From Patescibacteria group bacterium (lineage in GTDB: Bacteria; Patescibacteriota; Minisyncoccia; Phycocordibacterales; JAKAEA01): 64,000 bases of DNA. How positions within the stretch are numbered: the stretch's first letter is position 1; every line of letters begins with the position of its first letter. The notes beneath the pieces were generated by a model. It worked only from the letters and a program-made list of their open reading frames with translations, had not been told where the DNA came from and did not search any database. Shown here in pieces: positions 1-64,000 of the stretch. The DNA lies in assembly GCA_040387855.1 (NCBI GenBank), contig JAZKCY010000001.1, positions 381,857-445,856 on the forward strand, in the 5' to 3' direction. The translations under genes were made by a program, and so were the position numbers.

Positions 1-689
1 GGCTTTATTGTTTTATATGATTGAAAAAGATATTCATGAATTTGATCTTCAGTGACTTGTGCTACTTTGGCTGCTTCTGACCATGTAGCTGATCCATAAG
101 GTTCATTATGTGTTTCCCACATAATAATATTTTTATGAGAACTAAAACGCTTTATATATGTAGAATATGCATCAGTATAAACTTTGATTCCAGCAGGAGT
201 TTTTATAAGTTCCCATCGGAAGTTTCCATCTAGACTTTTTGGTTCACCTTCATAATTACCAGCTCCCATTACACATATAACAGAAATGTTATGCTTCTCA
301 GCTTTTGTTAAAAAGTCATCAAGATTTTTTGCATACTTTTTATGTAGTTCAAATTTACCATCTTTAAAATTGAATAGTGATTCCATCTGACAAAATGTAC
401 GAATTTTTGTAATTCCCATCGCTTGGATTTCTGCAAGATCTTTATCTATGAGCTTTGAATTGTATTTCTCATTAAGCCAATTATATTCTTCAACTCCATT
501 ATGCAAATCGAGCCATGGAAGATTAATACCAAGGTTATCGTTTGTATATGGTGAATTTGTGGAGCTTCGTACCAAAGCATTTGAACTTGAATAATGTGTT
601 GTGTGCTCTACCATGCTAAGCATGCAAATAAGTAAAATTATTCCTAGTAAGACACTATAAGCAATGATCAATCGGTGATAGTGAGTCAT
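1..689 (-). CDS. Glycoside hydrolase family 5-like (cellulase/mannanase-type), N-terminal signal/TM. Partial: the 3' end lies beyond the window start.
   Basis: Reverse-strand ORF opens at ATG 689..687 (MTHYHRLIIAYSVLLGIILL...). It is open to position 1, which is why it is missing from the ORF track (no in-window stop). It carries the GH5-type WETHNEP (NEP acid/base) motif and a GITKIRTF block. Confidence 0.6.
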   Translation of the reverse strand, partial: MTHYHRLIIAYSVLLGIILLICMLSMVEHTTHYSSSNALVRSSTNSPYTNDNLGINLPWLDLHNGVEEYNWLNEKYNSKLIDKDLAEIQAMGITKIRTFCQMESLFNFKDGKFELHKKYAKNLDDFLTKAEKHNISVICVMGAGNYEGEPKSLDGNFRWELIKTPAGIKVYTDAYSTYIKRFSSHKNIIMWETHNEPYGSATWSEAAKVAQVTEDQIHEYLFQSYKTIK

Positions 690-693
690 AGTT

Positions 694-2118
694 TTATTTT
701 TTAACAATATGGAATCCATTTGAAGGTGAAAATATTACTCCTAAGACCCCAATGCTTTCAATAATTGCAAAAAAGGGAATTAAAATTATTTGTGCTATAT
801 ACCAACCAATTCTTTTTACTACATTATGTATGCCGTGCTCATCTAGGTTAACTTTGAGTCCAATAACATAGAAAACAATGAAAGAAATAAATGAGAAATT
901 AGCAAAGAAATGTAGCCATGATGGGATAGAAAATCCCAAGAAAAAATAGGCAATAGTATAGAGAGCCGCGAAAGGTGCAATGGCCCATACGATTGTATTG
1001 AAACCAAGCAAAAGTCTCCATTTGAAATCGATTGGGGCATAGAGAGTAACTTTAAGTAGCCCTTCAAACCACCGACGTCGCTGACGAATAAAATCACCAA
1101 CAGAATGTGTTGATTGCTCTTCAATATATCCATTTACCCATCGAGATCTATATCCTTGTTGCATAGCAAGGAGTGACCAATAGGCATCTTCAGTAATTGA
1201 TCCTTTTGGACCAAAATCAAAACCAATCGATTTTTCTACATCATTTCTAACAACTATAAATGAGCCATGCAATCCAAAAATTGTAATACCTAAAAGGTGC
1301 TGAAAATGAAATCGTCCCAAATCGTCTCCGGTTCGAATACTGTCTGCAAGCGTTAAAATAGGATGTTCTTTCCATTTTCGGTGATAAAGAATAGTTCCTT
1401 GTCCTATTCGATATGTTTTTGCAGTTTCTTCTTCGCTAATCATTTCACAAATACCTTTGATACTTGAACTTGTAAGATGACTTTCTTCATCAAGATGAAC
1501 TATCCATGCGTCATTTGGTAGCTTGGAATTTTCAAGCGCATAATGAAGTGCACGTGCTTTATATAAAGAACCCTGTGAGGTTTTGTATGTCTGAGGTACG
1601 ACAATATATGATAAATGAGAGTTTTCTTTTGGAAGCTCTGGATTTTTTATATCAATAACTACTTCAATAATAAAAGGGAAGAATTGATTTCGTATCATTT
1701 CTTTTTGACAGTTTCGTATGGTTTGAGTAAGTGCTTCTGTATTTGTACCTCTAGATACGATACGGAATGAAACTAATGTCTTAATGGGTAGTACTGTATT
1801 TAAACTATGAGAATGTTCAAAACGAAGTAATCCAATGAATCCCATTACAGCAGGGATTGCAGCTGCCAACCATAAATATGCTCCTAAAGACCAAAGCTTT
1901 TCAAGTAGTGTATGAGGAGTCTGAGTAATTGGCCACAGATAATCTTGAATATAATACAAAATTACGATACCTAGAATGATGTAGATACTAGTTCGCAATC
2001 TGTGACCAGAAATTTTCCATAATTTCCAATCCCTTATTGGTTCAATTTCAGTATAGTAAAAATCACCGATAATATCGGAGAGAGTTACTTTTGAACGGGG
2101 AGATGCAGAGAGCTTCAT
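694..2118 (-). CDS. Processive family-2 glycosyltransferase (cellulose/chitin/hyaluronan-synthase-like polysaccharide synthase), multi-TM
   Basis: 474 aa with N- and C-terminal TM helices and a cytoplasmic GT-A core. It has the Q(R)xRRW-type motif (FIRQRRRWFEG) and D/ED motifs typical of processive beta-glycan synthases. Adjacent to a GH5 hydrolase gene. Confidence 0.7.
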   Translation of the reverse strand: MKLSASPRSKVTLSDIIGDFYYTEIEPIRDWKLWKISGHRLRTSIYIILGIVILYYIQDYLWPITQTPHTLLEKLWSLGAYLWLAAAIPAVMGFIGLLRFEHSHSLNTVLPIKTLVSFRIVSRGTNTEALTQTIRNCQKEMIRNQFFPFIIEVVIDIKNPELPKENSHLSYIVVPQTYKTSQGSLYKARALHYALENSKLPNDAWIVHLDEESHLTSSSIKGICEMISEEETAKTYRIGQGTILYHRKWKEHPILTLADSIRTGDDLGRFHFQHLLGITIFGLHGSFIVVRNDVEKSIGFDFGPKGSITEDAYWSLLAMQQGYRSRWVNGYIEEQSTHSVGDFIRQRRRWFEGLLKVTLYAPIDFKWRLLLGFNTIVWAIAPFAALYTIAYFFLGFSIPSWLHFFANFSFISFIVFYVIGLKVNLDEHGIHNVVKRIGWYIAQIILIPFFAIIESIGVLGVIFSPSNGFHIVKK

Positions 2119-2187
2119 TGACTTTTATAACAATAATGTAGAGATTGGAAACTAACATATATTTGTTACATTGTCAATTAATCTTTG

Positions 2188-2610
2188 TTAGGAAATAGGA
2201 TACTTCTTTTTCATATACTGGAATGACTTTTTGATGAGACTTAGGAGTACTTTCTCATCTACATCCTCAAGTTTATTTATATATAAACACCCGGCACTGG
2301 TTTTGTGCTTGCCCAGCTTTTTAAGATCGGGGTTATTTTGATTACCATTAATAATATAAAGTGTGAGGTTTTGTTTGCGAGGCGAGAATCCTACAAGTGG
2401 CCAGTCGCCCTCCTGAGTACTTCGTTCTGACTTGTAGTGATACATCCCAAAGCCAACAATACTTGGTCCCCACATTACCGCTTTTTCACCTGTCACTTTT
2501 TCAAACATCTCAAGTAGCACAAATGCATCTTTCTGCTTTTGATCAGGTTCAATGGATTTTAAAAACTTCTCAACACTTTCTTTTGTTGCTTTTGTTTTTA
2601 ATTCGGCCAT
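2188..2610 (-). CDS. DUF1801 (YdhG-like) family protein
   Basis: 140 aa. Overall resemblance to YdhG/DUF1801 proteins (N-term MAELKTKATKESVEKFLKSIE..., GPSIVGFGMYHYK). Confidence 0.5.
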   Translation of the reverse strand: MAELKTKATKESVEKFLKSIEPDQKQKDAFVLLEMFEKVTGEKAVMWGPSIVGFGMYHYKSERSTQEGDWPLVGFSPRKQNLTLYIINGNQNNPDLKKLGKHKTSAGCLYINKLEDVDEKVLLSLIKKSFQYMKKKYPIS

Positions 2611-2618
2611 GTTTTTAT

Positions 2619-3035
2619 TTATGCTTTTGGTCCAGCAATATTTACCATCCAGCTAATATCATATTTATCATTGAGAAGCCCAAACATGTCTCCCCATGGT
2701 GCTTTCTCTAACGGCATTGCAATATTTCCTCCTTCTGCAAGTTTATTCCAGTAGCCCTGGAGTTCTTCTTGATTATCTCCACTAAGAGAAATAGAAATAT
2801 TTCCACCTGCAATAAAAGGAACACCTGGAGGAGTATCAGATGCCATTAATGTCATACCGTTATCGGCCACGAGCATTGCATGCATAATCTTATCTGCATC
2901 TGCAGGACTGTGTGGCATGCCACCATCTTTAAAGGTGCTGAGATCCAATTTTCCACCAAACACTGTTTGATAAAACTGCATTGCTTCTTTGGCATTACCA
3001 TCAAAGTTGATATAAGGGTTTAGTTTACTTTGCAT
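2619..3035 (-). CDS. PhnB-like / VOC (glyoxalase-fold, 3-demethylubiquinone-9 3-methyltransferase-domain) protein
   Basis: 138 aa. MQSKLNPYINFDGNAKEAMQFYQTVFGG...MHAML...DKYDISWMVN is the typical PhnB-family pattern. Confidence 0.7.
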   Translation of the reverse strand: MQSKLNPYINFDGNAKEAMQFYQTVFGGKLDLSTFKDGGMPHSPADADKIMHAMLVADNGMTLMASDTPPGVPFIAGGNISISLSGDNQEELQGYWNKLAEGGNIAMPLEKAPWGDMFGLLNDKYDISWMVNIAGPKA

Positions 3036-3058
3036 AATGTTAAAAATTAAAAATAATA

Positions 3059-3541
3059 TTATTGTGTTGGTTCATCATCTGCTGATGGTCCGTAAATAGA
3101 TGGAACCTTTGCTCCCATTGCTCGGAGGAACGTGAGAAGCTGACCTCGGTGATGGATTGCATCAAAGAGGAACATCCATGACATATGATATCGAGTGTCA
3201 TGCATAGTTTCATTCCAACCAGCTTTTCCAGTCTCCCATACTTCATCAGTAATCGATTCAACAGCTTTCATTAATTCAGGCATACCTTCATCAAATTTTG
3301 AAAGCATGTCGGCTTTTGTGAGTCCATCCATTTCATGAGGATTGAAGCTTGGGATTCCGGTAGTAGCAATTGTTGCCAAGGCTTTCCATTGGATAGCAAG
3401 CTGACCTGCTAAGTTTCCTGCACTTCGAGCCCGTTCATGCACTTTATAATCATGCTTATCTTCAGGCAATGCCTCAATAGCTTTTCTGAATTTCGGTGCT
3501 TCTTCTTTTAGGACTTCGAGAAAAAATTGTTTATTTGTCAT
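3059..3541 (-). CDS. DinB/YfiT-like (DinB_2) metal-dependent hydrolase-fold protein
   Basis: 160 aa. Four-helix DinB pattern with conserved His residues (HDTRYHMSWMFLFDAIHHRGQL). Confidence 0.6.
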   Translation of the reverse strand: MTNKQFFLEVLKEEAPKFRKAIEALPEDKHDYKVHERARSAGNLAGQLAIQWKALATIATTGIPSFNPHEMDGLTKADMLSKFDEGMPELMKAVESITDEVWETGKAGWNETMHDTRYHMSWMFLFDAIHHRGQLLTFLRAMGAKVPSIYGPSADDEPTQ

Positions 3542-3608
3542 ATGCCCTGTACTTTAGCACTAATAGTTAAAATATAAAAAAAGTCGAATCTTGCCTCAAG
3601 CAAGTCGA

Positions 3609-3893
3609 CTAGGTTCCTCCGGGATCAGGGCCTCCACCACGCGCGTTCCACGTGGAGAGGGTATTGCCCCGGTCGTCTGCGAACTTGTGGGCGGCGTCGA
3701 ACACCTTTTGGGTCGTGTCGCCACCCACCTCGTGGAGGAAGGTGTACCTATCTGCCGGCGGAGTATCATCGCTGAATTCGTCGGGATACTCCGTGTGATC
3801 GTAGAAGGCCGTCATGGACCTTCCATCACTGCAGGCGTAAATCCGACCGCGATTGTAGAGTTCACGATCAAGCATCTCAGGTCGCGTATTCAT
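3609..3893 (-). CDS. Hypothetical acidic protein encoded in a ~60% GC islet
   Basis: 94-aa ORF. Its third codon positions are strongly GC-biased, unlike its neighbours. The opposite-strand ORF (3591..3950) is Arg/Gly-rich and reads as antisense. No recognisable domain. Confidence 0.4.
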   Translation of the reverse strand: MNTRPEMLDRELYNRGRIYACSDGRSMTAFYDHTEYPDEFSDDTPPADRYTFLHEVGGDTTQKVFDAAHKFADDRGNTLSTWNARGGGPDPGGT

Positions 3894-3986
3894 AAGACGC
3901 TCCCATGCGGCGAGGTTTGGTTGGGGTCTGAGATTATAATGCGCTACTGACTATAAAAGTCAACCACTATTTGCTAAGATAGGAAT

Positions 3987-4298
3987 ATGTCAAAGATAGA
4001 AATTTCTAGTGGTACAGCTCATCCATTACCAGACGATTTGCGAAAGGCTTTAGGCTCATCTCCGAAGGCTCTTGTATCCTGGGAGGATATTACTCCATTG
4101 GCCCGTAATGAATGGATTTGCTGGACTATATCTGTGAAGACTCAGGAAACAAGGGATGATCATGTAAAAAGAACTGTTGAAGAACTTATAGAAGGCAAGC
4201 GTCGACCTTGTTGTTGGATAGGCTGCATCCACCGCAAAGATAAAGCCATGAGTGCTTCTCAAAAATTTATACTTACTAAAAAAGCGAAAAAGAAATAA
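3987..4298 (+). CDS. YdeI/OmpD-associated (bacteriocin-protection-like) family protein
   Basis: 103 aa. The C-terminal CCWIGCIHRKDK motif and the size fit the YdeI-type domain. Confidence 0.45.
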   Translation: MSKIEISSGTAHPLPDDLRKALGSSPKALVSWEDITPLARNEWICWTISVKTQETRDDHVKRTVEELIEGKRRPCCWIGCIHRKDKAMSASQKFILTKKAKKK

Positions 4299-4305
4299 AT
4301 AAATT

Positions 4306-4677
4306 ATGAAAGAAGCTACAAAACAACACCGGATTTATACAATGACGTTTTCAAGTGTGTATCGTCTTTATATTACTAAAGTAGAAAGAAAAGGACGCAC
4401 CAAAACTGAAGTTGATGAAATAGTACGATGGCTTACGGGATACACACAGAAAAAATTGGATTCACAAATAGAGAAAACGGTAACGTTTGAAACTTTTTTT
4501 GATGAAGCTCCACATATGAATCCATCAAGGTCTCTCATTACAGGTAAAATTTGTGGAGTACAGATAGAAGAAATCAAAGAGCCTCTTATGCGAGAAATTC
4601 GATACCTCGATAAACTTATAGATGAATTGGCAAAAGGGAAGGCGATGGAGAAAATTTTGCGAAAAGTGCAAAATTAA
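4306..4677 (+). CDS. DUF2200 family protein
   Basis: 123 aa. Overall resemblance to DUF2200 ([38 protein letters not shown]). Confidence 0.55.
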
Positions 4678-5102
4678 ATTCTTGTAATAAGTGCATCTAC
4701 CTGTTTCTTCACTGCTTGAAATGTAGATTCAGATTCTAAAACGACAATAGTTTTATCTTTATTAATATCAGTATCAATTACATTCCATATTTCATGCTTG
4801 GGAATTTTTGCATGTAACGTTTGTTCACAGTATGTGGCGTGAGTTGGTTCCATAAATATTACGAGATCACTATCCTCGATCAGCTCTTTGGTAGTTTGGG
4901 TCCAATCTTTATTTGTATACTCAAGTATATTGTGATTCTGCAATGTATCTTTGGTATCCCAAGCTATCGCTCCTTCTATATTATTTACCGCATCAATGCC
5001 GCTTGATGTTGCTACCCAGTCTTTTATTTTGAGCGAGTTAAAATACGCCTCAGCCATTCTACTCCTAAATGTGTTGTTTGTGCATACAAAGTGAATTTTC
5101 AT
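4674..5102 (-). CDS. Low-molecular-weight phosphotyrosine phosphatase / ArsC-type arsenate reductase family
   Basis: 142 aa. N-terminal CX5R P-loop (VCTNNTFRS) and a conserved Asp downstream. Confidence 0.7.
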
Positions 5103-5178
5103 ATCTATAAGTATCCCAATAAATCAAATAAAATGCTAGTTGCTCTACATTAGTGGAAGTGAATGCTATACTTTTTCT

Positions 5179-5745
5179 ATGGGAAAAATAATCGCTGGAA
5201 TGTCCATGTCTGTGGACGGATATATTAATAATAAGGATGGCGGGGTAGGAGAGCTCTATACAGATTTTAAAGAAATGCATGATGTACCATCTTTTAAAGA
5301 AACCATAGCTACAACCGGTGCTGTTATTATGGGAAAGCACACATATGAAATGGCAGATCCGTTTGAGTGGGCTACTAGTGATTATGAATTCCAAACTCCT
5401 ATTTTTGTTTTGGTTCATACTGTTCCTGAAAAATATCCGCAAGGAAATGGCAAATTGAGCTTTATCTTTGTAACAGATGGAATTGAGAGCGCAGTTTCTC
5501 AGGCGAAAAAAACAGCAGGGGATAAAGATGTGCAGGTAATTGGTGCAAACACTATTCAGCAGCTTTTAAATGCTGGGCTTTGTGATGAATTGGTTGTAGA
5601 TATGATGCCTGTATTGCTTGGAAAAGGAATACGACTATTTGAAAATATAAATACAGATAAAATAAAGCTTGAAAGAGTTAAGGTGCTTGAGACAACTTCT
5701 CAAAGAACGAGTATTACGTTTAAAGTCGTGAAAACTAATAAATAA
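5179..5745 (+). CDS. Dihydrofolate reductase-like (RibD C-terminal domain family) protein
   Basis: MGKIIAGMSMSVDGYI... is the typical N-terminus of the RibD_C/YwjB family. I chose the ATG at 5179 rather than the TTG at 5140 used by the ORF track. Confidence 0.65.
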   Translation: MGKIIAGMSMSVDGYINNKDGGVGELYTDFKEMHDVPSFKETIATTGAVIMGKHTYEMADPFEWATSDYEFQTPIFVLVHTVPEKYPQGNGKLSFIFVTDGIESAVSQAKKTAGDKDVQVIGANTIQQLLNAGLCDELVVDMMPVLLGKGIRLFENINTDKIKLERVKVLETTSQRTSITFKVVKTNK

Positions 5746-5749
5746 AAAA

Positions 5750-5778
5750 GACGTCCTCAAGGGGGAACCTTGGGACGT
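5750..5778. terminator. Hairpin gacgtcc-N15-ggacgtc between convergent genes (bidirectional terminator candidate)
   Basis: 7-bp perfect inverted repeat. It starts 5 nt after the 5745 stop and lies 16 nt before the end of the minus-strand gene at 5794. It marks the boundary between 37% GC and ~60% GC sequence. Confidence 0.5.
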
Positions 5779-5793
5779 CTATGGACTGTTCTC

Positions 5794-6273
5794 TTAGTTT
5801 GCCGGGGTGGCGAGCTTGGCGGACAGTTCGTCCAAGCTCCTCTTGAGGTACCAGGCCTGGAACTCGATCTGCTTCATCATCTCGAGCCGGAGCTGGCTGA
5901 TCACCGCTTCGAGGGTGACCGTGTCCTCCTTGTTCGCTGGCTCGTTGGCGTTCTTGGCCATGAGCCGGCGCGCGACGGTGCGGAGCGTCGCGCACTTCTC
6001 CAGGCGGTCCCGGTTGAAGATGATCGAGAGTCCCTCGTCGGCGCTCAGGTTGGGGAACCTCTCCACGTCCTTGAGCAGGACGCCGACCGTCCGGCTCTCG
6101 TTCTCCGACTGCTTGAGCAGGTCGGTGTTGCCGGCGGCTCGCTCCTTGAGGAACTGCGCCTTGAGTTCCTGGAGGTTGGCCTGCTCTGCCGGCTTGGTGG
6201 TGGCGTCGGCGGCCATGAGCTGGCTCGGCATGAACGCGAGCAGGATCCCGAAGAGGGCGATGGATCGCAGCAT
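5794..6273 (-). CDS. Secreted coiled-coil hypothetical protein encoded in a ~60% GC islet
   Basis: Begins MLRSIALFGILLAFMPSQLMAADA (Sec signal with AxA site), preceded by GGAAGGAAG as the SD. High-GC codon usage. Both strands in 5735..6372 have long open frames, as expected for GC-rich DNA. I picked this frame for its signal peptide and protein-like composition. Confidence 0.45.
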   Translation of the reverse strand: MLRSIALFGILLAFMPSQLMAADATTKPAEQANLQELKAQFLKERAAGNTDLLKQSENESRTVGVLLKDVERFPNLSADEGLSIIFNRDRLEKCATLRTVARRLMAKNANEPANKEDTVTLEAVISQLRLEMMKQIEFQAWYLKRSLDELSAKLATPAN

Positions 6274-6445
6274 ACGATGCTTCCTTCCGTAATGAACTAA
6301 AACGAGTAAGGTGGCCGAAGTAGCAACCTTTAACTCCTTGCACTGTATACTACACATCTTACACTCTGTCAATAAAATGATGAGAGTTACTTTTATTAAT
6401 ACATAGTACTATATTCTTTTTATATAGGATGCTGACTAATATAAA

Positions 6446-6628
6446 TTATTGATCTTTATTTTCTTTCTTAAAGAATATTGTGATAAATGAAGGTAACATA
6501 ATTACTACACAAGTTATGTAAAGCCACGTATCTTCACGACCGTTTATCCACCAGATTATTCCAAGGAAAATAAGTGCTCCGATAAGTAATAGAGCTGCAA
6601 TAGCATGCACTTTAGATCTTGTTTTCAT
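6446..6628 (-). CDS. Small membrane protein (2 TM), hypothetical
   Basis: 60 aa with two hydrophobic helices. Confidence 0.4.
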   Translation of the reverse strand: MKTRSKVHAIAALLLIGALIFLGIIWWINGREDTWLYITCVVIMLPSFITIFFKKENKDQ

Positions 6629-6633
6629 ATATT

Positions 6634-7062
6634 TTATTTACTTGGAGTAAATTCAATTAACCATTCAATACCGTATTTATCTCGAAACATTCCGGCATAT
6701 GATCCCCAAGGACTATCACCCATAGGTCCTTCAACAGTGCCACCAACTGAAAGGCCATTAAATATTTTTTCTGCTTCTTCCTTAGTGTCAGTAGTAATTA
6801 AAATTTTACTTCGATTTTCGTTTTCATTTACAGCGCCCATAAATGAAGGCACATCGTTTGCTATCAAAACACTGCCATTACCAATGGGGAGAGCAATATA
6901 CATTACCTTCTCTGCTTCGGCTTCTGGCATTTGTACTTCTGCAGTTGCAATATCTTTAAAACGAACAATCTTTGAAAACTCACCACCGAATACTGATTTA
7001 TAAAATGTAAGCGCTTCTTCAGCGTTGCCGTTGAAGTTAATCCAAGGGTTTATTGTTGCCAT
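6634..7062 (-). CDS. PhnB-like / VOC family protein (paralog of 2619..3035)
   Basis: MATINPWINFNGNAEEALTFYKSVFGG...DKYGIEWLI. Clearly homologous to the 2619..3035 product. Confidence 0.7.
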   Translation of the reverse strand: MATINPWINFNGNAEEALTFYKSVFGGEFSKIVRFKDIATAEVQMPEAEAEKVMYIALPIGNGSVLIANDVPSFMGAVNENENRSKILITTDTKEEAEKIFNGLSVGGTVEGPMGDSPWGSYAGMFRDKYGIEWLIEFTPSK

Positions 7063-7087
7063 AGGGGGATCATATCATAGACGGCAA

Positions 7088-7121
7088 TAAAAAATCACCT
7101 TGCTCACAAGGTGATTTTTTT
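7088..7121. terminator. Terminator hairpin with the AAAAATCACCTTG...CAAGGTGATTTTT stem (family copy 1)
   Basis: Stem aaaatcacctt / aaggtgatttt flanked by A- and T-runs. Downstream of mscL. Confidence 0.6.
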
Positions 7122-7138
7122 GCAGGTAATTATGTGTG

Positions 7139-7540
7139 TTATGCAATAACCTGTGTGCAATATGAACAACGTTTTGCCTCAAGCGGGATTTCGCTAAGAC
7201 ATTCTTTGCACTTTTTGGTAGTTGGGTCTGCTGGGGCTTCCTTTCGTGATTTTGCAATTAGATAATTCATCGGTTTAATGACAAAGAAAAAGATTGCTGC
7301 TGCGACAAGAACAAATGATACAAGGGCGTTAATGAAATGACCATACATAAACTGACTACCATTCACAGTAAATGAAAGCCCCGCAAAATCTGGTACTTTT
7401 GCGATTGCACCTATAAGTGGAGTGAGGAGATCTGTTACTAATGCAGTGACAACCGTTCCAAAAGCCGCTCCGATAACAACACCGACTGCCAAGTCAACAA
7501 CGTTGCCTCTGAGTAGAAACTGCTTGAAATCTTTTATCAT
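7139..7540 (-). CDS. mscL: Large-conductance mechanosensitive channel MscL with a C-terminal CxxC...CxxC zinc-ribbon extension
   Basis: MIKDFKQFLLRGNVVDLAVGVVIGAAFG... is the MscL signature, followed by two TM helices. The C-terminus carries KKCKECLSEIPLEAKRCSYCTQ. Confidence 0.85.
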   Translation of the reverse strand: MIKDFKQFLLRGNVVDLAVGVVIGAAFGTVVTALVTDLLTPLIGAIAKVPDFAGLSFTVNGSQFMYGHFINALVSFVLVAAAIFFFVIKPMNYLIAKSRKEAPADPTTKKCKECLSEIPLEAKRCSYCTQVIA

Positions 7541-7603
7541 AAAATAATAATTATTTAAAACTAGTTATAGTATAACAAAAGTCCTGAACACTGTCGGGGT
7601 AAC

Positions 7604-7635
7604 AAAAAATCACCTTGATAAATAGGGTGATTTTA
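7604..7635. terminator. Terminator hairpin with the shared ...AAAAAATCACC stem (family copy 2)
   Basis: ggtaacaaaaaatcaccttgataaatagggtgatttt, downstream of the kinase gene. Confidence 0.55.
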
Positions 7636-7669
7636 AGTGCTCACATGGTTGGAAGCAATTCGAACCTAT

Positions 7670-8215
7670 TTAATGTGAGGTAACTTTGCTAATCCAGTTA
7701 ATAAGGTCTTGAGAAACTTCTTCAGGGGATCGATTACTTGTATCTATAATTACAAAATCATTTTGTTCACTATCTTTTTTCAGAAGGGAAGTAACATAGA
7801 CATTATCTTGGATAAATTTTTCTACTGACTTATTTGTAACTCTTTCAAGATTTTTGATACTTTCTTCTGTTTGATACCTACCTAATAATCTTTTCTCGAG
7901 GTTTTCTTTGTTGATGTCTAAAAAACAAACTACAGGACGTATCTCAAGCTTATTAGAAGCTTCAATTATTTCTGCTGGCTTCATGAAACCACAAATAATA
8001 GTAGATATTCTTTTTAGCAAATTACTTTTGCTTAGTTCTAACCAATATAAAGTCTCTGATTGTCTCCATATTCTATCGACATTATCAGGAACGCCTCGTT
8101 CGTCGAAGTCATGAATTTCAAAATTGTGAGAAAGCTTTGACTGAAGCAGGGGAATAAGAGTAGTTTTGCCTACGCCATTTGGACCGATGATAAGGAATAT
8201 GTTTGAGCTATTCAT
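7670..8215 (-). CDS. P-loop NTPase / small-molecule kinase-like protein (AAA_33/AAA_18-type)
   Basis: Walker A IIGPNGVGKTT at the N-terminus. I chose the start at MNSSNIF (8215). Confidence 0.5.
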   Translation of the reverse strand: MNSSNIFLIIGPNGVGKTTLIPLLQSKLSHNFEIHDFDERGVPDNVDRIWRQSETLYWLELSKSNLLKRISTIICGFMKPAEIIEASNKLEIRPVVCFLDINKENLEKRLLGRYQTEESIKNLERVTNKSVEKFIQDNVYVTSLLKKDSEQNDFVIIDTSNRSPEEVSQDLINWISKVTSH

Positions 8216-8255
8216 TTTTATAGTATACCAAAGGTTCAAAACATCTAGCTGGTAA

Positions 8256-8289
8256 CAAAAAATCACCCTGTAAAACAAGGTGATTTTTT
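8256..8289. terminator. Terminator hairpin with the shared ...AAAAAATCACC stem (family copy 3)
   Basis: ggtaacaaaaaatcaccctgtaaaacaaggtgatttttt. It lies 3' of the tRNA-Asn on the minus strand. Confidence 0.55.
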
Positions 8290-8294
8290 CGATG

Positions 8295-8366
8295 CTCCTC
8301 CGGCAGGGATCGAACCTGCGACCAATCGCTTAACAGGCGACTGCTCTACCGCTGAGCTACAGAGGA
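8295..8366 (-). tRNA. tRNA-Asn (anticodon GUU)
   Basis: Hand-folded cloverleaf. Acceptor stem UCCUCUG/CGGAGGA with one G-U pair. D stem GCUC/GAGC. Anticodon loop CUGUUAA. T arm GCAGG-UUCGAUC-CCUGC. Discriminator G. No CCA encoded. Confidence 0.85.
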
Positions 8367-8544
8367 ATATGCTTCGTTCTCTCGAGCTTGCGCTCGGGGA
8401 ACGAACTTTTAGCATCATAGCAAAAAAACAGAAAATGTAAATATTGGACTTTATATAGATTTTGGGTGCGTATAAAACAGACTGATCGTACGTCTGATAT
8501 ACTATAAGGGTAGGTGTAATAATTGGTATAATTTAACTATATAT

Positions 8545-8955
8545 ATGAGTATCAATATCAAAGCTACGAATTTGGAGTTAACAACAGAAATCGACGGGTA
8601 TCTTACAAAAAAGCTTGAATCATTGAAACATATTGTTGATTTTGATGCAGATAATGCTTTCGCTCAGGTAGAACTTGCAAAGACAACAAATCATCACAAA
8701 ACAACAGAAAGCATGTATCGTGCAGAAATAAATTACCGTGTTGATGGTATGAATGGCCGAGTAGTGAGTGAGAATGAAGATCTTAATGCTGCTATTGATG
8801 AAATGAAAGATCAGCTCGCTCGAGAAATCAAAGCAAAGCAAGAAAAGGACAGAGATGATAAGCGACATGGCGGAGCAGAGCTCAAACAAATGTCACGAGA
8901 AGATGGAGAAGCTGTAGCCGATGAAGTAGATGATAAATACGAAGACGTTCAGTAA
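8545..8955 (+). CDS. hpf: Ribosome hibernation-promoting factor / RaiA family (short form) with an acidic C-terminal tail
   Basis: MSINIKATNLELTTEIDGYLTKKLESL... is the HPF/YfiA signature. Confidence 0.8.
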   Translation: MSINIKATNLELTTEIDGYLTKKLESLKHIVDFDADNAFAQVELAKTTNHHKTTESMYRAEINYRVDGMNGRVVSENEDLNAAIDEMKDQLAREIKAKQEKDRDDKRHGGAELKQMSREDGEAVADEVDDKYEDVQ

Positions 8956-8968
8956 AATCTAAGTAAAA

Positions 8969-9832
8969 CTAGAGAGAAAGGATAAATGTATCGTAATCCA
9001 TTTCTTTTTTACCTTCAGGAACTACACGATCAATAAAGAGCTCATTATGTTCAAAATCATAGTGAGCTTTTTTGATGACTACACGAATCTTTTTATCTCC
9101 TTTTTGAGCGAAGAAAAAAGTGCCCGGCCATTGGTGGAATGCTTGGAACTTTAAGAATTCTTCATAGGGATTGTGCGTGAGAGAAAGCTCGCCATCTGCT
9201 TTTTCTATTTTTCGAGTGTAGGTTGCTTTTGAATGATCTTGTTCAAGAGGTGTAACTTCTCCTGCAATCCATTTTGGAATAGTCTTTACTAAAAGTTTTG
9301 CTCCAGCAGTAACAATTGCTTCTCCAAGTTGTTTTGCCAATGGTGGCCACGGCTCCATAATCACTTCCTCTTGAGCTAAAATTGGTCCATGATCCATTTC
9401 GGCATCAAGGAGCATAATAGTCACTCCTGTGCGTTTTACATCTTGCAAGATTGCAGTTTCGATAGGTGATGCGCCTCGAAGCTTTGGAAGGAGAGAACCA
9501 TGAATATTTAAAATGCCATGCTTCGGGCTATCAATTACTTCTTGCGGAATTATTTTTCCATACGCGACTACTACACCAATATCAAAATTGCCATTTTTAT
9601 ATGCATCGAGAAACGCAGGGTCTTTTAATTTTTCTGGCTGGAGAACTGGTACAGAATGTAATTCCGCCCATACTTTTACTGGAGGCGGAGTAATAACCAA
9701 ATCTCTACCTGCTGGTTTATCAGGCATAGTAACAATGAGGTCGGGAGTCATTCCTGATGCATGCATTTCTTCTAATACCATCACTGCATATCGAGGTGTG
9801 CCAAAAAAAACTATTTTAGGTTTATTGTTCAT
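8969..9832 (-). CDS. fmt: Methionyl-tRNA formyltransferase
   Basis: N-terminal formyltransferase domain (NIHGSLLPKLRGASPIE) plus C-terminal domain. It sits in the conserved def-fmt arrangement. Confidence 0.9.
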   Translation of the reverse strand: MNNKPKIVFFGTPRYAVMVLEEMHASGMTPDLIVTMPDKPAGRDLVITPPPVKVWAELHSVPVLQPEKLKDPAFLDAYKNGNFDIGVVVAYGKIIPQEVIDSPKHGILNIHGSLLPKLRGASPIETAILQDVKRTGVTIMLLDAEMDHGPILAQEEVIMEPWPPLAKQLGEAIVTAGAKLLVKTIPKWIAGEVTPLEQDHSKATYTRKIEKADGELSLTHNPYEEFLKFQAFHQWPGTFFFAQKGDKKIRVVIKKAHYDFEHNELFIDRVVPEGKKEMDYDTFILSL

Positions 9833-10364
9833 CTGATTGGTGTGTTTGAGGTGGCTGATCTTCTATATCTTCTGCTTTGTCTATAAAAAGAATTCCATCA
9901 AGATGATCTATTTCATGTTGAAAGATTTGTGCTAAAAGGCCTGCTGCTCCGCGTTCAAATTTTTCACCTTTCTCATTGTAGTATTCAATAGTTGCTTGAA
10001 TCGATCGTTGTACATTTCCATACAGCCATCGCACTGAAAGGCATCCTTCAGCCATTTTCTTTTTTCGCTTTGAGAGCTTGAGAATTTTTGGATTGATGCA
10101 TACTAGATCAACGGGAATATGGGTGTCTGGTTCTATATCTGGATAATTGGGAACAAATACTTTTCCTGATACGAGAAAAATACGCACAGGTTCACCGATT
10201 TGAGGTGCTGCAATAGCGACTGCATCATCTTCGCCATGCATGGCAATCTGCATGCGTTTAATAACATCTTTAATTTTTGGAGATATGATTTCTGAGACCG
10301 GTACATCTTGAGCTATGCCACGAAGTACAGGATCTCCTTTTTGAACAATGGGTACCATAGACAT
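9822..10364 (-). CDS. def: Peptide deformylase
   Basis: GIAAPQIG, EGCLS and HEIDHLDG motifs. The start is uncertain. I chose MSMVPIV so that it does not overlap the end of priA. Confidence 0.85.
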   Translation of the reverse strand: MSMVPIVQKGDPVLRGIAQDVPVSEIISPKIKDVIKRMQIAMHGEDDAVAIAAPQIGEPVRIFLVSGKVFVPNYPDIEPDTHIPVDLVCINPKILKLSKRKKKMAEGCLSVRWLYGNVQRSIQATIEYYNEKGEKFERGAAGLLAQIFQHEIDHLDGILFIDKAEDIEDQPPQTHQSDEQ

Positions 10365-10371
10365 GACTATA

Positions 10372-12267
10372 TTATAGAAGACTCTCCGGATCAACATTTA
10401 CAGAAATATGAGGTGGAAGAGAGAGAAGCCGCTCAAGTAAGTCTTTATTGACCCATGTGCCTTGATCAAGCTTGAGAAGTGCGTGCATTACGGTCTTTTT
10501 GTTTACGGTTTCAATAAATGCAGGGAATACAAGTGGATTGTAATCTTCCAAAAGCTTTTCTACAAAGTCCATATCACTCGTTACTTGTTCCCGGGTTCCT
10601 TTAATGGTGATTTTTATGAGATTACTAAATGGTGGGTAGCTAAGCTTTTTTCGCTCTTCGATTTCTTCACGATAAAAATCCATAAGATTGCCCTTTGTGG
10701 CATAATCAAAAATACGCTGGTTGCGTGATCGAGTCTGCACTACATAAATCTTTTGAGTAATAGATCTAATCTTCAAAAGAATATTCATGATTTTTTCGTT
10801 GATACGAAAATCAGGAATAGAGAAAAGGGAATCTATAGCTGCAACACCAGAGTTTTCTACTGGTTTCTCAAGATAGGTAAGGGCCATTTCAGTACCAATC
10901 AAAATACTGCCAGGTGAGTTGTAAAATTCATTAACCACAGCCAATGCTTGCTTGTGCGTAGTAATGCTATCTTTATCCATTCTAAAAATCTTCATGTCAG
11001 GGAACATGTTTTGAATAGTATTTTCAATAAGCTCGATGCCAATACCTAGAGTTGTGAGTTTCCAACTATCACAGTTTTTACATCGTTCTTCTGCACTTCT
11101 TCGTTCACCACATCGATGACATAAGAAAAAGTTTTCTTCACCACGATGAAGAACTACAGGCGCAGTACACTTAGTACACAAAACAGTAGTTCCACAATCA
11201 CCACACACAGTCATGGGAGCTAGGCCTCGACGTGCAGCAAACAAAAACAAATTCTCATTATGATCTTTGCTTTGCTGGATCAATGCATCAAGCTCTTCGC
11301 CAATAATTCGAAAATCTGGGCGATCGAGTGTCTTGTATCGCTTCATATCTACAACAACTTCTTTTGATGTAGAAATAGATCTAAATTTAAGGGGAGCAAG
11401 CTCGGCAAGATCACCTTGCTTTGTTCGCCATAATGTTTCAACACGCAATAGATGATCTCCAAAGATAAGTTTGGCACCAATCCGAAGTGCTAAGAATTCT
11501 GCAAATCTTCGTGTGTCTACATACGGACGTATTTGAGCTTTGTATCCGTTTGAACTTTCTCGTTCCAAAATAATAGTACCAATATCAGTCCGAGGAATTC
11601 CAAGAAATGATCCTGTTGTAATAATTAAAACTGGGTGTGGTTCTTCTATAATCTTATTCCAAGTATTTAAGATCTCTTTTTTAGAAAGTGAAGAGTTTAG
11701 AACATAGGTATATTGCTCGATACCTTTTGGAAGGGTACTAAAGATGCGCTTTGTATCTTGAATAGTGGGCAAACAAAACAGCACCGACTTTTTCTTAGCA
11801 AATTGCTCGCGGATCAAACTTTTGTAGTGAGCCAATCGTTCTTCTTCATCTGCTTGAATAGTATAAGGTTCGTGTCGTTCGTTTTGATCAGGTACACTAT
11901 CGGGAATATCTTTTTGTGGGACAACTTTTTCTGCTTGTTCCAAAATTACTTTTGGTGTGACAAGTGCAAGCACACTACCTGTAGATCCTGCAAAATATTC
12001 TGCAGCATCTTGAGCTGCTTTTATAAAGCCTGGGAGGAAGAGGGGAAGGACATTGAGCTTACCAATCTTTTTAAGTGTATAGGTAGAATTTTTTAAATCA
12101 GTTTTTGCTTCAGCTGCTGATTTCATGCCAATAACAAGAGCTGGTACTTCACGGCTTCGTATAGGCACTTTTACTATTGAGCCCGGTTTGATTTCAGACG
12201 TAGTGAAGTAGGAGAGCATTTCTGCGCCTATGCCGCGCGCTATGGGAACTACGTTTACGATGTACAT
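10372..12267 (-). CDS. priA: Primosomal protein N' (PriA)-like with degenerate helicase motifs and an intact Cys-rich zinc region
   Basis: PriA-like domain order with a 4xCxxC-type region (CGDCG...CTKC...CHRCG...CKNC). There is no GxGKT Walker A, and DEEH is replaced (IILERESSNGYK aligns to the lIvDEEHdssyK block). Confidence 0.7.
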   Translation of the reverse strand: MYIVNVVPIARGIGAEMLSYFTTSEIKPGSIVKVPIRSREVPALVIGMKSAAEAKTDLKNSTYTLKKIGKLNVLPLFLPGFIKAAQDAAEYFAGSTGSVLALVTPKVILEQAEKVVPQKDIPDSVPDQNERHEPYTIQADEEERLAHYKSLIREQFAKKKSVLFCLPTIQDTKRIFSTLPKGIEQYTYVLNSSLSKKEILNTWNKIIEEPHPVLIITTGSFLGIPRTDIGTIILERESSNGYKAQIRPYVDTRRFAEFLALRIGAKLIFGDHLLRVETLWRTKQGDLAELAPLKFRSISTSKEVVVDMKRYKTLDRPDFRIIGEELDALIQQSKDHNENLFLFAARRGLAPMTVCGDCGTTVLCTKCTAPVVLHRGEENFFLCHRCGERRSAEERCKNCDSWKLTTLGIGIELIENTIQNMFPDMKIFRMDKDSITTHKQALAVVNEFYNSPGSILIGTEMALTYLEKPVENSGVAAIDSLFSIPDFRINEKIMNILLKIRSITQKIYVVQTRSRNQRIFDYATKGNLMDFYREEIEERKKLSYPPFSNLIKITIKGTREQVTSDMDFVEKLLEDYNPLVFPAFIETVNKKTVMHALLKLDQGTWVNKDLLERLLSLPPHISVNVDPESLL

Positions 12268-12336
12268 ATATTAAGCGTATTTTAGCTTAAATACGTAAGA
12301 AATAATAATTGATCTTATGTGGGTTTTATTTTGTAA

Positions 12337-13896
12337 TTAAAACTCTCTTAAGATAGAAATCTTTGCTCCTATAGAATTGAGTCTGGTAACAATATCTTCA
12401 TACCCTCTATTGATCGAGTAAATGTTTCGGAGGATAGAAGTACCAGGAGCTGCTAGCATTCCAATCAAGAGAATTGCAGCTGGGCGGAGCGCTGGAGGGC
12501 AAATTACTTCTGCAGGCTTTAGCTTTGTAGGACCAGTGATATAGAGTCGGTGTGGGTCTACAAGATTTGTATTTGCTCCGAGTTTATCTATGTCTTTTGT
12601 ATAAATAGCACGTTTTTCATATGGCCAGTCGTGAAGAAGAGTAGTTCCTTTGGCTTGTGAGGCAATGATTGCAAAGAAGGGAAGATTGTCCATGTTGAGT
12701 CCTGGAAACGGACGGCATTCAATTTTTTCTTCAAGAGCAGTAAGCTTTGATGGTGATGTTTTAATATCTACTAAATTAGTATAGCCGTTGAGAGCTTTGT
12801 ATTTTTTTGAAAGCTTGTACTTGAATCCCATCTTCTCCAATTTGAGAAGTTCTAATTCTAGAAAATCTATTGGGGCTCGTTTAATAGTGAGAGAAGAGTT
12901 TGTAACGATAGCAGTAGCTAGGAAAAACATTGCGTCGATAGGATCTTCTGAAAGGTAGTAGGTAACAGGTTTGTCGATCTTTTCGATACCATGAATGGTA
13001 AGAGTTGTTGTTCCAATTCCTTCGATCTTAACGCCACAGGCTTCTAAGAAGTAACACACTTCCTGCACCATGTAATTTGCAGATGCAAATTTAATAACAG
13101 ATGTACCAGGAATAAGTGCAGCGGCAATAACAGCATTTTCAGTTACGGTATCTCCAGATTCATAGAGCACCATTTCAACAGGCTTAAGCACAGGTGCTTT
13201 TACAAGATAATGATTTTCTTTTGCTTCGATTTCAACTCCATAATTTTCTAAAGCATAGAGATGTGGTTTTACTGTACGTGAACCAAGCTTACATCCTCCA
13301 GGCTGAGGGAGATTAAACTTCTTAAATTGGTGAATAAGTGAACCAATGAGCATCACAATAGAACGAGTCTTTTCAGCTGCCACTTTATCCATGTTCTTAA
13401 GATCAATCTTTTCTGGTGGTTTGATTTCAAGATCGTTTCCATTCCATTTAATAGATACTCCAATAGACTCAAATACTTCTATCATACGCTGCACTTCTTC
13501 GATCTTAGGAACGTTCTTAAGAGTGGTTTTGTTTTTATTTAAAAGGGAAGCGGCAAGGATACCCATGGCTCCGTTCTTTGAAGTCTTTGTAATAATTTCA
13601 CCTGAAAGCTTGTGACCTCCTTCAATTTTTACGTTCAATGCACCCTTAGATACATGGACGATATCACGATTGAGCGCATCGCTAATCTTAGCCAACATTT
13701 CGGTAGATAGGTTTTGTTCACCTCGTTCGATGCGCGCGATAGCACTTTGAGTAGTCCCTAATTTTTGAGCAAATTCATGTTGGGTAATAGACCGTTCTTG
13801 TCGCAATGCAGAAATAAGTTTTCCAATTTGTAAAAGGTTCTTATCAGCAGATGTGGGTTCGGTAGCTACTGTCTGATTTTGGGTTTCTTCAGCCAT
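12337..13896 (-). CDS. murA: Fusion protein: N-terminal XRE-family HTH domain plus UDP-N-acetylglucosamine 1-carboxyvinyltransferase (MurA)
   Basis: Start MAEETQNQ at 13896. Residues ~25-85 form an HTH_3 (LRQERSITQHEFAQKLGTTQSAIARIERGEQNLSTEMLAKISDAL). The rest is a full-length MurA including the active-site PGGCKLG Cys. The ORF track's 584-aa version includes upstream read-through. Confidence 0.8.
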   Translation of the reverse strand: MAEETQNQTVATEPTSADKNLLQIGKLISALRQERSITQHEFAQKLGTTQSAIARIERGEQNLSTEMLAKISDALNRDIVHVSKGALNVKIEGGHKLSGEIITKTSKNGAMGILAASLLNKNKTTLKNVPKIEEVQRMIEVFESIGVSIKWNGNDLEIKPPEKIDLKNMDKVAAEKTRSIVMLIGSLIHQFKKFNLPQPGGCKLGSRTVKPHLYALENYGVEIEAKENHYLVKAPVLKPVEMVLYESGDTVTENAVIAAALIPGTSVIKFASANYMVQEVCYFLEACGVKIEGIGTTTLTIHGIEKIDKPVTYYLSEDPIDAMFFLATAIVTNSSLTIKRAPIDFLELELLKLEKMGFKYKLSKKYKALNGYTNLVDIKTSPSKLTALEEKIECRPFPGLNMDNLPFFAIIASQAKGTTLLHDWPYEKRAIYTKDIDKLGANTNLVDPHRLYITGPTKLKPAEVICPPALRPAAILLIGMLAAPGTSILRNIYSINRGYEDIVTRLNSIGAKISILREF

Positions 13897-13926
13897 GAAT
13901 TTGTGGTTAGTTCTAATGCTCAACAT

Positions 13927-13944
13927 TATAGCATATATGCTATA
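13927..13944. promoter_or_regulatory. 18-bp perfect palindrome TATAGCATATATGCTATA overlapping a TATAAT -10 box upstream of HTH-murA (candidate operator)
   Basis: Perfect dyad seen directly, 30 nt upstream of the murA start. On the coding strand it reads ttgcgc-N16-tataat, with the palindrome spanning the spacer and the -10. Confidence 0.5.
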
Positions 13945-13990
13945 TGGCGCAAATATACCGATTTCCATAACTATAGTATTCTGTATACAT

Positions 13991-14335
13991 ATGCCACCTA
14001 TGAAATTTGAAGGAGCTTCGTATGATGATGAAGGGAACAAACAAGAAGATACTTCTAAAGACAAGAAAATTGAACCAGGAGAGTATCCCATGTCTACATT
14101 TGAAGAAGTAACAGATGTTATGGTTCATAGATGCAGTCCTATAATATTACAGACTCGACATATTCATCCAAACATAATAGTAGAACAGATAAAACTCGCT
14201 GGAACCTATTCTACAAAACAAATTGTCGAGATACTTAACAATTCAACGTCATTAGATTGGAATATGAAACCAGGTTTTTATAAAGCCTTGGCGTTAGAAA
14301 TTGCCGAAAGAGTAAGAAGAAATAAGCTTAGATAA
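13991..14335 (+). CDS. Hypothetical protein
   Basis: 114-aa ORF starting MPPMKFEGASYDDEGN. The longer track ORF (13895..) overlaps the murA start region, so I used the internal start. No recognisable domain. Confidence 0.35.
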   Translation: MPPMKFEGASYDDEGNKQEDTSKDKKIEPGEYPMSTFEEVTDVMVHRCSPIILQTRHIHPNIIVEQIKLAGTYSTKQIVEILNNSTSLDWNMKPGFYKALALEIAERVRRNKLR

Positions 14336-14376
14336 GTTTGATTTGTAAATTCATCAGAAATCTATATTATTGACCT

Positions 14377-15390
14377 ATGTCTATGTTTTCTAAAAAGCTC
14401 GGGATTGATTTAGGTACCGCAAATACATTGGTGTTTTTACCGGGTAAAGGGATTGTGTTAAATGAACCATCAGTAGTTGCTATTTCTGAGCAAGATAATC
14501 GGATTTTGGCAGTAGGAGCCGATGCAAAACAAATGATTGGCCGAACTCCAGACAATATTATTGCGTATCGACCAATGAAAGACGGTGTTATTGCTGATTA
14601 CCGAGTTACTGAAGCAATGCTTAGATACTATATTAATAAAGCATTAGGTAAGTGGAGTTTTTTTAAGCCTGAAGTAATGGTTTCAGTGCCAGCCGGAGTT
14701 ACATCTACAGAACGACGCGCTGTTATTGAAGCTGCAATTAAGGCTGGAGCAAAAAATGCTTATGTAGTGAAAGAGCCTATTCTTGCTGCTATCGGAGCTG
14801 GTATTTCTATTCAAGAACCTGTAGGTCGCATGATTGTTGATATTGGAGGAGGTACAACAGACGTTGCTGTGATATCTCTTGGTGGTATTGTGTCGTGTAC
14901 ATCAGTCAAAGTTGCTGGAAATAAAGTGGATACTGCAATCATAGACTATATAAAGAAGACATTTAACCTTTCTATTGGAGATAAAACCGCTGAGGATATC
15001 AAAATTCAGATTGGATCGGCTATTCCGCTTGAAGAGGAACTCTCAATGACTATCAAGGGGCGTGATTTTGTAACTGGCCTTCCACGATCTGTTGAAATTA
15101 AAACTAATGAAATCGTAAAGTGTTTGGCAAAAGAACTTCGGGAGATGATTAATGCTATTAAGACTGTATTGCAGGATACTCCACCAGAACTTGCTTCAGA
15201 TATTATTGACCAGGGAATTATTATGACGGGTGGATCATCACAATTGAGAAATCTCCCAGAACTTGTATTCCGAAGAACTGGTGTTAAAGCCACTCTTGCT
15301 GACGATGCACTCTTTTGTGTTGCAAAAGGAACTGGTATTGCACTCGAACATCTTGATACTTACAAGAAGAGTATTATATCTAAGCGATAA
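14377..15390 (+). CDS. mreB: Rod-shape/actin-like protein MreB (paralog 1)
   Basis: GIDLGTANTLV N-terminal actin-fold phosphate-1 motif. Conserved throughout. Confidence 0.85.
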   Translation: MSMFSKKLGIDLGTANTLVFLPGKGIVLNEPSVVAISEQDNRILAVGADAKQMIGRTPDNIIAYRPMKDGVIADYRVTEAMLRYYINKALGKWSFFKPEVMVSVPAGVTSTERRAVIEAAIKAGAKNAYVVKEPILAAIGAGISIQEPVGRMIVDIGGGTTDVAVISLGGIVSCTSVKVAGNKVDTAIIDYIKKTFNLSIGDKTAEDIKIQIGSAIPLEEELSMTIKGRDFVTGLPRSVEIKTNEIVKCLAKELREMINAIKTVLQDTPPELASDIIDQGIIMTGGSSQLRNLPELVFRRTGVKATLADDALFCVAKGTGIALEHLDTYKKSIISKR

Positions 15391-16023
15391 ATGTTCCAGC
15401 TACCGCTTTCACATGCATATATAGTAGAAGGTAATGCTGAGGAGATTCGTCCAAGTCTTTTTGAGTTTCTTGAAAACACTCTCAAATTTCCAATAGCAGG
15501 TAATCCTGACTTTTGGCATGAGATTCATGAATCACTAACTATTGATGCTGCGCGTGCATTGCGAGAGACCCAGTCTAAGAAGGCCATCGGTGGAGATCGA
15601 AAAATATTCATTATCGAGGCAAGAGGCATGAGCATTGAAGCTCAAAATGCGTTGTTAAAGGCATTTGAAGAACCAACACCAGGTACTCACTTCTTTTTAA
15701 TACTTCCGTCTATAGAAGTTGTATTACCGACTCTTCGTTCACGAGTTCAAATAATTTCTGGACAAAATTCGTATGAGAATGCAAAGCAGCTTGCGCAAGA
15801 GTATAAAAAACTTTCTGTAGGTGACCGAATGAAAAAAGCTGCCGCTATTGCTGAAGAAAAAGATAAAGCTCTTGCTATGCAGATTGTGGATGGACTTATG
15901 TATGTAATGAGAGATTCACAGAAGCCATTTGTGATGCAAGAGCTATTACAATGTAGATCATATCTTAATGATAGATCACCATCAATAAAGATGATTCTCG
16001 AGCATATAGCTTTAATTATATAA
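15391..16023 (+). CDS. holB: DNA polymerase III delta-prime subunit-like (short, no P-loop)
   Basis: 210 aa. AAA-like clamp-loader core without Walker A. LPTLRSRVQ sensor-type motif. Confidence 0.55.
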   Translation: MFQLPLSHAYIVEGNAEEIRPSLFEFLENTLKFPIAGNPDFWHEIHESLTIDAARALRETQSKKAIGGDRKIFIIEARGMSIEAQNALLKAFEEPTPGTHFFLILPSIEVVLPTLRSRVQIISGQNSYENAKQLAQEYKKLSVGDRMKKAAAIAEEKDKALAMQIVDGLMYVMRDSQKPFVMQELLQCRSYLNDRSPSIKMILEHIALII

Positions 16024-16064
16024 AAAGTAGAATAAGTTTAAGAATCTGATACAATACACACACT

Positions 16065-16616
16065 ATGAATTACGATTTTTCACCGCTTAAAAAGAAATTA
16101 AAAGATGTAGAAGAATGGCTTAAGAAAGAGCAGTCACAGATTCGCACAGGGCGAGCTTCTTCTTCAATTCTTGATAATGTACGCGTAGATGCATATGGAA
16201 CTCCCACTCCATTAAATCAACTTGGCTCAGTATCAAATGAAGATCCGAGAACACTTAGAGTTTCATTGTGGGATACAAGCCAGATTAGAGACGCTGAAAA
16301 GGCAATTGTTGCAGCAAATCTTGGGGTAGCTGTAGCAGTGGATGATAAAGGAATCCGTGTTTCATTTCCTGAACTTACTGGTGAACGACGTTTGGCGGTA
16401 GTTAAAACAGCAAAGGAGAAAGCAGAACAAGCAAAAGTTTCCATTCGAAAGGTACGTGATGAAATTTGGAACGATATTCAGGCAAAGGAAAAAGAAGGTG
16501 GTATGGGAGAGGATGAAAAATTTAGATTTAAGGATACTATGGAAAAAGCAATTCAAGAGGCAAATAAGCTTGTTGATGAATTACATGCTCGAAAGGAAAA
16601 GGAAATTATAAGTTAG
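16065..16616 (+). CDS. frr: Ribosome recycling factor
   Basis: 183 aa. Conserved RRF pattern (IRTGRAS..LDNVRVDAYG). Confidence 0.9.
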   Translation: MNYDFSPLKKKLKDVEEWLKKEQSQIRTGRASSSILDNVRVDAYGTPTPLNQLGSVSNEDPRTLRVSLWDTSQIRDAEKAIVAANLGVAVAVDDKGIRVSFPELTGERRLAVVKTAKEKAEQAKVSIRKVRDEIWNDIQAKEKEGGMGEDEKFRFKDTMEKAIQEANKLVDELHARKEKEIIS

Positions 16617-16639
16617 TAACTCAATCTACATAAAATCAC

Positions 16640-17737
16640 ATGACTGTCATTATATTTTTAATTGTTCTCGCAGTACTAGTATTTGTTCATGAACTAGGAC
16701 ATTTTCTTGCTGCAAAGGCATCTGGCATTCGTGTTGATGAATTTGGTATTGGATTTCCACCAAAACTATTTGGATTTAAGCGTGGTGAGACAACATACAC
16801 ACTTAATGCAATTCCATTTGGAGGCTTTGTGAAAATTTTTGGTGAAAATCCTGATGAAGAATCTATTGGTGGACCAGATAAAGCTCGAAGTTTTTTCAAT
16901 AAGCCAAAATATCTTCAGGTTATGGTTCTTGCTGCTGGAGTTACATTCAATATTATATTTGCGTGGTTATTAATTTCTATTGGATTTATGATTGGTATGC
17001 CTGCTCAACAAGGATACTCATCACAGGTTGCTACAGAAAATTCACAAGCAACTATTCTTGCAGTACCTCAAGGTTCACCTGCTGAATTAGGAGGACTTAA
17101 AGCAGGAGATAAAGTAGTGAAACTTACTGCGGGTGCAGAAAGCACTCAGGGCAAGCTATCTGTAGAGCAAATTCAAAGTTTTGTTGCGACAAAAAAGGAT
17201 CAGCCGGTAACTTTTGATGTTACTCGTGGATCAGAGGCTATTTCTGTGCAAGTTACTCCTAAAGAAGGAATTGTGGCTGATAGAGCTGCTATAGGAGTAC
17301 AACTTGGTGAAGTAGGAATCTTGAAGCTCAATTTTTTCCAAGCTTTCATTGAAGGTGCAAAGTATACTGCATATATTATTCAGGCTACTGCTGTAGGGTT
17401 AGCTCAGTTTTTGTTCCAAGCGGTAACAGGTAGAGCTGATTTTGCTACTGTTACTGGTCCTGTAGGTATTGCGGGTATGGTTGGTGATGCTACACGACTA
17501 GGAATTGTATACCTTTTATCTTTCACAGCTATTATTTCTGTAAATCTTGCTGTTATCAATCTTATTCCGTTTCCAGCACTTGATGGAGGAAGAATTCTCT
17601 TTGTAATTATTGAAAAAATAAAGGGATCTGCAATTAGTCCAAAATTTGCTAATGCAGTGAATGCAGCTGGATTCGCATTATTGCTCTTACTTATGCTTGT
17701 TGTTACATTCAACGACATACTAAACCTCTTTAAATAA
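16640..17737 (+). CDS. rseP: RIP metalloprotease RseP (site-2 protease) with PDZ domain
   Basis: HELGH zinc motif in TM1. PDZ region. NLIPFPALDGGR motif. Confidence 0.85.
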   Translation: MTVIIFLIVLAVLVFVHELGHFLAAKASGIRVDEFGIGFPPKLFGFKRGETTYTLNAIPFGGFVKIFGENPDEESIGGPDKARSFFNKPKYLQVMVLAAGVTFNIIFAWLLISIGFMIGMPAQQGYSSQVATENSQATILAVPQGSPAELGGLKAGDKVVKLTAGAESTQGKLSVEQIQSFVATKKDQPVTFDVTRGSEAISVQVTPKEGIVADRAAIGVQLGEVGILKLNFFQAFIEGAKYTAYIIQATAVGLAQFLFQAVTGRADFATVTGPVGIAGMVGDATRLGIVYLLSFTAIISVNLAVINLIPFPALDGGRILFVIIEKIKGSAISPKFANAVNAAGFALLLLLMLVVTFNDILNLFK

Positions 17738-17821
17738 AAGTTGTCCACAGTTAACAGTAGTAGTGAGCGTGCTCATCTGATACAATAACTACATCACTAA
17801 ATTAGTTAAGTATTAAAAGCC

Positions 17822-18475
17822 ATGGGTATTTCAGAAATTAAAAAAATAGTAGCACTGACAACAATCCTTTCAGTTGCATCGGTTGGATTGTATGTTGCAG
17901 CTGAACCACAGATTTCAAGCGCACAGGCAACTGCAGATGATACTGTTATTATTACACTTAACGTTGATGCGGGTATCTCTATCACAAGTCCTGCAGACTC
18001 TTCAATGAGTACAAACTTGGGTGTTTCTGTAAATAAGGCTATTGCTACAACCACTTGGAATGTTAAAACTAATAACAATCTTGGATATACTCTTGCTGTA
18101 AAAGCATCTCAGGATCCTGCAATGCAGTCAGCTGGTGATGAAGTGTTAGATTACACTGAATCTGTAGGAGGTACACCTGAGACATGGTCTGTAGGTGCAA
18201 GTACCGCAGAATTCGGATATTCAGCATTCGGAACCGATGTTCCAACTGGTACATGGGGAACAGGCTCACAGTGTTCTTCAACTGTTAATGCAAACTCAAC
18301 TACTCTTAAGTACGTAGGTTTTAGTACATCTGATAAAACTATTGCAACACGATCTTCAACTACAACTCCTTCTGGCATTGATTCTACAGTATGCTATGCT
18401 GTAGAACAAAATGGTTTCTATATTCCATCTGGAACATATACAGCTACCATTACAGCAACTGCGACCACCCTCTAA
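17822..18475 (+). CDS. Secreted Ser/Thr-rich surface protein, WxL-domain-like
   Basis: Signal peptide. TTWNVKTNNNLGYTLAVKAS resembles the first WxL motif. Clear paralog of 19491..20237. Confidence 0.5.
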   Translation: MGISEIKKIVALTTILSVASVGLYVAAEPQISSAQATADDTVIITLNVDAGISITSPADSSMSTNLGVSVNKAIATTTWNVKTNNNLGYTLAVKASQDPAMQSAGDEVLDYTESVGGTPETWSVGASTAEFGYSAFGTDVPTGTWGTGSQCSSTVNANSTTLKYVGFSTSDKTIATRSSTTTPSGIDSTVCYAVEQNGFYIPSGTYTATITATATTL

Positions 18476-18498
18476 TTTAACTTGGTTACATAAATAAA

Positions 18499-19482
18499 AT
18501 GCCTAAGGTTGGAAAGAAAGCACAAATATTAGCGAGCTGGACTACTTTAATCCTACTTATCGCTATTTTACTGCCTCTTACTCCTGCCCAAGCTTTTGAG
18601 GTTTCAAACCAGAATGTAGAAGATAAGAACGACTTTGTTCTTGAACCGGGTAAAGTAGAACTATTCCTTAATCCTGGTGAAGAAGCAACAAAAGCTGTAA
18701 TAGTTACAAGCCGTATTCGAGAGACAACTACGTTTAAAATTGAAATCGAAGATTTCATTGGTTCGCGAGATGCAAATCAACCTGTAATTCTATTGGGTAA
18801 TGATAAAAGCCCGTATTCAATCAAAGATTCTATTGTTCCGGAAATTTCAGAGTTTACCTTGGAGTTTGGTCAACGAATCGCTATTCCTGTAAAAATTACA
18901 GTTCCTGAAGCAACACAACCAGGTGGATTTTATGCATCAGTACTTGTTTCAAGTCAGGCACGAGAAACTCCAGCAACAGCAGCCCAAGGACGTACACGAG
19001 TTGTATCACGAGTCGGATCATTGATGTTTATTCGTGTAAACGGTGATGCTAACGAAAGTGGAGCGGTAGAAGATTTTCGAATTGCGGGCGAAAAGAAGTC
19101 TGTGTATGAAAAAGGACCCTTCACATTTCAGGTGCTTTTCAATAACACAGGTAATGTGCACCTTGTACCGTATGGAACAGTCACAATCAAAAATACACTA
19201 GGTAAGTCAATTTCAACACTGCCTCTTGATGCTTATTTCTCTCTACCTAACTCATTGCGTCATAGAGAAGTGCAATGGTCATCTGGATTCCTTTTTGGAC
19301 GTTATAAAGCAGAATTAGACCTCAACCGTGGGTATGGTGGAACTATGGACCATAAAGAAATTACTTTCTGGGTACTCCCATGGAAAATCGTAGTTGCTGT
19401 ACTCTTTGGATTCCTTCTTATTTCTTCAATACTAGTTTATATTCTTCGAAATTTTGAATTTAAGAAAAAAGGAGCTAAGTAA
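18499..19482 (+). CDS. Cell-surface protein with N-terminal signal peptide and C-terminal TM anchor (DUF916/DUF3324-like architecture)
   Basis: 327 aa. The signal peptide ends AQA. Beta-rich body. C-terminal hydrophobic helix followed by KKKGAK. Confidence 0.45.
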   Translation: MPKVGKKAQILASWTTLILLIAILLPLTPAQAFEVSNQNVEDKNDFVLEPGKVELFLNPGEEATKAVIVTSRIRETTTFKIEIEDFIGSRDANQPVILLGNDKSPYSIKDSIVPEISEFTLEFGQRIAIPVKITVPEATQPGGFYASVLVSSQARETPATAAQGRTRVVSRVGSLMFIRVNGDANESGAVEDFRIAGEKKSVYEKGPFTFQVLFNNTGNVHLVPYGTVTIKNTLGKSISTLPLDAYFSLPNSLRHREVQWSSGFLFGRYKAELDLNRGYGGTMDHKEITFWVLPWKIVVAVLFGFLLISSILVYILRNFEFKKKGAK

Positions 19483-19490
19483 TTTAAGCT

Positions 19491-20237
19491 GTGAAAGGTA
19501 CTAAGCATTCAAAATTTTTATATCTCAATGCTTTTTTACCGGTTCTCTTTGTGTTTGCTGTGATGGGAAGTACAAACTATAAAATGGAAAGTGATACCGT
19601 AAACCCAGCTGGAAATCTTTCTACAAGTACAAATTACTCGCTCGGTGATACATTGGGAGAAGTTGGAACTGGTACTTCTACAAGTGCGACCTATGGGATG
19701 AATGCTGGTTTCTGGCAAATGCAGAGTGGATATATTTCTATCAGCGTAGAAGCTGATCAGGCAATGAGTTCTATTGGTGGCTTTTCTGGTGCTATTAGTA
19801 CATCCACATCCGTATGGACAGTTATTACTGATAACACTGCTGGGTATTCTTTGTTTGTACGGGCAGCTACAAGCCCTGCCCTTAAGAGTCCAGAAGATGC
19901 ATTCTTTTCAGATTATGATTTAGGAGGAGGAGCACCTCATTATGATTTTTCTGCTGATTCAAACTTATCTGTTTTTGGATTTACACCTGAGGGTGAAGAT
20001 ATTACTGATTTCTATAAGGACAATGGACTTGAGTGTAACAGTGGGGGATCAGATACTGTAGATAAATGTTGGGCTGGTTTTACTACAACAGATCAGGAAG
20101 TGTCACAAAGAGCAACATCAAATCATCCGTCTGGAACTCAAACAACATTAAAATATCGAGCAGAAGTGGGATCAAATAAACTTCAAGATGCTGGTTCATA
20201 TTCAGCTGAAATTACAGTAACAGCACTTATGCTTTAA
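19491..20237 (+). CDS. Secreted Ser/Thr-rich surface protein, WxL-domain-like (paralog 2)
   Basis: GTG start and signal peptide. SVWTVITDNTAGYSLFVRAATSPALKSPED is parallel to NLGYTLAVKASQDPAMQSAGDE in the 17822 product. Confidence 0.5.
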   Translation: MKGTKHSKFLYLNAFLPVLFVFAVMGSTNYKMESDTVNPAGNLSTSTNYSLGDTLGEVGTGTSTSATYGMNAGFWQMQSGYISISVEADQAMSSIGGFSGAISTSTSVWTVITDNTAGYSLFVRAATSPALKSPEDAFFSDYDLGGGAPHYDFSADSNLSVFGFTPEGEDITDFYKDNGLECNSGGSDTVDKCWAGFTTTDQEVSQRATSNHPSGTQTTLKYRAEVGSNKLQDAGSYSAEITVTALML

Positions 20238-20238
20238 T

Positions 20239-21609
20239 ATGTTAATTCGTATTTTACTAAGCACAATCATACTCCTCACTCCAGCACTTAGCTTTGCTGC
20301 GACAAGTAGCAATGGTGTTGACGTGAATATGTTTATACTGGGGTGTAATGATAACGCAATTTGTGAACCACTTTCTGGCGAAGATGTTAATTCTTGTCCA
20401 TTGGACTGTACGGTAATAACGCCACCTCCACCACCGCCTTCTAATTTTTCTGGACCTGCAGCACCGTATTCTGGTGGAGGATATTTTTCACCAGCAACGT
20501 ATACTTCTTTTGAAATAACTCCAGGTGATAATTATGCTGTTTTCACGTGGACAACAGACAACAACACTATCAATACATTTTCATGGGGAGAAACTCCTGA
20601 TTACGAATTTGGAAGTATGTCTGAAGTTACATATCACAAAAACCATTCGGTAAAAATCCAAGGTTTAAAACCAGGTGTCGATTATTATTATAAAATTACA
20701 ACGCAAGATGCTTCAGGAGCAACTCTTGTGAAAGATGGAACATATCGACTTCCTGTTTCAGAAGATCACACACCACCTTCAAATCCTAGTGCTTTTTATG
20801 CACAACAACGACAACAAGATGTCTTGCTAACATGGAAGAATCCAAAAGAATTGGATTTTAAAAATGTATTGATAGTAAGATCACCATACGGCTATCCGCA
20901 GAGTGGGTTGGAAGGAAAAATCGTATACGAAGGAAAAGGGAACTATGTTCTTGATTCTGATACTCAAATTGATGCTACCTATTACTACACAATTTTTGCA
21001 TATGATGAAGTATCAAACAGATCGTCTGGAGCAATAGCACGAATAAAAATTGTAGCCCCTGGATCACCAATACCTTCAAATTCAACAGTACCTCCGATTA
21101 CAGGAGAGGTTACTGCAAGTAGTACATTATCGCTTATCGATTTTGATTTTAGTCAAAGGGGGAGAGGTATTTCTTTTCTGCAAGATGTTGTACCGGTAAA
21201 TTCTGCTGATGCAATTACTGTGTCTCTTGCTCGTGAAAAAGTACCAAAAAATGTTAAATATATTGTGCTAACACTAAAAGATGAGGTTCCATGGAATTCA
21301 TACCTTTTCTCAGATAATTTTGATAAGACAACAAGTGAAACTTCAATTGCGGCATTAGAACGAGTTGGGGTGGTTGCTTTTGAACTAAATATTGCATATC
21401 AAGGTTCAGATTCTGTTACAAAAATTGAAGGATATTTTAAAACAACATCACTACAACCTCAGCTTGGGGAAAAGCGAGTGAGTTTTTGGGAAAATTTTCT
21501 TAAATTAACACATATCTATCGGGGTATTTTGCTAATAGTGCTTTTGATCATTATAATCATAATTCTGGGGATAATTCGGCACAAAAAAGACAAGCGAGCC
21601 ATGCTATAA
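20239..21609 (+). CDS. Secreted protein with two fibronectin type III domains and a C-terminal TM anchor
   Basis: Signal peptide and Pro-rich linker. Two FN3 units (FTWTTD...GLKPGVDYYYKI and LLTWKNPKE...ATYYYTIFAYD). C-terminal hydrophobic stretch plus RHKKDKR. Confidence 0.6.
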   Translation: MLIRILLSTIILLTPALSFAATSSNGVDVNMFILGCNDNAICEPLSGEDVNSCPLDCTVITPPPPPPSNFSGPAAPYSGGGYFSPATYTSFEITPGDNYAVFTWTTDNNTINTFSWGETPDYEFGSMSEVTYHKNHSVKIQGLKPGVDYYYKITTQDASGATLVKDGTYRLPVSEDHTPPSNPSAFYAQQRQQDVLLTWKNPKELDFKNVLIVRSPYGYPQSGLEGKIVYEGKGNYVLDSDTQIDATYYYTIFAYDEVSNRSSGAIARIKIVAPGSPIPSNSTVPPITGEVTASSTLSLIDFDFSQRGRGISFLQDVVPVNSADAITVSLAREKVPKNVKYIVLTLKDEVPWNSYLFSDNFDKTTSETSIAALERVGVVAFELNIAYQGSDSVTKIEGYFKTTSLQPQLGEKRVSFWENFLKLTHIYRGILLIVLLIIIIIILGIIRHKKDKRAML

Positions 21610-21621
21610 TAAGGCCTATAA

Positions 21622-24600
21622 ATGGGCACTATTTTTACGAAAAAACTTTTCAGTTCTTATGCTCTTTCTCTCTTCATTTTAGTTTCATTTATTGTAACTT
21701 CATGTTTTGGAATTGTGCTTCCAGAAGTTGCATCTGCTGCTCTCAACAAACAAATAAATTATCAAGGAAAACTTACAAATGCTTCTAATGTTGCAGTAGC
21801 CAACGGTACCTATGAAATGGTTTTTAATCTTTATACAGTTTCTTCTGGAGGATCTCCAATTTGGACTGAAACACGAAGTGGTGGAAGTGAGGTGACTGTT
21901 ACCAACGGACTTTTCAGTGTGATGCTTGGAGAAGTCGCAACACTTGATGCCGTAAATTTTAATCAGACATTGTACCTCGGAGTAACCATCGAAGCTGATG
22001 CAGAAATGTCACCTCGAAAAAAATTGGGAGTTGTGCCTGGTGCAATTGATTCAGAACGACTTGGAGGATTAAACAGTTCACAATTTTTACGAGCTGATGC
22101 AGCAAATGCAACATCAACTGCTTCTACATATCTTACTGTCACACAAAACGGAGCAGGAAAAATTGCAGAATTTTTTGGACCAAGTTCAGCATCAGTACTT
22201 TCAATTACAGCTGATGGAAAAGTGGGGATTGGCACAACAACTCCGTATGCAAAACTTTCGGTAGCGGGGGCAATTGTCGGTGAATATTTTGTTGGAACTT
22301 CAACTGCGACCTCTACACTTGGTGGAGGTCTTTCTGCAACTCGTTTCCAAGCAACAGCAACATCAACAATGGCAGGCATTAATCTTGCTTCTGGATGTTA
22401 TGCCATTGCAGGAGCATGTATTGGTGGATCAAGTCTGTTGGGGACTACAGGTCAGGTTGCATATTTTAGTGGTACCAATACTGCTGTAGGTACTTCATCA
22501 CTTTCGTTTGATAATGCTGGTAATGTGAGTATCGCTAAAAACTTGTTTGGAGGTATTTGGACTATTGACCAAAATGGTATTTTTTATGGTACTTCAACAA
22601 ATTCTCTTGGGGCATCGTATGGTAATTACACAGGATTTGCTGTTGCAGTAAATAGCGGAGGATATGTAATTGATGATCAGGGTAACACATTGTCAACATT
22701 ATTTGCTGATGAAGCAGGTAATTCACTTACTGCAAATTATGCAGCAAACAACTTTGGACAATTCTTTACCGGAAATGGTTTTACGTTAGATGCAAATAAT
22801 CAAAAAATCACAAGTATTGGTTTGGGATCTACATCAGCTCCTTCACTTTCTTTCAATAGTGATTCAAATACCGGTATCTTTTCTCCGGGTGCAGATAGTA
22901 TTGCATTCTCAATTGGTGGAGCAGAGCGAGTAACTATTGGATCAACAGGTAACTTTGGAATTGGAACAACATCACCATACGCAAAACTTTCAGTAGCAGG
23001 TGAAGTTGTTGCCTCACATTTTACTGCAACTTCGACAACCGCAACATCAACATTCGCAAATGGTTTAAATATTACTGGTGGATGTTATGCCGTAGCAGGA
23101 GTCTGTCTTTCATCAGGTTCAAGTCTTACTGGTACAACTGGCCAGCTCGCATATTTTAGTGGGACAAATACTGCGATTGGAACATCATCAATTTTCCTAG
23201 CAACAAATCAAAATGTGGGAATCGGTTCTACTACACCTGGTTCAAAACTTTCAGTAAACGGAACAGTTGCTGCTGATTCATTTAATGTTCTTACCAATAA
23301 TGAAGGTTATAAAATTAGAGGTACAACTATTTTGAATGCATCATCTTCAATTTCAAGTCTTACAATTGGTGTTAATGCGGGTGCAAATCTTGGAGGCAAC
23401 TCTTCTTCAAACGTTGCGATCGGATCATTTGCAATGAATTCTACATTGAGCGGAGATTCAAACATTGCCCTTGGATACAGTTCTTTGTACACAAATGAAA
23501 CAGGAAATAATAACATCGCTATTGGTTATTCTGCTTTAGATGCATTGCTTGCAAATTCAGATAACGTTGCGCTTGGTACAGAAGCAGGTAAAAATACTAC
23601 AGGTTCAAACAACCTTTTCTTAGGTCATGGAGCAGGATATAACGGCGGAACAAATGCGATTACTTCTGGCTCAAATAATATTCTCATTGGATACAATGTA
23701 ACTGGTACATCATCAACAGCAACAAACTTTTTAAATATAGGTAATGCACTCTATGGAAACTTATCAAATGGAAATATTGGAATTGGTTCAACATCGCCAA
23801 ACTCAAAGCTTTCTATTGTAAGCCAAAATGCTGTTGGTTTAGAGATTTCAGCTGGTGATGCTAATTCTTATACAGGACTTTCTCTTGGTAGACTTGCAGC
23901 TGATGCAAATTTCTCAATCGCTGGTACTGGAGGACAATGGGCTCAGGATGCTACATCAGGAGATTTAATTATACGAACACAAACTACTGATATGTTCTTT
24001 GATACGAATGGCGGAGTGGGCACCTCAGCATTTACTATTCTTTCAGGTAATGGAAATGTAGGAATTGGAACAACCTCACCTTATGCAAAACTTTCTGTAG
24101 CTGGAACTGTAGTTGGACAGAATTTTGTTGCGACATCAACAACTGCAACATCAACATTTGCTGGTGGTTTAGTTGCAGGAGGGACTACTGGTCTGATTGT
24201 ATTACAAAATGGAAATGTAGGAATTGGTACAACCACTCCTAATCAAGGCTCAGCTGGAGGAGGAGCCGCAAAAGTTTTAAGCTTCAGTGATCCTTTAAAT
24301 ACAGTATTAAGAGTTACTGGGGGAGATGTTAATGCTGTATTTCAAACTCTAAATAATGATGCTGTATATGTTGGACCTACATCGGCGCATTCCCTTAATT
24401 TGGTTACAGAAGGATCATCAAAATTAACCATATTAAGTGGAGGAAATGTTGGAATCGGTACTACAACACCATATGCAAAACTTTCAGTTGCAGGAACTAT
24501 TGTAGGAGCAAATTTTGTTGGTACCACAACTGCAACCTCTACACTTGGTGGTGGATTATCAGCAACTCGTTTTCAAGCGACAGCAACATCAACAATGGCA

Positions 24601-26688
24601 GGTATTGATCTTACTTCTGGATGTTATGCCATTGCAGGAACATGTCTTTCAACTGGTGGATCAAGTCAATGGACAACTGCCGGAAATAATATTCACTTTA
24701 ATACAGGTAATGTAGGTATCGGAACAACATCTCCATTATCAGCACTAGCTCTTGGTACATCTACAACCGCCGCGGGAACAGCTGGTATTTATGAGTTTTT
24801 AACACTCAATAGTGCTTCTGGTGCAACACAGTTTGGAAATCAAATGTATGTAGTAAATGCACCTACAGGATCTGCAAATACTATGGTCGCTCAAATGATT
24901 CGAGTTGAAGATAGTACTGCACTCACAAATACCGTGCGAGGTCTTGAAGTACAAGCACACAGAGGTACAAATACATTGGGAGAAAATACTGGAGTTTCAG
25001 CATTCGGAAGAACATTCGGTATTAAGGGAGTAACTATTGGTGATGCCGGTGGGACACTTGCACCTGCTGGAGTCTACGGAGAAACTCGAGGAACAACACA
25101 GGGTAACGCATTCCGAGGATATTCAAATACTATTACTTCATCAAACCTTTCATATTTGTATCAAGAAACATCCGCATTTACTGGTGATGTATTTCGAGCC
25201 GATGTAGGAAATGGAGCTGGATCATTTAGTGGAAATCTTTTGAGATTGCAAGTTGCCGGAGTAAATAAATTTAATGTAAGTGCACATGGGACAACTACCA
25301 TTGGGGATGGAGTGAATTTTGCAGGTCTTGTGGTCTCAAATGGAGCCCTTACTGTAAGTGGTACTGCTACCTCAACATTCTCAAATGGAATAAATATAGC
25401 AGGAGGATGTTTTGCTGTTTCAGGAAGTTGTTTGTCAACAGGTGGTACAAGTCTTATCGGAACGACTGGTCAGTTTGCGTACTTTAGTGACACAAATACT
25501 GCAGTTGGTACTTCATCATTATTCTTGGCAACAAATGGTAATGTAGGAATTGGAACTACCTCACCATATGCAAAGCTTTCTGTTGTTGGTGAAATAGTAG
25601 CTTCACACTTTACTGGTACCACAACAGCAACCTCAACATTGGGAGGAGGTCTTTCTGCAACTCGTTTCCAAGCAACAGCAACCTCAACGATGGCAGGTAT
25701 AAATTTAACTGGTGGATGTTTTTCTATTTCAGGAACATGTCTTTCAGCAGGTGGTGGCTCTGGAACGGTTGGAGCTGGAACTACAGGATATGTGCCATTT
25801 TATGCAGCAGGTGGAACAACACTTACTGCAACATCTTCACTATTTATAGCTGCAAATGGAAATATTGGAATTAACACTGTAAGTCCAACAGCAGATCGAC
25901 TTCACATTGGGGCAGATAGTTCATGGACTGGTCTTCGGGTAGATGCTGGAACTGCAGGAACAAGTGGTGCGTATATTGATTTTTATGATCATCTTGGATC
26001 AAAGGCCGGAGGATTCGTGTATGACGAACTTGATGGTGACTCATTAAAGTTTAAAACATATTTTGGAAGTAATGATATAAAATTCATCACAAATAATAGT
26101 GATGAGCGAATGACTATTTCGGGTGCTAATGGATATGTTGGTATAGGAACCACATCACCTTATGCCGCACTCTCAGTAGCCGGTGCATCTGGAGTTGTTG
26201 CTAATATTTTTAATGCGACATCAACTACTGCAACATCAACATTTGCCGGAGGTCTTTCAATTGCAACCAACGGATTGGTATATGATCGTTCAACGGGATA
26301 TGTGGGTGTGGGAACTGCATTGGCAAAACGAAAGCTTGATGTAACTGATGCTTCAAATCCTCAAATGCGTTTGAGTCAAACAAACAACTCTGTATTTTCT
26401 GATTTTAAGGTTGCAGCAACAACTGGAGATCTTACTGTAAGTATAAATACTACAGCTGAAAATGTTATATTCAATCAGCCATCCGGTACAACAGGAGCAA
26501 ACGTATGGGCTTGTCAGGGAGACGCATGTCCTACTGCATATCTAAATCTTGCTGATGGAGGTAACTTTGTAGCAGAAAAAGCATACTACTTTGGAAACGG
26601 ATTTAAGATCTCAACTGTAGATGCATCTACAACAGCTGTCTACGACACTACAAATACAATCATCCTACAATTCGACGAAGCACCGTAA
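21622..26688 (+). CDS. Giant (1688 aa) secreted Gly/Thr/Ser-rich repeat protein (tail-fibre-like / beta-helical adhesin-like)
   Basis: Signal peptide. At least 7 copies of a GNVGIGTT(S/T)PYAKLSVAG module. Five copies of a GC(Y/F)A(I/V)(A/S)G(T/A/V)C Cys pair. About 120-bp repeats of ~85-90% identity at 22283, 24506 and 25615. Confidence 0.6.
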   Translation: MGTIFTKKLFSSYALSLFILVSFIVTSCFGIVLPEVASAALNKQINYQGKLTNASNVAVANGTYEMVFNLYTVSSGGSPIWTETRSGGSEVTVTNGLFSVMLGEVATLDAVNFNQTLYLGVTIEADAEMSPRKKLGVVPGAIDSERLGGLNSSQFLRADAANATSTASTYLTVTQNGAGKIAEFFGPSSASVLSITADGKVGIGTTTPYAKLSVAGAIVGEYFVGTSTATSTLGGGLSATRFQATATSTMAGINLASGCYAIAGACIGGSSLLGTTGQVAYFSGTNTAVGTSSLSFDNAGNVSIAKNLFGGIWTIDQNGIFYGTSTNSLGASYGNYTGFAVAVNSGGYVIDDQGNTLSTLFADEAGNSLTANYAANNFGQFFTGNGFTLDANNQKITSIGLGSTSAPSLSFNSDSNTGIFSPGADSIAFSIGGAERVTIGSTGNFGIGTTSPYAKLSVAGEVVASHFTATSTTATSTFANGLNITGGCYAVAGVCLSSGSSLTGTTGQLAYFSGTNTAIGTSSIFLATNQNVGIGSTTPGSKLSVNGTVAADSFNVLTNNEGYKIRGTTILNASSSISSLTIGVNAGANLGGNSSSNVAIGSFAMNSTLSGDSNIALGYSSLYTNETGNNNIAIGYSALDALLANSDNVALGTEAGKNTTGSNNLFLGHGAGYNGGTNAITSGSNNILIGYNVTGTSSTATNFLNIGNALYGNLSNGNIGIGSTSPNSKLSIVSQNAVGLEISAGDANSYTGLSLGRLAADANFSIAGTGGQWAQDATSGDLIIRTQTTDMFFDTNGGVGTSAFTILSGNGNVGIGTTSPYAKLSVAGTVVGQNFVATSTTATSTFAGGLVAGGTTGLIVLQNGNVGIGTTTPNQGSAGGGAAKVLSFSDPLNTVLRVTGGDVNAVFQTLNNDAVYVGPTSAHSLNLVTEGSSKLTILSGGNVGIGTTTPYAKLSVAGTIVGANFVGTTTATSTLGGGLSATRFQATATSTMAGIDLTSGCYAIAGTCLSTGGSSQWTTAGNNIHFNTGNVGIGTTSPLSALALGTSTTAAGTAGIYEFLTLNSASGATQFGNQMYVVNAPTGSANTMVAQMIRVEDSTALTNTVRGLEVQAHRGTNTLGENTGVSAFGRTFGIKGVTIGDAGGTLAPAGVYGETRGTTQGNAFRGYSNTITSSNLSYLYQETSAFTGDVFRADVGNGAGSFSGNLLRLQVAGVNKFNVSAHGTTTIGDGVNFAGLVVSNGALTVSGTATSTFSNGINIAGGCFAVSGSCLSTGGTSLIGTTGQFAYFSDTNTAVGTSSLFLATNGNVGIGTTSPYAKLSVVGEIVASHFTGTTTATSTLGGGLSATRFQATATSTMAGINLTGGCFSISGTCLSAGGGSGTVGAGTTGYVPFYAAGGTTLTATSSLFIAANGNIGINTVSPTADRLHIGADSSWTGLRVDAGTAGTSGAYIDFYDHLGSKAGGFVYDELDGDSLKFKTYFGSNDIKFITNNSDERMTISGANGYVGIGTTSPYAALSVAGASGVVANIFNATSTTATSTFAGGLSIATNGLVYDRSTGYVGVGTALAKRKLDVTDASNPQMRLSQTNNSVFSDFKVAATTGDLTVSINTTAENVIFNQPSGTTGANVWACQGDACPTAYLNLADGGNFVAEKAYYFGNGFKISTVDASTTAVYDTTNTIILQFDEAP

Positions 26689-26698
26689 AAATACTGCT

Positions 26699-27460
26699 AT
26701 GATAATTTCCGAACTGAAAGATTTATTAAAAAATATTGTACGATGGGCATTTGCATTCATAGCTTTGTCTACTTTTTTCTTTCTATTTTCTACACAAACG
26801 GTGACGATAAAAGGCAGGGAAGTGCCAGTGCCTTGGATGACTGATTCATCATATACGATTCAGTTTTTTGATACATTACAGCGTACATTGATACCAAGTG
26901 AAGTAGATCTTATTGTTACAAATCCATTCGATGCTTTTTTTATAGAGGTTAAATTATCTTTATTTTTAGCCTTTATTGTATTGTCGCCTTTTCTTTTGTG
27001 GGGAATACTACGATACCTTTCGCCAGCATTAAAACAGTCAGAAAGAAAATCATTATATAAAGTTGTATTACCATCTACTATTTTGTTTTTTAGCGGATGT
27101 CTATTTGCATATGCATACATTATTCCTTCTACGATAAAAATAATGTATGCACATGCGCCCAATATCAAAGCAATTCAGTACTTCAATGTTAATGATTTTA
27201 TTTCATTAGCACTCATGATGATGGTTGCTACGGGAATAATGTTTGTTCTTCCTGTGTGCATGGTTATCTCAAGTTATCTTGGGATAGTTAACCCCGTTAT
27301 TTGGAAACAGTATTGGCGCCAGGCAATTTTTGGATGTCTGTTAGTTACAGCAGTAATCACACCCGATGGTAGTGGAATTACCATGGCAATGCTTGCGATT
27401 CCACTCTGTTTACTCTATATAGTAGGCCTTTTTATCAGCTGGCGGTATAAAACTAGTTAG
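26699..27460 (+). CDS. tatC: Twin-arginine translocase subunit TatC
   Basis: Six TM helices with a TatC-like pattern (LSPFLLWGILRYLSPAL, ILFFSGCLFAYAYIIP). ATG at 26699 sits 11 nt after the giant gene's stop. Confidence 0.75.
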   Translation: MIISELKDLLKNIVRWAFAFIALSTFFFLFSTQTVTIKGREVPVPWMTDSSYTIQFFDTLQRTLIPSEVDLIVTNPFDAFFIEVKLSLFLAFIVLSPFLLWGILRYLSPALKQSERKSLYKVVLPSTILFFSGCLFAYAYIIPSTIKIMYAHAPNIKAIQYFNVNDFISLALMMMVATGIMFVLPVCMVISSYLGIVNPVIWKQYWRQAIFGCLLVTAVITPDGSGITMAMLAIPLCLLYIVGLFISWRYKTS

Positions 27461-27504
27461 TATATACTTATAGATAAGTAAAGCTTATAAATTATATAAA
27501 ATCT

Positions 27505-27711
27505 ATGTTTGGATTAGGCGTACCAGAACTCATAATTATAGTATTAGCGTTTGGATTACTCTTTTTTGGTAGTAGTAAAATATCTGAATTTTCACGAAGT
27601 CTGGGAAGAATGTCTGGAGAATATAAAAAGAGCAAGCGTGAGATTGAAAAAGAAATTGAGGAAAGTGAACTAAAAACAACTGATCAGAAAAAAACTGATA
27701 CAACTAGTTAG
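27505..27711 (+). CDS. tatA: Twin-arginine translocase subunit TatA/E
   Basis: MFGLGVPELIIIVLAFGLLFFGSSKISEFSRSLGR is the canonical TatA N-terminus. Confidence 0.85.
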   Translation: MFGLGVPELIIIVLAFGLLFFGSSKISEFSRSLGRMSGEYKKSKREIEKEIEESELKTTDQKKTDTTS

Positions 27712-27725
27712 TTCTAATTTGGTAT

Positions 27726-27986
27726 ATGGCAGTACATCACAAACATACGGCTTCAGAAGAAGTACAAAAAAAGACACGTCGAAACATGATCAAACTTGCA
27801 CTTTTTGGAGGTGCTGCTTTTGTACTTGGGAAAGTATTTAATTCTGTTACTGAACATTTCTCAGATAAAGTAATACGTAATGTAGATTTTCAGAATTTCA
27901 ATTTTCAAGAATCAGAAAAAAAACTCACTATATCTGAAAAAGATGGTGAGCCACTGCTTATCATCGAAAAAGATTCATTTAAATAA
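27726..27986 (+). CDS. Small protein (86 aa) with a twin-arginine (Tat) signal peptide
   Basis: KKTRRNMIKLALFGGAAFVLG fits S/T-R-R-x-hydrophobic-hydrophobic-K plus an h-region. The gene lies immediately downstream of tatA. Confidence 0.5.
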   Translation: MAVHHKHTASEEVQKKTRRNMIKLALFGGAAFVLGKVFNSVTEHFSDKVIRNVDFQNFNFQESEKKLTISEKDGEPLLIIEKDSFK

Positions 27987-28001
27987 TTCTGCCTACATGC
28001 C

Positions 28002-29540
28002 ATGACGGACACTGAATTACAGGCACAAGCAGCACATGCACAAGGTTTAGCATACTTAGAAAAAGGTATGTTTGGTGAGGCACTATTTCATCTAAAAAAA
28101 GCAATTACATTAGTCCCTAATTATTTAGAAGCACACAACACTTTGGGGCGAGCCTATAATGAAACAGGTGACTTCGAGTTGTCTATACAAACATGTCTCC
28201 ATATACTAAGTCAAAATCCACAGGCATATTTTGTGTTACAAAATATTGCTAAATCGTATGGAGAAATGGGACGACACGCTGAAGCACTGTCGTATTATTA
28301 CAGGTATATCGCTCTTAGTCCTACTGCGGCTACAGCCTACAGTGACCTTTTTTTAACACTAAATTATCTACCAATGTCGCGTGAAGCAATGTTTGTAGAA
28401 CATTATAAGTTTCATATATTTGATAAAAATAATACAAATAGTAACTATCTGTATCAGAAAAATATTCATGATAGTAGTAAAAGAAAAATCAAAGTTGGTT
28501 ATGTTTCAGGGGATTTAAGAGAGCATCCTGTAGCGCATCTTTTTGTTCCTGTTATAAAAAATCATGACAGATCAAAATTCAATATTCATATCTATAATAA
28601 TACGCATAGTCAAGATGATGTTACCAAGAAAATAAAGAATTATGGTGATACCTGGCGCGATATACAAGCACTTTCGCATGAAGATACACTAGAACTCATT
28701 AGGTCAGATAATTTAGATATTCTTGTGGATTTATCTGGACATACTGGCAGTAATAGACTTTTGATTTTTGCAGCTCGGGCTGCTCCAATACAGGTAGCGT
28801 GGTTGGGATATATGAATACTACGGGTCTTAAAAATATGGATTATAGAATTACAGATTTTAATTTGTCAGTACCTGATTCTGAAAAATACTATACTGAAAA
28901 GTTATGGCGAGTTACAAATTCTTTTACGTTCGATCCACTTATGGAGTTGCCTGATATCGATGATTTACCAGCTTTAAAAAATGGGTTTATAACATTTGCC
29001 TCATTAAATAATTATAAAAAGATTACTTCTCATGTTTATGATGTATGGGCAGATATTTTAAGAAAGATACCAACATCACGCTTGGTATTTTCGCTCAAGG
29101 GTAATGACACGCTTAAACAGTCGGTACTTACAAAATTTGAACTAAGAGGTATTAGTTCAGATCGAATTAAAATAATTGATCAAAAATTGATTGAAGATTA
29201 TGTGAAATTTTTCAATGATATAGATATATTATTAGATCCATTTCCATTTACAGGGTGTATTACTGTATTTCATGGTCTGTGGGGTGGAGTGCCATCTATC
29301 GTTATGGAAGGAGTAACAGAATATGAGCGTAACGGTCCAACTGTTATGAAAAAAGTTGGATTAGATTCATGTATTGCACATAATCCTCAAGAATATGTAG
29401 ATATCGCAGTTTATTGGGCAAGTCATTTTGATGAATTGGCTGAATTGCGTAAAAAAATGCGTGAAAAGTTCCCTAAAAATGAGGATAAACTAGTAACAAA
29501 AGGCATTGAAGACGCATTTATAAAAATGTATAATAGATAG
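28002..29540 (+). CDS. TPR-repeat protein fused to a GT41 (O-GlcNAc-transferase-like) glycosyltransferase domain
   Basis: N-terminal TPRs. The C-terminal KIKVGYVSGDLREHPVAHLFVPV...NIHIYN block matches the OGT/GT41 catalytic-domain signature (LRVGYVSSDF.NHPTSHLM). Confidence 0.65.
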   Translation: MTDTELQAQAAHAQGLAYLEKGMFGEALFHLKKAITLVPNYLEAHNTLGRAYNETGDFELSIQTCLHILSQNPQAYFVLQNIAKSYGEMGRHAEALSYYYRYIALSPTAATAYSDLFLTLNYLPMSREAMFVEHYKFHIFDKNNTNSNYLYQKNIHDSSKRKIKVGYVSGDLREHPVAHLFVPVIKNHDRSKFNIHIYNNTHSQDDVTKKIKNYGDTWRDIQALSHEDTLELIRSDNLDILVDLSGHTGSNRLLIFAARAAPIQVAWLGYMNTTGLKNMDYRITDFNLSVPDSEKYYTEKLWRVTNSFTFDPLMELPDIDDLPALKNGFITFASLNNYKKITSHVYDVWADILRKIPTSRLVFSLKGNDTLKQSVLTKFELRGISSDRIKIIDQKLIEDYVKFFNDIDILLDPFPFTGCITVFHGLWGGVPSIVMEGVTEYERNGPTVMKKVGLDSCIAHNPQEYVDIAVYWASHFDELAELRKKMREKFPKNEDKLVTKGIEDAFIKMYNR

Positions 29541-29545
29541 TATCT

Positions 29546-29938
29546 ATGGCTATAAATGTATCGCGTAATCGAATTGACTTTAATGATATTCGTGCGGAGT
29601 CTGCTGAATTTAGAGACAGTGCAGAAAGTGTAAATGCAATTGGTAGTGCGTCAGGTGCTGAGGCAATTGATTATTCACTGGGCAATGTCGTAACAGCAAC
29701 AACAACTGGTGCAACTGTCTGGTCTGTGACAAATCCACCTGCATCAGGAAAAGCTGGGAGTTTTACCCTTATTCTTACAAACGGCGGTAGCCAGACTCAA
29801 ACATGGATGAGTGGTACAAAATGGCCAAGTGGAGCAGCGCCAACACTTACTTCGTCAGGGATAGATATACTTACCTTTTTTACGGTTGATGCTGGTACTA
29901 CATGGTATGGAGTGTTGGCAATGAGTGCTATGGCTTAA
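29546..29938 (+). CDS. Hypothetical Thr/Gly-rich protein
   Basis: 130-aa ORF, tightly spaced within the operon. No domain recognised. Confidence 0.35.
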   Translation: MAINVSRNRIDFNDIRAESAEFRDSAESVNAIGSASGAEAIDYSLGNVVTATTTGATVWSVTNPPASGKAGSFTLILTNGGSQTQTWMSGTKWPSGAAPTLTSSGIDILTFFTVDAGTTWYGVLAMSAMA

Positions 29939-29979
29939 TATTTTTTGATTATTGCACTATGTTTGGACTAGGAGCAAAA

Positions 29980-32900
29980 ATGAGAGCAATTCAACAAACG
30001 GTTGTAGCTATTATTGATAATAGTTATCTTTTTGGTTGGGGGAAAAATACTTCCGGTCAAATTGGTAATAGCTCATTAACGAGTCAATCAAGTCCTGTTG
30101 GTCTAGGTACAACTTCTGATTGGAAAATGCTCTCTGGAGCATACACATTTTCGGCGGGAATCAAGACAAATGGGACACTATGGACATGGGGCGCTGGGAT
30201 ATTCGGAACTTTGGGGGATAATACAGATTCAGTTGCAAAATCAAGTCCAATTCAAGTTGGAACACTCAGTGATTGGGATACTGTTAGTACAGCAAAATTT
30301 CATGCTTTAGCTCGTAAAACAAATGGAACGATCTGGGGATGGGGGTTTAATGGTGGTGGTCAACTTGGCCAAAATAATATTACAGATAGATCAAGCCCAG
30401 TTCAGATTGGGACTTTAGGTACTTGGACCCATATTTTTACCGGTGGTCAAATATCAGGTGCGCGAAAAAGTGATGGAACACTGTGGTCATGGGGCCGAAA
30501 CACCTATGGGGCACTTGGAATCAATGCTGCAGGAGATAGATCAAGTCCTATTCAAATTGGAACTTTGACAACATGGGATCATATGTCTTTCGGATACCGA
30601 ACTGGATTGGCAAGAAAAACCGATGGTACCATTTGGGGATGGGGCAATAACAATCTTGGACAAATTGGTAACAGTACGGTTGTTAACAGATCAAGCCCTG
30701 GACAAATCGGTACTCTTACAACCTGGAGTAGTATTCATGCAGGGAACTTACATGGTATAGGCCGAAGGTCAGATGGTACATTGTGGGGTTGGGGTTGGGC
30801 TGGAAAAGTTGGAGATAATACTGCAACCAATAAATCAAGTCCAGTACAAATTGGAACATTAAGCTCATGGCTACATGTCGCTACTGGTTATGACCACACA
30901 CTGGCAAAAAGATCAGATGGAACTATTTGGAGTTGGGGATATGCTACATACGGTCGTTTGGGGGATAATGCCACTACTGATAGATCGAGTCCTGTGCAAA
31001 TTGGAACACTAACAGAATGGGATTCCATTTTTGCAGGGAGCAGTTCTCATTCTTCGTTTGCTTTAAAAAGATATAATCTAGGTATGTTTGCATGGGGAGT
31101 AGGTTCCCTCGGTCAAATAGGAAATAATGATGTAAGTCAACAAGATAGTCCGTTACAAGTGGGTACACTCACTTCATGGGAGGGTGTAGCTGTTGGTGCT
31201 AGTACCGTGCATGCATGGAAATCAGATGGAACACTGTGGACATGGGGTAGAAACTCATACGGTCGTTTGGGAGATAACACAACCACGAACAGATCAAGTC
31301 CAGTCCAAATTGGTACCCTTAATGTATGGAAAATGGCAGCTTCAGGTACAGGCCACTCAAGTGCTGTAAGAACTAACGGAACATTGTGGTCATGGGGATC
31401 TGGTGCAAACGGAGAAATGGGAGATAACACAGCAATTTCTAAATCAAGTCCAGTACAAGTAGGAACACTCTCAATTTGGGCAGAAACGTCCGCAGGAAGT
31501 ACATTCACCGTTGCGCGTCGAACAAATAATACTATTTGGTCATGGGGTAGTAACTTGTATGGTCGTTTGGGTCAAAGCACTACTACAAATAGATCTAGTC
31601 CAGTGCAAATTGGAACATTAAGTAACTGGTCTGGTATTTCTGCAGGAGGCCAACATGCACTAGGAATAAAAACTGACGGTGGTATTTGGGCATGGGGTCT
31701 GAACACCTCTGGACAAATGGGAGATAATACTGCTGTTACAAAATCAAGTCCTGTTCGTATTGGGACTCTTACAAACTGGAAAGGTATTTCAGCGGGTGCA
31801 TCTCACAATGTTGCGTGGAAAACTGACGGATCATTATGGGCATGGGGAATAAATACAAACGGAAGATTGGGAGATAATACTACTACAACCAGATCAAGTC
31901 CTGTGCGTATTGGGACTTTATCTGATTGGGCTTCAGCTTCTGCCCAACTAGAGCATACTATTGCTCGAAAGACAGACGGTACGCTATGGGCCTGGGGAAA
32001 GGGAGACTATGGTCAGCTTGGAGATGGAATTGCACGACTTAAGAACACACCACTTCAAATCGGTACGCTAACAAACTGGGGAACTGTATCTATGGGAGCC
32101 TCACACACCGTTGCATGGAAAACAAATAATACTATTTGGGGATGGGGAATTGGGGGCCAAGTGGGAGACAATACCGCTGTTACAAGATCAAGCCCCGTAC
32201 AAATTGGAACGCTATCTACATGGCAATCTATTGATACTGGTGATTCACATACTGTAGCTATAAAGACTGACGGTACAATGTGGGCATGGGGAGCAAACAC
32301 GTCAGGCCAAGTAGGAGACAATACGAATGTTACAAAATCAAGTCCTGTACAGATTGGAACTTTAAACACATGGGCAAGTGTGTCGGCTGGAAATATTCAC
32401 TCTATTGCTCGAAAAACAGATAGTAGTATTTGGTCATGGGGACTTGGAAGTGTGGGTGCACTTGGAGATAATACAGCCACTACCAAATCAAGCCCGGTAC
32501 GAATTGGTACACTTAATACCTGGGCAAGTGTGACTGCTGGTGGAAACCACTCTCATGCAATAAAAGCTGATGGATCATTGTGGTCATGGGGTTACAATTT
32601 TTATGGGCAATTAGGCGATAGTTCAAATGTGGCTAAATCAAGTCCTGTTCGAGTTGGTACGCTCAATGATTGGTCAATTGTATCAGCAGGAATTCAGCAT
32701 TCATTAGCAATCAAAACAAACGGGACATTGTGGGCATGGGGATTTGGAACTTCCGGACAGCTTGGAGATAATACGGGTGGAACCTTCTCAAGTCCAATTC
32801 AAATTGGTACGCTCACTACTTGGGCTGGGGTGTCTGCAGGTGCAGAACACTCTCTTGGATGGAAAGCTGATGGAACTTTGTGGGCCTGGGGCTACAATGC

Positions 32901-33174
32901 ATCCGGACAATTGGGAGACGGTACATTTACTCAATATCTTAGTCCTATTCAAGTTGGTACGGTTTCTACATGGAGTACTGCTTCAGCTGGACCAAACCAC
33001 AGTGGTGCTGTGAGAGCCGATGGGACATTATGGATGTGGGGAACTCGTCTTAATGGTAGAATCGGAGATAACAACATGCCGGGTAAATCGAGCCCAATTA
33101 AAATAGGTACCATGAACGATTGGCGTACATTGGGTAACGGTCCAAATGGACTGATGAGTATTTCAATTAAATAA
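29980..33174 (+). CDS. RCC1/BLIP-II-type beta-propeller repeat protein (about 20 repeats), no signal peptide
   Basis: About 50-aa repeats (GTLWxWGxNxxGQLGDNTxxxxSSPVQIGTLxxW) occur at regular intervals. ATG at 29980 is preceded by AGGAG. The track's longer version starts at 29902. Confidence 0.7.
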   Translation: MRAIQQTVVAIIDNSYLFGWGKNTSGQIGNSSLTSQSSPVGLGTTSDWKMLSGAYTFSAGIKTNGTLWTWGAGIFGTLGDNTDSVAKSSPIQVGTLSDWDTVSTAKFHALARKTNGTIWGWGFNGGGQLGQNNITDRSSPVQIGTLGTWTHIFTGGQISGARKSDGTLWSWGRNTYGALGINAAGDRSSPIQIGTLTTWDHMSFGYRTGLARKTDGTIWGWGNNNLGQIGNSTVVNRSSPGQIGTLTTWSSIHAGNLHGIGRRSDGTLWGWGWAGKVGDNTATNKSSPVQIGTLSSWLHVATGYDHTLAKRSDGTIWSWGYATYGRLGDNATTDRSSPVQIGTLTEWDSIFAGSSSHSSFALKRYNLGMFAWGVGSLGQIGNNDVSQQDSPLQVGTLTSWEGVAVGASTVHAWKSDGTLWTWGRNSYGRLGDNTTTNRSSPVQIGTLNVWKMAASGTGHSSAVRTNGTLWSWGSGANGEMGDNTAISKSSPVQVGTLSIWAETSAGSTFTVARRTNNTIWSWGSNLYGRLGQSTTTNRSSPVQIGTLSNWSGISAGGQHALGIKTDGGIWAWGLNTSGQMGDNTAVTKSSPVRIGTLTNWKGISAGASHNVAWKTDGSLWAWGINTNGRLGDNTTTTRSSPVRIGTLSDWASASAQLEHTIARKTDGTLWAWGKGDYGQLGDGIARLKNTPLQIGTLTNWGTVSMGASHTVAWKTNNTIWGWGIGGQVGDNTAVTRSSPVQIGTLSTWQSIDTGDSHTVAIKTDGTMWAWGANTSGQVGDNTNVTKSSPVQIGTLNTWASVSAGNIHSIARKTDSSIWSWGLGSVGALGDNTATTKSSPVRIGTLNTWASVTAGGNHSHAIKADGSLWSWGYNFYGQLGDSSNVAKSSPVRVGTLNDWSIVSAGIQHSLAIKTNGTLWAWGFGTSGQLGDNTGGTFSSPIQIGTLTTWAGVSAGAEHSLGWKADGTLWAWGYNASGQLGDGTFTQYLSPIQVGTVSTWSTASAGPNHSGAVRADGTLWMWGTRLNGRIGDNNMPGKSSPIKIGTMNDWRTLGNGPNGLMSISIK

Positions 33175-33180
33175 TATTTT

Positions 33181-35124
33181 ATGGCAACCCTTACTGAAAT
33201 TCTAGAAATATCTGGAACATTAGAAAAAGCAGAAGAAATAGCTCGGCAATTAGTAGTGCAAGATCCAACATATATGTTGGATCTTCAGCTTATATTGAGC
33301 GCTCGTGGTAAAGTTGCAGAATCTAAAAAAATTATTGAAGATCTGAGTAATAAGTTTCCCAATGATCATAGAATAGCTTTCAACCAAGGATGGCACGTAT
33401 TGAATGAAGGTGATTTACAGCGGGGAATGGAACTCATAGATCGAGGAAGAAATGTGGGGGTATTTGGTTCACCCGCACTTCAAACAGATAAGCCCTTATG
33501 GGATGGGAAAAATGCCAAAGGAAAAACTATTTTACTTCGATGTGAAGGAGGATTGGGAGATGAAATTCTTAATATTCGTTTTGCTAAAGATATAGCAGAG
33601 AGAGGTGGAACAGTTATAGTAGCTTGTGATAAAGGTTTGCAAAGCGTGTTCTCTCGAGTTTCAGGCGTCGCCAAAACTATTTCTTTAGATCACATTCAAG
33701 ATGAGTACTTTGATGCATGGGTACCTGCTATGAGCGCTGTAAGAGTGTGTGGTCACACTTATGAAACACTTCCAAGTGAAGCTTATATTACTGCTTTACC
33801 AGAGAAAATTGCAGAATGGAATAAGACTGTTAATGCTGATAATGGAGTGTTGAAAGTTGGAATACGCTGGTCTGGCAATGCAGAATTTGAACATGAACAA
33901 ATGCGAAGATTCCCTTTCAAGCATATCTTGGATGTATTTGAAACTCCCAATGCTAAATTTTTTAGTTTACAACGTGATTCGGATTTGAAAGTGTTACCTC
34001 CTGAAGTTGTCGATTTAAGTGGTCTTATGAATACATGGGAAGATACAGCAGGAGTTATTGCAAACTTAGATTTAGTAATAACTTCATGTACAAGTGTTGC
34101 TCATATGGCGGCAGCAATGGGCAAAGAAACATGGATTATTGTTCCACTAATGCCATATTATACGTGGGCTATGCCTGGGAATAAAACTCCATGGTATAAA
34201 AGCGTGACGTTGTATAGACAAGAATCAGACACAAACTGGGAAGCCTCATTTATAAAGGTACGACAAGCATTAGAAGAATCGACAACTCAAGTAATACGTA
34301 CTAGTATTGATCCAATGCAAAATCACACAAAAAAGACGCTCCATTTCGTAGCAGGACTACCGCGTTCTGGTAGTACTATGCTCATTAGTTTGCTTGCCCA
34401 AAATCCTACTATTTTCGGTGCACCCGTTTCAGGTTTGGCTGGTATTGTAAACGGAGTAAATACTAATTGGGATAAAATAGAATTTCATAAGGAAGTTCCT
34501 AATGAAGAAGCAAAGATGTATACCTTGCGAGCTATTTTAGATAGCTATCATGCTGCAACATCTAAACCAATTATCCTAGATAAAGAGCGTCATTGGATTC
34601 GTTATATTTTATTGCTTGAAAAGTTATTAGACAGAAAAGTGAAAGTAATTGTTCCTGTTCGTCCTATTGCAGAAATACTCACTTCATTTGAAGTATTGCG
34701 ACAAAAGAATCCATTAACTCTCACAATGGTGGATGAAGTACTTGGTCCGAAATCTACATTATCTACACGTTGTGATTACTTTATGAATGAAGAAGGTCCT
34801 GTAGGGAGTTGTATCAATTATACTCGTGATGCTGTCATTTCCGGCTTGAGTGATCGTTTATTATTTGTGGATTACAATAAATTTATTGCTAATCCCGAGC
34901 GTGATCTAAAACGAATATATAGTTTCTTAGAAATCCCTTATTTTGAGCATGATTTGCATAACATAAAGCAGCTTACTATGAGTGATGATTCAATATGGAA
35001 GTATCCAGGATTACATGATGTTCGATCTGTCGTATCAAAAATCTCTGCTGATCCTATAAGTGTCCTTGGTCCTGAGCTTGTAGCAAAGTTTAGTCAGGGT
35101 GAACCATGGGAAAATTGGACATAA
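33181..35124 (+). CDS. Tri-partite enzyme: TPR-like N-terminus, GT9 (heptosyltransferase-like) glycosyltransferase, and a C-terminal sulfotransferase domain
   Basis: GT9 motifs KTILLRCEGGLGDEI and DLVITSCTSVAHMAAAMGKETWII. The C-terminus has a PAPS-binding-type LPRSGSTML P-loop (5'-PSB) and a downstream basic motif. Confidence 0.6.
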   Translation: MATLTEILEISGTLEKAEEIARQLVVQDPTYMLDLQLILSARGKVAESKKIIEDLSNKFPNDHRIAFNQGWHVLNEGDLQRGMELIDRGRNVGVFGSPALQTDKPLWDGKNAKGKTILLRCEGGLGDEILNIRFAKDIAERGGTVIVACDKGLQSVFSRVSGVAKTISLDHIQDEYFDAWVPAMSAVRVCGHTYETLPSEAYITALPEKIAEWNKTVNADNGVLKVGIRWSGNAEFEHEQMRRFPFKHILDVFETPNAKFFSLQRDSDLKVLPPEVVDLSGLMNTWEDTAGVIANLDLVITSCTSVAHMAAAMGKETWIIVPLMPYYTWAMPGNKTPWYKSVTLYRQESDTNWEASFIKVRQALEESTTQVIRTSIDPMQNHTKKTLHFVAGLPRSGSTMLISLLAQNPTIFGAPVSGLAGIVNGVNTNWDKIEFHKEVPNEEAKMYTLRAILDSYHAATSKPIILDKERHWIRYILLLEKLLDRKVKVIVPVRPIAEILTSFEVLRQKNPLTLTMVDEVLGPKSTLSTRCDYFMNEEGPVGSCINYTRDAVISGLSDRLLFVDYNKFIANPERDLKRIYSFLEIPYFEHDLHNIKQLTMSDDSIWKYPGLHDVRSVVSKISADPISVLGPELVAKFSQGEPWENWT

Positions 35125-35139
35125 TCCAATACGTTAAGT

Positions 35140-36459
35140 ATGAAACATTTCCATACAAATATTCAAGGATGGTTTTTTGCAGAATATTTTTTTGCTGACA
35201 TTGTTAAAAATGCACCTGATGGTGCGCATTTTGTTGAAGTTGGAAGTTGGAAAGGAAAGAGTGCTGTTTTTATGGCAGTTGAGATTGCCAACAGTGGAAA
35301 GCGAATAAAATTTGATTGTATTGACCATTGGAAGGGCTCGAAAGATACATACTTAGAAAACGAAGATCAAGCTGTTAAAGACGGTAATCTTTTTGAGGTT
35401 TTTAAAGAGAATATTGAGCCAGTACAAGAGTACATAAATGCTATCGATGGAGATAGCGCTGCTACAGCTTCACGTTATGCAGACGGATCTCTTGATTTTA
35501 TCTATATAGATGCTGCACATGATTATGAAAGCGTAAAAAGAGATATTAAGGCTTGGTTACCCAAATTAAAGTCAGATGGAGTCATTGCTGGGGATGATTT
35601 TACTGAAGCATTCCCTGGATTAGTTCAAGCTGTGCAAGAAATATTCCCTCAAGGATTATCAGTAATTCACCCTACATGGGTTGTGGATCGACGTACAATA
35701 AATTCAGAACAAGGATGTTCGATAATCTTTAGATGCCATACTGGTGATAATGTTCATGATGGAGTACGATTTGCTGGGGTAAGTAAAACAGAACTTGTTG
35801 TTAAGTGTTTTAAATCTATAGTGTCGGCAGCAGAAATTGTAAACCGTGATATTGAAATTGTGATTGTAGATGATCATTCAGAAAAGAAATGTATTGAAGC
35901 ACTTGAAGATGTGCTAACAACTTCACGACATCCACATAAAATAATTCATGTAACAGACACAGGTAATAAAGCATCGTTACGAGAATCATTCGAATATGCT
36001 CGTGATTATGGTAAAGAGCTTGTTTATTTTGTGGAGGATGATTATTTACACCTCCCTACATCATTACTGGAAATGATCGAGCAACAAACTGAGTTTAAAA
36101 ATAACTTAAACAATAAAGAAGTGGCATTTTATCCCGTTGATTATCCAGATCGATATCAACCTCAAGGAATATATCAATCAATGATAGTTCTTGGCAAACA
36201 CCGTCACTGGAGAACTACTCGACACTCAACACTTACTTTTTTTTCTTCTCGGAAAGCAGTTTTTGAATATTGGGAATTATTTGAAAAAATGTGGCAAGGG
36301 GAGGGTAATTTTGTAGATGAAGATCAAACGGTAAATAAACTGTGGGGTCCAGATATTCAGCTCTTTTCTCCAATTCCAACACTCGCTATTCATATGCAAT
36401 TCGAAGAACACAAACCTCCTTTTGTTGATTGGCAAAAGTATTGGGATGCTATACAGTAA
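35140..36459 (+). CDS. Fusion: class I SAM-dependent methyltransferase (Methyltransf_24/TylF-MycF/CmcI-like) plus GT-A-fold glycosyltransferase domain
   Basis: The N-terminus has VEVGSWKGKSAVFMA and DFIYIDAAHDYESV. The C-terminal ~250 aa (IVIVDDHS...YFVEDDYLH...HW(R)T...LAIHM) is paralogous to 37046..37816 and 37813..38580. Confidence 0.6.
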   Translation: MKHFHTNIQGWFFAEYFFADIVKNAPDGAHFVEVGSWKGKSAVFMAVEIANSGKRIKFDCIDHWKGSKDTYLENEDQAVKDGNLFEVFKENIEPVQEYINAIDGDSAATASRYADGSLDFIYIDAAHDYESVKRDIKAWLPKLKSDGVIAGDDFTEAFPGLVQAVQEIFPQGLSVIHPTWVVDRRTINSEQGCSIIFRCHTGDNVHDGVRFAGVSKTELVVKCFKSIVSAAEIVNRDIEIVIVDDHSEKKCIEALEDVLTTSRHPHKIIHVTDTGNKASLRESFEYARDYGKELVYFVEDDYLHLPTSLLEMIEQQTEFKNNLNNKEVAFYPVDYPDRYQPQGIYQSMIVLGKHRHWRTTRHSTLTFFSSRKAVFEYWELFEKMWQGEGNFVDEDQTVNKLWGPDIQLFSPIPTLAIHMQFEEHKPPFVDWQKYWDAIQ

Positions 36460-36463
36460 CACT

Positions 36464-37033
36464 ATGAAATTAAATCTTGGCTGTGGCTTCAATAAACTGG
36501 ATGGATATATAAATGTAGATAATTCGGCTGTATGTAAGCCTGATCAGGTGTTTGATATAGAATCGACCCCATGGCCTTGGCAAGATAGTTCGATTGACGA
36601 GATCAGATTAGATCATGTTTTGGAGCACATTGGTGTGGACCCAAAAACATATATTTCAGTATGGAAAGAAATATGGCGCGTATCAAAACCCAATGCTCAG
36701 ATTTTTATTCGAGTTCCACACTGGAGGCATGAAAACTTTGCACATGATCCTACACATGTACGTCCTATTACTCCTGTTGGTATTGCCATGTTTGATCAGC
36801 TACGTAACAGGGAAGACGAAAAGCGTGGAGGTCAAGAAACAAAGCTTGGACTTATGTATGCAATAGATGTTGCTATAGAACGTGTTGAATATGTGTTTGT
36901 CCCCGAAATACAGCAAGCTTTAGAAAAGAAATTTATATCTCAAGAAAAAGCTTCTTCACTTATGGAACATGAAAATAATGTATGTCAGGAAATTAAAATC
37001 GGTGTGCGAGTTATGAAGCCTTGTCGAGGCTAG
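36464..37033 (+). CDS. Class I SAM-dependent methyltransferase (Methyltransf_11-like)
   Basis: MKLNLGCGFNKLDGYINVD is the glycine-rich SAM-binding motif I. Confidence 0.6.
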   Translation: MKLNLGCGFNKLDGYINVDNSAVCKPDQVFDIESTPWPWQDSSIDEIRLDHVLEHIGVDPKTYISVWKEIWRVSKPNAQIFIRVPHWRHENFAHDPTHVRPITPVGIAMFDQLRNREDEKRGGQETKLGLMYAIDVAIERVEYVFVPEIQQALEKKFISQEKASSLMEHENNVCQEIKIGVRVMKPCRG

Positions 37034-37045
37034 CATCGATAAACT

Positions 37046-37816
37046 ATGAAATTAGATATTATTTTACGGACACATTCTTTAGGTAATGTGCATCCAGAAA
37101 AAAGAGTAATGACGGATTCTAAGGAAGAAATGCTTATTAAATGTGTTTTTTCTTTAATAAAATCAATAGATACTATCAAAGGTGCTCATGATATAAAGCT
37201 AGCAATAATAGATGATCACTCTTCTGAATTATGTATGCAGAAGCTTAAAAAAATGGTGAGTGATCTTAAATATCCCTATATATTAATACATCTTGAAGAT
37301 ACGGGAAATAATGCTTCTTTAAAAAAGTGTTATGAATATGCGCATGATAATGCGCGTGATGTTATTTATTTTGTAGAGGATGATTATCTACATAATCCGA
37401 GCGCTCTAGTAGAGATGATTGAATCATATGAGCTGTTCCAATCCAATTTAGGGGGAACAGATATCGCATTATTGCCGTATGATGATCCCGATAATTATAA
37501 ACCAGGTTGGATTCATCCCAGCCGAATAGTATTGAGCAAAAATCGCTATTGGAGAACAAATACAATTACAAATGGTACCTTCATGATATCAAAGAAAGTA
37601 CTATTGGATTTTTGGGATACATTTATGGCATTTACTCAATATGGTACAGGTTTGAAGTCTAATGAATCTGCAACAATAAATAAAATTTGGAGTGAGTCTG
37701 TTCGCCTTTTTACTCCTATGCCAAGCTTGGCAATTCATATGCATCATACATTGAGAATGTCTCCATTTATTGATTGGAAAAGTTTGTGGGATTCAATGGA
37801 TACATCACATTTATGA
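37046..37816 (+). CDS. GT-A-fold glycosyltransferase (DXD = EDDY), tandem paralog 2
   Basis: MKLDIILRTHS...IIDDHS...YFVEDDYLH...RYWRTN...LAIHMH. Its TGA overlaps the next gene's start (ATGA). Confidence 0.55.
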   Translation: MKLDIILRTHSLGNVHPEKRVMTDSKEEMLIKCVFSLIKSIDTIKGAHDIKLAIIDDHSSELCMQKLKKMVSDLKYPYILIHLEDTGNNASLKKCYEYAHDNARDVIYFVEDDYLHNPSALVEMIESYELFQSNLGGTDIALLPYDDPDNYKPGWIHPSRIVLSKNRYWRTNTITNGTFMISKKVLLDFWDTFMAFTQYGTGLKSNESATINKIWSESVRLFTPMPSLAIHMHHTLRMSPFIDWKSLWDSMDTSHL

Positions 37817-38580
37817 AATTAGATATTATTTTACGAACTCATTCTACAGGTAACTTGCGACCAGGCACACGTTTTCTACAAGTACCAAAAGAACAGTTGG
37901 TTTTAACATGTACCACTTCACTCATAAATTCTGCGAATCTCGTTTCGCCAGATGACCACGAAATAAAAATAGTAATAGTAGATGATCACTCAACAGAATC
38001 ATGCGTTGCTGGCTTGAAAAGAATTTTAGCAACTTCAAAACATCCAACACAACTAATTCAGATAGAACAACCGGGGCATGCTGCATCGCTTATGGCTTGC
38101 TATGAATATGGTAGAGATCATGCTCGAGATGTTATCTATTTTATTGAAGATGATTACCTTCACTTTCCGTCTGCGATCTCTGAAATGATTGAAATGTACG
38201 ATTGGGTAAAGGCTAGCCTGGGTGATAAAGAAGTTGCGCTCTTAGCAAATGATGATCCTGATAGTTATCGTAATCCTTGGATGGAACCAGCAAGGATTGT
38301 ATTAGGTAAGTATCGTCATTGGAGAACAAACTTGTTTTCTACTAGCTCATTTTGGTTTTCAAAAAAAACACTGCTTAAGTATTGGGACATTTATATGCGG
38401 CATACACATTACGGGGAACATGAAGTGATTCATGAGGGTACGACTGTCGATAGAGTATGGCGACATTCTGTTCAATTGTTTACTCCAATACCATCATTAG
38501 CTGTTCATATGGAATACACAGACAATATTGCTCCATTTGTTTATTGGGAAGGCCTGTGGAAAAGTATTATAGTGCCGTAG
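37813..38580 (+). CDS. GT-A-fold glycosyltransferase (DXD = EDDY), tandem paralog 3
   Basis: MKLDIILRTHSTGN...IVIVDDHS...YFIEDDYLH...RHWRTN...LAVHME. Confidence 0.55.
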   Translation: MKLDIILRTHSTGNLRPGTRFLQVPKEQLVLTCTTSLINSANLVSPDDHEIKIVIVDDHSTESCVAGLKRILATSKHPTQLIQIEQPGHAASLMACYEYGRDHARDVIYFIEDDYLHFPSAISEMIEMYDWVKASLGDKEVALLANDDPDSYRNPWMEPARIVLGKYRHWRTNLFSTSSFWFSKKTLLKYWDIYMRHTHYGEHEVIHEGTTVDRVWRHSVQLFTPIPSLAVHMEYTDNIAPFVYWEGLWKSIIVP

Positions 38581-38615
38581 TGTATAATCTAGAGTACGGA
38601 TTGGTATTCTAGATT

Positions 38616-39641
38616 ATGAAAAAACTACTAAATTTTGTTAAATATAATAACTTCTTTTCTCTCGGAGTTATGTTTCTGTTACTTGGAACTGGAGTGACTT
38701 TTGCTGCGAGTCCTACCGCACGTGATGCAATAGTTTTAAAAAATGAATCTGTTGTATCTATTGATAATACCTATATTATTAGTGTAAATTTAAATGCATT
38801 TAACCCAAATCTAAAGATTACTACAATTACTGAAGATGCAGTTAATTACAATGTAGGGTACAGCTACGATACAATTGATCTTATTGATGATATCTGGCAG
38901 CGTGCTACATTACAAAAAACGTTGGTAGTGTCTAAAGAAGCATTGCAAGGTAAAGATCTTGGATTATTTGTATCTGAGCAATTAAGTCAGATGGTAGATA
39001 GTCATTTGGCATATCTTAAAAATGTACAAAAGATAGAAATAACTAAAGGTGCTACACAAAAAATTGTTGCTACTGAATATTCCGGCCTTCTTGGAAGTGT
39101 ATTGAGTTCACAGGAAAAAGTATTCAATGGATATGTTCCTGTGATTCCTCCAGAAAATAAAGATGAAGAAAAGACAGAGACACTTGCTGTGAATGAAGAA
39201 CCAGAATCAGAACGATCAAAATCAATCGGAGCTGCAGAACGAGCTGCTATTCAACAGCAGAAAGATGAGGAAGCTCGACGACAATCTGAAGAAGCTAGAA
39301 TTAGAGATGAAGTGAATCGAATGCTTGAAGAACAAAATAAACCACAAGAAGAAGTTCCAGCTGAAACTGAAGAGCCAGCTCAACCAGTTGGATCTGCAAG
39401 TGGTAGTGAGTCAGAAATAGAAACTCCAACCCCGGAACCCACACCAACTCCGGAGCCTATACCAGAACCTGAACCAACTCCGACCCCAGAGCCAACTCCA
39501 ACACCGGAACCAGAACCCACACCAACCCCAGAACCTCAGCCTGAGCCAACACCGACTCCAGAACCAACTCCTACACCTGAGCCAGCACCAGAGGCCGAAG
39601 AGCCAGTTACAACCCCATCAGAACCTGCTCCTGATCAATAA
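38616..39641 (+). CDS. Secreted protein with a charged coiled-coil segment and a C-terminal (P-T/E-P) repeat tract
   Basis: Signal peptide ends AAS. The C-terminus is (T/E)P(T/E)P repeats of about 80 aa. Confidence 0.55.
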   Translation: MKKLLNFVKYNNFFSLGVMFLLLGTGVTFAASPTARDAIVLKNESVVSIDNTYIISVNLNAFNPNLKITTITEDAVNYNVGYSYDTIDLIDDIWQRATLQKTLVVSKEALQGKDLGLFVSEQLSQMVDSHLAYLKNVQKIEITKGATQKIVATEYSGLLGSVLSSQEKVFNGYVPVIPPENKDEEKTETLAVNEEPESERSKSIGAAERAAIQQQKDEEARRQSEEARIRDEVNRMLEEQNKPQEEVPAETEEPAQPVGSASGSESEIETPTPEPTPTPEPIPEPEPTPTPEPTPTPEPEPTPTPEPQPEPTPTPEPTPTPEPAPEAEEPVTTPSEPAPDQ

Positions 39642-39709
39642 AATACTGTTATTTTAGGCTTTATAATTAGTTTTGACCCAACAGGAATTTTCCTGTACTA
39701 TTCAACTAC

Positions 39710-40957
39710 ATGAAACAATCTTTTCTTTTCACAAAAACACGTCGGGAAGCACCAAAAGACGAAGTCTCAAAAAATGCTCAGCTTCTTATTAGAGCCGGAT
39801 ATATTCACAAAGAAATGGCAGGTGTGTATTCTTATTTACCACTTGGACTAAAAGTTTTAAATAATATTGAGAATGTTATTCGAGAAGAAATGAATGCAAT
39901 AGAAGGACAGGAAGTACAACTTACTGCGCTACAAGATAAAAATAAATGGGAAGCAGTAGATCGATGGGATGATAAGAATGTTGATGTATGGTTTAAGACT
40001 AAGTTAAAAAACGATACAGATATTAGTCTTGCGTATACTCATGAACCTGCAATTACTGTAGTAATGAAAGATTATATAACTTCATATAGAGATCTCCCTC
40101 AATATCCATATCAGTTTCAAACTAAATTTCGAAATGAAACACGAGCAAAAAGTGGAATCTTTCGTGGTAGAGAATTCTTGATGAAAGATTTGTATTCTTT
40201 CTCTAAAACTCAAGAAGAACTCGATACATTTTATGAGAAAGCTATTGTTGCATACAAAAATATATTTAATCGTGTGGGTCTTGGAGATAAAACATATTTA
40301 ACATTAGCAAGTGGTGGATCATTTGGTTCAAAATATTCTCATGAATTTCAAACACTTACTGGAGCAGGGGAAGATAATATCTATATCCATAAAGGGAAAA
40401 ATATAGCTATTAACGATGAAGTCTACAATGATGAAACTCTTGAAATGCTAGGTATTAAAAAAGAAGAATTAATACAGGATAAATCAGTTGAAGTAGGAAA
40501 TATCTACAAACTAGGGACATTTTATTCAGGACCACTTGAATTGAAATACACAACAAGTACAGGTGAAAGTAAGGAAGTTATTATGGGTAGTTATGGTATT
40601 GGTTTGGGACGTGTTATGGGAACCATAGTAGAAGTATTATCTGACGAAAAAGGTATTGTTTGGCCAGAAAGTATAGCACCATTTAAAATTCACCTTATAT
40701 TACTTGGTGGAAAAGATGATAAAGCAAAAAACTATGCTGATGAGCTCTACAAAAAGCTTAGTGAAAAAAATGTTGAAGTGCTTTATGACGATAGAGACGC
40801 TCGAGCAGGAGAAAAGTTTGCAGATTCAGATCTGATAGGAATTCCATATAGAGTAATAGTAAGTGACAAGGGAATGGAAGCTGGAAAACTAGAAATGAAA
40901 GTACGAAAGACAGGAGAGATACAAAGTATTACCGAAGAAGAACTGTTCACCCTATAA
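39710..40957 (+). CDS. proS: Prolyl-tRNA synthetase, short form with no INS editing domain
   Basis: The N-terminus is ProRS-like. Class II motifs (FRNETRAKSGIFRGREF). C-terminal anticodon-binding domain. 415 aa. Confidence 0.8.
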   Translation: MKQSFLFTKTRREAPKDEVSKNAQLLIRAGYIHKEMAGVYSYLPLGLKVLNNIENVIREEMNAIEGQEVQLTALQDKNKWEAVDRWDDKNVDVWFKTKLKNDTDISLAYTHEPAITVVMKDYITSYRDLPQYPYQFQTKFRNETRAKSGIFRGREFLMKDLYSFSKTQEELDTFYEKAIVAYKNIFNRVGLGDKTYLTLASGGSFGSKYSHEFQTLTGAGEDNIYIHKGKNIAINDEVYNDETLEMLGIKKEELIQDKSVEVGNIYKLGTFYSGPLELKYTTSTGESKEVIMGSYGIGLGRVMGTIVEVLSDEKGIVWPESIAPFKIHLILLGGKDDKAKNYADELYKKLSEKNVEVLYDDRDARAGEKFADSDLIGIPYRVIVSDKGMEAGKLEMKVRKTGEIQSITEEELFTL

Positions 40958-40973
40958 AGATTTAAAAAGTATA

Positions 40974-42041
40974 ATGTTCAAAAATTTCCGACAAAGACTT
41001 ACAAAAATGTTTAGCAATGAGATCGGCATCGATCTTGGAACTGCTAATACATTGGTCTATTTACGTGGTCGTGGAATTGTAATTAATGAACCATCAGTAG
41101 TTGCAATCAATCAGAAGACAGGAACTGTAGTTGCAATTGGAACACAAGCAAAAGATATGCTTGGACGTACTCCTCAGCATATTATCGCAGTAAAACCGCT
41201 TGTAGACGGAGTTATATCAGATTTTGAGGTGACAGAAGAAATGATTACCTATCTACTAAACAAAGCGCAGAAAGATACAAAAAAGTTTCTCGGTCCAAAA
41301 GTAGTGGTGGGTGTGCCATCAGGAATTACCAATGTTGAGACACGAGCAGTTCGAGATGCTACAAAAAACGCAGGAGCTAGAGAAGTATATATAGTTGAAG
41401 AGCCTATGGCCGCTGCTGTTGGTATTCGCTTGCCTGTAATGGAACCAGTTGGAAATATGATTATTGATATTGGTGGTGGAACAACCGATATTGCCGTTAT
41501 ATCACTTGGTGGTGTTGTTGTTTCAAAAAATCTAAAAATAGCAGGTGATAAGCTTAATGCAGATATCACTACCTATATCCGAAGTGAATTTAAAATTTTA
41601 ATTGGTGAAAAGACTGCAGAGCAAATTAAAATTACAATTGGCGCAGTATTGCCGGGAGAAACTCCCATGGAATCTATAATTAAGGGAAGAGATCTCGTTA
41701 CTGGTTTGCCACGTGAAGTAGTTATTACAGATGCTGATATCCGAGAAGCAACATCTCAATCTATAGAGACATTGCTTGAAGCTTCAAAAGAAGTTCTTGA
41801 AACTACACCTCCAGAAATTATTGCTGATGTCATGCACCGAGGGATTTACCTTACTGGTGGAGGGGCTCTTATAAAGGGACTTCATGTGTTACTTGCAGAC
41901 TTTCTGAAAATTCCTGTTCATGTGGCAGAGGATCCTCTTACTGCTGTTGCCCGTGGAACTGGTATTATTTTAGAAAATATACCAAAATATCAAGATATTT
42001 TGATTCAAAACGAAGATGATCTACCAGCCGCGAGATACTAA
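40974..42041 (+). CDS. mreB: Rod-shape protein MreB (paralog 2, in the mreBCD-mrdA operon)
   Basis: GIDLGTANTLVY. Full-length actin-fold. Confidence 0.9.
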   Translation: MFKNFRQRLTKMFSNEIGIDLGTANTLVYLRGRGIVINEPSVVAINQKTGTVVAIGTQAKDMLGRTPQHIIAVKPLVDGVISDFEVTEEMITYLLNKAQKDTKKFLGPKVVVGVPSGITNVETRAVRDATKNAGAREVYIVEEPMAAAVGIRLPVMEPVGNMIIDIGGGTTDIAVISLGGVVVSKNLKIAGDKLNADITTYIRSEFKILIGEKTAEQIKITIGAVLPGETPMESIIKGRDLVTGLPREVVITDADIREATSQSIETLLEASKEVLETTPPEIIADVMHRGIYLTGGGALIKGLHVLLADFLKIPVHVAEDPLTAVARGTGIILENIPKYQDILIQNEDDLPAARY

Positions 42042-42822
42042 ACGTAGAAGTCAAAAAAGAGCAGTCTCTGTTCTTATCATATTCGCTATTGCTGCTATTG
42101 TGGGTCTCATAAATTGGCTTTCTCCACAATTGTTTATGCCGGCAACACATGCTGCAGGTGTTCCTATCATGTACTCCCAAGCAGCTGTAGAAAATGCTAC
42201 AGATACTATTTGGGGAGTTTTAAAATCAAAACGAACGCTTCTTGAGCACAATCGTTCTTTGCGTGAACAACTAGCTCTCATGGAAGCTACTGTTTTAGAA
42301 AAAAATATTTTAACAGAAGAAAACGAATCACTACGAAAGTTACTAGGAAGAGAGAATGCATCCACTACTTCCATCGTAGCTCGAATTATTTCAAAACCAG
42401 GTTTTTCTCCTTATGACACTATTATAATTGATGCTGGAGATCAGGAGGGAGTTGTTGTTGGAGATACTGTTGTTGTTAACGGTTCAGTGCTTGTAGGCAA
42501 AGTTGCCACTACAGCTGCTCATAGTTCTAATGTTGTCCTGTATTCATCACCTGAACAGAAAGTTCAAGTGCTTATTGGTCCACAGGCCGTAGAGACCACT
42601 GCATTTGGAAAAGGAGGAGGGAATTTTGAAGTGAAATTACCTCGCAACGCCTCAATCAAAGAAGGAGACAGTGTTGTTATGGCAGAACATCCTGAATATA
42701 TATTTGGAGCAATTACTTCAATTCAAATTTCAGATGCAGACTCATTTGAAAAAGTTCTCTTTAGAAGTGCTATTGATGTGACAGAAACAAAATTTGTGAC
42801 TGTAGAGCAACCTATCAAATAG
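42016..42822 (+). CDS. mreC: Rod-shape protein MreC
   Basis: N-terminal TM, coiled coil (LREQLALMEATVLEKNILTEENESLRKLL), then beta-rich domain. Position after mreB. Confidence 0.75.
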   Translation: MIYQPRDTKRRSQKRAVSVLIIFAIAAIVGLINWLSPQLFMPATHAAGVPIMYSQAAVENATDTIWGVLKSKRTLLEHNRSLREQLALMEATVLEKNILTEENESLRKLLGRENASTTSIVARIISKPGFSPYDTIIIDAGDQEGVVVGDTVVVNGSVLVGKVATTAAHSSNVVLYSSPEQKVQVLIGPQAVETTAFGKGGGNFEVKLPRNASIKEGDSVVMAEHPEYIFGAITSIQISDADSFEKVLFRSAIDVTETKFVTVEQPIK

Positions 42823-42824
42823 TT

Positions 42825-43088
42825 ATGTCATACCGAATTCTTTTTGATTGCATCTTAGGTATCTCAATATTCTTTTTGCCTTGGTGGATTCCATTTTTAG
42901 CAGCTTGTATAGCCGTATTTTTTCTAGATTCATTTTATGAAATTGTTGTGCTGGGCGTGATCATTGATTCGCTGTATAATGCACCTATAGTTCGCTTTCA
43001 CAATATTCAGTTTGTAATTACATTTCTTGCTCTCTTTGTTACGTTGATAGGTTCATTTATAAAAAACAAATTAAGATTTTATAACTAA
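42825..43088 (+). CDS. mreD: Rod-shape protein MreD-like small membrane protein
   Basis: 87 aa with 3 TM. Placed between mreC and the PBP2 gene. Confidence 0.5.
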   Translation: MSYRILFDCILGISIFFLPWWIPFLAACIAVFFLDSFYEIVVLGVIIDSLYNAPIVRFHNIQFVITFLALFVTLIGSFIKNKLRFYN

Positions 43089-44803
43089 TGGTTAGGTTTA
43101 AGGACATTAAAAAAATATTCTCACGAAAAAGAACGTTTAATAATGTTGATATTGCTCCAGATGAGATTCTTATTGATGCATCAAATCTCCCAGAATTTGA
43201 TCAACATCAATTTGAAGGTCGAATTGAAAAACCGATTTCGCCGCGGATTATTATATTTCTCGGATTTATTTTTTTAGCAGTTGGTGGGGTATTCACATAT
43301 AAGGCTTGGTCACTTCAAATTGCTAATGGTGCAGAGTTTGCTGAGCGTAGTGAAAACAACAGCTTGCGTCATACTCTCGTATTTTCTGATCGAGGGGTTA
43401 TTTATGATCGCAATAAAACACTCTTGGCTTGGAATATTAAAAATCCTGAAGATGATGATTTCTCATTTAGAAGGTATGCAACAACAACAGGTCTTTCAAA
43501 TTTGATTGGATACATTAAATATCCGTCAAAAGACACCTCGGGTTTTTACTATCGAGAAGATTATCTCGGTATGGACGGAATCGAAAAGTTTTACAACGAA
43601 AAATTGAAGGGAACTAATGGTTTGAAAATTACCGAAACAGATGTTCACCGTACGGTGATTTCTCAGAGTGTATTGAATCCGCCAGAAACTGGAGGTGATG
43701 TTGTACTTTCAATAGATTCACGAATCCAGTCAAAGATGTATGACGTTATTGCACAAGTTGCACAGGAGCGTGGATTTACAGGAGGAGCTGGGGCAATGAT
43801 GGATGTTCGTACAGGGGAAATAATTGCTTCGGTTACATATCCAGAGTACAACTCTCAAGTACTCACCGATGGAACTGACCGTGAAAAAATCCAGCATTAC
43901 TTTACCGATAAAAGCACTCCTGTGCTCGATCGTGTTTCTTCTGGGTTGTATACACCTGGTTCTATTGTAAAGCCATTTATGTCTATTGCAGCGCTTAGTG
44001 AAAAGGTTATTACACCTGAAAAAGTGATTTATACAACAGGATCTATTTCACTTAAGAATCCATACAATCCAGATATTACCTATGTATTTCGTGATTGGAA
44101 AAATCATGGACCTGTAGATATGCGTAAAGCAATTGAACAATCTTCAGATGTGTATTTTTATGAGGTGGGTGGTGGATATCAAGATCAAAAGGGAATGGGG
44201 ATTTTAAATATAGAAAAATATTCTCGAATGTTTGGTTTTGGTCGCCCTGTAGGGTCAGACTTTTTTGGAAATAAAGCAGGAACAATTCCTAGTCCGGATT
44301 GGAAAAAAGCAACGTTTGATGGAGAAGAATGGACTGTGGGAAATACCTATCACTCGGTGATTGGTCAATATGGTTTTCAGGTAACGCCACTTCAGGTGGT
44401 GCGATCTGTAGCTGCTATCGCAAATTATGGAACGCTCGTTAAGCCAACTATTATTTCTGGAGACACAACAATGATGGATGAAACTGAAAAGATCAATTTA
44501 CCGCGGTCATATTTTAATGTGGCACATGAAGGAATGCGTCAGGCAGCTGTACAAGGCAGTGCACAGGCTCTCAATGTGTCATATGTGAAATTTGGAGCTA
44601 AGACTGGTACAGCAGAGCTTGGTGTAAAGAAGGATTTTGTAAACTCATGGGTAACAGGGTTTTTTCCTTATGAAAATCCCAAGTATTCGTTTGTTGTACT
44701 AATGGAGCGTGGACCGGTAAAAAACCTAGTAGGAGCTTCATCCGTTAGCCGACAGATCTTTGATTGGATGAATGTTAATACGCCAGAATACTTTGCAAAT
44801 TAA
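43088..44803 (+). CDS. mrdA: Penicillin-binding protein 2 (elongasome transpeptidase)
   Basis: SxxK (GSIVKPF), SSDVYF and KTGTA motifs. N-terminal TM and dimerisation domain. Its start overlaps the mreD stop. Confidence 0.85.
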   Translation: MVRFKDIKKIFSRKRTFNNVDIAPDEILIDASNLPEFDQHQFEGRIEKPISPRIIIFLGFIFLAVGGVFTYKAWSLQIANGAEFAERSENNSLRHTLVFSDRGVIYDRNKTLLAWNIKNPEDDDFSFRRYATTTGLSNLIGYIKYPSKDTSGFYYREDYLGMDGIEKFYNEKLKGTNGLKITETDVHRTVISQSVLNPPETGGDVVLSIDSRIQSKMYDVIAQVAQERGFTGGAGAMMDVRTGEIIASVTYPEYNSQVLTDGTDREKIQHYFTDKSTPVLDRVSSGLYTPGSIVKPFMSIAALSEKVITPEKVIYTTGSISLKNPYNPDITYVFRDWKNHGPVDMRKAIEQSSDVYFYEVGGGYQDQKGMGILNIEKYSRMFGFGRPVGSDFFGNKAGTIPSPDWKKATFDGEEWTVGNTYHSVIGQYGFQVTPLQVVRSVAAIANYGTLVKPTIISGDTTMMDETEKINLPRSYFNVAHEGMRQAAVQGSAQALNVSYVKFGAKTGTAELGVKKDFVNSWVTGFFPYENPKYSFVVLMERGPVKNLVGASSVSRQIFDWMNVNTPEYFAN

Positions 44804-44850
44804 TGTGAAAAAAGGTATACTTTGCTCAATTTTAAATTAAACAACGGCCA

Positions 44851-45321
44851 ATGAAAACTGATACAACACAGTACCTTACAAAAGAAAAACATGAAGAGCT
44901 TAAGAAAGAGCTCGAGCAACTTCGAACTGTAGGACGCCGTGAAGTAGCTGAAGAATTGGAATACTCAAAACAGTTGGGAGATCTTTCAGAAAATGCAGAA
45001 TATCATCAGGCACGAGAACGACAAGCTATTTTGGAAGAACGAATTAGTAAACTTGATGGACTCCTAAAGTCTGCATCTATTGTTGATGCTCATCATACAG
45101 AAGCCGTAAACGTGGGATCAGAAGTTGAGCTTCAGAAAGAAGGAAAAAAAGAAACAGTAAAATATACTATTGTAGGATCAGAAGAAGCAGACATGTCAAA
45201 GTTTAAACTTTCAGTTGCGTCTCCACTAGGACAAGCACTTCGGGGTAAAAAGAAAGGTGAAACATTTGTATTACAAACTCCTGGAGGAAAAGTGAGTTAT
45301 AAAGTTGTTAATATTGCGTAA
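44851..45321 (+). CDS. greA: Transcription elongation factor GreA
   Basis: N-terminal coiled coil with the acidic tip (GDLSENAEY) and a C-terminal FKBP-like domain. Confidence 0.9.
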   Translation: MKTDTTQYLTKEKHEELKKELEQLRTVGRREVAEELEYSKQLGDLSENAEYHQARERQAILEERISKLDGLLKSASIVDAHHTEAVNVGSEVELQKEGKKETVKYTIVGSEEADMSKFKLSVASPLGQALRGKKKGETFVLQTPGGKVSYKVVNIA

Positions 45322-45348
45322 GTATCTGAGTCAGCTTACACTTGAGTT

Positions 45349-47250
45349 ATGGCATCACTAGAAGAATTACGTGAAGCTCGGCTTCAAAAGCTAGAGCTTC
45401 TTAAAAAAGAGGGCATTAATCCATATCCTGCAAAAACAAAGCGTGATCATTCTATAGATCATGTTATTAGTAGTTTTGAAAATTTAGAGAAAGAACAAAC
45501 AACTATCACACTCGCAGGACGAGTAATGTCTATTCGAGCGCAAGGTGGATTGGTTTTCTTTAACTTATTTGACGGTACTGCAAAATTTCAAGGCTTACTA
45601 AAACAAGAAGAAGTAGATGCAAAAATCTATGATCTTTTTAATGCTGCAGTAGATATTGGAGACTTTGTAGAAGTAACCGGAACAGTATTTGTAACTAAGC
45701 GTGGAGAAAAAACACTCAGTGTTAAATCATGGGCAATGCTTTCAAAAACTATGTTGCCACTTCCAGAAAAATGGCATGGTCTACAGGATAATGATGAAAA
45801 GCTTCGTAAGCGATATTTAGATATTCTGTTTAATCCTGAACTTAAAGATCTTATAGAAAAGAAAGCAAAGTTTTGGCAATCAATGAGAAACTTTTTAATT
45901 ACTGAAGGTTTCTTAGAAGTTGAAACTCCAATTATAGAAAATACTACTGGAGGTGCAGATGCTCGACCTTTTGCTACTCACCACAATGCTTTAGATATTG
46001 ATGTATATCTTAGAATTTCAGCTGGTGAATTATGGCAAAAGAGATTAATGGTTGCTGGTTTTCCAAAAGTTTTTGAAATAGGACGAGTATTCCGAAATGA
46101 AGGAATGTCGCCAGAGCATGCTCAGGATTATACTCAGATGGAATTTTACTGGGGCTATGCTGATTATGAAAAAGGCATGGATTTAGTAGAGCGAATGTAC
46201 AAGTATGTAGCTCAGGAGACGTTTGGCAAACTTCAATTTAAAATTGGAGAATTTGATGTCGATTTAAACAAAACATGGGAACGATTTGATTATGCAGAAA
46301 CTATTAAGAAATTTACTGAAATAGATATTTCACAGGCTACTCTTCAAGAGATTGAAGAAAAATTAAGAGCACTTGAAATTAAATTTGATACTAATGGTTG
46401 GAACTTTTCTCGTGCAGTAGATATCCTTTGGAAATATTGTCGAAAGCAAATTAGTGGTCCTGGATTTCTAGTTAATGTACCAAAGTTTCTTTCACCACTT
46501 GCTAAGTCACATGAGGGAAATACAAATGTTGTACAGCAATTCCAGCCCCTCATTGCAGGTAGTGAGCTTGGGAAGGGTTATAGTGAGCTTAATGACCCAA
46601 TAGATCAAGCAGAACGATTTTTGGAGCAAGAGAAGCTACGTTTAGATGGTGATGAAGAAGCACAAATGAATGATACCGACTTTGTTGAGGCTCTTGAGCA
46701 TGGTATGCCTCCTACATGTGGGTTCGGAATTAGTGAGCGGTTATTCTCATATCTTGCAAATAAGCCTATTCGAGAAACTCAGATTTTCCCATTGATGAAA
46801 CCACTTCAAGAAGGTGGAGCAAAAAAGAAAGAAGCAAAAGTTGCGGTAGCTCTTATTAATAAGGGAGCAAACCTTGTAGGCTGGCAGGAAAAAAATGCTA
46901 TAGCTCATCTTACTGCAGCATTTGGCGCACGAAGAGGAAAAGAACTATTTAAATTTAATTCTGTAGCAACTTCGGATGATCAAAAGATTAATTTAAATAT
47001 TCAGCATGCTATCTTAATTAAAGATGCAGACTCATCTGATGCATTGTATAATGTATCTCACGTAGCAAAATCACAGGGACTCGAAGTTTCTGAATTTACC
47101 CGTGAAATGCTTGAGACAACCAACGATAAAAAGGTTGCTGAAAATACAAAGTCGAAACCTGTAAAAGATATAGAATTCCTTGGAGTTCTTGTCTTTGGGT
47201 ATAAATCAGAAGTTGACGAATTAACAAAACAGTTTAAACTTTCAGAATAA
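45349..47250 (+). CDS. lysS: Lysyl-tRNA synthetase (class II) with a ~150-aa C-terminal extension
   Basis: OB-fold N-domain and class II motifs 1-3 (FRNEG, GFGIGIDR-type). The canonical LysRS body ends near ...IFPLMKP (~aa 485). The remaining ~150 aa form an extra domain. Confidence 0.85.
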   Translation: MASLEELREARLQKLELLKKEGINPYPAKTKRDHSIDHVISSFENLEKEQTTITLAGRVMSIRAQGGLVFFNLFDGTAKFQGLLKQEEVDAKIYDLFNAAVDIGDFVEVTGTVFVTKRGEKTLSVKSWAMLSKTMLPLPEKWHGLQDNDEKLRKRYLDILFNPELKDLIEKKAKFWQSMRNFLITEGFLEVETPIIENTTGGADARPFATHHNALDIDVYLRISAGELWQKRLMVAGFPKVFEIGRVFRNEGMSPEHAQDYTQMEFYWGYADYEKGMDLVERMYKYVAQETFGKLQFKIGEFDVDLNKTWERFDYAETIKKFTEIDISQATLQEIEEKLRALEIKFDTNGWNFSRAVDILWKYCRKQISGPGFLVNVPKFLSPLAKSHEGNTNVVQQFQPLIAGSELGKGYSELNDPIDQAERFLEQEKLRLDGDEEAQMNDTDFVEALEHGMPPTCGFGISERLFSYLANKPIRETQIFPLMKPLQEGGAKKKEAKVAVALINKGANLVGWQEKNAIAHLTAAFGARRGKELFKFNSVATSDDQKINLNIQHAILIKDADSSDALYNVSHVAKSQGLEVSEFTREMLETTNDKKVAENTKSKPVKDIEFLGVLVFGYKSEVDELTKQFKLSE

Positions 47251-47260
47251 TTACAAATAT

Positions 47261-47905
47261 ATGAAAAATCGCAGTTCAAAAATAATAACAATAGTACTTG
47301 CTATAGTAGTAGTACTTATCGTTGGGGCATATCTTATTTACAAGTCAGTAGGTCCAAAGGTACTAGCATTCACTATAGAGCAACCATCATTGATTGCTAC
47401 AGGAAAGAAACTTTCAAATGTTGAAGTATGGGCAATTCAAAACAATGAAGGAAAAGAAGTTGCAGTAAAGCTTGGAGCCATGGAACTTCAGGAAGCAGAT
47501 GCAAATGGAAACCAGACATGGACAATGGAAGTGCCAGAAAAGCCATCAGCAGAGGTTACAAAGCTTGTCGCACGAGGTTATGCAAGTAGTTTCCGTGTTG
47601 GAACATTAGAACTTCCAGCCGCAACACCTGCAGATCTTAATGCAGAAGTATGGCCATCAAAATCAGTTGAAGGTATTACCGGAGGTATTAAATCTATTAC
47701 AGGTAAGAAAATGGAATTCGGAATGGATGTACCAGTAGGAGGAATGCTCAACGTGACCCTTGCTGACAACGTTAAAATAACCGATTCACGAGGACGACCT
47801 GCAGCAGTAAGCTTGCTTAAGCCACGAACTAGAATTGCAATTATCGGAGAATTTACAGACGATATTGAATTCATGGCAACAGCAATCGAAATTCTCGCTA
47901 AATAA
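47261..47905 (+). CDS. Membrane-anchored hypothetical protein
   Basis: N-terminal TM (IITIVLAIVVVLIVGAYLIY) followed by a soluble domain. Confidence 0.4.
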   Translation: MKNRSSKIITIVLAIVVVLIVGAYLIYKSVGPKVLAFTIEQPSLIATGKKLSNVEVWAIQNNEGKEVAVKLGAMELQEADANGNQTWTMEVPEKPSAEVTKLVARGYASSFRVGTLELPAATPADLNAEVWPSKSVEGITGGIKSITGKKMEFGMDVPVGGMLNVTLADNVKITDSRGRPAAVSLLKPRTRIAIIGEFTDDIEFMATAIEILAK

Positions 47906-47928
47906 ACCTCAAAATAACTTTAGTTTCA

Positions 47929-47962
47929 GAAAACAGCTTTACACATGAGTAAAGCTGTTTTC
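47929..47962. promoter_or_regulatory. Perfect 13-bp inverted repeat gaaaacagcttta-N8-taaagctgttttc
   Basis: Seen directly. Lies between the 47905 stop and the mraZ repeat array. No strong U-tract follows. Confidence 0.45.
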
Positions 47963-47984
47963 TATTGCCTCATTAAGCCATAAA

Positions 47985-48049
47985 GTGGATAAGTATGGTT
48001 GAGAATGGTTGAGAGTGGTATATAATGGTATGAAGTGGGATGAAGTGGT
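47985..48049 (+). promoter_or_regulatory. Array of seven GTGG(T/G)/TGGT(T/A) direct repeats at exact 10-bp phasing upstream of mraZ (candidate MraZ operator), overlapping a TATAAT box
   Basis: Motif positions 47985, 47996, 48006, 48015, 48027, 48035 and 48045. tataat at 48021-48026. mraZ starts at 48077. Confidence 0.6.
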
Positions 48050-48076
48050 ATATCCGACAAATAATAGAAACACATA

Positions 48077-48511
48077 ATGTTAATTGGCGAATATACACAC
48101 TCAATAGACGATAAGAACAGAATGTCTTTGCCAGCAAAATTCCGAAAGGAAGTTGGTAAGAAAGTCGTTCTAACTCATGGTCTAGATAATTGTTTATTCA
48201 TTTACCCACTAAAGGAATGGGAGAAGATTGCAGAGAAACTCTCTGGATTGAGTATGGGACAAGCAGATACTCGAGGGTTCAACCGATTTATGCTTGCAGG
48301 TGCAGCAGAAGTTGATGTTGATGCAGTTGGACGAATGCTTATCCCAGAGCATCTTGCCAATTTTGCAAAGCTTGAAGGAAAAGTAGTATGTGCTGGTGTG
48401 CATAACCGAATCGAATTATGGAACGAAACGACATGGATGGATTACAAGAAGAGAATTTCAGCACAAGCCGACCAACTAGCCGAAAAGCTCGGGGAGATCG
48501 GAGTATTGTAA
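48077..48511 (+). CDS. mraZ: Transcriptional regulator MraZ
   Basis: 144 aa with the duplicated MraZ domain. First gene of the dcw block. Confidence 0.9.
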   Translation: MLIGEYTHSIDDKNRMSLPAKFRKEVGKKVVLTHGLDNCLFIYPLKEWEKIAEKLSGLSMGQADTRGFNRFMLAGAAEVDVDAVGRMLIPEHLANFAKLEGKVVCAGVHNRIELWNETTWMDYKKRISAQADQLAEKLGEIGVL

Positions 48512-49416
48512 GTGCGCCATTTGGCCACATAAGTGTTCTTTTACATGAAGCAATAGATGGTTTGGACTTAAAGTCAGGCGATATCCTGCTTGATGGAACG
48601 CTCGGAAGCGGGGGACACACTGAAGGAGTGGTCAAACGACATGGAGATTCTATTAAGATAATCGCACTTGATGCAGATGAAGATGCTTTAGCTCGATCTA
48701 AAAAAAGATTGGCTGAGTATAAAAAATCTGACATTACCTTTGTTCAAGAGAATTTTAGAAATTTAGATAAAGTTCTAGATACTCTAAAAATAGAGCATGT
48801 TACTAAAGTGCTCTTGGATATCGGACTGAGTTCAAACCAATTTGAAGAGTCAGGAAGAGGATTCTCCTTCCAGAAAGATGAGCCTCTAGCTATGACTTTC
48901 AAAAAGAATCCATCTGAAGAAGATGTTACCGCACGAGTAATCGTCAATGAATGGAGTGAAGAAACACTCAATCTCATTTTGAAAGGCTATGGAGAAGAGC
49001 AGTTTGCCTACAAGATCGCAAAAGCGATTGTAGCAACACGCGAAGAATATCCCATAGAAACAACAGGAGAACTTGTAGCAATTATAGATGCTGTTGTGCC
49101 AGGGTGGTACAAGCACCGCAAAATGCATTTTGCAACAAAGACATTTCAAGCATTGCGAATTGCAGCAAATGATGAACTTAAGGCTTTGGAAGAGGGAATT
49201 AAAAAAGCCTTCGATAAATTGGAAAAAAATGGCAGATTAGCAGTCATATCATTCCATAGTTTAGAGGATCGCATCGTAAAACAATTTTTTAAACAGAAAC
49301 AAACTGAAGGTACGGCAATTCTTTTAACAAAAAAGCCAATTATACCCAGTGATGAAGAATTAGAAGTAAATAGAAGGGCACGTAGCGCAAAATTAAGAAT
49401 ATTAGTTAAACAGTAA
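48433..49416 (+). CDS. rsmH: 16S rRNA (cytosine1402-N4)-methyltransferase RsmH (MraW)
   Basis: HISVLLHEAIDGL, GTLGSGGHT and DIGLSSNQFE motifs. The exact start is uncertain: it is either the ATG at 48433 overlapping mraZ, or a non-ATG start near 48512. Confidence 0.85.
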   Translation: MDGLQEENFSTSRPTSRKARGDRSIVSAPFGHISVLLHEAIDGLDLKSGDILLDGTLGSGGHTEGVVKRHGDSIKIIALDADEDALARSKKRLAEYKKSDITFVQENFRNLDKVLDTLKIEHVTKVLLDIGLSSNQFEESGRGFSFQKDEPLAMTFKKNPSEEDVTARVIVNEWSEETLNLILKGYGEEQFAYKIAKAIVATREEYPIETTGELVAIIDAVVPGWYKHRKMHFATKTFQALRIAANDELKALEEGIKKAFDKLEKNGRLAVISFHSLEDRIVKQFFKQKQTEGTAILLTKKPIIPSDEELEVNRRARSAKLRILVKQ

Positions 49417-49420
49417 GCAT

Positions 49421-49750
49421 ATGAACTCACGAACAAAAACATTAAGTGTACCAGTATGGCATAAAGTTAGTACAAAGGTTCTTTTCTTTGTTCTTGCAAG
49501 CTGTCTTGTAACCGTGTTTGCTGTGTATGCTTTTATGGTGAATAAAACCATTATGAATGTGGTAGCTCGAGAAGATCTTGAGCAAGAAATTGCAAACCTA
49601 TCTTCAACAATAGGAGAACTTGAATTTAAATATATGAGTGTGAAGAGCAAAGTAACTCTTGATCTCGCATATGAAAAAGGATTTCAGGATGCTGTGCCAT
49701 CACAGTTTGTATCACGAACTGGTCCTGCACTTTCATACAACACTCGATAA
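49421..49750 (+). CDS. ftsL: Cell division protein FtsL-like (bitopic, coiled coil)
   Basis: 109 aa with a single TM and a coiled coil. Lies between rsmH and ftsI. Confidence 0.6.
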   Translation: MNSRTKTLSVPVWHKVSTKVLFFVLASCLVTVFAVYAFMVNKTIMNVVAREDLEQEIANLSSTIGELEFKYMSVKSKVTLDLAYEKGFQDAVPSQFVSRTGPALSYNTR

Positions 49751-49777
49751 TAGTCCGTGGTATACTAAAAGGGTATT

Positions 49778-51484
49778 ATGAGCTCCAACGTAACAAGAAT
49801 TCGACTTATTTCTATTGCAGTAATTATTTTTGCTGGAATGCTTGTTACAAAACTATATTATGTTCAAATCGTATCAGGTGATACGTTTTCAGAGCGTGCA
49901 GATCGACAATATACTCGTCCAGTTGGAGGGGTTTTTAATCGTGGAACAGTTTTCTTCCAAGCAAAAGATGGAACACTTATGGCAGCAGCGTCACTTAAGA
50001 CTGGATACACTGTTGCAGTAAATCCAAAGCTTTTAAAAAAGCCAGATGAAGTATATGAAAAAATAAATAAACTTTTACCACTTGAAAAAGAACTTTTTAT
50101 TACTAAAGCTACAAAGTTGAATGATCCTTATGAAGAAATTGCAAAGAGAATAGAACCTGATGTTGCTGTTTCTATAGATAATTTAAATATCCCAGGTGTA
50201 AATATTTATAAAGAAAAATGGAGATACTATCCGGGTGAAAATTTGGCATCACAAGTCTTAGGCTTCGTGGGTTTTAAAGGTGATTCACTCGGTGGACGAT
50301 ACGGTCTTGAAAATCAGTATGAAAGTGTACTAAAGCGAACTGATGAAAATGTGTATGTAAACTTTTTTGCTGAAATCTTTTCAGATATTCATAAAACCTT
50401 TACTGATACAGGTACAATAGAAGGAGATATTACATCAACTATAGAACCAAATGTTCAAACTTTCGTTGAAAAAGAATTGAAAGAACTAAATGAGAAGTTC
50501 AACTCAAAGCTTACTGGGGGAATCGTGATAGACCCAAATACTGGCGAGATAGTTTCAATGGCTGCATATCCTAGCTACAATCCAAATTCATTCCAAACCG
50601 AAAAGAATGTAGGTGTGTTTACAAACCCAATGGTACAAAATGTGTACGAAATGGGTTCTATTGTAAAACCTCTCACCGTAGCTGCGGGAATCGATTCAGG
50701 TGCTATTACTGCAGATACTACCTATTATGATGCAGGTTTTCTAACTATGAATGGTAAGACTATTTATAACTACGATAAAAAAGGAAGAGGTACGGTAGAC
50801 ATGCAGCAAGTGCTCAATAAGTCTCTCAACACTGGTGTATCGTTTATAGTTAAAAAAATGGGGAATAAAAAGTTCTCACAGTATATGCTTGATTTTGGTT
50901 TGGGCGAGAGAACAGGAATAGATTTACCAAACGAATCAAAAGGATTGGTTGAAAACCTAAAGAGTACTCGAGATATCGAACATGCCACTGCGTCATTCGG
51001 GCAAGGTATTGCTATGAGCCCAATTGCTATTACACGCGCACTTTCAACCTTAGCAAACGGAGGAAAATTAATTACTCCCCATGTTGTAAAAAAGATTGAT
51101 TACAAAGTGGGTTTTTCAAAAGAGATTACGTATCCTGAAGGTAAACAAGTGTTAAAGCCTGAAACATCAAAAGAAATATCTCGTATGCTTACCGAAGTCG
51201 TAGACAAAGCTTTGCTTGAAGGTAAAGTAAAAATGGATAATTATTCTATTGCTGCAAAAACCGGAACTGCTCAAATCGCAAACGGAGGAAGTAGAGGATA
51301 TACCGATGAGAAATATCTCCACTCATTCTTTGGATATTTCCCAGCAACTAATCCCAAATTTTTAGTTTTCTTGTATACTGTAGAGCCTCAGGGTGTGGAA
51401 TATGCCTCAAACTCTCTGACTGAGCCGTTTGTGGATATTACTAAATACTTGATAAACTATTACGAAGTACCACCAGACAGATAA
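49778..51484 (+). CDS. ftsI: Peptidoglycan D,D-transpeptidase FtsI (PBP3-class)
   Basis: GSIVKPL (SxxK), SLNTG (SxN) and KTGTAQ motifs. N-terminal TM. Confidence 0.85.
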   Translation: MSSNVTRIRLISIAVIIFAGMLVTKLYYVQIVSGDTFSERADRQYTRPVGGVFNRGTVFFQAKDGTLMAAASLKTGYTVAVNPKLLKKPDEVYEKINKLLPLEKELFITKATKLNDPYEEIAKRIEPDVAVSIDNLNIPGVNIYKEKWRYYPGENLASQVLGFVGFKGDSLGGRYGLENQYESVLKRTDENVYVNFFAEIFSDIHKTFTDTGTIEGDITSTIEPNVQTFVEKELKELNEKFNSKLTGGIVIDPNTGEIVSMAAYPSYNPNSFQTEKNVGVFTNPMVQNVYEMGSIVKPLTVAAGIDSGAITADTTYYDAGFLTMNGKTIYNYDKKGRGTVDMQQVLNKSLNTGVSFIVKKMGNKKFSQYMLDFGLGERTGIDLPNESKGLVENLKSTRDIEHATASFGQGIAMSPIAITRALSTLANGGKLITPHVVKKIDYKVGFSKEITYPEGKQVLKPETSKEISRMLTEVVDKALLEGKVKMDNYSIAAKTGTAQIANGGSRGYTDEKYLHSFFGYFPATNPKFLVFLYTVEPQGVEYASNSLTEPFVDITKYLINYYEVPPDR

Positions 51485-51502
51485 TTCCAGATAATAAATC
51501 AT

Positions 51503-52813
51503 ATGAAAACGTTATTTAAGAAAGCAGTTATTTCTATTCTTAGTTGGGAGGCTCGGATGGTTTTGAAGAAATATAAACCAAAGATTGTAGGAGTAACCGG
51601 ATCAGTTGGAAAGACTTCTACAAAAGATGCTATTTACACAGTCCTTTCAGCAAAATTTAAAACTCGAAAAAGTCAGAAAAGCTTTAATAGCGAATTTGGA
51701 GTGCCGCTTACAATTTTAGGATTGCCAAATGGTTGGAATAATCCTTTTATTTGGTTGCTAAATATTATAGAGGGATTTTTGTTTTTTGTTTTGCCATTTA
51801 AATATCCCGAGTGGCTCGTACTTGAGATTGGAGCTGACATGCCTGGTGATATTAAGAAAATTACTGAATGGGTAAAACCTGATGTTTCTGTTATTACTCG
51901 TTTTGGAGATGTTCCTGTGCATGTGGAATTTTTCCCATCTATTGAAGATCTCATAAATGAAAAGGGGCATCTTGCACGAGCATTAAAGCCAGATGGAACT
52001 CTTATTTTAAATAATGATGACAAGCGTGTTATTGCTTTTGGTGAAAGTGATCTCCATAAAAAAATTACCTATGGTAGAGAATTTGGTGCACAGGTACATG
52101 CAACAGATGAACGAATTGCTTACAAGAAATATGAAAATTCAGAATTAGAATTTCCAGAGGGAATTAATTTTAAGATTAATCATGCAGGCACAAGCATACC
52201 GGCATATGTGCATGAGACACTGGGATATCAGCACATGTATCCCATCTTAGCAGCAACTGCTGTGGGTATTTCACAAGGGATGAATCTTGTTGAAATTTCA
52301 GAAGCACTAGAAAATCATCAGTCACCAAAAGGACGAATGCGGCTTATTGCAGGAAACAGAGATACTCTTATTGTAGACGATACCTACAACTCTTCTCCTG
52401 TGGCTGCTCATGCTGCACTTGAAGCACTTACTGAACTTAAACTTGCTGGAAGAAAAATCGCTGTTCTTGGAGACATGATGGAGCTTGGTGATTATTCAAT
52501 TGATGAACATAAAAAGATAGGGGAAGCAGCTGCAAAGACTGTTGATTTGTTTGTGGCTGTGGGTATTCGAATGCGAGGTGCTGCAGAGGCTGCGCTTGAT
52601 GCACAGATGGATGAAATGAGTGTTATGCAGTTTGATACATCAGTTGAAGCCGCACAGTTCTTAGAGAAAATAATTAAGCCCGGAGATATTGTGCTTATTA
52701 AAGGCTCTCAGTCTATGCGTATGGAACGAGCAGTAGAAGAAATCATGAGACATCCAGAACATGCAGAAGATCTCTTAGTACGCCAGGATAAACAGTGGAT
52801 TGCTAAAAAGTAG
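51503..52813 (+). CDS. murF: UDP-N-acetylmuramoyl-tripeptide--D-alanyl-D-alanine ligase MurF
   Basis: VGVTGSVGKTSTKD P-loop and the Mur ligase middle and C-terminal domains. Confidence 0.85.
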   Translation: MKTLFKKAVISILSWEARMVLKKYKPKIVGVTGSVGKTSTKDAIYTVLSAKFKTRKSQKSFNSEFGVPLTILGLPNGWNNPFIWLLNIIEGFLFFVLPFKYPEWLVLEIGADMPGDIKKITEWVKPDVSVITRFGDVPVHVEFFPSIEDLINEKGHLARALKPDGTLILNNDDKRVIAFGESDLHKKITYGREFGAQVHATDERIAYKKYENSELEFPEGINFKINHAGTSIPAYVHETLGYQHMYPILAATAVGISQGMNLVEISEALENHQSPKGRMRLIAGNRDTLIVDDTYNSSPVAAHAALEALTELKLAGRKIAVLGDMMELGDYSIDEHKKIGEAAAKTVDLFVAVGIRMRGAAEAALDAQMDEMSVMQFDTSVEAAQFLEKIIKPGDIVLIKGSQSMRMERAVEEIMRHPEHAEDLLVRQDKQWIAKK

Positions 52814-52857
52814 TTTTTTAGGTAGTTTTACATAATGACTTGCTAAGCAGGTCTAAG

Positions 52858-52929
52858 GGCCTCATCGTCTAACGGTTAGGACAGAAGCTTCTCAAGCTTT
52901 AAATCGGGGTTCGATTCCCCGTGAGGTCA
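52858..52929 (+). tRNA. tRNA-Glu (anticodon CUC)
   Basis: Hand fold. Acceptor GGCCUCA/UGAGGUC with one G-U pair. Anticodon stem GAAGC/GCUUU. Loop UUCUCAA. T arm CGGGG-UUCGAUU-CCCCG. Discriminator A. Confidence 0.75.
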
Positions 52930-52976
52930 CATTTACTCTCAAAATCACATCAGTATGGGTGTGCTATACTTCACCC

Positions 52977-54209
52977 ATGCCTGATAAGTCTCCTACAGAA
53001 AAACAGCGAGAAATGAGAGATAAGATAGTCGGAGATCAAAAGCGCCTAGGTGCTGTTGAGCAAACGACCCTTGTTAATTCCATCGAGGAAGAGTCATTCG
53101 ATCGTCTCACACGCCTTGCTTCAAAGCTATTAAAGACTCCTGTCTCATTTGTTACGCTTCTCGAAAAAGATCGTGATTTTGTGAAGAGTCATTATGGTCT
53201 GCCTCAGCCTATTTCAGAAAGCCGAGAAATTACTGCTCATCCTTCTTTTTGCCAACATATAATCACTCATCGTGAGCCTCTTATTATTGAAGATGCTCGT
53301 ACTTCTGAAATATTTAAAGATTTTCCATCTGTTAAACACATGGGTGTTGTGGCATATGCGGGAATGCCACTTATCACTCCTGAAGGGTATGCACTAGGTA
53401 CATGCTGTGTTCTTGATTTCAAAAAACGAAGTTGGACCGATGATGAAATTGAAATTCTCTCCGAGCTCACTAAATCAGTTTTAACTGAAATAGAATTGCG
53501 TAAACTTACTGTGAAACTTGAGAAAGAGACCGCTACAAAAGATGAATTCATTTCTATTGCTGCTCATGAGTTGAAGACACCTTTAACCAGTCTTAAAATG
53601 TTTTCTCAACTTTTACATAAAAAGATGATTATGGAGAAAGAAGAGCGTTTTATACCTGAGGTCAAAAAAATTGATGGGCAAGTCACAAAGATTCATAGTC
53701 TCATTTCACAGCTTTTTGATACAAGCTCAATGCAGAGAAGCAACATTTCCCTGCAAAAAAATGATGTAATTATTAATGAACTTATTGAAAAGACCGTAGA
53801 AGAATTTGTTGGCGATACATCAGAAGGGAAGCCCCCAATTATATTCACTACACAAGCTCTCTTTACCGTTTGCGTTGATCAAGATCGAATTACTCAGGTA
53901 GTAAGAAATTTACTTTCAAACGCGTTTAAGTATGCGCCGCATTCACAAAAAATTGATATTACTATTGAAGAAATAGATTCTCGTATAAAAGTATCTGTAA
54001 AAGATTATGGTCCAGGTATTTCAGAAGTTGAATCAAAAAAGATTTTTGATCGATTTTATCAAGTAAAAAATCCTAATGATCATGTGCCTGTCGGATTAGG
54101 ACTTGGATTGTATATTTGTGCAACGATTATTCAGGCGCATGGTGGTGTACTTGGTGTGGAAAGTGAGTTGGGTAAAGGTTCTACCTTTTATTTTACACTG
54201 CCAAAATAG
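52977..54209 (+). CDS. Cytoplasmic sensor histidine kinase with N-terminal GAF domain (orphan, no response regulator nearby)
   Basis: GAF-like region, HisKA H-box (AAHELKTPLTSL) and HATPase_c G-boxes (GLGLGLYIC...GKGSTFYFTLP). No TM. Start could be the GTG at 52959. Confidence 0.75.
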   Translation: MPDKSPTEKQREMRDKIVGDQKRLGAVEQTTLVNSIEEESFDRLTRLASKLLKTPVSFVTLLEKDRDFVKSHYGLPQPISESREITAHPSFCQHIITHREPLIIEDARTSEIFKDFPSVKHMGVVAYAGMPLITPEGYALGTCCVLDFKKRSWTDDEIEILSELTKSVLTEIELRKLTVKLEKETATKDEFISIAAHELKTPLTSLKMFSQLLHKKMIMEKEERFIPEVKKIDGQVTKIHSLISQLFDTSSMQRSNISLQKNDVIINELIEKTVEEFVGDTSEGKPPIIFTTQALFTVCVDQDRITQVVRNLLSNAFKYAPHSQKIDITIEEIDSRIKVSVKDYGPGISEVESKKIFDRFYQVKNPNDHVPVGLGLGLYICATIIQAHGGVLGVESELGKGSTFYFTLPK

Positions 54210-54326
54210 TTTGTTGAAGTTTGATTTTATTCTTCTATTTAGATACTCTAGCCTACAGAGTCGAGCAATCGACAAAGCTTTTGTACGCAGCTTGAAGCGT
54301 ACCGTTTGACAAGGAAAGGAAACGAC

Positions 54327-55010
54327 ATGTTTCCACAGAGAATTCGTGACCAACGGGGGTGGATCAAGGTGTATGAGGAACAGGGGGCCTACTGGCGACA
54401 CAATGGCCATGCCACTGCTCCTCATGCACTCCTCACAAAGGGAGATCACTCTGACGGTTTCTTTTTGAGCAGACTTGTCACGGATGACGATACGTTGCTG
54501 GGTGAAGCGTCCTCAGATCTGATGGACGCTTCGCGTGAGATTCTTGATCTGTGGAAGGTTAAGCGGATCGTAGGGCCTCAAACCGGCGCGACCAAACTCG
54601 CCCAAGCAGTCGCTGGGAAGATGCTGTTGGTCACCGGCAACAGCGTCGGTTGGGCTTCGCCAAAGAAGCCTGATGATGGCAAAGGCCCGATGACCTTCGA
54701 CGATCCTGCCAACATGGTCATGCCGGGGGAGATCGTCCTTCTCTGCGAGGACGTGGTGACCACTGGCGGTAGCGTGAAGCAGGCTGCCGATGCTGTCACG
54801 GCTGCAGGTGGGATCGTCCTGCCGTTTGTCCTTTCCCTCGTGAATCGTGGAGGACTTGAAGTTGCCCACGGTCGGAAGGTGATCGCGCTCATCAATCAGC
54901 CGATGAAGACTTGGTCACCGGCCGACTGCCCGTTGTGCCCGCGTTCCGAGGCGATCAGTCCCAAGCGCCCGGATGGCAATTGGCTTCGTCTCACCAAACA
55001 TGCTGCCTGA
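54327..55010 (+). CDS. Type I phosphoribosyltransferase (orotate PRTase-like) encoded in a ~60% GC islet
   Basis: PRPP-binding motif IVLLCEDVVTTGGSV. Overall orotate-PRTase-like order. AAGGAAAGGA is the SD. GC-rich third codon positions. Confidence 0.6.
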   Translation: MFPQRIRDQRGWIKVYEEQGAYWRHNGHATAPHALLTKGDHSDGFFLSRLVTDDDTLLGEASSDLMDASREILDLWKVKRIVGPQTGATKLAQAVAGKMLLVTGNSVGWASPKKPDDGKGPMTFDDPANMVMPGEIVLLCEDVVTTGGSVKQAADAVTAAGGIVLPFVLSLVNRGGLEVAHGRKVIALINQPMKTWSPADCPLCPRSEAISPKRPDGNWLRLTKHAA

Positions 55011-55056
55011 CAACAGGTGGTTTTTTTATTATCTAAATAGAAGCTATACTATCCTT

Positions 55057-55587
55057 ATGAATTACATCTATCACTGGGTGCCAGAAGATATGCAAGGAGA
55101 TACACTTTATCCATTAAATATACTAAAAGATCTCCATCCAGATTTGTATGCAACAGAAGCTTTAAAATATACAGGACGTGAACGAGTAATGCAGCAACAA
55201 ATTCCAATACTCAATTGTTTATGGAATGATGTTATTCATTTTTCTCCCATTCATCCATGGATAATTAAACAAGCACTTATTGATGCAGGAAGAACAAAAT
55301 CATTTACAACAAGTTTTTTTGAAATTGATCCACACCTTTTAACTCCAGAAAATACTATTGTCTATTTACATAAACACACGGACAAAACACATAAAATGAC
55401 TGAAGAGAACTTTGCCAAATTTGATCCAGATAATGTTGGTCAGTATGCAGAGCTTCCTCAAGTTACAAAAGACTACTATAAAGAAATGTATGGAAAAGGG
55501 GAGCGACCACTATTATTTGTAGGAGTACCGCATATTTTATATAAAGGTTCTATTAATACTAATGAAATAAAAAGAATCAGCTTGTAA
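55057..55587 (+). CDS. Hypothetical protein (host-like low GC) between two GC-rich islets
   Basis: 176-aa ORF. No domain recognised. Confidence 0.4.
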   Translation: MNYIYHWVPEDMQGDTLYPLNILKDLHPDLYATEALKYTGRERVMQQQIPILNCLWNDVIHFSPIHPWIIKQALIDAGRTKSFTTSFFEIDPHLLTPENTIVYLHKHTDKTHKMTEENFAKFDPDNVGQYAELPQVTKDYYKEMYGKGERPLLFVGVPHILYKGSINTNEIKRISL

Positions 55588-55591
55588 TGTT

Positions 55592-55619
55592 TTGACAGTA
55601 AAGGTAGATATGGTATAAA
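55592..55619 (+). promoter_or_regulatory. Near-consensus sigma70-type promoter TTGACA-N16-TATAAA (extended TGg) driving the GC-rich ORF at 55643
   Basis: ttgaca at 55592-55597 and tggtataaa at 55611-55619. Followed by AAAGGAG-N7-ATG. Confidence 0.5.
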
Positions 55620-55642
55620 GCAGGCTGAAAGGAGAACCTTCC

Positions 55643-56035
55643 ATGGCTAAAAAGCCTGCTGCTCGCGTTCGTCGTGGAGTAGACTTCGTCGAACAAATGA
55701 GGGTGTTACTCGCTAATGCAAAGTTCGAGGCTGGAAACGTCTACCATCGAACGGCTGTCGATGTCCTCGTGCTCATAGACGATGCTCGACAGCCGCGAAG
55801 CGAAGACCCATTACCCATTGTTAGGGTAAAGTGCAATGCACGATCCAGGAGGATCGCTGATTGGCTCGGGCTCGAGGTTGCACTTTTTTCAGTTGAGCAA
55901 AAAGCTGTCGTTGCCACAGGGACACTCAACATCGATGGTGAAGTGTGTTTTCGGAACACTAAGCCAGGTGCATATGAGCTTCGACCGTGGTCTGTTGAGC
56001 AAAATACATCCGTCCCCCCAGAGGTTAATTCTTAG
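55643..56035 (+). CDS. Hypothetical protein encoded in a ~55-58% GC islet
   Basis: 130 aa. Strong SD. High-GC codon usage. No recognisable domain. Confidence 0.45.
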   Translation: MAKKPAARVRRGVDFVEQMRVLLANAKFEAGNVYHRTAVDVLVLIDDARQPRSEDPLPIVRVKCNARSRRIADWLGLEVALFSVEQKAVVATGTLNIDGEVCFRNTKPGAYELRPWSVEQNTSVPPEVNS

Positions 56036-56152
56036 GGTGGCGGTTTTTTTATTGACATCCTACTCAACGATACGATACACTTATTTATAAGTATGAAAAC
56101 ATACGCACAACATTTTGGTTTTGCCGTCCGACCCGTCTTTATTCCTATCCAT

Positions 56153-56236
56153 GGGAGATGTTTTGCTGTATATAAAAACTAATTTTGTTTTAAATATAAT
56201 TTTTAGAAACATCTCCCGCAAGGAGATGTTTTTGTT
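56153..56236 (+). promoter_or_regulatory. Three copies of the GGAGATGTTTT element arranged as mutually exclusive hairpins (A ... A' loop A + T-run): attenuator-like leader or terminator
   Basis: gggagatgtttt at 56153-64. Its complement aaacatctccc is at 56206-16. ggagatgttttt at 56222-33 is followed by gttt. The A'-A pairing makes a 10-bp stem with a cgcaa loop and a U-tract. Confidence 0.45.
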
Positions 56237-56337
56237 TGGAATATGTGCGGTACTTGAGGTAATGCATATGTTCCAGACTGGATGTTTGGAGTTTGCAACG
56301 TAGCAAGCTTGTTCTTTCAATCAGATTGGAGTACGTC

Positions 56338-56811
56338 ATGAGTCTTGTTCATGTTGAGGCTACCCGTGGCAGTGTCGCACTCACGATCTCGGCCGTCGCC
56401 GGTACTCGAGCCTGTGCTGTGCTCGATCGTTTGGCTGAGCCTCACAACGGCACAAAAACCATCTCGGTCTTTCCCGAACCATGGGTCGACAATCGTCGGC
56501 ATGGTCTCGTGACCTTGGTGAAAGGGATCGATGTGAAGATCCCACTCACACTTGTGCGGGTGAATCGATCAGAGGATGCTGAGGGTGTGCTCATGGTCGA
56601 TGCCATGGGTGTCGATGTGACATTATTCTCAATGCCGTACCGAGTGGATGAAGGACGAGGGTTGTGTCTCATGTCCATCGGTGCTCATGTCGTCGACGGA
56701 CAGATCGACAAGATCGCTCGCAATGTTCTGGCCATTCTTGCTGCATGCACAAGCTTTGCTAAGGATGCTCAGGGTCGAATGTATTTTGATCCACATCTGA
56801 AGCTCAGCTAG
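56338..56811 (+). CDS. Hypothetical protein encoded in a ~60% GC islet
   Basis: 157 aa from ATG 56338. High-GC codon usage. No confident domain. Confidence 0.45.
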   Translation: MSLVHVEATRGSVALTISAVAGTRACAVLDRLAEPHNGTKTISVFPEPWVDNRRHGLVTLVKGIDVKIPLTLVRVNRSEDAEGVLMVDAMGVDVTLFSMPYRVDEGRGLCLMSIGAHVVDGQIDKIARNVLAILAACTSFAKDAQGRMYFDPHLKLS

Positions 56812-56822
56812 GTGCAAGTATT

Positions 56823-56850
56823 CTGGAAGCGTATCGCTTCCAGTTTTTTA
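56823..56850. terminator. Rho-independent terminator ctggaagcg-tat-cgcttccag + TTTTTT (bidirectional, between convergent genes)
   Basis: 9-bp GC-rich stem followed by a U-tract. The minus-strand gene ends at 56848. Confidence 0.7.
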
Positions 56851-57447
56851 TTTGGGAAAATATCTTTGCTCGGCAAATGTTAATTCTGCTTCAGACAATT
56901 CTTTTTTGCTTGCAAATGCCCATAGCTCAAAATCTTGTATTCGTCTTTTCCCAATTACAGATTTAAAGCCAACTGATTTCAAAGAATATAAAAGTACAGG
57001 AAGCGTAAAACCTGTTTTATGTGTCATATATGTTTTACCTTCTGCTATTGCTTTGCGAAAACCATAGAGCATATCTAAAGGGGTGACTGGACCCTCAGGG
57101 GACATATATATTTCTTCAAGTAATTTACCCTCAGCCACTAAAGATGCAATAGCTTGAAGATCTGGGCATGCGATAAGCACAAATCCATCAGAGTTAAGAA
57201 CACGAATAAATTCATCAAATGCTTTGTGAACCTCTTGTGGATAGAGATGTTCTACGGTATGAGATGTAAACACAGCATCAAAAGATTCTGTGGCTATTTG
57301 TGGCATATTGGTTATATCACCAACAACATCTGGTTTTAGTTCGGGATCAAGATCTAATCGTGTTTCTTTCCATTCATCAGGTTCAAATGATACAGGGATT
57401 TCTCGGTAGGTCTTTTCACCACTACCTGCATGTAAAAGTGATTTCAT
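56848..57447 (-). CDS. Class I SAM-dependent methyltransferase (Methyltransf_11-like)
   Basis: Typical motif spacing (DVVGDITNMP, FDAVFTSHTVEHL, LNSDGFVLIACPD). Confidence 0.6.
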   Translation of the reverse strand: MKSLLHAGSGEKTYREIPVSFEPDEWKETRLDLDPELKPDVVGDITNMPQIATESFDAVFTSHTVEHLYPQEVHKAFDEFIRVLNSDGFVLIACPDLQAIASLVAEGKLLEEIYMSPEGPVTPLDMLYGFRKAIAEGKTYMTHKTGFTLPVLLYSLKSVGFKSVIGKRRIQDFELWAFASKKELSEAELTFAEQRYFPK

Positions 57448-57467
57448 AGATGCCAGTAATACAGTGA

Positions 57468-58295
57468 TTAATACACTCGCTCAATATTATCTAAATGTTC
57501 TTGATACGTTCGTGCTGTATGGATCTTTCCATTGTCATCATGCAAATAGAAAAATGCATCTGTTTTTCCAGGATTTAATGCTGCTTCAATTGCAGCTTCA
57601 CCAGGATTTGAAATTGCTGATGGGGGAAGTCCTTTGTTTTTGTACGTATTAAATGGTGATTCGATGTATTTGTCAGCAGGGACTACTTTTGGCCACCACT
57701 TAGTCTTACTACCTTTTGCATATTGAAGTGTGGCATCCATATCGAGTGACATTCCTTCAAAGAGTCGATTCCAGATCACACCTGAAATAATCTTCATGTC
57801 ACTTTTACTTCCTGCTTCTCGTTGAATGATAGAAGCTATTTTAATTGCAGTGTCCATATTAATGACATTTGTTTTAAGCTTTTCATTGCTCTCAACTACT
57901 TCTTCATTAAATGCAGTTATGATCTTTTTACTTACATCAGGTGCTTTTGCACGAAGGGGGACTACATAATTGCCAGGGAAAAAATATCCTTCAGTTGCAC
58001 CTTTGGTTGCTTCAGAATGAATGGCGAGTAACTTTCGCTTTTCAGTTTCAGACCATCCAAGAGTTTTACCAAATCGTTCAATAACTTCTTCTTTGCGCAT
58101 ACCTTCAGTGATTCGTACATTACGTAAATATGGATTAGCAATATTTTGATACATCTCAACTGCTGTGAGACCAAAATAAGATTTCATCTTAAAAAAATAT
58201 CCACCAAAAATAATACCAATAGAAAGAAACGATATGCCCACTACGAGAAGGCCCGACTTCTTTTTTGATGACTTCTTTTTCTTGAGTTTTTTCAC
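57468..58295 (-). CDS. mltG: Endolytic murein transglycosylase MltG (YceG-like)
   Basis: Lys-rich N-terminus plus TM. YceG domain motifs (GYFFPGNY, GLPPSAISNPGEAAIEAALNP). Confidence 0.8.
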   Translation of the reverse strand: MKKLKKKKSSKKKSGLLVVGISFLSIGIIFGGYFFKMKSYFGLTAVEMYQNIANPYLRNVRITEGMRKEEVIERFGKTLGWSETEKRKLLAIHSEATKGATEGYFFPGNYVVPLRAKAPDVSKKIITAFNEEVVESNEKLKTNVINMDTAIKIASIIQREAGSKSDMKIISGVIWNRLFEGMSLDMDATLQYAKGSKTKWWPKVVPADKYIESPFNTYKNKGLPPSAISNPGEAAIEAALNPGKTDAFFYLHDDNGKIHTARTYQEHLDNIERVY

Positions 58296-58404
58296 TTTGT
58301 TATTATATCCTGGATAGTCAGACTACTCAATGAATATTTCATGAAATATTTCCATTTTTCGTACGACTATAGTAGTGTAATACTTCTATTCTATATATAA
58401 ATAT

Positions 58405-59973
58405 ATGAAAAAAGCGACATTATCTATTTTAGCTCTAGCAACTATTCTCTTTGGAATAACCATTATAGAAGTACATGCTCAAACAGCGGACGCAACAGTT
58501 ACAGTGACTACACCCGGACCAATTCAACCAGGGCAGTATATAGATGTGTCATGGAGTCTTTCTGAAGAAGATCACAGATCAAGAGATTGGATAGGTCTTT
58601 ATAAATCAGGTGCAACAAACTCATCATATTTAAATTGGAAGTATGCTGAGGATCCACAAGGCTCAGCTTCTCTATATGTACCTCGAGAATCAGGTACCTA
58701 TGAAATCCGGTATATGTCACGTAATGGATTTACGAGTATTGCCAAAAGTTCTAGCTTTACTGTAGGGACGGGAACTGATGGTGGAAATAATAACGGAGGC
58801 AATAATGGCAATGCAACAACAACATCTGGGTATTCTTTAACATTGTCATCTACAAATATTCAATCTGGACAACCGCTTCAAGTATCATGGAAAACTCCCG
58901 ACGATGTTTCTATTTCAAGAGATTGGATTGCTGTGTTTAAAAGTAATTCACAAAATAATAATTATCTCGATTGGGCATATACTTCAGGTAATCGAGAGGG
59001 AACACTGAATCTCTACCCACCAAAAGAAGCTGGATCATATGAGGTTCGATATTTAAAAAAGAATGGGTACACCAGTGTGGCTGAAGTAGCGTTCACTATT
59101 ACTGTTGTAGGAACGAATCCGGATAATGGCAATGGAACTACTACTCCAAATCCCAATCCTGGAACAAATAGTTATAGTGTAACTGCATCTCCGTCTGGAA
59201 ATATATCACCGGGTGCTACTGTCACAATTAGTTGGACAGCACCTCAGGACACAAAGATCTCAAGAGATTGGGTGGGGATTTTTGGTGTTGGTACATCAAA
59301 CCGACAATACTATGAATGGAGTTATACAAATGGAAGAACAGGATCGGTAACACTTAAAGCACCTACAACTGAAGGGGATTATGAAGTAAGATATTTAAAA
59401 AATAATGGATATACAAGTGTTGCAAAGAGTGCTCCATTTAAAATACAACTCGGTAGTATCCCAAATAATAAAAAGATTATAGCTTTTGGTGATAGCTTAA
59501 CTGCTGGTTTTGGAGCTACTGAAGGGAATGATTATGTATCTGTGCTGTCTCGAAGAATTAATCAGCCTATAGAAAATGCTGGAGTCATAGGTGATACAAC
59601 TGCTGAGGCGCTTACTCGCTTGGAAACAAGTGTTTTAAGTAAAAATCCTGATGTTGTCATAATTCTTTTGGGAGGTAATGATGTAATTCAGCGTGTGCCT
59701 CGATCTGAAACATTTGAAAATATTAAAACCATAATAGAAAGAATTAAAGCACGAGGTGCCGATGTTGTTTTAGTGGGAATTCATCAGACTATCTACAATT
59801 CAAATTACAGATCAATAGCCAATCAAACAGATTCGTATTTTGTTCCTGAAGTATTGAGTGGGATTTTAGGACGTAATGATTTAACCGCAGATCTTATTCA
59901 TCCAAATGATGCAGGGTATGTGATAGTCGCTCAGAGAATTGATCCTGTAGTGCGAGTTGCTTTAGCACAATAA
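58405..59973 (+). CDS. Secreted SGNH/GDSL hydrolase with three tandem ~100-aa N-terminal repeat domains
   Basis: Signal peptide. Three copies of (ISRDWIxxFK...YLxWxY...GxYEVRYLKxNGYTSVA). The C-terminus has GDSL (AFGDSLTAG), GGNDV and DLIHPNDAGY motifs. Confidence 0.7.
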   Translation: MKKATLSILALATILFGITIIEVHAQTADATVTVTTPGPIQPGQYIDVSWSLSEEDHRSRDWIGLYKSGATNSSYLNWKYAEDPQGSASLYVPRESGTYEIRYMSRNGFTSIAKSSSFTVGTGTDGGNNNGGNNGNATTTSGYSLTLSSTNIQSGQPLQVSWKTPDDVSISRDWIAVFKSNSQNNNYLDWAYTSGNREGTLNLYPPKEAGSYEVRYLKKNGYTSVAEVAFTITVVGTNPDNGNGTTTPNPNPGTNSYSVTASPSGNISPGATVTISWTAPQDTKISRDWVGIFGVGTSNRQYYEWSYTNGRTGSVTLKAPTTEGDYEVRYLKNNGYTSVAKSAPFKIQLGSIPNNKKIIAFGDSLTAGFGATEGNDYVSVLSRRINQPIENAGVIGDTTAEALTRLETSVLSKNPDVVIILLGGNDVIQRVPRSETFENIKTIIERIKARGADVVLVGIHQTIYNSNYRSIANQTDSYFVPEVLSGILGRNDLTADLIHPNDAGYVIVAQRIDPVVRVALAQ

Positions 59974-59999
59974 ATACTTATTAAAAATAGAAACAATAC

Positions 60000-60040
60000 A
60001 CCCCCAGTCGCCTCTACGACTGGGGGTGGGTTTGGTGTTT
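60000..60040. terminator. GC-rich hairpin cccccagtcg-cctcta-cgactggggg between convergent genes
   Basis: 10-bp perfect stem. T-rich on the minus-strand side. The minus-strand gene ends at 60077. Confidence 0.55.
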
Positions 60041-60076
60041 CGAAACAAAGAGCTGTGAGTTACTGTTGGTATGTCG

Positions 60077-60694
60077 CTACTTCGCGATATCAGCCGCGTG
60101 GGTTTTGAAGTTCACAATGTAGGAGAAGGCTTGCACCTTCCTACCTGAGTTCTTCACAGCCGTGAACGTACCCATTTCTGGGTTGCTCAAGACCTTGGGG
60201 AAGATCTTGATCCGCTTGCCCGGAGCAAGTTCGATCGGTTTCCCATCTTGAAGCCCTTTGAGCGTGACGCTGAACGAGAACGTGTTCTCGACTTCAGCAT
60301 ACGACTCACGGGCTGTCATCATGGGATCGACGTAGAGCTTGTTCTTGGGACGGTCGGCGTTCCTCGGCGGCAGTTCCGGTGTTGCCGGTGCTGTTGTCGG
60401 GGTAGCCACCTTCGCGGGCTGCTGACCAGATTGACCTGTGAGGATCCCGTTTAGGCTGATCAGCTTAGGCGGGGTGAGCTTCACGATGGTCGGCTGGGCT
60501 GGCTTTGCCGCCCGCCTGGTCGATGGCTGGGTTTGCGCGGTCGGCTTGGTTGTCGGTCCCATGGTGCTTTCACCACGCGGACCAAACCAATGAGCCGGCA
60601 GTGGCCAACCTAGATCCTTGAGGTGGTTGATCCCTGCGACACAAGCTCCGAACAGTACGATTCCAACAGCTAACGGAATGGACATCTTAATCAT
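60077..60694 (-). CDS. Membrane-anchored Pro/Thr-rich hypothetical protein encoded in a ~58% GC islet
   Basis: Start MIKMSIPLAVGIVLFGA (a TM helix), preceded by GAGGA as the SD. A P/T/A-rich linker is followed by a ~90-aa C-terminal domain. High-GC codon usage. Confidence 0.45.
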   Translation of the reverse strand: MIKMSIPLAVGIVLFGACVAGINHLKDLGWPLPAHWFGPRGESTMGPTTKPTAQTQPSTRRAAKPAQPTIVKLTPPKLISLNGILTGQSGQQPAKVATPTTAPATPELPPRNADRPKNKLYVDPMMTARESYAEVENTFSFSVTLKGLQDGKPIELAPGKRIKIFPKVLSNPEMGTFTAVKNSGRKVQAFSYIVNFKTHAADIAK

Positions 60695-60849
60695 CGAATT
60701 CCTCGGTAGGACCACAACAAATGGTCTCAGTTTCTCTTGCTGTATTATATCACACTATTATGCATATTGTCAATATATAAAAAGAGGGTAATAATCATGT
60801 GTAATAGCCGTCATTAAAGCCGTAGAATTAGCAGTTAACTATAAAATAT

Positions 60850-60936
60850 ATGGCAGATGAAACAGAAGAAGAATCTAATGAAACGGTAAACGATCCTGAC
60901 CACAACTCTGGAGATGATGGTCAAGATGGTAAATAA
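60850..60936 (+). CDS. Possible small acidic peptide (28 aa: MADETEEESNETVNDPDHNSGDDGQDGK)
   Basis: ORF below the track size cut-off. The stop is followed by a clean terminator. Could well be non-coding. Confidence 0.2.
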   Translation: MADETEEESNETVNDPDHNSGDDGQDGK

Positions 60937-60940
60937 AAAT

Positions 60941-60971
60941 AAAAAAGCCTCACATATATGAGGCTTTTTTA
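60941..60971. terminator. Bidirectional rho-independent terminator aaaaagcctca-tatata-tgaggcttttt
   Basis: 11-bp stem flanked by an A-run and a T-run. Lies between the small ORF and the KGG gene. Confidence 0.7.
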
Positions 60972-60987
60972 TTATGCAGATATAAGC

Positions 60988-61176
60988 TTATGCTTGTAAT
61001 CTGCGTGATCTACTTCGTCGTCCACCTTTTCTACCAGCTTCTCGAGCTTCATCTGATGTAAATTCGTGTGCAGTACCTCTTTCGTGAGCTGCCTTGCCTC
61101 CACGGCTGGCAATTTCTTTCTGTTTTTCTTTATCCATACTTGCGAAGCCTCGTCTGCTCGTATTATTTCCTGCCAT
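60988..61176 (-). CDS. KGG-repeat general stress protein (YciG/con-10-like)
   Basis: 62 aa. RGFASMDKEKQKEIASRGGKAAHERG and GRKGG repeats. Confidence 0.65.
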   Translation of the reverse strand: MAGNNTSRRGFASMDKEKQKEIASRGGKAAHERGTAHEFTSDEAREAGRKGGRRSRSRRLQA

Positions 61177-61292
61177 AAGTTAATTCACAATTGGCCAATA
61201 ATACCGACCTACAGTACTTCAGACGTACACAAGAGGAAAAATTACAATAGTTGTGACTGTATCTTGCTAATAGTATTTGTCAACCAGGACTT

Positions 61293-61739
61293 TTATCGCG
61301 TAACACTAATTATTTCTCCCAATTCTGCACTCGGTGCTGTTAGTGTAATTCTTTTTGTCGTTGCATCTTGCAGAATAGTATAGCCAGTTGTGTATTCTGT
61401 CGACGTGATAGAGCCATTAGATGGGTCAACCGGTATGTCAGTCATGTAATTTGGAATAATACAGTCACGAATATCATACGCTGATGAACTAATGATTGTT
61501 GCAGTGGCTGGTAATGCTCCTTCAGCACAGGTAAACGTGCCTTTATTGTCTGCGATATTTTGGCCTACAGCATTTAATACCGCATTTACATTACTGATTC
61601 GTTGAGTATTACGGGCCTGAGCAAATTGTCTGCCGGGATTTACAGCAACGAGTACAACTGTAGCTAATACAGCTATGATGCCAATGACAACTAATACTTC
61701 TATTAGAGTAAAACCCTGTTTTTTATGTGTGTATTTCAT
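61293..61739 (-). CDS. Type IV pilin (prepilin with N-terminal methylation motif)
   Basis: MKYTHKKQGFTLIEVLVVIGIIAVLATVV is the class III signal G|FTLIE. Confidence 0.8.
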   Translation of the reverse strand: MKYTHKKQGFTLIEVLVVIGIIAVLATVVLVAVNPGRQFAQARNTQRISNVNAVLNAVGQNIADNKGTFTCAEGALPATATIISSSAYDIRDCIIPNYMTDIPVDPSNGSITSTEYTTGYTILQDATTKRITLTAPSAELGEIISVTR

Positions 61740-61783
61740 ATATACAAGTAAATAACACTCTATATAAAATAAACCTCAAGAAT

Positions 61784-62176
61784 TTATTTAGAATTATGAA
61801 AGATTCTATCTTGTTGCTGGATTAGTAAAGTATCAGATGAAATAGTAGTCATAAATTCTGAGTATGAAAGGGTACTAGATGCAATTGTTGTATACGTATA
61901 TGTATCCAGTTCGGTCGAAATACTACTGATGTAACATGTCTTTGAAAACACAGGATAATATTCGTCTCCAGAATATATAGCATTAGACTGTAATTGCATT
62001 TGTGCTATTTCCGAACATGATAGTGCAGCAAATAAAGTTTCTTGCTTGTCGAGGTTAATTAAATAGGTCTGTTGAAGAAAACGGGTTCTAAGTACAAGAC
62101 TCAGACTAGCAACTGAAAAAAATCCACTGATAAGAATAACAGATAAGAGTGCGACAAATCCTGAAGTATATTTCAT
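61784..62176 (-). CDS. Pilin-like minor pilus component (non-canonical N-terminus)
   Basis: MKYTSGFVALLSVILISGFFSV hydrophobic N-terminus. Lies within the pilin operon. Confidence 0.4.
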   Translation of the reverse strand: MKYTSGFVALLSVILISGFFSVASLSLVLRTRFLQQTYLINLDKQETLFAALSCSEIAQMQLQSNAIYSGDEYYPVFSKTCYISSISTELDTYTYTTIASSTLSYSEFMTTISSDTLLIQQQDRIFHNSK

Positions 62177-62361
62177 GTCTCACTAAGCATTAAAAAATTG
62201 GTTTCTAATTCTTGTGTGATCCTTACATCCATATACTGAGAAAAAGTGCTAAAAGACACCAGGGAGAAGCATGATACGGTAATTAGACCTGAAAGCAATG
62301 CACTATATATGATAGTTTCGATAAGTGTAAAGCCAGATCGGTTTTTTATAGTAGGTATCAT
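62173..62361 (-). CDS. Minor (pseudo)pilin, 62 aa
   Basis: NRSGFTLIETIIYSALLSGL is the prepilin cleavage/methylation motif. Confidence 0.6.
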   Translation of the reverse strand: MIPTIKNRSGFTLIETIIYSALLSGLITVSCFSLVSFSTFSQYMDVRITQELETNFLMLSET

Positions 62362-63631
62362 AATAATGTTGTGATCGTGGTCCCTTCGCAGTCAATATCT
62401 TTGGGTGCTTGCATATATTCTTTTACAGGTACAGACATGACCTGGCTTGTTGTTGCCACATCTATTTTTGAAATATGATTACGGGCAGTTGTAAGGCTTG
62501 CATAGATACTTGAGTTTAGAATACAAAATCCAGTAATAGTACTTTTGAAGTATGCTGAGGTGATAAGTGTGGGTGAAAGAGGATTTGAACTATCAACCAT
62601 AACAAACTCGGGATTTTGTGGAAGTGTAGATCGCTTTCTACCAATATATAAAATATCTCCAGCTCGAATAATTTTCTGTGAATCTTCATTGCCGCTAAAT
62701 GATATAGATGAAACTTCTAAAATACTTGAAGGATTAGAAACATTTAGAATTATTACGTCTTTTGTATTACCAGAAGTTGCGAGATAGGCATAGGGCCAAT
62801 CTACTGTTATGTCATTTATATTGTGGTTTATTTCACGTGAGCCAAGCCACACTGGTTGCGATGGGTTTTCTACATCGAAAATATGAAATTCTCTTCCTGC
62901 GGTACGGTGAGTACCAATATATACTCGAGATCGATAATACTGAATACTTATGGCATCAGGATATGAGCCACTTACACCAGGGAGTGTTGCCTTCGAAATA
63001 CTTGTTGCTGACAATGGTTCGGCAATATCTACTATGTGAAACTGGGTAGTTGTTCCTGTAGCTGCTATAAACATATGTGATTGAGTCACGTCAACAGCTC
63101 GGATGCCTTGGTTTAAATGTATCTTAATAGCTTGAGAAGTATCTGAAATGTCTTTTGGAAATATATAAAGACTTGGTTCTGTTGTGCTTGATACCAATGC
63201 TCCTACATATACATGATCATTCAGTACATCGAGCGATGTAGCATTTGGGACAGTTATTTCTTTGAATGTAATTGAATGGGACTGCTGAATAGGAATCCCT
63301 CCGCAGTCATCTCCATAATCCATGAGGGTTTGTGTGTCTGCATGAAGTACTTGTGCATTAATTGCGACAAGACACGGTGTGGAGTACGATAAATTTTTCC
63401 AGGATGTTGTAGCTGTTTCATTCAGAATAAGATTTTTAATAGTTTGAGTGCTCTTTACGAGAGTTTGTAGTTGAGCTCTTAACGTAGTAGTTCTTTCCAC
63501 TGATGTATATGTAGTGCTTAATGATAGTGTCACTATTGAAACTGTAAACGCAGAAAGGGCTAATGCAATTGTTAATTCAATAAGCATACTACCTCTCGTC
63601 AAAGCTTTTTTTGAGAAATTGTAATTCTTCA
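62358..63631 (-). CDS. Prepilin-type protein fused to an LVIVD-repeat beta-propeller domain (candidate pilus-tip adhesin)
   Basis: Leader MKNYNFSKKALTRG | SMLIELTIALAL. Five or more LVIVD-like blades (HVYVGAL, HMFIAATG..FHIVDIAEP, RVYIGTH..FHIFDVENP, YAYLATSG..VIILNVSNP, ILYIGRK..FVMVDSSNP). The track's longer ORF starts at 63713. Confidence 0.6.
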
Positions 63632-63762
63632 TGAGTAATTGAAACCTCTGTTGAGGCGAGATTTTGAAGTGCACTGAAATAAAGCGTAGTATCGACCCAA
63701 ATTCCTGATGCACACAAGATCATAATAATTCCCAAGGTGATAGCTAATTCTAGTACTGACAT
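63586..63762 (-). CDS. Possible small pilin-like ORF (58 aa)
   Basis: MSVLELAITLGIIMILCASGI is a hydrophobic N-terminus but has no Gly before the helix. It overlaps the next gene's start by 45 nt. Below the track cut-off. Confidence 0.2.
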
Positions 63763-63786
63763 ATATATACATGTAAAGTAACTATT

Positions 63787-64000
63787 TCAATGCTTAATAT
63801 TCTGAGTGATGCTGTAGAGTGGAGTGAGCATTGAAAGTGCAACAAAACCTACAATTAGTCCCATTACGATCATAAGTAGCGGCTCAAGCATTCTTGAATA
63901 TGCTTTTGAAAGAGATTCAACCTGCTCATCCAATAACTCAGCACAATATATACATGTCTCTGGAAGTGTTCCTGCCATTTCTGCTGTTGCGAGTAATGTA
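63787..64000 (-). CDS. pilC: Type IV pilus assembly platform protein PilC/GspF family, C-terminal end (partial; the 5' end lies beyond the window)
   Basis: LEPLLMIVMGLIVGFVALSMLTPLYSI is the conserved C-terminal TM segment of GspF/PilC. The ORF is open to the window end. Confidence 0.6.
   Translation of the reverse strand, partial: TLLATAEMAGTLPETCIYCAELLDEQVESLSKAYSRMLEPLLMIVMGLIVGFVALSMLTPLYSITQNIKH

Follow-up and report, generated by a model that had tools for sequence, protein, structure and literature searches.

Tandem GT-A glycosyltransferases of a Patescibacteria genome belong to a conserved module common to phages and may take part in protein O-glycosylation

The window, that is the whole stretch of 64,000 nucleotides of Patescibacteria DNA analyzed here, contains a block of genes for glycosyltransferases, methyltransferases, a sulfotransferase, an RCC1-repeat protein, and a homolog of the end of phage tail fibers. 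The features of the block, and the gene directly downstream of it, are as follows.

28002..29540, + strand: TPR protein with GT41 domain, protein O-glycosyltransferase of SPINDLY/OGT type (Glyco_transf_41, E 4.7e-46)
29546..29938, + strand: 130-aa tail-fiber-end homolog (phrog_7760, E 4.6e-12; phrog_9017, E 3.1e-11; both 'tail fiber protein')
29902..33174, + strand: RCC1-repeat protein, 20 repeats, roughly three beta-propellers; proposed acceptor
33181..35124, + strand: TPR/GT9-like::sulfotransferase fusion, 647 aa (Pfam, AF2, Foldseek)
35140..36459, + strand: methyltransferase::GT-A fusion, 439 aa; N-terminal methyltransferase at aa ~17-177 (about 35188-35670), followed by GT-A copy 1
35710-36456, + strand: GT-A copy 1, aa 191-439 of the fusion
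36464..37033, + strand: stand-alone class I methyltransferase, 189 aa (weak Methyltransf_11; phrog_6636)
37046..37816, + strand: GT-A copy 2, 256 aa (Pfam GT2, 27.9 bits)
37813..38580, + strand: GT-A copy 3, 255 aa from ATG (Pfam GT2, 37.5 bits)
38616..39641, + strand: signal-anchored protein with a (TPEP)n Pro/Thr-rich tail; hydrophobic segment at aa 12-32

The three GT-A domains are paralogs of about 250 residues in neighboring genes, as a sequence-only reading of this DNA had placed them, and the open reading frames were confirmed. Their pairwise identities are 41%, 41%, and 49% (the last between copies 2 and 3) in a full-length alignment with one small gap region, and copies 1 and 2 match far beyond chance (BLASTP E 4e-77). 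The motifs quoted in that reading, IIxRxH, DDHS, YF(V/I)EDDYLH, (H/Y)WRT, and LA(I/V)HM, are invariant in all three copies, and copies 2 and 3 do overlap by ATGA, at 37813-37816. The entry for copy 3 in the ORF list begins earlier, at an upstream TTG (37774). In a crude neighbor-joining tree, copies 1 and 3 each have their nearest relative in another Patescibacteria genome (for copy 3, loci L001 and L002), and copy 2 is placed beside the copy-3 group.

Copy 1 is indeed fused behind a methyltransferase domain, whose Methyltransf_24 match (E 1.9e-23) spans aa 32-154 of the fusion; together with weaker TylF and Methyltransf_3 matches, this bears out its earlier assignment to the sugar-O-methyltransferase type. 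Other Patescibacteria (P0008, L004) have this fusion too, as does the phage protein A0A6J5KT09 (TM 0.93). The separate methyltransferase described between copies 1 and 2 is also real; its most probable start codon is the ATG at 36464, which lies five bases past the fusion gene's stop, rather than the TTG at 36422. Its Methyltransf_11 match is below the Pfam threshold (E 0.002), and it matches the methyltransferase family phrog_6636. It is 48-67% identical to neighbors of the same family in other Patescibacteria, and adjoins GT-A genes also in loci L001, L003, L016, and L027. In Synechococcus phage BUCT-ZZ01 it has a homolog (34%), a methyltransferase that is fused there to the GT9-like enzyme.

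The GT-A fold, which had been suggested from the EDD motif, is supported by Pfam GT2, by an AlphaFold (AF2) model, and by structure matches to GT-A enzymes. All three copies pass the gathering cut-off of Glycos_transf_2 (PF00535; 23.3 bits), weakly and by a small margin (31.0, 27.9, and 37.5 bits for copies 1, 2, and 3; copy 1, E 2.9e-7). The model of copy 2 (pLDDT 94.1, pTM 0.93) shows a Rossmann-like alpha/beta/alpha domain with a central mixed sheet, which structure comparison identifies as GT-A. The top Foldseek matches in the PDB are SpsA, TarS, GnT-I, K4CP, and TarP (E 1e-7 to 1e-6). There are 274 matches at E<=0.001, and nearly all of the 50 listed are GT-A enzymes, the remainder of these 50 being nucleotide-sugar pyrophosphorylases of related fold. 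TM-scores to the solved GT-A structures are only about 0.5-0.55 and identities 10-17%, so that donor and acceptor specificity is not readable from homology.

The interpretation of EDD as a DXD-type motif agrees with a profile alignment that pairs EDD with TDD of SpsA and DDHS with DDNS. The D/E residues are conserved, and the 21 columns invariant across 51 homologs include DD, EDDYLH, E207, and H231, all kept in the three copies. In the model of copy 2, D56/D57 close strand 49-56 and E111-D112-D113 closes strand 106-111; from their invariance and the SpsA alignment, the former are predicted to bind the nucleotide and the latter to form the metal-binding DXD motif. Position suggests E207 as candidate catalytic base and H231 as candidate metal ligand. 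The invariant E207 lies in a loop 94 residues past D113, in a region that the SpsA sequence alignment stops short of; inverting GT2 enzymes have a carboxylate base about 90 residues past the DXD motif. The near-invariant D146 is an alternative candidate for the base. As modeled, the three domains are soluble, metal-dependent GT-A glycosyltransferases of GT2-like type with predicted activity, and their mechanism is probably inverting.

Among known enzymes, SpsA from Bacillus subtilis (GT2; PDB 1qg8, 1h7l) is closest, being likewise a soluble, single GT-A domain of ~255 aa; it is the best Foldseek match (E 8e-8) and the only significant PDB profile match (E 0.009). However, identity is 12-13% and TM about 0.55, with a high rmsd across the C-terminal half. 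The present family differs further in that strand 1 and helix 1 are separated by a conserved insert of 16 residues, R20 and K26 among them, and in having C-terminal motifs of its own, (H/Y)WRT and PxPxLAxHM. GnT-I/MGAT1 (GT13; PDB 1fo8, 1foa) matches the trio in fold (E 6e-7), and the rabbit enzyme has an E-D-D version of the DXD motif, but GnT-I, a Golgi membrane enzyme of eukaryotes that acts on N-glycans, has no sequence match to the trio in Pfam, NCBIfam, or PDB searches. Membership in GT13 was rejected, as the match is at the level of the fold, with 9-11% identity.

The family had been called unfamiliar. This holds in that Pfam, NCBIfam, and PHROG contain no dedicated model for it and no characterized member was found; it does fall loosely within GT2, under the NCBI name 'glycosyltransferase family A protein'. 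A precomputed PF00535 match is absent in about half of the homologs, and some fused members score under the cut-off. The trio belongs to a distinct, uncharacterized subfamily. The family is not rare: clustering at 50% identity gives about 230-620 clusters, and members occur at 400 loci of reference genomes and on 442 phage contigs. Its fusion partners (Methyltransf_24, Methyltransf_11, GT8, GT1-like, GT4, GT2, and TPR domains) are varied, which points to an assembly-line role.

Beyond what the sequence-only reading described, the trio belongs to a conserved module of much greater size. The 647-aa protein upstream combines three TPR repeats and a GT9-like GT-B domain (aa 1-~380) with a PAPS-type sulfotransferase (aa ~384-647; Sulfotransfer_1, E 3.5e-13; Sulfotransfer_3, E 1.5e-11). 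Its AF2 model (pLDDT 92.3) has as best Foldseek matches the GT9 structure 3tov, WaaF 1psw, SPY/OGT, and TibC, and the GT9-like enzyme resembles heptosyltransferases, including the protein heptosyltransferase TibC (E 1e-5, fold). This TPR/GT9-like family has more than 2,000 matches, no Pfam domain, and no characterized member. The 512-aa GT41 protein matches Arabidopsis SPINDLY (7y4i, E 9e-84) and a bacterial OGT homolog (5djs, E 5.5e-78) in phmmer searches, and GT41 homologs also occur in the clusters of loci L003 and L009.

Between these two enzymes are encoded the RCC1 protein and its 130-aa partner. The RCC1 protein (Pfam WD40_RLD/RCC1, E 5e-249) has S/T-rich 'TTTxRSSP' loops, and its translation probably begins at an internal ATG, 29959 or 29980; its sequence contains no signal peptide, hydrophobic segment, or recognizable export signal. 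The 130-aa protein is homologous to the C-terminal domain of phage tail fibers and is always paired with the RCC1 gene, in tandem pairs in loci L016 and L033. A 637-aa tail fiber protein of phage L128 has the homologous stretch as its C-terminus. By sequence, the RCC1 protein and its partner are homologs of a phage tail-fiber pair. Neither a signal peptide nor a membrane segment is found in any of the eight block proteins, and the genes from TatC to proS, which enclose the block in this 981-kb genome, include no priming transferase, flippase, ABC exporter, polymerase, or ligase. A lipid-carrier (Wzx/Wzy or ABC) pathway cluster was considered for the TatC-proS block and rejected, the cluster proteins being without membrane segments. 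The window also encodes a 1688-aa surface protein (21622-26688), a separate membrane-type GT2 (694-2118), and a small twin-arginine protein (27726-27986) with an adjacent, syntenic Tat system. The PT-rich protein at 38616-39641 has no family match in Pfam or PHROG and is an alternative acceptor candidate of uncertain module membership.

In phages, the module has the order tail fiber, giant RCC1 beta-propeller, TPR/GT9-like GT-B, in some cases a methyltransferase, GT-A, and tail-fiber assembly protein; the window has the same set plus the SPINDLY/OGT-type GT41 and the sulfotransferase. The contigs are those of real phages, with tail fiber, tail-fiber assembly, terminase, and portal genes around the module. 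Because most phage loci represent one syntenic lineage, their co-occurrence counts are not independent: among the 80 best phage loci, the TPR/GT9-like gene, the commonest neighbor of GT-A and adjacent to it also in 19 genome loci, lies directly upstream on the same strand in 73, an RCC1 protein is encoded in 61, and a Methyltransf_24 gene in 35, and 45 of the 46 phage loci whose upstream sequence is long enough have an RCC1 gene ending at most 1.2 kb before the GT9-like gene. The isolated cyanophage BUCT-ZZ01 encodes a tail fiber, an RCC1 protein, and a GT9-like::methyltransferase fusion in this order without GT-A, which is therefore an optional add-on. An RCC1-domain protein of the jumbo phage GAP32 has been identified in virions by mass spectrometry (PMC5259590).

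The module genes are also clustered in Saccharibacteria, Nomurabacteria, Adlerbacteria, and Taylorbacteria. The GT-A gene occurs without an RCC1 gene in Mycobacterium, where an ESX-1 locus contains it together with two GT9 genes and genes for a sulfotransferase and a methyltransferase; in SAR11, where it is a lone, conserved gene among redox and housekeeping genes; and in cyanobacteria. CysD/CysN genes adjoin the cluster at locus L053. At a single locus, L032, RmlB-like, RmlC, and rhamnosyl-O-methyltransferase-like genes adjoin the GT-A gene, hinting at a 6-deoxyhexose such as rhamnose as donor sugar.

We infer from these observations, with a probability of roughly one half, that the block is a cytoplasmic O-glycosylation module in which the trio extends a glycan chain on the RCC1 protein. 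The first sugar on Ser/Thr of the protein would come from a TPR-bearing GT-B enzyme, for which the 647-aa protein with its GT9-like domain and the SPINDLY/OGT-type GT41 are candidates, singly or jointly. Chain growth would then fall to the three GT-A enzymes, and three successive additions, as proposed earlier, are a reasonable expectation. O-methylation of the chain would be the work of the two methyltransferases, and its sulfation that of the sulfotransferase. The soluble enzymes, the SPINDLY/OGT homolog, the TibC-like GT-B enzyme, and the lack of lipid-carrier genes together argue for protein glycosylation, and protein-directed GT-B candidates with TPR repeats (GT41 and TPR/GT9-like) are encoded with the adjacent RCC1 gene. 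Gene order suggests that the RCC1 beta-propeller protein encoded just upstream is most likely the acceptor. Activities, order of action, donors, and acceptor are all predictions.

Several other explanations were weighed. The enzymes may instead build a lipid- or wall-linked envelope polysaccharide or glycolipid, for instance a methylated, sulfated surface glycan, with the RCC1 adjacency being coincidental. The nearest structures, SpsA, TarS, TarP, and K4CP, act on polysaccharide or teichoic-acid acceptors; the GT-A domains have weak NCBIfam matches to PgfS, PglI, and EpsD; the GT9, sulfotransferase, and methyltransferase genes that form the mycobacterial cassette are reminiscent of glycolipid tailoring; and the window encodes a separate, membrane-type GT2 (694-2118). 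We nevertheless regard this as unlikely, since a priming phosphoglycosyltransferase, flippase, polymerase, or ligase is absent in and beside the block, all its enzymes are soluble, the TPR-GT-B and GT41 enzymes are protein-directed by architecture, and the phage module sits between tail fiber and tail-fiber assembly genes. Glycosylation of a different protein, such as the PT-rich protein, the 1688-aa surface protein, or type IV pilins, appears somewhat less probable still. (TPEP)n tails like that of the PT-rich protein are classic O-glycosylation substrates, this protein is conserved directly downstream of the cluster in eight Patescibacteria loci, and the loci of Mycobacterium, cyanobacteria, and SAR11 manage without an RCC1 gene. 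However, the PT-rich and giant proteins bear signal peptides or anchors and so would leave unfolded through Sec, away from soluble cytoplasmic enzymes. Among the 80 phage loci, moreover, the giant protein is matched in one and the PT-rich protein in none, whereas the RCC1 gene is almost always there.

A soluble glycoside, such as a methylated or sulfated oligosaccharide, an osmolyte, or a secondary metabolite, would suit the lone SAR11 member as a self-contained reaction and the weaker matches of the Methyltransf_24 domain to TylF-type natural-product sugar O-methyltransferases. With no aglycone-forming genes (PKS, NRPS, terpene) nearby, and with a tail-fiber context and TPR domains that favor a macromolecular acceptor, we consider it very improbable. 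Most loci do hold a single GT-A gene (140 with one, 10 with two, 4 with three), which would fit one relevant copy here accompanied by redundant or decaying duplicates. That the trio does not catalyze three distinct steps for this reason is hardly to be expected: the DD, EDDYLH, E207, and H231 positions are intact throughout, identities of 41-49% indicate old duplicates, copies 1 and 3 group with orthologs elsewhere, and independent triple arrays are present in phages L151/L154 and in locus L050.

Glycosylation of the RCC1 protein by the block would resemble the TibC/AAH and OGT/SPINDLY systems, in which cytoplasmic GT-B enzymes glycosylate many repeated Ser/Thr residues of a folded repeat protein; the GT9-like domain is related by fold, and the 512-aa protein is a true SPY/OGT homolog. 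Those systems, in contrast, add a single sugar without GT-A extenders, methyltransferases, or a sulfotransferase, and their acceptors are a beta-helix adhesin or nucleocytoplasmic proteins, not an RCC1 propeller. Mycobacteriophages modify virion proteins with their own glycosyltransferases, encoded near structural genes (Freeman et al. 2023, cited in PMC12582341). The linked structural gene here is instead the tail-fiber-associated RCC1 gene, and the enzyme families are different and include sulfation. Capsid and tail-tube subunits are reportedly the glycosylation targets that Freeman et al. described in 2023. The chlorovirus PBCV-1 protein A064R, with two rhamnosyltransferase domains and a methyltransferase domain, is said by Speciale et al. 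to build the capsid glycan. Comparable in architecture to the methyltransferase::GT-A fusions (here and in A0A6J5KT09), A064R is reportedly a virus-encoded, cytoplasmic, soluble fusion decorating a virion protein, but it has no detectable sequence relationship, has the reverse domain order, and belongs to a virus of eukaryotes. Sulfated glycans are uncommon in bacteria and are not known from phage virions.

As microbes that live attached to others, Patescibacteria recognize their hosts in ways that are largely unexplained. One speculative and rather doubtful extension is that they inherited or captured a phage tail-fiber module, keeping together the fiber-end protein, the giant RCC1 propeller, and a dedicated glycosylation, methylation, and sulfation kit, and that the sugar-coated propeller serves as a host-attachment adhesin. 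Because the RCC1 protein and its small partner have no signal peptide, export might proceed via Tat, with the small twin-arginine protein at 27726-27986 possibly carrying the folded, already glycosylated cargo. In one cultivated patescibacterium, the RCC1 propeller that a pilus protein carries is already a candidate adhesin (PMC12206443). If this extension is true, bacteria would have a new way of making and exporting a glycoprotein adhesin, and glycosylated receptor-binding proteins of this kind would form a new class in phages. If the O-glycosylation module is as proposed, a kit shared with phages that coats an RCC1 fiber with a methylated, sulfated glycan would be a concrete candidate for host recognition, in Patescibacteria and in a large group of freshwater phages, and would give a role to two sizeable families without a characterized member, the GT-A family and the TPR/GT9-like family.

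The region 35140–38580 contains four genes tightly packed on the forward strand, which carry three paralogous domains of about 250 residues (copies 1, 2 and 3 at 35710–36456, 37046–37816 and 37813–38580).

35140–36459, + strand: ORF for a methyltransferase::GT-A fusion of 439 aa; the repeated domain (copy 1) is its C-terminal 249 residues
ATG at 36464, + strand: stand-alone methyltransferase of 189 aa, starting 5 bases past the stop of the fusion gene
37046–37816, + strand: ORF for GT-A copy 2, 256 aa
37813–38580, + strand: ORF for GT-A copy 3, 255 aa

The sequence-only reading described the same domain three times in a row, the first copy lying behind a sugar-O-methyltransferase-class domain, a stand-alone methyltransferase sitting between copies 1 and 2, and copies 2 and 3 overlapping by ATGA. 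This observation holds in full and its interpretation is essentially right. The three copies align end to end with 41%, 41% and 49% identity (BLASTP E 4e-77 for copy 1 against copy 2), and every motif quoted in that reading is found. The N-terminal domain of the fusion matches Methyltransf_24 (E 1.9e-23), with weaker matches to TylF and O-methyltransferases, and the ATGA joining the stop of copy 2 to the start of copy 3 is read in the sequence. A crude neighbour-joining tree places copy 1 with another methyltransferase::GT-A fusion (L004, like the other L numbers a locus with family homologues) and copy 3 with L001 and L002; copy 2 lies beside the copy 3 group along with the other L001 copy. 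The copies are therefore old paralogues, not recent duplicates. Triple GT-A arrays are also present in phages L151/L154 and in L050.

The GT-A fold, previously suggested by the EDD motif, was assessed by domain, structure and profile searches. All three copies exceed the gathering threshold of Pfam Glycos_transf_2 (31.0, 27.9 and 37.5 bits for copies 1, 2 and 3, against 23.3), and NCBIfam gives only very weak matches, to GT2 enzymes. For copy 2, AlphaFold2 gives a confident model from 51 homologues (pLDDT 94.1, pTM 0.93), and the solved structures that match it best all belong to GT-A enzymes, namely SpsA, TarS, GnT-I, the chondroitin polymerase K4CP and TarP, with E values of ~1e-7 to 1e-6, yet 10–17% identity and TM scores of ~0.5–0.55. 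SpsA is also the sole significant match of the 51-sequence family profile in the PDB (E 0.009); a profile from three sequences ranked the spurious YPD1 over SpsA, which the larger profile put right. The profile alignment pairs DDHS of the family with DDNS of SpsA, and EDD with TDD; DDNS and TDD are the established nucleotide-binding and metal-binding motifs of SpsA, respectively. Multiple alignment confirms the conserved acidic residues, as 21 columns are invariant in the 51 sequences, including D56, D57, E111-D112-D113-Y-L-H, E207 and H231 (copy 2 numbering); the DD, EDDYLH, E207 and H231 positions are present in copies 1, 2 and 3. Judged from their positions, E207 is a candidate catalytic base and H231 a candidate metal ligand. 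Together, the Pfam scores, the model, the fold matches, the SpsA motif alignment and the invariant residues support the GT-A reading, and the domain is by fold and motifs a marginal member of GT2. Membership of GT13 was rejected, as nothing is common beyond the fold and the EDD motif.

The family had been called unfamiliar, which is right in that searches of Pfam, NCBIfam and PHROG gave no dedicated model and no characterised member was found; it overstates the case in that NCBI already gives the name 'glycosyltransferase family A protein' to the best match, which is 100% identical and comes from a Patescibacteria genome, and the domain passes the Pfam GT2 threshold. The superfamily is very familiar, and within it the enzymes form a new, uncharacterised branch. 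The family is discrete and not rare. When 1.84 billion representatives were searched with a profile, the number of clusters rose from 230 at E ≤ 1e-30 to 621 at E ≤ 1e-10 and 1552 at E ≤ 0.001. Reference genomes contain 400 loci, in Patescibacteria, slow-growing Mycobacterium, SAR11, cyanobacteria, Oligoflexales and other groups, and IMG/VR viral contigs contain 442. Some members are fused to Methyltransf_24, Methyltransf_11, GT8, GT1-like, GT4, GT2 or TPR domains, and such varied fusions fit an enzyme working in multi-step glycan assembly.

The trio completes a block of eight genes (28002–38580), which also encodes a 512-aa TPR/GT41 protein (E 9e-84 to Arabidopsis SPINDLY), a 130-aa ORF (29546–29938), an RCC1 protein (29902–33174) and a 647-aa protein (33181–35124). 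The 130-aa ORF resembles phage tail fibres in their C-terminal domain (phrog_7760, E 4.6e-12; phrog_9017, E 3.1e-11), and the RCC1 protein bears an S/T-rich loop, for example TTTNRSSP, in each of its 20 repeats. About 380 N-terminal residues of the 647-aa protein constitute a glycosyltransferase, termed here the partner enzyme, which in the window is fused to a PAPS-type sulfotransferase. No Pfam domain is found in the partner enzyme, despite more than 2,000 homologues. In its model (pLDDT 92.3), three TPR repeats precede a GT-B fold that is closest to the GT9 heptosyltransferases (3tov, WaaF, WaaC), SPINDLY/OGT and the protein heptosyltransferase TibC. This placement came solely from the fold search; against the PDB, the GT9-like domain gave no match in a single-sequence search and TPR proteins only in a profile search.

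The same genes are closely linked in phages. Among the best 80 of the 442 viral loci, the partner-enzyme gene lies directly upstream of the GT-A gene on the same strand in 73, a giant RCC1-repeat gene is present in 61, a Methyltransf_24 gene in 35 and a homologue of the 130-aa ORF in 28, counts that are not independent since most phage loci belong to one syntenic lineage. The spacing between partner and GT-A genes is either a few bases or ~600–700 bp, which matches a methyltransferase gene in length, and an RCC1 gene ends within 1.2 kb of the partner gene in 45 of the 46 viral loci having at least 3 kb upstream of the latter. In viral locus L128, a tail fibre protein matching several tail-fibre PHROGs is followed by RCC1, partner enzyme, methyltransferase, GT-A and a tail-fibre assembly protein, and beyond further genes by the large terminase and portal. 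The terminase shares 64% identity with that of Microcystis phage Mel-JY01; this match and the tail fibre, terminase and portal genes identify the contigs as real phages and rule out misbinned bacterial DNA. The isolated Synechococcus phage BUCT-ZZ01 (L160, ON615601, 6131–9996) has the order tail fibre, RCC1 protein, GT9-like::methyltransferase fusion. Its tail fibre carries the same C-terminal domain as the window 130-aa ORF, its protein annotated 'BNR repeat domain protein' (UTS52180.1) in fact consists of RCC1 repeats and shares 43% identity with the RCC1 protein of the window, and the adjoining 'hypothetical protein' joins a TPR/GT9-like part to a homologue of the stand-alone methyltransferase. 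GT-A is absent from the BUCT-ZZ01 module, which indicates that it is an optional extender, not part of the module core. In jumbo phage GAP32, mass spectrometry of virions has identified an RCC1-domain protein (PMC5259590). PHROGs places the RCC1 proteins of phages in the category 'DNA, RNA and nucleotide metabolism', an annotation that seems to derive from the name of the family.

In the window, the following genes lie upstream and downstream of the block.

21622–26688: signal-peptide protein of 1688 aa in which the motif 'GIGTTSPYAKLSVAG' recurs
26696–27986: TatC, TatA (27505–27711) and an 86-aa twin-arginine protein (27726–27986), directly upstream of the block
38616–39641: signal-anchored protein ending in a long Pro/Thr-rich (TPEP)n tail

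The 86-aa protein combines a TRRNMIK twin-arginine motif with a hydrophobic stretch. The 1688-aa protein has no Pfam match and only weak matches to tail-fibre PHROGs. Further out, the block is flanked by frr and an RseP-type protease gene on the tatC side, and by proS, mreB, mreC, mreD and pbp2 downstream. Because housekeeping genes flank it on both sides, the region is not a prophage; in addition, no terminase or portal gene is found among the window ORFs examined, and the block keeps its position in distant lineages, namely L016 (Nomurabacteria), L033 and L039 (Saccharibacteria), and L030. The Patescibacteria order is giant surface protein, TatC, small twin-arginine protein, at least one small-ORF/RCC1 pair, GT9-like/sulfotransferase gene, GT-A genes and Pro/Thr-rich protein. 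Homologues of the 1688-aa protein precede TatC in L016, L033 and L039, TatC and the small twin-arginine protein keep their position in L016, L029, L033 and L039, and the Pro/Thr-rich protein is kept between the block and proS/mreB in eight Patescibacteria loci.

Several other window genes lie outside the block. Four secreted proteins are encoded in succession at 17822–21609 and may form a surface-structure operon; they belong to no Pfam family, although one has a weak fn3 match, and two have a C-terminal membrane anchor. There are two MreB genes (14377–15390 and 40974–42041), the second followed by mreC, mreD and pbp2. Fusions include an N-terminal HTH_3 helix-turn-helix with an EPSP-synthase/MurA-type enzyme (12337–14091), a class II aminoacyl-tRNA synthetase (Asp/Asn/Lys type) with a C-terminal DUF2000 (45349–47250), and a SKICH-like with a GDSL lipase/acylhydrolase domain (58405–59973).

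We propose that the whole would act as a cytoplasmic protein O-glycosylation line. The analysis establishes the fold, the motifs, the distribution, the gene linkage and the lack of export or lipid-carrier features; which sugars are donated, in what order the enzymes work, that they are active at all, and which protein is the acceptor, we infer. One or both TPR-bearing GT-B enzymes would place the first sugar onto Ser/Thr of the RCC1 propeller, the chain would then be extended by the three GT-A enzymes, and the two methyltransferases and the sulfotransferase would cap it. It is the gene order that points to RCC1 as the putative acceptor. Against this assignment, the RCC1 protein of the bacterium lacks an export signal, a link between Tat and its export being speculation, and members of the family are also found where no RCC1 gene is present. 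One such case is Mycobacterium shigaense (L078/L079; CP022927, AP018164), in which a cassette at 6625–12219, inserted into the ESX-1 type VII secretion locus with espB/espK on one side and eccE/mycP on the other, encodes Methyltransf_21, DUF6065, a GT-A member, GT9+DUF4254, GT9 and Sulfotransfer_3; the enzyme classes of the window are therefore also found in a quite different setting. A literature search on DUF4254 and DUF6065 gave nothing useful. SAR11 has a single conserved copy (L058 and ~17 other Pelagibacteraceae loci) in a fixed housekeeping neighbourhood of rhodanese, DsbA, CutA, AhpC and ammonium transporter genes, which offers no functional clue and contains no other glycosylation genes.

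An envelope polysaccharide or glycolipid is an unlikely product: the block holds no priming transferase, flippase, polymerase or ligase, and none of its eight proteins has a signal peptide or membrane segment. Less probable still are a different acceptor protein, for instance the Pro/Thr-rich neighbour, a soluble glycoside as product, and redundancy of the anciently diverged GT-A copies. Hints about the glycan chemistry come from a Rhodospirillaceae locus with RmlB-like, RmlC and rhamnosyl-O-methyltransferase-like genes beside GT-A, and from CysD/CysN (activated sulfate) at a Bdellovibrio-like locus.

The proposed O-glycosylation line resembles TibC/AAH and OGT/SPY in cytoplasmic protein glycosylation, and rhamnose-containing glycans in tailoring by methylation. 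At the system level it is similar to virion glycosylation in phages and giant viruses, with chlorovirus A064R presumably the giant-virus parallel. The window module differs from those systems in its linked structural protein, the RCC1 propeller, in sulfation, in combining two TPR/GT-B enzymes and as many as three GT-A extenders, and in being common to phages and Patescibacteria. To our knowledge, such a module around GT-A genes has no prior description. Mycobacteriophage virion glycosylation is cited in PMC12582341. The interest of our finding lies in the conserved phage/Patescibacteria module around the enzymes, from which one can frame the testable hypothesis that a fibre or adhesin is glycosylated.

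Follow-up and report, generated by a model that had tools for sequence, protein, structure and literature searches.

MraZ is among the most widely conserved bacterial transcription factors. Its published operators consist of GTG(G/T) boxes separated by 6-nt spacers, and the published box consensus begins with G (PMC12957436). In B. subtilis there are three GTGG[A/T]G boxes. The operators of E. coli and B. subtilis are direct repeats with a GTGG/TGGG core and a 10-bp pitch, situated just upstream of the mraZ gene heading the dcw cluster, and are bound by a MraZ protein with two DXXXR motifs, giving autorepression. The four-box operator of M. genitalium is built of AAAGTGT-N3 three times, followed by AAAGTGG (PMC12957436). 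In the cryo-EM structures of M. genitalium MraZ on DNA published in 2026 (PDB 9qlr, 9qlg), the residues K13, R15 and R86 read the T-G-(T/G) of each box, with D11 and D82 keeping the arginines in position, and the first G of GTG(G/T) is contacted in one box only (PMC12957436). The closed octamer misfits straight DNA and must open; four subunits of the opened octamer bind the four boxes cooperatively, and affinity as well as repression drop stepwise as boxes are mutated (PMC12957436). Furthermore, continuous MraZ fibres form on concatenated four-box DNA (PMC12957436), so that MraZ can in principle follow runs longer than four boxes. MraZ of M. gallisepticum is an activator according to a report cited in PMC12957436. 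A search of the literature revealed no description of MraZ operators in Patescibacteria.

In the window, i.e. the whole stretch of 64,000 nt of Patescibacteria DNA analysed here, we detected seven RTGG boxes upstream of mraZ, all in the same orientation, sharing the core TGG and standing in a strict 10-bp register without any phase slip (Table 1). Read in tens from position 47980, the region is ATAAAGTGGA / TAAGTATGGT / TGAGAATGGT / TGAGAGTGGT / ATATAATGGT / ATGAAGTGGG / ATGAAGTGGT. The sequence-only reading had described seven GTGG(T/G)-type repeats at an exact 10-bp periodicity. The periodicity is borne out by the true starts, but three of the positions it quoted deviate from these (47996 and 48006 by 1 nt each, 48027 by 2 nt) and are themselves at odds with an exact pitch. 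The motif needs a wider wording: of the four GTGG boxes three are literally GTGG(T/G) and box 1 reads GTGGA, whereas ATGGT stands at boxes 2, 3 and 5. That seven exceeds the usual number was correctly seen, the literature giving three boxes, and four in some Mycoplasma. E. coli K-12, subjected to the identical counting script as a control, yielded exactly three (GTGGGAAATT-GTGGGGCAAA-GTGGG), which indicates that the script does not inflate numbers.

Table 1. Features of the mraZ promoter region and of the genes downstream of it (positions in the window).
Feature	Position	Strand	Sequence or product	Remarks
Hairpin	47928..47963	+	15-bp stem AGAAAACAGCUUUAC / GUAAAGCUGUUUUCU	6-nt loop; U-rich tail 3'
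Box 1	47985-47989	+	GTGGA	within 9-mer AGTGGATAA (47984..47992), 8/9 match to the complement of the DnaA box
Box 2	47995..47999	+	ATGGT	directly abuts predicted -35 hexamer
Predicted -35 hexamer	47999..48004	+	TTGAGA	promoter scan; TTGAG kept in close clade
Box 3	48005..48009	+	ATGGT	10-bp unit ATGGTTGAGA, exact copy of box 2 unit
Box 4	48015..48019	+	GTGGT	directly 5' of -10 hexamer
Predicted -10 hexamer	48021..48026	+	TATAAT	promoter scan; class-wide TAtAaT, at fixed distance from box 4
Box 5	48025..48029	+	ATGGT	first two bases are last two of -10 hexamer
Box 6	48035..48039	+	GTGGG	on predicted transcription start
Box 7	48045..48049	+	GTGGT	about +11 to +16, in putative 5' UTR
mraZ	48077..48511	+	144 aa; Pfam MraZ, E 1.5e-37	two domains; presumed array-binding protein
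rsmH/mraW	48418-49416	+	Pfam match	mechanical ORF
ftsL-sized ORF	49421-49750	+		no Pfam match
ftsI-type PBP	49778-51484	+	Pfam match	
Mur ligase	51503-52813	+	Pfam match	

Such an array is not to be expected by chance. The frequency of RTGG on the plus strand of the window is 0.009 per position, and runs of RTGG at 10-bp spacing on both strands of the 64 kb comprised 13 pairs and one run of seven, without intermediate lengths. The triple RTGG-N6-RTGG-N6-RTGG occurred five times in the window, in overlapping fashion and every time within the array, compared to 0.03 expected per window from dinucleotide-preserving shuffles. Relaxing the core to RTG(G/T) gave no further triple in the 64 kb. Apart from the array there were no triples of MraZ type in the window, and the single GTGG-N6-GTGG pair found elsewhere, at 57290, looks like chance; a wider MraZ regulon is not visible within this window. 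An Rfam search of positions 47200-48700 (E <= 1) returned two chance-level matches only, and this region is explained by no known RNA element.

The array spans a predicted sigma-70 promoter. The best promoter match of the region, TTGAGA-16 nt-TATAAT, agrees with the consensus at 11 of 12 positions; over a 600-bp stretch the scan returned 3 sites compared to 1.9 expected. The TATAAT which the sequence-only reading had noted at 48021 is indeed present and overlaps box 5. Transcription would start at about 48033-48035, about 7 nt past the -10 hexamer, and the boxes would then reach from about -49 to +16, which is essentially the footprint of RNA polymerase. The TG of box 4 could act as an extended -10 element (TGnTATATA). 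The duplication of the box 2 unit has produced a second TTGAGA at 48009-48014, only 6 nt from the -10 hexamer, which is too near to serve it and is possibly a decoy -35.

Upstream of the array, RNA folding revealed a hairpin (47928-47963) with a perfect stem and a free energy of -21.2 kcal/mol (z = -6.6; 0 of 200 shuffles as stable). It was seen on folding only, a simple terminator scan making no call at this position. The sequence of the stem (CAGCTTTAC...GTAAAGCTG) is kept in close relatives regardless of the gene upstream, and the loop varies. The hairpin is probably the intrinsic terminator of the upstream ORF, insulating the mraZ promoter against read-through; its sequence conservation is unusually high for a terminator. 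The upstream ORF (47261-47905, 214 aa, no Pfam match, N-terminal hydrophobic segment) lies between lysS and mraZ. In the related loci L162 and L164 lysS immediately precedes the mraZ promoter, so that this ORF looks like a lineage-specific insertion. The lysyl-tRNA synthetase itself (45349-47250, 633 aa) carries a C-terminal DUF2000, a fusion also present upstream of mraZ in L162 and L164.

The array ends 27 nt before the ATG of mraZ. As the sequence-only reading had proposed, it stands directly 5' of a true mraZ gene, the first of a short dcw cluster, in which mraZ is followed by rsmH, an ftsL-sized ORF, ftsI and a Mur ligase gene and which is closed by a GAF histidine kinase. The genes from 48418 to 52813 are presumably driven by the mraZ promoter. 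The mechanical rsmH ORF opens at an ATG 94 nt inside mraZ. RsmH of relatives has 300 aa and starts just past mraZ; in the window (48418-48514) there is no in-frame ATG, GTG or TTG from the mraZ stop codon to the conserved HxxVLL motif. The true rsmH start is probably situated just 3' of mraZ. Two class B penicillin-binding proteins, each with a transpeptidase and a dimerisation domain, are encoded within 7 kb, one within the mraZ operon (49778-51484) and one upstream, beside greA and lysS (43088-44803).

The MraZ protein of the window can be aligned without gaps over residues 1-124 to MraZ of M. pneumoniae (1n0e, E 2e-24) and M. genitalium (9qlr, 9qlg, E 6e-21). Both DXXXR motifs align gap-free, and D11, K13, R15, S17, D82 and R86 are all present. 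According to our reading of the structure alignment, the residues F36, F52 and F58 of the M. genitalium oligomer interface are replaced by L, A and L.

The locus thus resembles the E. coli and B. subtilis operators in the GTGG/TGGG core, the pitch, the position in front of a mraZ gene heading a dcw cluster and the two DXXXR motifs of the protein. It differs from them in having seven boxes in register instead of three, which cover -35, -10 and start site together, in three boxes beginning with A, and in an outermost upstream box that lies inside a 9-mer resembling a DnaA box. With M. genitalium it shares the pitch, the A-rich 5' flank in front of the core, a (predicted) transcription start within a box and the residues K13, R15 and R86. 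The cooperative, stepwise dependence on each box and the opening of the ring along straight DNA are features of the M. genitalium system. In contrast to M. genitalium there are seven slots, the core preferably ends in GG rather than GT, some boxes overlap the promoter hexamers or lie next to them, and the residues of the oligomer interface are partly different.

The sequence-only reading had suggested that the repeats be looked for in orthologous promoters. We compared 168 related loci (80 species genomes, 80 metagenomes and 8 close relatives obtained by exact look-up), and the repeats proved to be kept both in the close clade and across 141 promoters of Paceibacteria. The metagenome scan yielded none above 78% MraZ identity, the closest promoters coming from single look-ups, and the closest relative, P0002 (MraZ 92% identical), was left out of the promoter comparison. 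All but 4 of the 168 loci contain a GTGG-N6-GTGG pair upstream of mraZ, and for two of these 4 the upstream sequence is limited to 126 nt. In the closest clade, represented by 12 non-identical promoters and with MraZ proteins 78-83% identical, boxes 1, 2, 4, 5, 6 and 7 are conserved, with the consensus aAA.GtGGATAA.TaTGGTTGag...GG......gtGGtATATAATGG.a..aAGTGGGAg.AaGTGGTA. The columns of the TGG cores are 98% identical, compared to 83% in the remaining columns. Box 2 reads ATGGTTG in 11 of the 12, box 5 (TATAATGG) is invariant in all 12, and so is the GTGGGA of box 6, which also belongs to the strongest column block class-wide. In the slot of box 3 we found ATGG, GTGG, TTGG, TCGG or CCGG, the GG alone being invariant. 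In several close relatives (L003, L004, L166, L167 and L168) the 5' UTR is longer and contains, between the last MraZ box and the ATG, a conserved stem-loop (AGCUCAUCCGUC...GACGGAUGAGCU; L003 2450-2490, -19.1 kcal/mol, z = -3.5); the window is without it. This stem-loop might be an additional element of post-transcriptional control in these relatives.

Class-wide, slots were counted in 141 non-redundant mraZ promoters of Paceibacteria, anchored on the last GTGG-N6-GTGG pair. Slot 4 carries GTG(G/T) in 96% of the loci, slot 3 is occupied in 91%, usually by GTGGGA, and slot 1 in 83%. The values for slots 2 and 5 are 53% and 39%. A hypothetical eighth slot further upstream is filled in 23%, which is near the level of the shuffle control (17% for any slot). 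Five to seven slots are filled in 123 of the 141 promoters and all seven in 28, compared to 0.0% of the shuffles. The design of the class thus ends at seven slots, of which 1, 3, 4, 6 and 7 are nearly universal and 2 and 5 are optional. The consensus of the class reads gtGgatAa.t.tgt.g....gTGGg..a.AGTGGtaTAtAaTg and continues with aaGTGGGA.aaAGTGGtAaa, with AGTGGtaTAtAaT as the part comprising box 4. From box 4 to box 7 the distance is 31 bp in 101 of 131 promoters and 30 bp in 18, including those of the window's clade. Most Paceibacteria have an 11-bp step from slot 5 to slot 6 and no box 5, which indicates that the common design is one of two plus two boxes around the -10 hexamer rather than a continuous run. 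The 30-bp spacing indicates that the lineage of the window brought all slots into one register.

Taken together, we consider it likely that the array is an operator at which MraZ represses this promoter through at least boxes 4, 6 and 7. MraZ, the product of the same promoter, would dock at first on the strongest boxes, namely boxes 6 and 7 at the start site (GTGGGA, GTGGTA) and box 4 against the -10 hexamer (GTGGT). The oligomeric ring would then open, as it does in M. genitalium, adjacent subunits placing their beta-sheet 'cradle' motifs into successive major grooves, and the weaker ATGG boxes 5, 3 and 2, over or beside the -10 and -35 hexamers, might be used subsequently, together with box 1. 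With -35, -10 and start site covered, RNA polymerase would be excluded, resulting in a negative autoregulation of mraZ-rsmH-ftsL-ftsI-mur. We infer from the sequence that MraZ binds, in which order the steps occur, how many subunits take part, where transcription starts and that the outcome is repression, not activation. The cooperative coating of the promoter, also proposed by the sequence-only reading, may reasonably be deduced from the M. genitalium structure. That one opened MraZ oligomer occupies all seven boxes at once is a more tentative proposal, which we would rather doubt than affirm. At a pitch of 10.0 bp compared to about 10.5 bp per helical turn, successive boxes are turned by about 17 degrees, amounting to about 100 degrees over six steps, which is compatible with supra-helical MraZ-DNA fibres. 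The variability of box 3, the behaviour of the box 1 9-mer, the changed interface residues and the activator role in M. gallisepticum count against this explanation, as do the position of boxes 2 and 5 at the promoter hexamers and the two plus two design of most Paceibacteria.

One of these points concerns box 1. Class-wide, it coincides with the 9-mer TGTGGATAA, which on the opposite strand reads as the canonical DnaA box TTATCCACA. Perfect copies of TGTGGATAA occupy slot 1 in 50 of the first 80 loci, and only six others were found on both strands of 399 kb. With one mismatch allowed, the forward 9-mer is present about -62 from the last MraZ box in 120 of 137 non-redundant loci. Twelve of the 17 loci without a forward copy contain a reversed, TTATCCACA-type 9-mer at -66 to -90, for which the chance is 0.7% per region. 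A 9-mer resembling a DnaA box in either orientation is thus located just upstream of the core promoter of mraZ in about 96% of the 137 Paceibacteria promoters. Exact agreement with TTWTNCACA, the DnaA box consensus as used in PMC7561715, was observed for 101 of 132 copies (TTATCCACA 82, TTATACACA 8, TTATGCACA 6, TTTTCCACA 5), and the variation is concentrated at positions 3 and 5, both free in this consensus. The matches to 'MraZ' in PMC7561715 concern the author name Mrazek and not the protein. Copies such as TGTGCATAA and TGGGGATAA no longer contain an intact MraZ core, yet they comply, or nearly comply, with what a DnaA box permits. Furthermore, box 1 is flanked by a conserved T on the 5' side of GTGG and a conserved ATAA on the 3' side, unlike boxes 3, 4, 6 and 7. 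A reversed box could not be used by a protein reading direct repeats like MraZ, and the element is therefore best read as a separate site. Class-wide, box 1 is probably the site of a different protein, or was so originally, and the 9-mer upstream of mraZ suggests a direct input of DnaA into the expression of division genes in this class.

DnaA boxes at DnaA-regulated promoters tolerate such changes and act in either orientation. The class-wide 9-mer resembles a DnaA box outside the origin in that it fits the consensus, varies at the same positions and occurs either way round. The copy in the window is less typical. Here the 9-mer is TTATCCACT on the complementary strand of 47984-47992, matching at 8 of 9 positions and failing the exact TTWTNCACA, a consensus which may not be that of the DnaA of Patescibacteria. 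TTATCCACT or TTATCCACC is found in the window and in most members of its close clade; both keep GTGG but lack the last A required by the consensus, and the close relative L168 has the perfect box. Box 1 of the window would thus descend from the class-wide 9-mer: in its lineage the first T of TGTGGATAA is changed to A, leaving AAAGTGGA, which is readable as a MraZ box. Box 1 of the window could accordingly serve MraZ, represent a decayed DnaA box, or combine the two.

These observations bear on an alternative in which control is composite: only boxes 2-7, or fewer, would belong to MraZ, and box 1 would be a functional box for DnaA, the replication initiator, at about -45 and thus just 5' of the -35 hexamer, either activating or repressing. 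The enrichment at slot 1, the reversed copies, the fit to the consensus with its free positions and the conserved flanks all speak for it. However, the copy of the window has lost a required base, as have those of its close clade by the same or a similar change, and the forward box 1 stays in phase with boxes 2-4 at 10 bp, a constraint not required of a separate site. Neither dnaA nor oriC was found in the window or the fetched loci: the window contains no perfect DnaA box, its 23 copies with one mismatch compare with 22 expected, oriC lies outside it, and a motif scan of all fetched DNA detected no dnaA gene. The literature search, too, brought up no report of a DnaA box at a mraZ promoter. 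A working DnaA site as second input is thus strongly suggested class-wide, but more weakly for the window, and for this promoter we rate composite control a little below an even chance.

The opposite simplification would be that MraZ uses only the GTGG boxes conserved in the class, 4, 6 and 7, which are the usual three sites (at most four with box 1 included), and leaves a gap at the -10 hexamer, the ATGG boxes being by-products of the TATAATGG promoter context (box 5), of the sequence in front of the -35 hexamer (box 2) and of a neutral 10-bp duplication (box 3). G is the first base of the published consensus, the ATGG boxes overlap or adjoin the promoter hexamers, the unit of box 3 repeats that of box 2 and its slot varies among close relatives, and slots 2 and 5 are filled in only about half and two fifths of the loci of the class, respectively. 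Given the overlap of box 5 with the -10 hexamer and the contact of box 2 with the -35, promoter function alone may account for the conservation of both. On the other hand, the occupancy of slots 2 and 5 is about 2-3 times that of shuffles, and the filled slots contain TGG or TGT in phase with the strong boxes. The base contacts of K13, R15 and R86 fall on T-G-(T/G) in the solved complex, so that ATGG boxes retain the contacted core. Five of the 12 close relatives have RTGG at slot 3 despite different spacers, and the loss of 1 bp between boxes 4 and 6, which aligns all seven, is hard to explain without selection for phase. We therefore regard a restriction to the GTGG boxes as unlikely, although not strongly so. 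A tandem repeat arisen by slippage and devoid of function, or a periodic DNA which bends or binds an unrelated protein, would have a ten-base periodicity as is typical of bent DNA. Tandem Repeats Finder indeed reported two 10-bp sub-arrays, ATGGTTGAGA x2.5 and TGGGATGAAG x2.3, with 92-93% matches, because boxes 2 and 3 share one and the same unit (ATGGTTGAGA) and the units of boxes 5 and 6 differ at two positions only; part of the regularity of the array hence stems from locally duplicated units. Nevertheless, the spacers diverge with the cores being kept, the slots are fixed relative to the -10 hexamer in 141 promoters of many orders, the core is the experimentally defined MraZ box beside mraZ itself, and there is no second array of this kind in the 64 kb. 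An origin of this sort is very improbable.

An operator using at least boxes 4, 6 and 7 is thus the reading we prefer. This kind of operator is already known; new are the number of boxes, the coverage of the whole promoter, the boxes sharing bases with or adjoining the hexamers and the neighbouring element resembling a DnaA box. We regard the finding as a sound, though incremental, addition to a known system. In the first MraZ-DNA structure (2026) four of the eight ring subunits sit on four boxes, the role of the other subunits being left open. A natural, phased operator of five to seven boxes across a large uncultured class is a ready substrate for questions on MraZ: does the opened ring extend along a whole promoter, how does the number of boxes relate to the strength of repression, and can weak boxes overlie the -35 and -10 elements?

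The DnaA-box-like element, if real, would be a direct link at sequence level from replication initiation to the expression of division genes, in organisms which have very few regulators and whose gene regulation has been little studied experimentally. It is conceivable, although we consider it improbable, that the division promoter of Paceibacteria is a composite switch with a DnaA box 5' of the -35 hexamer followed by a six-slot MraZ operator over the RNA polymerase footprint, and that in the lineage of the window the slots were aligned by a 1-bp deletion, the gaps were closed by new ATGG boxes and the DnaA box, having lost a required base, was turned into a seventh MraZ box. If so, the status of replication initiation and the level of MraZ would be read at one promoter, with nearly all subunits of the opened ring in use, and the conversion of box 1 would have slightly rewired the control of the cell cycle in a minimal genome.

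Follow-up and report, generated by a model that had tools for sequence, protein, structure and literature searches.

A conserved structured leader RNA upstream of a probably acquired PyrE-type phosphoribosyltransferase gene in a Patescibacteria genome

A 2.5-kb run of four open reading frames (ORFs) in an ultrasmall bacterium of the Patescibacteria is probably a mosaic: its four transcription units would be independent of one another and share a variable stretch of a genome of about 37% GC, one of the units being an acquired pyrE cassette with its own leader RNA. The first of the four genes, here called A, is a member of a Patescibacteria-wide family of PyrE-type phosphoribosyltransferases (PRTases), and the leader that precedes it is a new RNA element, conserved in structure, specific to the genes of this family and marked by covariation.

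The locus and its composition

The run lies in a window of 64,000 nucleotides, the whole stretch of DNA that was analysed, and its ORFs follow one another on the + strand in the order A, B, C, D. It is flanked by a GAF histidine-kinase gene on one side and by a convergent methyltransferase-mltG pair on the other. Two assemblies carry the identical sequence, one as an NCBI MAG contig (981,549 bp) and the other as a Logan contig; both may derive from the same reads, and the databases contain no close relative of the source genome.

A first-pass annotation of this DNA had described three GC-rich ORFs interleaved with one of low GC, all co-oriented, and the composition of each gene bears this out. 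Against host genes with a GC3 of 0.20-0.26, gene A has 57.7% GC and a GC3 of 0.63, C has 50.9% GC (GC1/GC2/GC3 of 0.64/0.43/0.46) and D has 53.4% GC (0.64/0.42/0.54), whereas B, with 32% GC and a GC3 of 0.20, is host-like. These differences in GC3 point to separate origins of the four genes.

In its sharp compositional boundaries, single-gene units, lack of homologues and variable context, the locus resembles genomic islets of acquired ORFans. It differs from them in several respects: no integrase or transposase was found among the called genes, nor any att duplication or shared repeat; each unit has a near-consensus promoter and a terminator; and one unit stands in a perfect 14-nt inverted repeat. 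With no recombinase nearby and no terminal repeats shared by the cassettes, it does not correspond to an integron cassette, a transposon or a MITE either. The arms of the inverted repeat, CTTCTATTTAGATA at 54232-54245 and TATCTAAATAGAAG at 55030-55043, bracket the PRTase cassette, and A is the only one of the four genes enclosed in this way. When the two flanks were shuffled 5000 times, no shuffle reached a length of 14 nt, the motif has no further copies in the window, and no equivalent repeat was found at other PRTase loci; the repeat has no place in the mosaic reading and was counted against it.

The leader RNA of the PRTase gene

The conserved structured leader occupies positions 54257-54302 (+ strand) and scores 40.4 bits with covariance model R1, which has this sequence among its seeds. 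A first hairpin, P1, pairs 54260-54264 with 54269-54273, helix S1 pairs 54275-54278 with 54290-54293, and helix S2 pairs 54283-54288 with 54297-54302. Since S1 and S2 interleave, they would form an H-type pseudoknot, and the element is made of two covarying hairpins, probably joined in this manner. Of 45 loci, about 24 have the leader immediately before the PRTase gene. In 557 kb of searched DNA the model gave 22 matches, every one immediately 5' of a PRTase gene, while 408 kb of control DNA gave none, and the motif was absent away from PRTase genes in the roughly 1 Mb searched. The matches outside the seed set are those at loci L017, L007, L127 and L125, two of them coming in addition to the 22.

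In a gap-free MAFFT alignment 91% of the cells pair, five of nine pairs show compensatory changes, and the covariation score was reached by 0 of 500 shuffles. An untuned alignment (23 sequences) has compensatory changes in all five S2 pairs, and a hand-registered one has them in 13 of 14 pairs; counted by helix, compensatory changes affect four of the five pairs of P1 and all five of S2. Helix S1 covaries in its four pairs only on the alignment registered by eye; on the untuned one, 66% of it pairs. A single-sequence search, with 8.6 of 9 pairs observed against 7.9 of 9 in shuffles, shows that complementarity of this kind easily arises by chance. The MFE fold of 54257-54335 predicts both P1 and S2. 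It also places the ribosome-binding region AAGGAAAGGA (54311-54320) and the start codon in a hairpin, GGAAAC/GUUUCC, within 54311-54334 of the + strand, the arms of which pair 54318-54323 with 54329-54334; according to this model, the start-codon hairpin may serve as the expression platform.

The leader has no match in Rfam 15, either at the gathering threshold or at E <= 10, and the literature search yielded no relevant paper describing it. It probably controls the expression of the orotate-salvage gene that it precedes. It lies shortly before the ribosome-binding site and would most likely sense a pathway metabolite or bind a regulator and thereby control the initiation of translation. The preQ1-II, SAM-II/V and guanidine-III riboswitches have the same layout (approximately 45-60 nt, with a hairpin and an H-type pseudoknot a few nt 5' of the SD), and the leader shares with small pseudoknotted riboswitches its retention across distant genomes before one gene family; it differs from them in matching no sequence or structure in Rfam 15 and in that its pseudoknot helix is statistically insecure. 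No pyrimidine- or orotate-sensing riboswitch appeared in the literature searched, and to our knowledge none has been described. Like the PyrR-binding attenuators and the UTP-sensitive attenuator of E. coli pyrE, the element is a cis-acting leader before a pyr gene; unlike these classical pyrimidine leaders, it has no terminator after the motif, no match to the PyrR-site model of Rfam and another architecture.

The leader is a riboswitch candidate that accompanies a pyrE(-pyrF) cassette, and the two would move together between genomes by lateral transfer. We propose only tentatively, as something possible and less than likely, that it represents a new riboswitch class for orotate, OMP/UMP or PRPP, housed in a self-contained pyrE(-pyrF) cassette that has been repeatedly exchanged among Patescibacteria. 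It is quite conceivable, if still short of an even chance, that the element is no metabolite riboswitch and works as a binding site for PyrR or another protein, as an mRNA-stability element or as a transcription-coupled pyrimidine attenuator. Classical pyr regulation, as known from PyrR and from the pyrBI and pyrE attenuators of E. coli, relies on proteins or on UTP-sensitive transcription, and both the small size of the element and the lack of an expression platform conserved in sequence over all copies agree with a role of this type. On the other side, compactness, the probable pseudoknot and the conserved unpaired nucleotides of an AAAG linker and a GCC/GGC core are typical of small riboswitch aptamers, the missing PyrR-site match argues against a PyrR target, and the movement of the element with its gene between distant genomes would favour a regulator that is independent of other factors.

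Genes C and D

C (55643-56035, + strand, 130 aa) and D (56338-56811, + strand, 157 aa) are ORFans of foreign composition. Each of them retrieves only itself among 5.8 billion proteins, and neither has homologues in phages, IMG/VR or the PDB. They are probably foreign genes, each presumably expressed from its own sigma-70-type promoter. That of C, TTGACA-16-TATAAA with a TGn extended -10 (55592-55619, + strand), was read from the sequence and had gone unflagged by the promoter scan because its -10 hexamer ends in A; an SD, AGGAG, stands at 55630-55634. The promoter of the D unit, TTGACA-18-TACACT (56052-56081, + strand), was detected by the scan, with 10 of 12 positions matching. The view that the genes of the run have their own promoters holds for C and D, whose predicted promoters are near-consensus, and for A with its weak one, and fails for B, before which none is recognisable.

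An attenuator-like leader had also been reported for the region, and there is indeed one before D. This AT-rich structured leader (56085-56337, + strand) folds over 261 nt with z = -4.65; its terminator hairpin, followed by a U-rich tract, lies at 56204-56234 (-15.7 kcal/mol, z = -4.35). Upstream of it, at 56153-56164, GGGAGATGTTTT is a copy of the 3' arm of the terminator, and since the MFE fold of the entire leader pairs this copy with the 5' arm, it is a possible antiterminator. Folding predicts, then, an intrinsic terminator and an antiterminator that exclude each other, through which the expression of D would be gated; Rfam has no match for this leader. After D comes an intrinsic terminator at 56823-56843 (+ strand, -17.6 kcal/mol, z = -5.5), the hairpin of which is also located 5 nt beyond the stop codon of the convergent methyltransferase gene. 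Its earlier description as a strong bidirectional terminator is right as to strength and not clearly so as to direction, the U-tract being on the + strand only.

Both ORFs could be non-functional remnants. It is rather unlikely that they are no real protein genes, only chance ORFs in decaying foreign GC-rich DNA or sequences that function as RNA. Such a reading is encouraged by the lack of homologues anywhere, by the single-sequence AlphaFold2 model of D, which is uninformative (pLDDT 35.6), by NCBI calls that are shorter (112 aa for C and 92 aa for D) and by the presence of alternative ORFs that overlap. It is opposed by the periodicity of GC across codon positions, with GC1 (0.64) above GC2 (0.42-0.43) in the called frames, which is consistent with coding sequence, by SD motifs at the right distance from both start codons, and by the near-consensus promoters directly upstream and the strong terminator after D. 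In addition, reduced genomes are expected to delete junk quickly, and this one measures 0.98 Mb.

A PyrE-type enzyme and its probably mobile cassette

Gene A (54327-55010, + strand) encodes a protein of 227 aa of foreign composition, which was identified as a PyrE-type (orotate) PRTase through Pfam, TIGR01367, the solved structure 4paw and an alignment of active sites. It scores 26.9 bits with PF00156, 61.0 bits with TIGR01367 (pyrE_Therm), below the equivalog cut-off of 150.25, and 41.1 with TIGR00336, below the cut-off of 106.8. The family comprises 629 homologues, nearly all from Patescibacteria, and its best solved match is the orotate PRTase 4paw (E 8.5e-13), with profile positions 21-215 aligned to residues 31-222. 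This alignment with a genuine orotate PRTase, almost end to end, is one of two outcomes that the first-pass annotation had itself named as refuting its idea of a co-functioning set; the alternative of nucleotide salvage, which it had left open, is supported.

The active site conveys the same picture in most of its parts. The PRPP loop of A, VLLCEDVVTTGGS, aligns with VMLVDDVITAGTA of E. coli, D142 being invariant and E141 nearly so, and the motifs SG.HS.GFF and EDVVTTGGS (the latter in the PRPP loop) are conserved. F45-F46 align with F34-F35 of E. coli PyrE, and R174, which is invariant, with R156; we take the Phe-Phe hood and R156 to be orotate-binding residues. As for the catalytic lysine of the flexible loop (K100/K103 in E. 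coli), two candidates are present: K114 does not vary within the close family, and K113 is the residue aligned with K100, but the loop differs in length, which makes the equivalence insecure.

Short PyrE proteins of the Thermus/Helicobacter type (TIGR01367; 4paw) share with A the type I PRTase fold, the PRPP loop, the SG.HS..FF orotate hood, the arginine equivalent to R156 and a C-terminal CPLC motif. A differs from them in its identity to standard members (approximately 30-36%), in scores under the equivalog cut-off, in an N-terminal extension (W..Y....ALW.HDGN) and a C-terminal NW..LNA.Y tail that are specific to its family, in standing alone here with no pyrF next to it, and in a composition foreign to its host genome.

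The genomic surroundings of the family are variable except for one gene. In 21 of 40 loci of PRTase relatives, pyrF is found directly downstream on the same strand, these pyrF genes pass the cut-off of TIGR01740, and further pyrE-pyrF pairs occur beyond the 40-locus set; no other neighbour is conserved. The 64-kb window contains no pyrF. Without it OMP would be a dead end, a point that was counted against the reading favoured here.

The predicted reaction of A is the conversion of orotate and PRPP into OMP, which would serve pyrimidine salvage in an organism without de novo nucleotide synthesis, and orotate is its most likely substrate. That A instead uses another substrate, or is a regulatory protein of PRTase fold, and works without pyrF, seems improbable. 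The scores below the NCBIfam cut-offs, the extension and tail peculiar to the family, the lack of conservation of E. coli K26 and K73, and the absence of an adjoining pyrF in about 19 of 40 relatives as well as here would all be compatible with such a protein; yet the PyrE-like sequences of Thermus type that were aligned along with A lack K73 too, conservation extends to the PRPP loop, to the FF motif that stacks on orotate and to the counterpart of R156, the best solved relative is an OPRTase, and pyrF is the sole conserved neighbour of the family.

Unit 1, the pyrE cassette, is probably self-contained and was acquired by a lateral transfer whose direction and timing we infer. The PRTase gene exceeds its flanks in GC in 40 of 41 loci, in 15 of 39 no other ORF reaches its GC3, and the closest relative of A (53% identity) lies in a contig of 60% GC with the same gene GC3 of 0.63. 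The cassette would consist of a promoter, the structured leader of approximately 60 nt, the PyrE-type gene and a weak terminator. The putative promoter, TTGATT-17 nt-TACTCT (54221-54249, + strand), was read from the sequence and is under the scan threshold; its -35 (TTGATTTTA) and its -10 (TAnTnT) are conserved at other PRTase loci, such as L127 with TTGATT-17-TAGTGT. The terminator-like hairpin with its U-run (55002-55030, + strand) has -9.8 kcal/mol and z = -1.97, and read-through from A into B is plausible.

Gene B

B (55057-55587, + strand, 176 aa) belongs to a family that is widespread and uncharacterised, and of which 916 cluster representatives were retrieved at E <= 1e-3; one relative, in a Cytobacillus plasmid, is annotated as a "group-specific protein". 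It matches nothing in Pfam, NCBIfam, PADLOC, PHROG or the PDB sequences. Its AlphaFold2 model has a pLDDT of 95, and the top-ranked Foldseek matches in the PDB are almost all ADP-ribosyltransferases (ARTs), all weak (DarT1 8baq, E 0.037, TM 0.42), a weak indication that the fold may be ART-like. The best matches include DarT1, DarTG, OspC3/CopC and the pertussis, cholera and Plt toxins, and B has an N-terminal "YH" on strand 1, as DarT does. It differs from these toxins in the weakness of the similarity, in matching no sequence model, in the lack of an identified catalytic Glu and in having no adjoining macrodomain antitoxin. The only recurrent partners of the family are SAM methyltransferases, occasionally adjacent and in some members fused. 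B is a stand-alone gene; it would be native to the genome, with its expression now probably reliant on transcripts that read through from A.

Four units or one system

The four genes had first been proposed to form a co-functioning set, perhaps an anti-phage one, and sampling of loci from either side, the other of the two outcomes named as refuting it, speaks against it: homologues of B, C or D occur at 0 of 40 PRTase-relative loci, and those of A, C or D at 0 of 80 B-relative loci, so that A and B, with hundreds of homologues each, never co-occur in the sampled loci. A defence scan with PADLOC models, advised together with that proposal, matched none of the four proteins, and among the neighbours only generic HATPase or MTase domains. 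Retron-type and other anti-phage PRTase effectors have only the PF00156 fold and a small stand-alone size in common with A; neither a reverse transcriptase nor msr/msd RNA nor any other partner accompanies it, and no RNA family, retrons included, was detected, its neighbours being the GAF histidine kinase, the methyltransferase and MltG, and its family is linked to pyrF instead of defence genes. A new multi-gene system, with A as a nucleotide-depleting effector and perhaps an ART-like B, could be imagined from the tight packing, the common orientation, the three foreign compositions, the closeness of a PRTase to a protein for which DarT and other ARTs come out as the top structural matches, and the presence of B homologues in a phage and on plasmids, but it is highly improbable, being largely refuted already by the missing co-occurrence and opposed as well by the restriction of C and D to this genome, a promoter or terminator for each gene, the unequal GC3 values and the tie of the PRTase family to pyrF.

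Possible meaning for the Patescibacteria

If the leader is indeed a riboswitch of the proposed kind, cells that are auxotrophic for nucleotides would gain, by the uptake of a single plug-in unit, a self-regulating module for the salvage of orotate.

Genomic setting and composition of the gene run

ORF calling recovered the four plus-strand genes described in the first-pass annotation, namely the PRTase gene A (54327–55010), B (55057–55587), C (55643–56035) and D (56338–56811). They lie downstream of ftsI-murF, tRNA-Glu (52858–52930) and a GAF-HisKA-HATPase kinase gene (52959–54209), and are followed by a methyltransferase gene (56848–57447) and mltG/yceG (57468–58295), both convergent with them. 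PRTase A is 100% identical to an NCBI protein on a 981,549-bp MAG contig assigned to 'Patescibacteria group bacterium', and a Logan contig from SRR26324620 carries the same region. The NCBI proteins MES2436837-46 belong to this part of the contig. A collection of 15 billion proteins holds no relative of the neighbouring proteins at ≥90% identity, so there is no closely related genome with which the region can be compared.

The background GC of the window is approximately 37%. The foreign composition attributed to three of the ORFs is borne out by their GC3 (0.63 in A, 0.46 in C and 0.54 in D, against 0.20–0.26 in the host), as is the low GC of the interleaved B (GC3 of 0.20, host-like). The differences in GC3 among the four genes suggest separate origins or separate ages.

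The notion that these genes form a single, possibly defence-related set finds no counterpart in the databases: PADLOC has no match for A, B, C or D and nothing specific for the genes around them, and no PHROG matches the run. Homologues of B, C or D occur in none of 40 loci of PRTase relatives (from a scan of GTDB representative genomes), and homologues of A, C or D in none of 80 loci of B relatives (from a metagenome scan). Given this lack of co-occurrence, together with the alignment of the PRTase with genuine PyrE described below, the single-system claim has to be abandoned; the run is a mosaic of independent units of differing composition and does not constitute a multi-gene system, for defence or otherwise. 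As a candidate system it is ordinary, an operon look-alike that arises from compositional clustering and joins four genes with four separate histories. The idea that C or D is a degraded pyrF, or another gene that neighbours the PRTase elsewhere, was also discarded, tblastn of the neighbour ORFs placing none of them in 55000–56900, where the sole match is spurious and out of frame (E 0.003).

Protein B

Protein B matches no family library, and its own family comprises at least 916 cluster representatives at E ≤ 1e-3. Among the homologues are a gene on a Cytobacillus plasmid, annotated 'group-specific protein', sequences in plasmid records of Bacillus and Thioclava, and one in a Stenotrophomonas phage. 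The alignment-based AlphaFold2 model has a pLDDT of 95, and its best PDB matches, although weak (best E 0.037, TM 0.42), are almost all ADP-ribosyltransferases, among them DarT1, DarTG, OspC3/CopC and the pertussis, cholera and Plt toxins. Residues H6, G14, Y38, R41, W56, P67 and H159 are invariant in the family. SAM methyltransferases are fused to, or adjoin, some of the homologues, and the neighbourhood is otherwise not conserved. In the proteins P0126, P0148, P0146 and P0229 the B-family domain is fused, N- or C-terminally, to class I SAM or TehB-type methyltransferases, a TerC fragment or a SnoaL-like domain, and a methyltransferase gene adjoins the homologue on a Cytobacillus plasmid and in about 7 of the 80 metagenome loci. 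The methyltransferase of the window is not specifically similar to the fused domains, and its pairing with B as a functional unit was rejected.

The promoter that had been ascribed to B is not recognisable. Since B also lies 46 nt past the weak terminator of A (z = −1.97), it may be transcribed by read-through from that gene. The family deserves characterisation, being large and unannotated, with a confident model, a possibly ADP-ribosyltransferase-like fold and a recurrent link to SAM methyltransferases.

The ORFans C and D and other GC-rich units

Among 5.8 billion proteins C and D retrieve only themselves, and they have no match in phage genomes, IMG/VR or the PDB; the wider set of ORFs C, D, E and F likewise has no relatives across phages, IMG/VR, metagenome pattern scans and the PDB. 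In the called frames, C and D each display a GC1 > GC2 periodicity; each also has Shine-Dalgarno (SD) motifs and, as had been claimed, a near-consensus promoter of its own directly upstream. They were considered as paralogues and rejected, their similarity being only 24% over 70 aa (pairwise E 0.01). The single-sequence structure model of D is unusable (pLDDT 35.6).

The attenuator-like leader noted in the first reading belongs to D: this 250-nt AT-rich leader outfolds its shuffles (z = −4.65) and carries a terminator hairpin (56204–56234). The 3' arm of this hairpin is repeated upstream at 56153–56164, and the full-length MFE structure pairs that repeat with the 5' arm. The predicted folding is that of a classic terminator/antiterminator arrangement. 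A 50-codon AT-rich ORF (56151–56303, plus strand; MGDVLLYIKTNFVLNIIFRNISRKEMFLF…) spans the whole attenuator; lacking an SD, it may encode a leader peptide or be an ORF by chance. The terminator that closes the run (56823–56843) is as strong as proposed and is not clearly bidirectional, its U-tract being present on the plus strand only. The 3' ends of the A (55016–55030) and C (56039–56053) units have GG(T/C)GGTTTTTTTATT in common; with a roughly estimated chance expectation of about 0.5 such shared pairs in the region, this is probably a coincidence, and the copy that follows C does not fold into a stable hairpin (−1.7 kcal/mol).

The window holds further GC-rich units. The minus-strand ORF at 60077–60715 (212 aa, 57% GC and GC3 of 0.67 in an AT-rich genome) encodes a membrane anchor and a Pro/Thr-rich linker, and is served by a near-perfect TTGACA-17-TATAAT promoter (~60770–60800) and a strong, GC-rich terminator (~60015–60045); it has no family match and no relative in IMG/VR. 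The most foreign-looking ORF of the window (5794–6372, minus strand; 60% GC, GC3 of 0.86; probable start at 6273) has a TTGACA-17-TATACA promoter and a terminator, and its predicted product is coiled-coil-like and secreted, bearing a Sec signal (…LMA/ADA); neither IMG/VR nor a metagenome pattern scan yielded a relative. A third patch, at ~3590–3950 (57–58% GC), contains overlapping ORFs at 3591–3950 (plus) and 3609–3893 (minus) and has no PHROG match.

PRTase A as a PyrE-type enzyme

PRTase A has 629 homologues at about 45–53% identity, nearly all of them from Patescibacteria. Its reading as a defence effector is contradicted by the family profile, which matches the solved OPRTase 4paw over almost its whole length (E 8.5e-13), and the active-site check against E. 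coli PyrE found the Phe-Phe orotate hood, the PRPP loop and the equivalent of R156. A candidate for the flexible-loop lysine is present as well, in a loop that differs in length from that of E. coli PyrE. Differences from standard PyrE are nevertheless evident, since A scores under the NCBIfam PyrE cut-offs and its family has N- and C-terminal extensions of its own. PRTase A is thus a divergent PyrE-type branch.

The only conserved neighbour of the PRTase relatives is a same-strand ORF directly downstream, present in 21 of 40 loci, which passes the pyrF model TIGR01740 (99.6–170 bits; cut-off 92.3); further pyrE-pyrF pairs exist beyond this set, and no pyrF is found within the 64-kb window. 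De novo nucleotide synthesis is generally missing in Patescibacteria (PMC11665869), and a PyrE(-PyrF) module would let these bacteria convert scavenged orotate to UMP. The literature search on pyrE or orotate in Patescibacteria returned nothing relevant.

Probable lateral mobility of the pyrE cassette

In 40 of 41 loci the PRTase gene is GC-richer than its flanks, the difference being at most 24 points, and in 15 of 39 no other long ORF has a GC3 as high. Where pyrF lies downstream it is likewise GC-elevated, and the other neighbours are unrelated from locus to locus. This GC excess of the pyrE-type gene, and of pyrF where present, across loci L002–L041 suggests repeated lateral transfer. The closest relative of the window gene (locus L125, 53% identity) has an equal GC3 of 0.63 and resides in a contig of 60% GC, consistent with a patescibacterial donor lineage of high GC. 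At the P0006 locus, the pyrE-pyrF pair has genes for DUF4238 and DUF2726 proteins and for a serine recombinase (Resolvase/Recombinase domains) on its flanks, surroundings that hint at a mobile island.

In the window, a perfect 14-nt inverted repeat (54232–54245 and 55030–55043), of a length reached by none of 5000 shuffles, brackets the cassette formed by the promoter, leader, gene and terminator of A. It has no equivalent in other PRTase loci or in the other GC-rich units and, being unique to this locus, was ruled out as a recurrent cassette end. Insertion of A at the centre of a host palindrome was also dropped, because the left arm falls within promoter sequence that has homologues at other PRTase loci and thus belongs to the cassette. 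Repeats of other kinds occur elsewhere: in L007 an imperfect direct repeat of ~50 nt (~7840–7890 and ~8680–8730; core ACAGTAGTATAGGCAAA) flanks the PRTase gene and is a possible insertion or att-like footprint, and in L032 a dispersed repeat with GTTCGAACTGTGTT is present in 8 copies in 15.8 kb (e.g. at 7822 and 9568), two of which flank the pyrE-pyrF pair.

A conserved leader RNA upstream of the PRTase gene

The most interesting part of the run lies just outside the start given for it in the first-pass annotation, and is a leader RNA that has no match in Rfam 15. When the regions upstream of the PRTase starts are compared, both a promoter (−35 TTGATT, −10 TAnTnT) and a leader of ~60 nt prove to be conserved. 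The window copy (54257–54302, plus strand) reads AGA-GTCGA-gcaa-TCGAC-a-AAGC-ttttg-TACGC-a-GCTT-gaa-GCGTA; next on its 3' side come the SD region (AAGGAAAGGA) and then the ATG of A (54327). A covariance model of helices P1 and S2 alone, with 17 sequences as seed, gave 22 matches in 557 kb (both strands), every one located just 5' of a PRTase gene; the window contributes a single match. The non-seed matches are L017 (36.5 bits), L127 (32.9 bits, E 5e-6), L007 (32.5 bits) and L125 (20.7 bits, E 0.0065). No match at E ≤ 1 was obtained in 408 kb of control contigs. Rfam 15 yielded none at gathering thresholds (11 loci) or, with short slices, at E ≤ 10, and full-text searches of the literature turned up no pyrE or orotate riboswitch. 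The leader is conserved as an RNA: the loop lengths differ among copies by non-multiples of three, and the window leader has no in-frame start codon ahead of 54306.

In the gap-free MAFFT alignment (10 cores), 91% of cells pair and compensatory changes affect 5 of 9 pairs, with a covariation score of 0.314 against 0.170 ± 0.029 in shuffles, none of 500 reaching it; slid controls pair at only 13–49%. On the untuned MAFFT alignment (23 cores), S2 reaches 84% pairing, 5 of its 5 pairs having compensatory changes, and S1 only 66%, owing to the displacement of rows that have longer linkers. The hand-registered alignment, padded with N, brings P1, S1 and S2 to 93–98% pairing and compensatory changes to 13 of 14 pairs (0/500 shuffles). 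The covariance-model alignment was left out of the pair counts because rows with 2-nt junction insertions are mis-registered in it. The variants observed include GTCGA/TCGAC, GTCAG/CTGAC, GTCGG/CCGAC, GTAGA/TCTAC, GTTGA/TCAAC and ATCGA/TCGAT in P1; AGGC/GCCT, AAGC/GCTT, AGCC/GGCT, TGGT/ACCA and AGGT/ACCT in S1; and TACGC/GCGTA, CACGC/GCGTG, TGCGT/ACGCA, CACAC/GTGTG and TGCAC/GTGCA in S2. A single-sequence pseudoknot search was rejected as evidence, since shuffled sequences score nearly as well. For this reason, P1 and S2 can be taken as established by comparative sequence analysis, and the H-type pseudoknot that S1 would form by interleaving with S2 is likely but not proven.

No terminator follows the leader motif, and in the MFE fold of the window copy a 6-bp hairpin encloses the AUG together with the last part of the SD. 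On this model the leader would most likely act by control of translation initiation, through a candidate metabolite or protein effector.

Implications

Patescibacteria are thought to depend on external nucleotides, and the widespread occurrence, in variable contexts, of a pyrE(-pyrF) module with a GC content systematically above that of its host genomes suggests that orotate salvage is laterally traded in the phylum. We know of no earlier riboswitch tied to orotate or pyrimidine salvage; if the leader is a riboswitch, it would be the first known to us. To our knowledge the phylum is at present without genetic tools, and such a riboswitch would provide a natural, host-independent expression switch for Patescibacteria.
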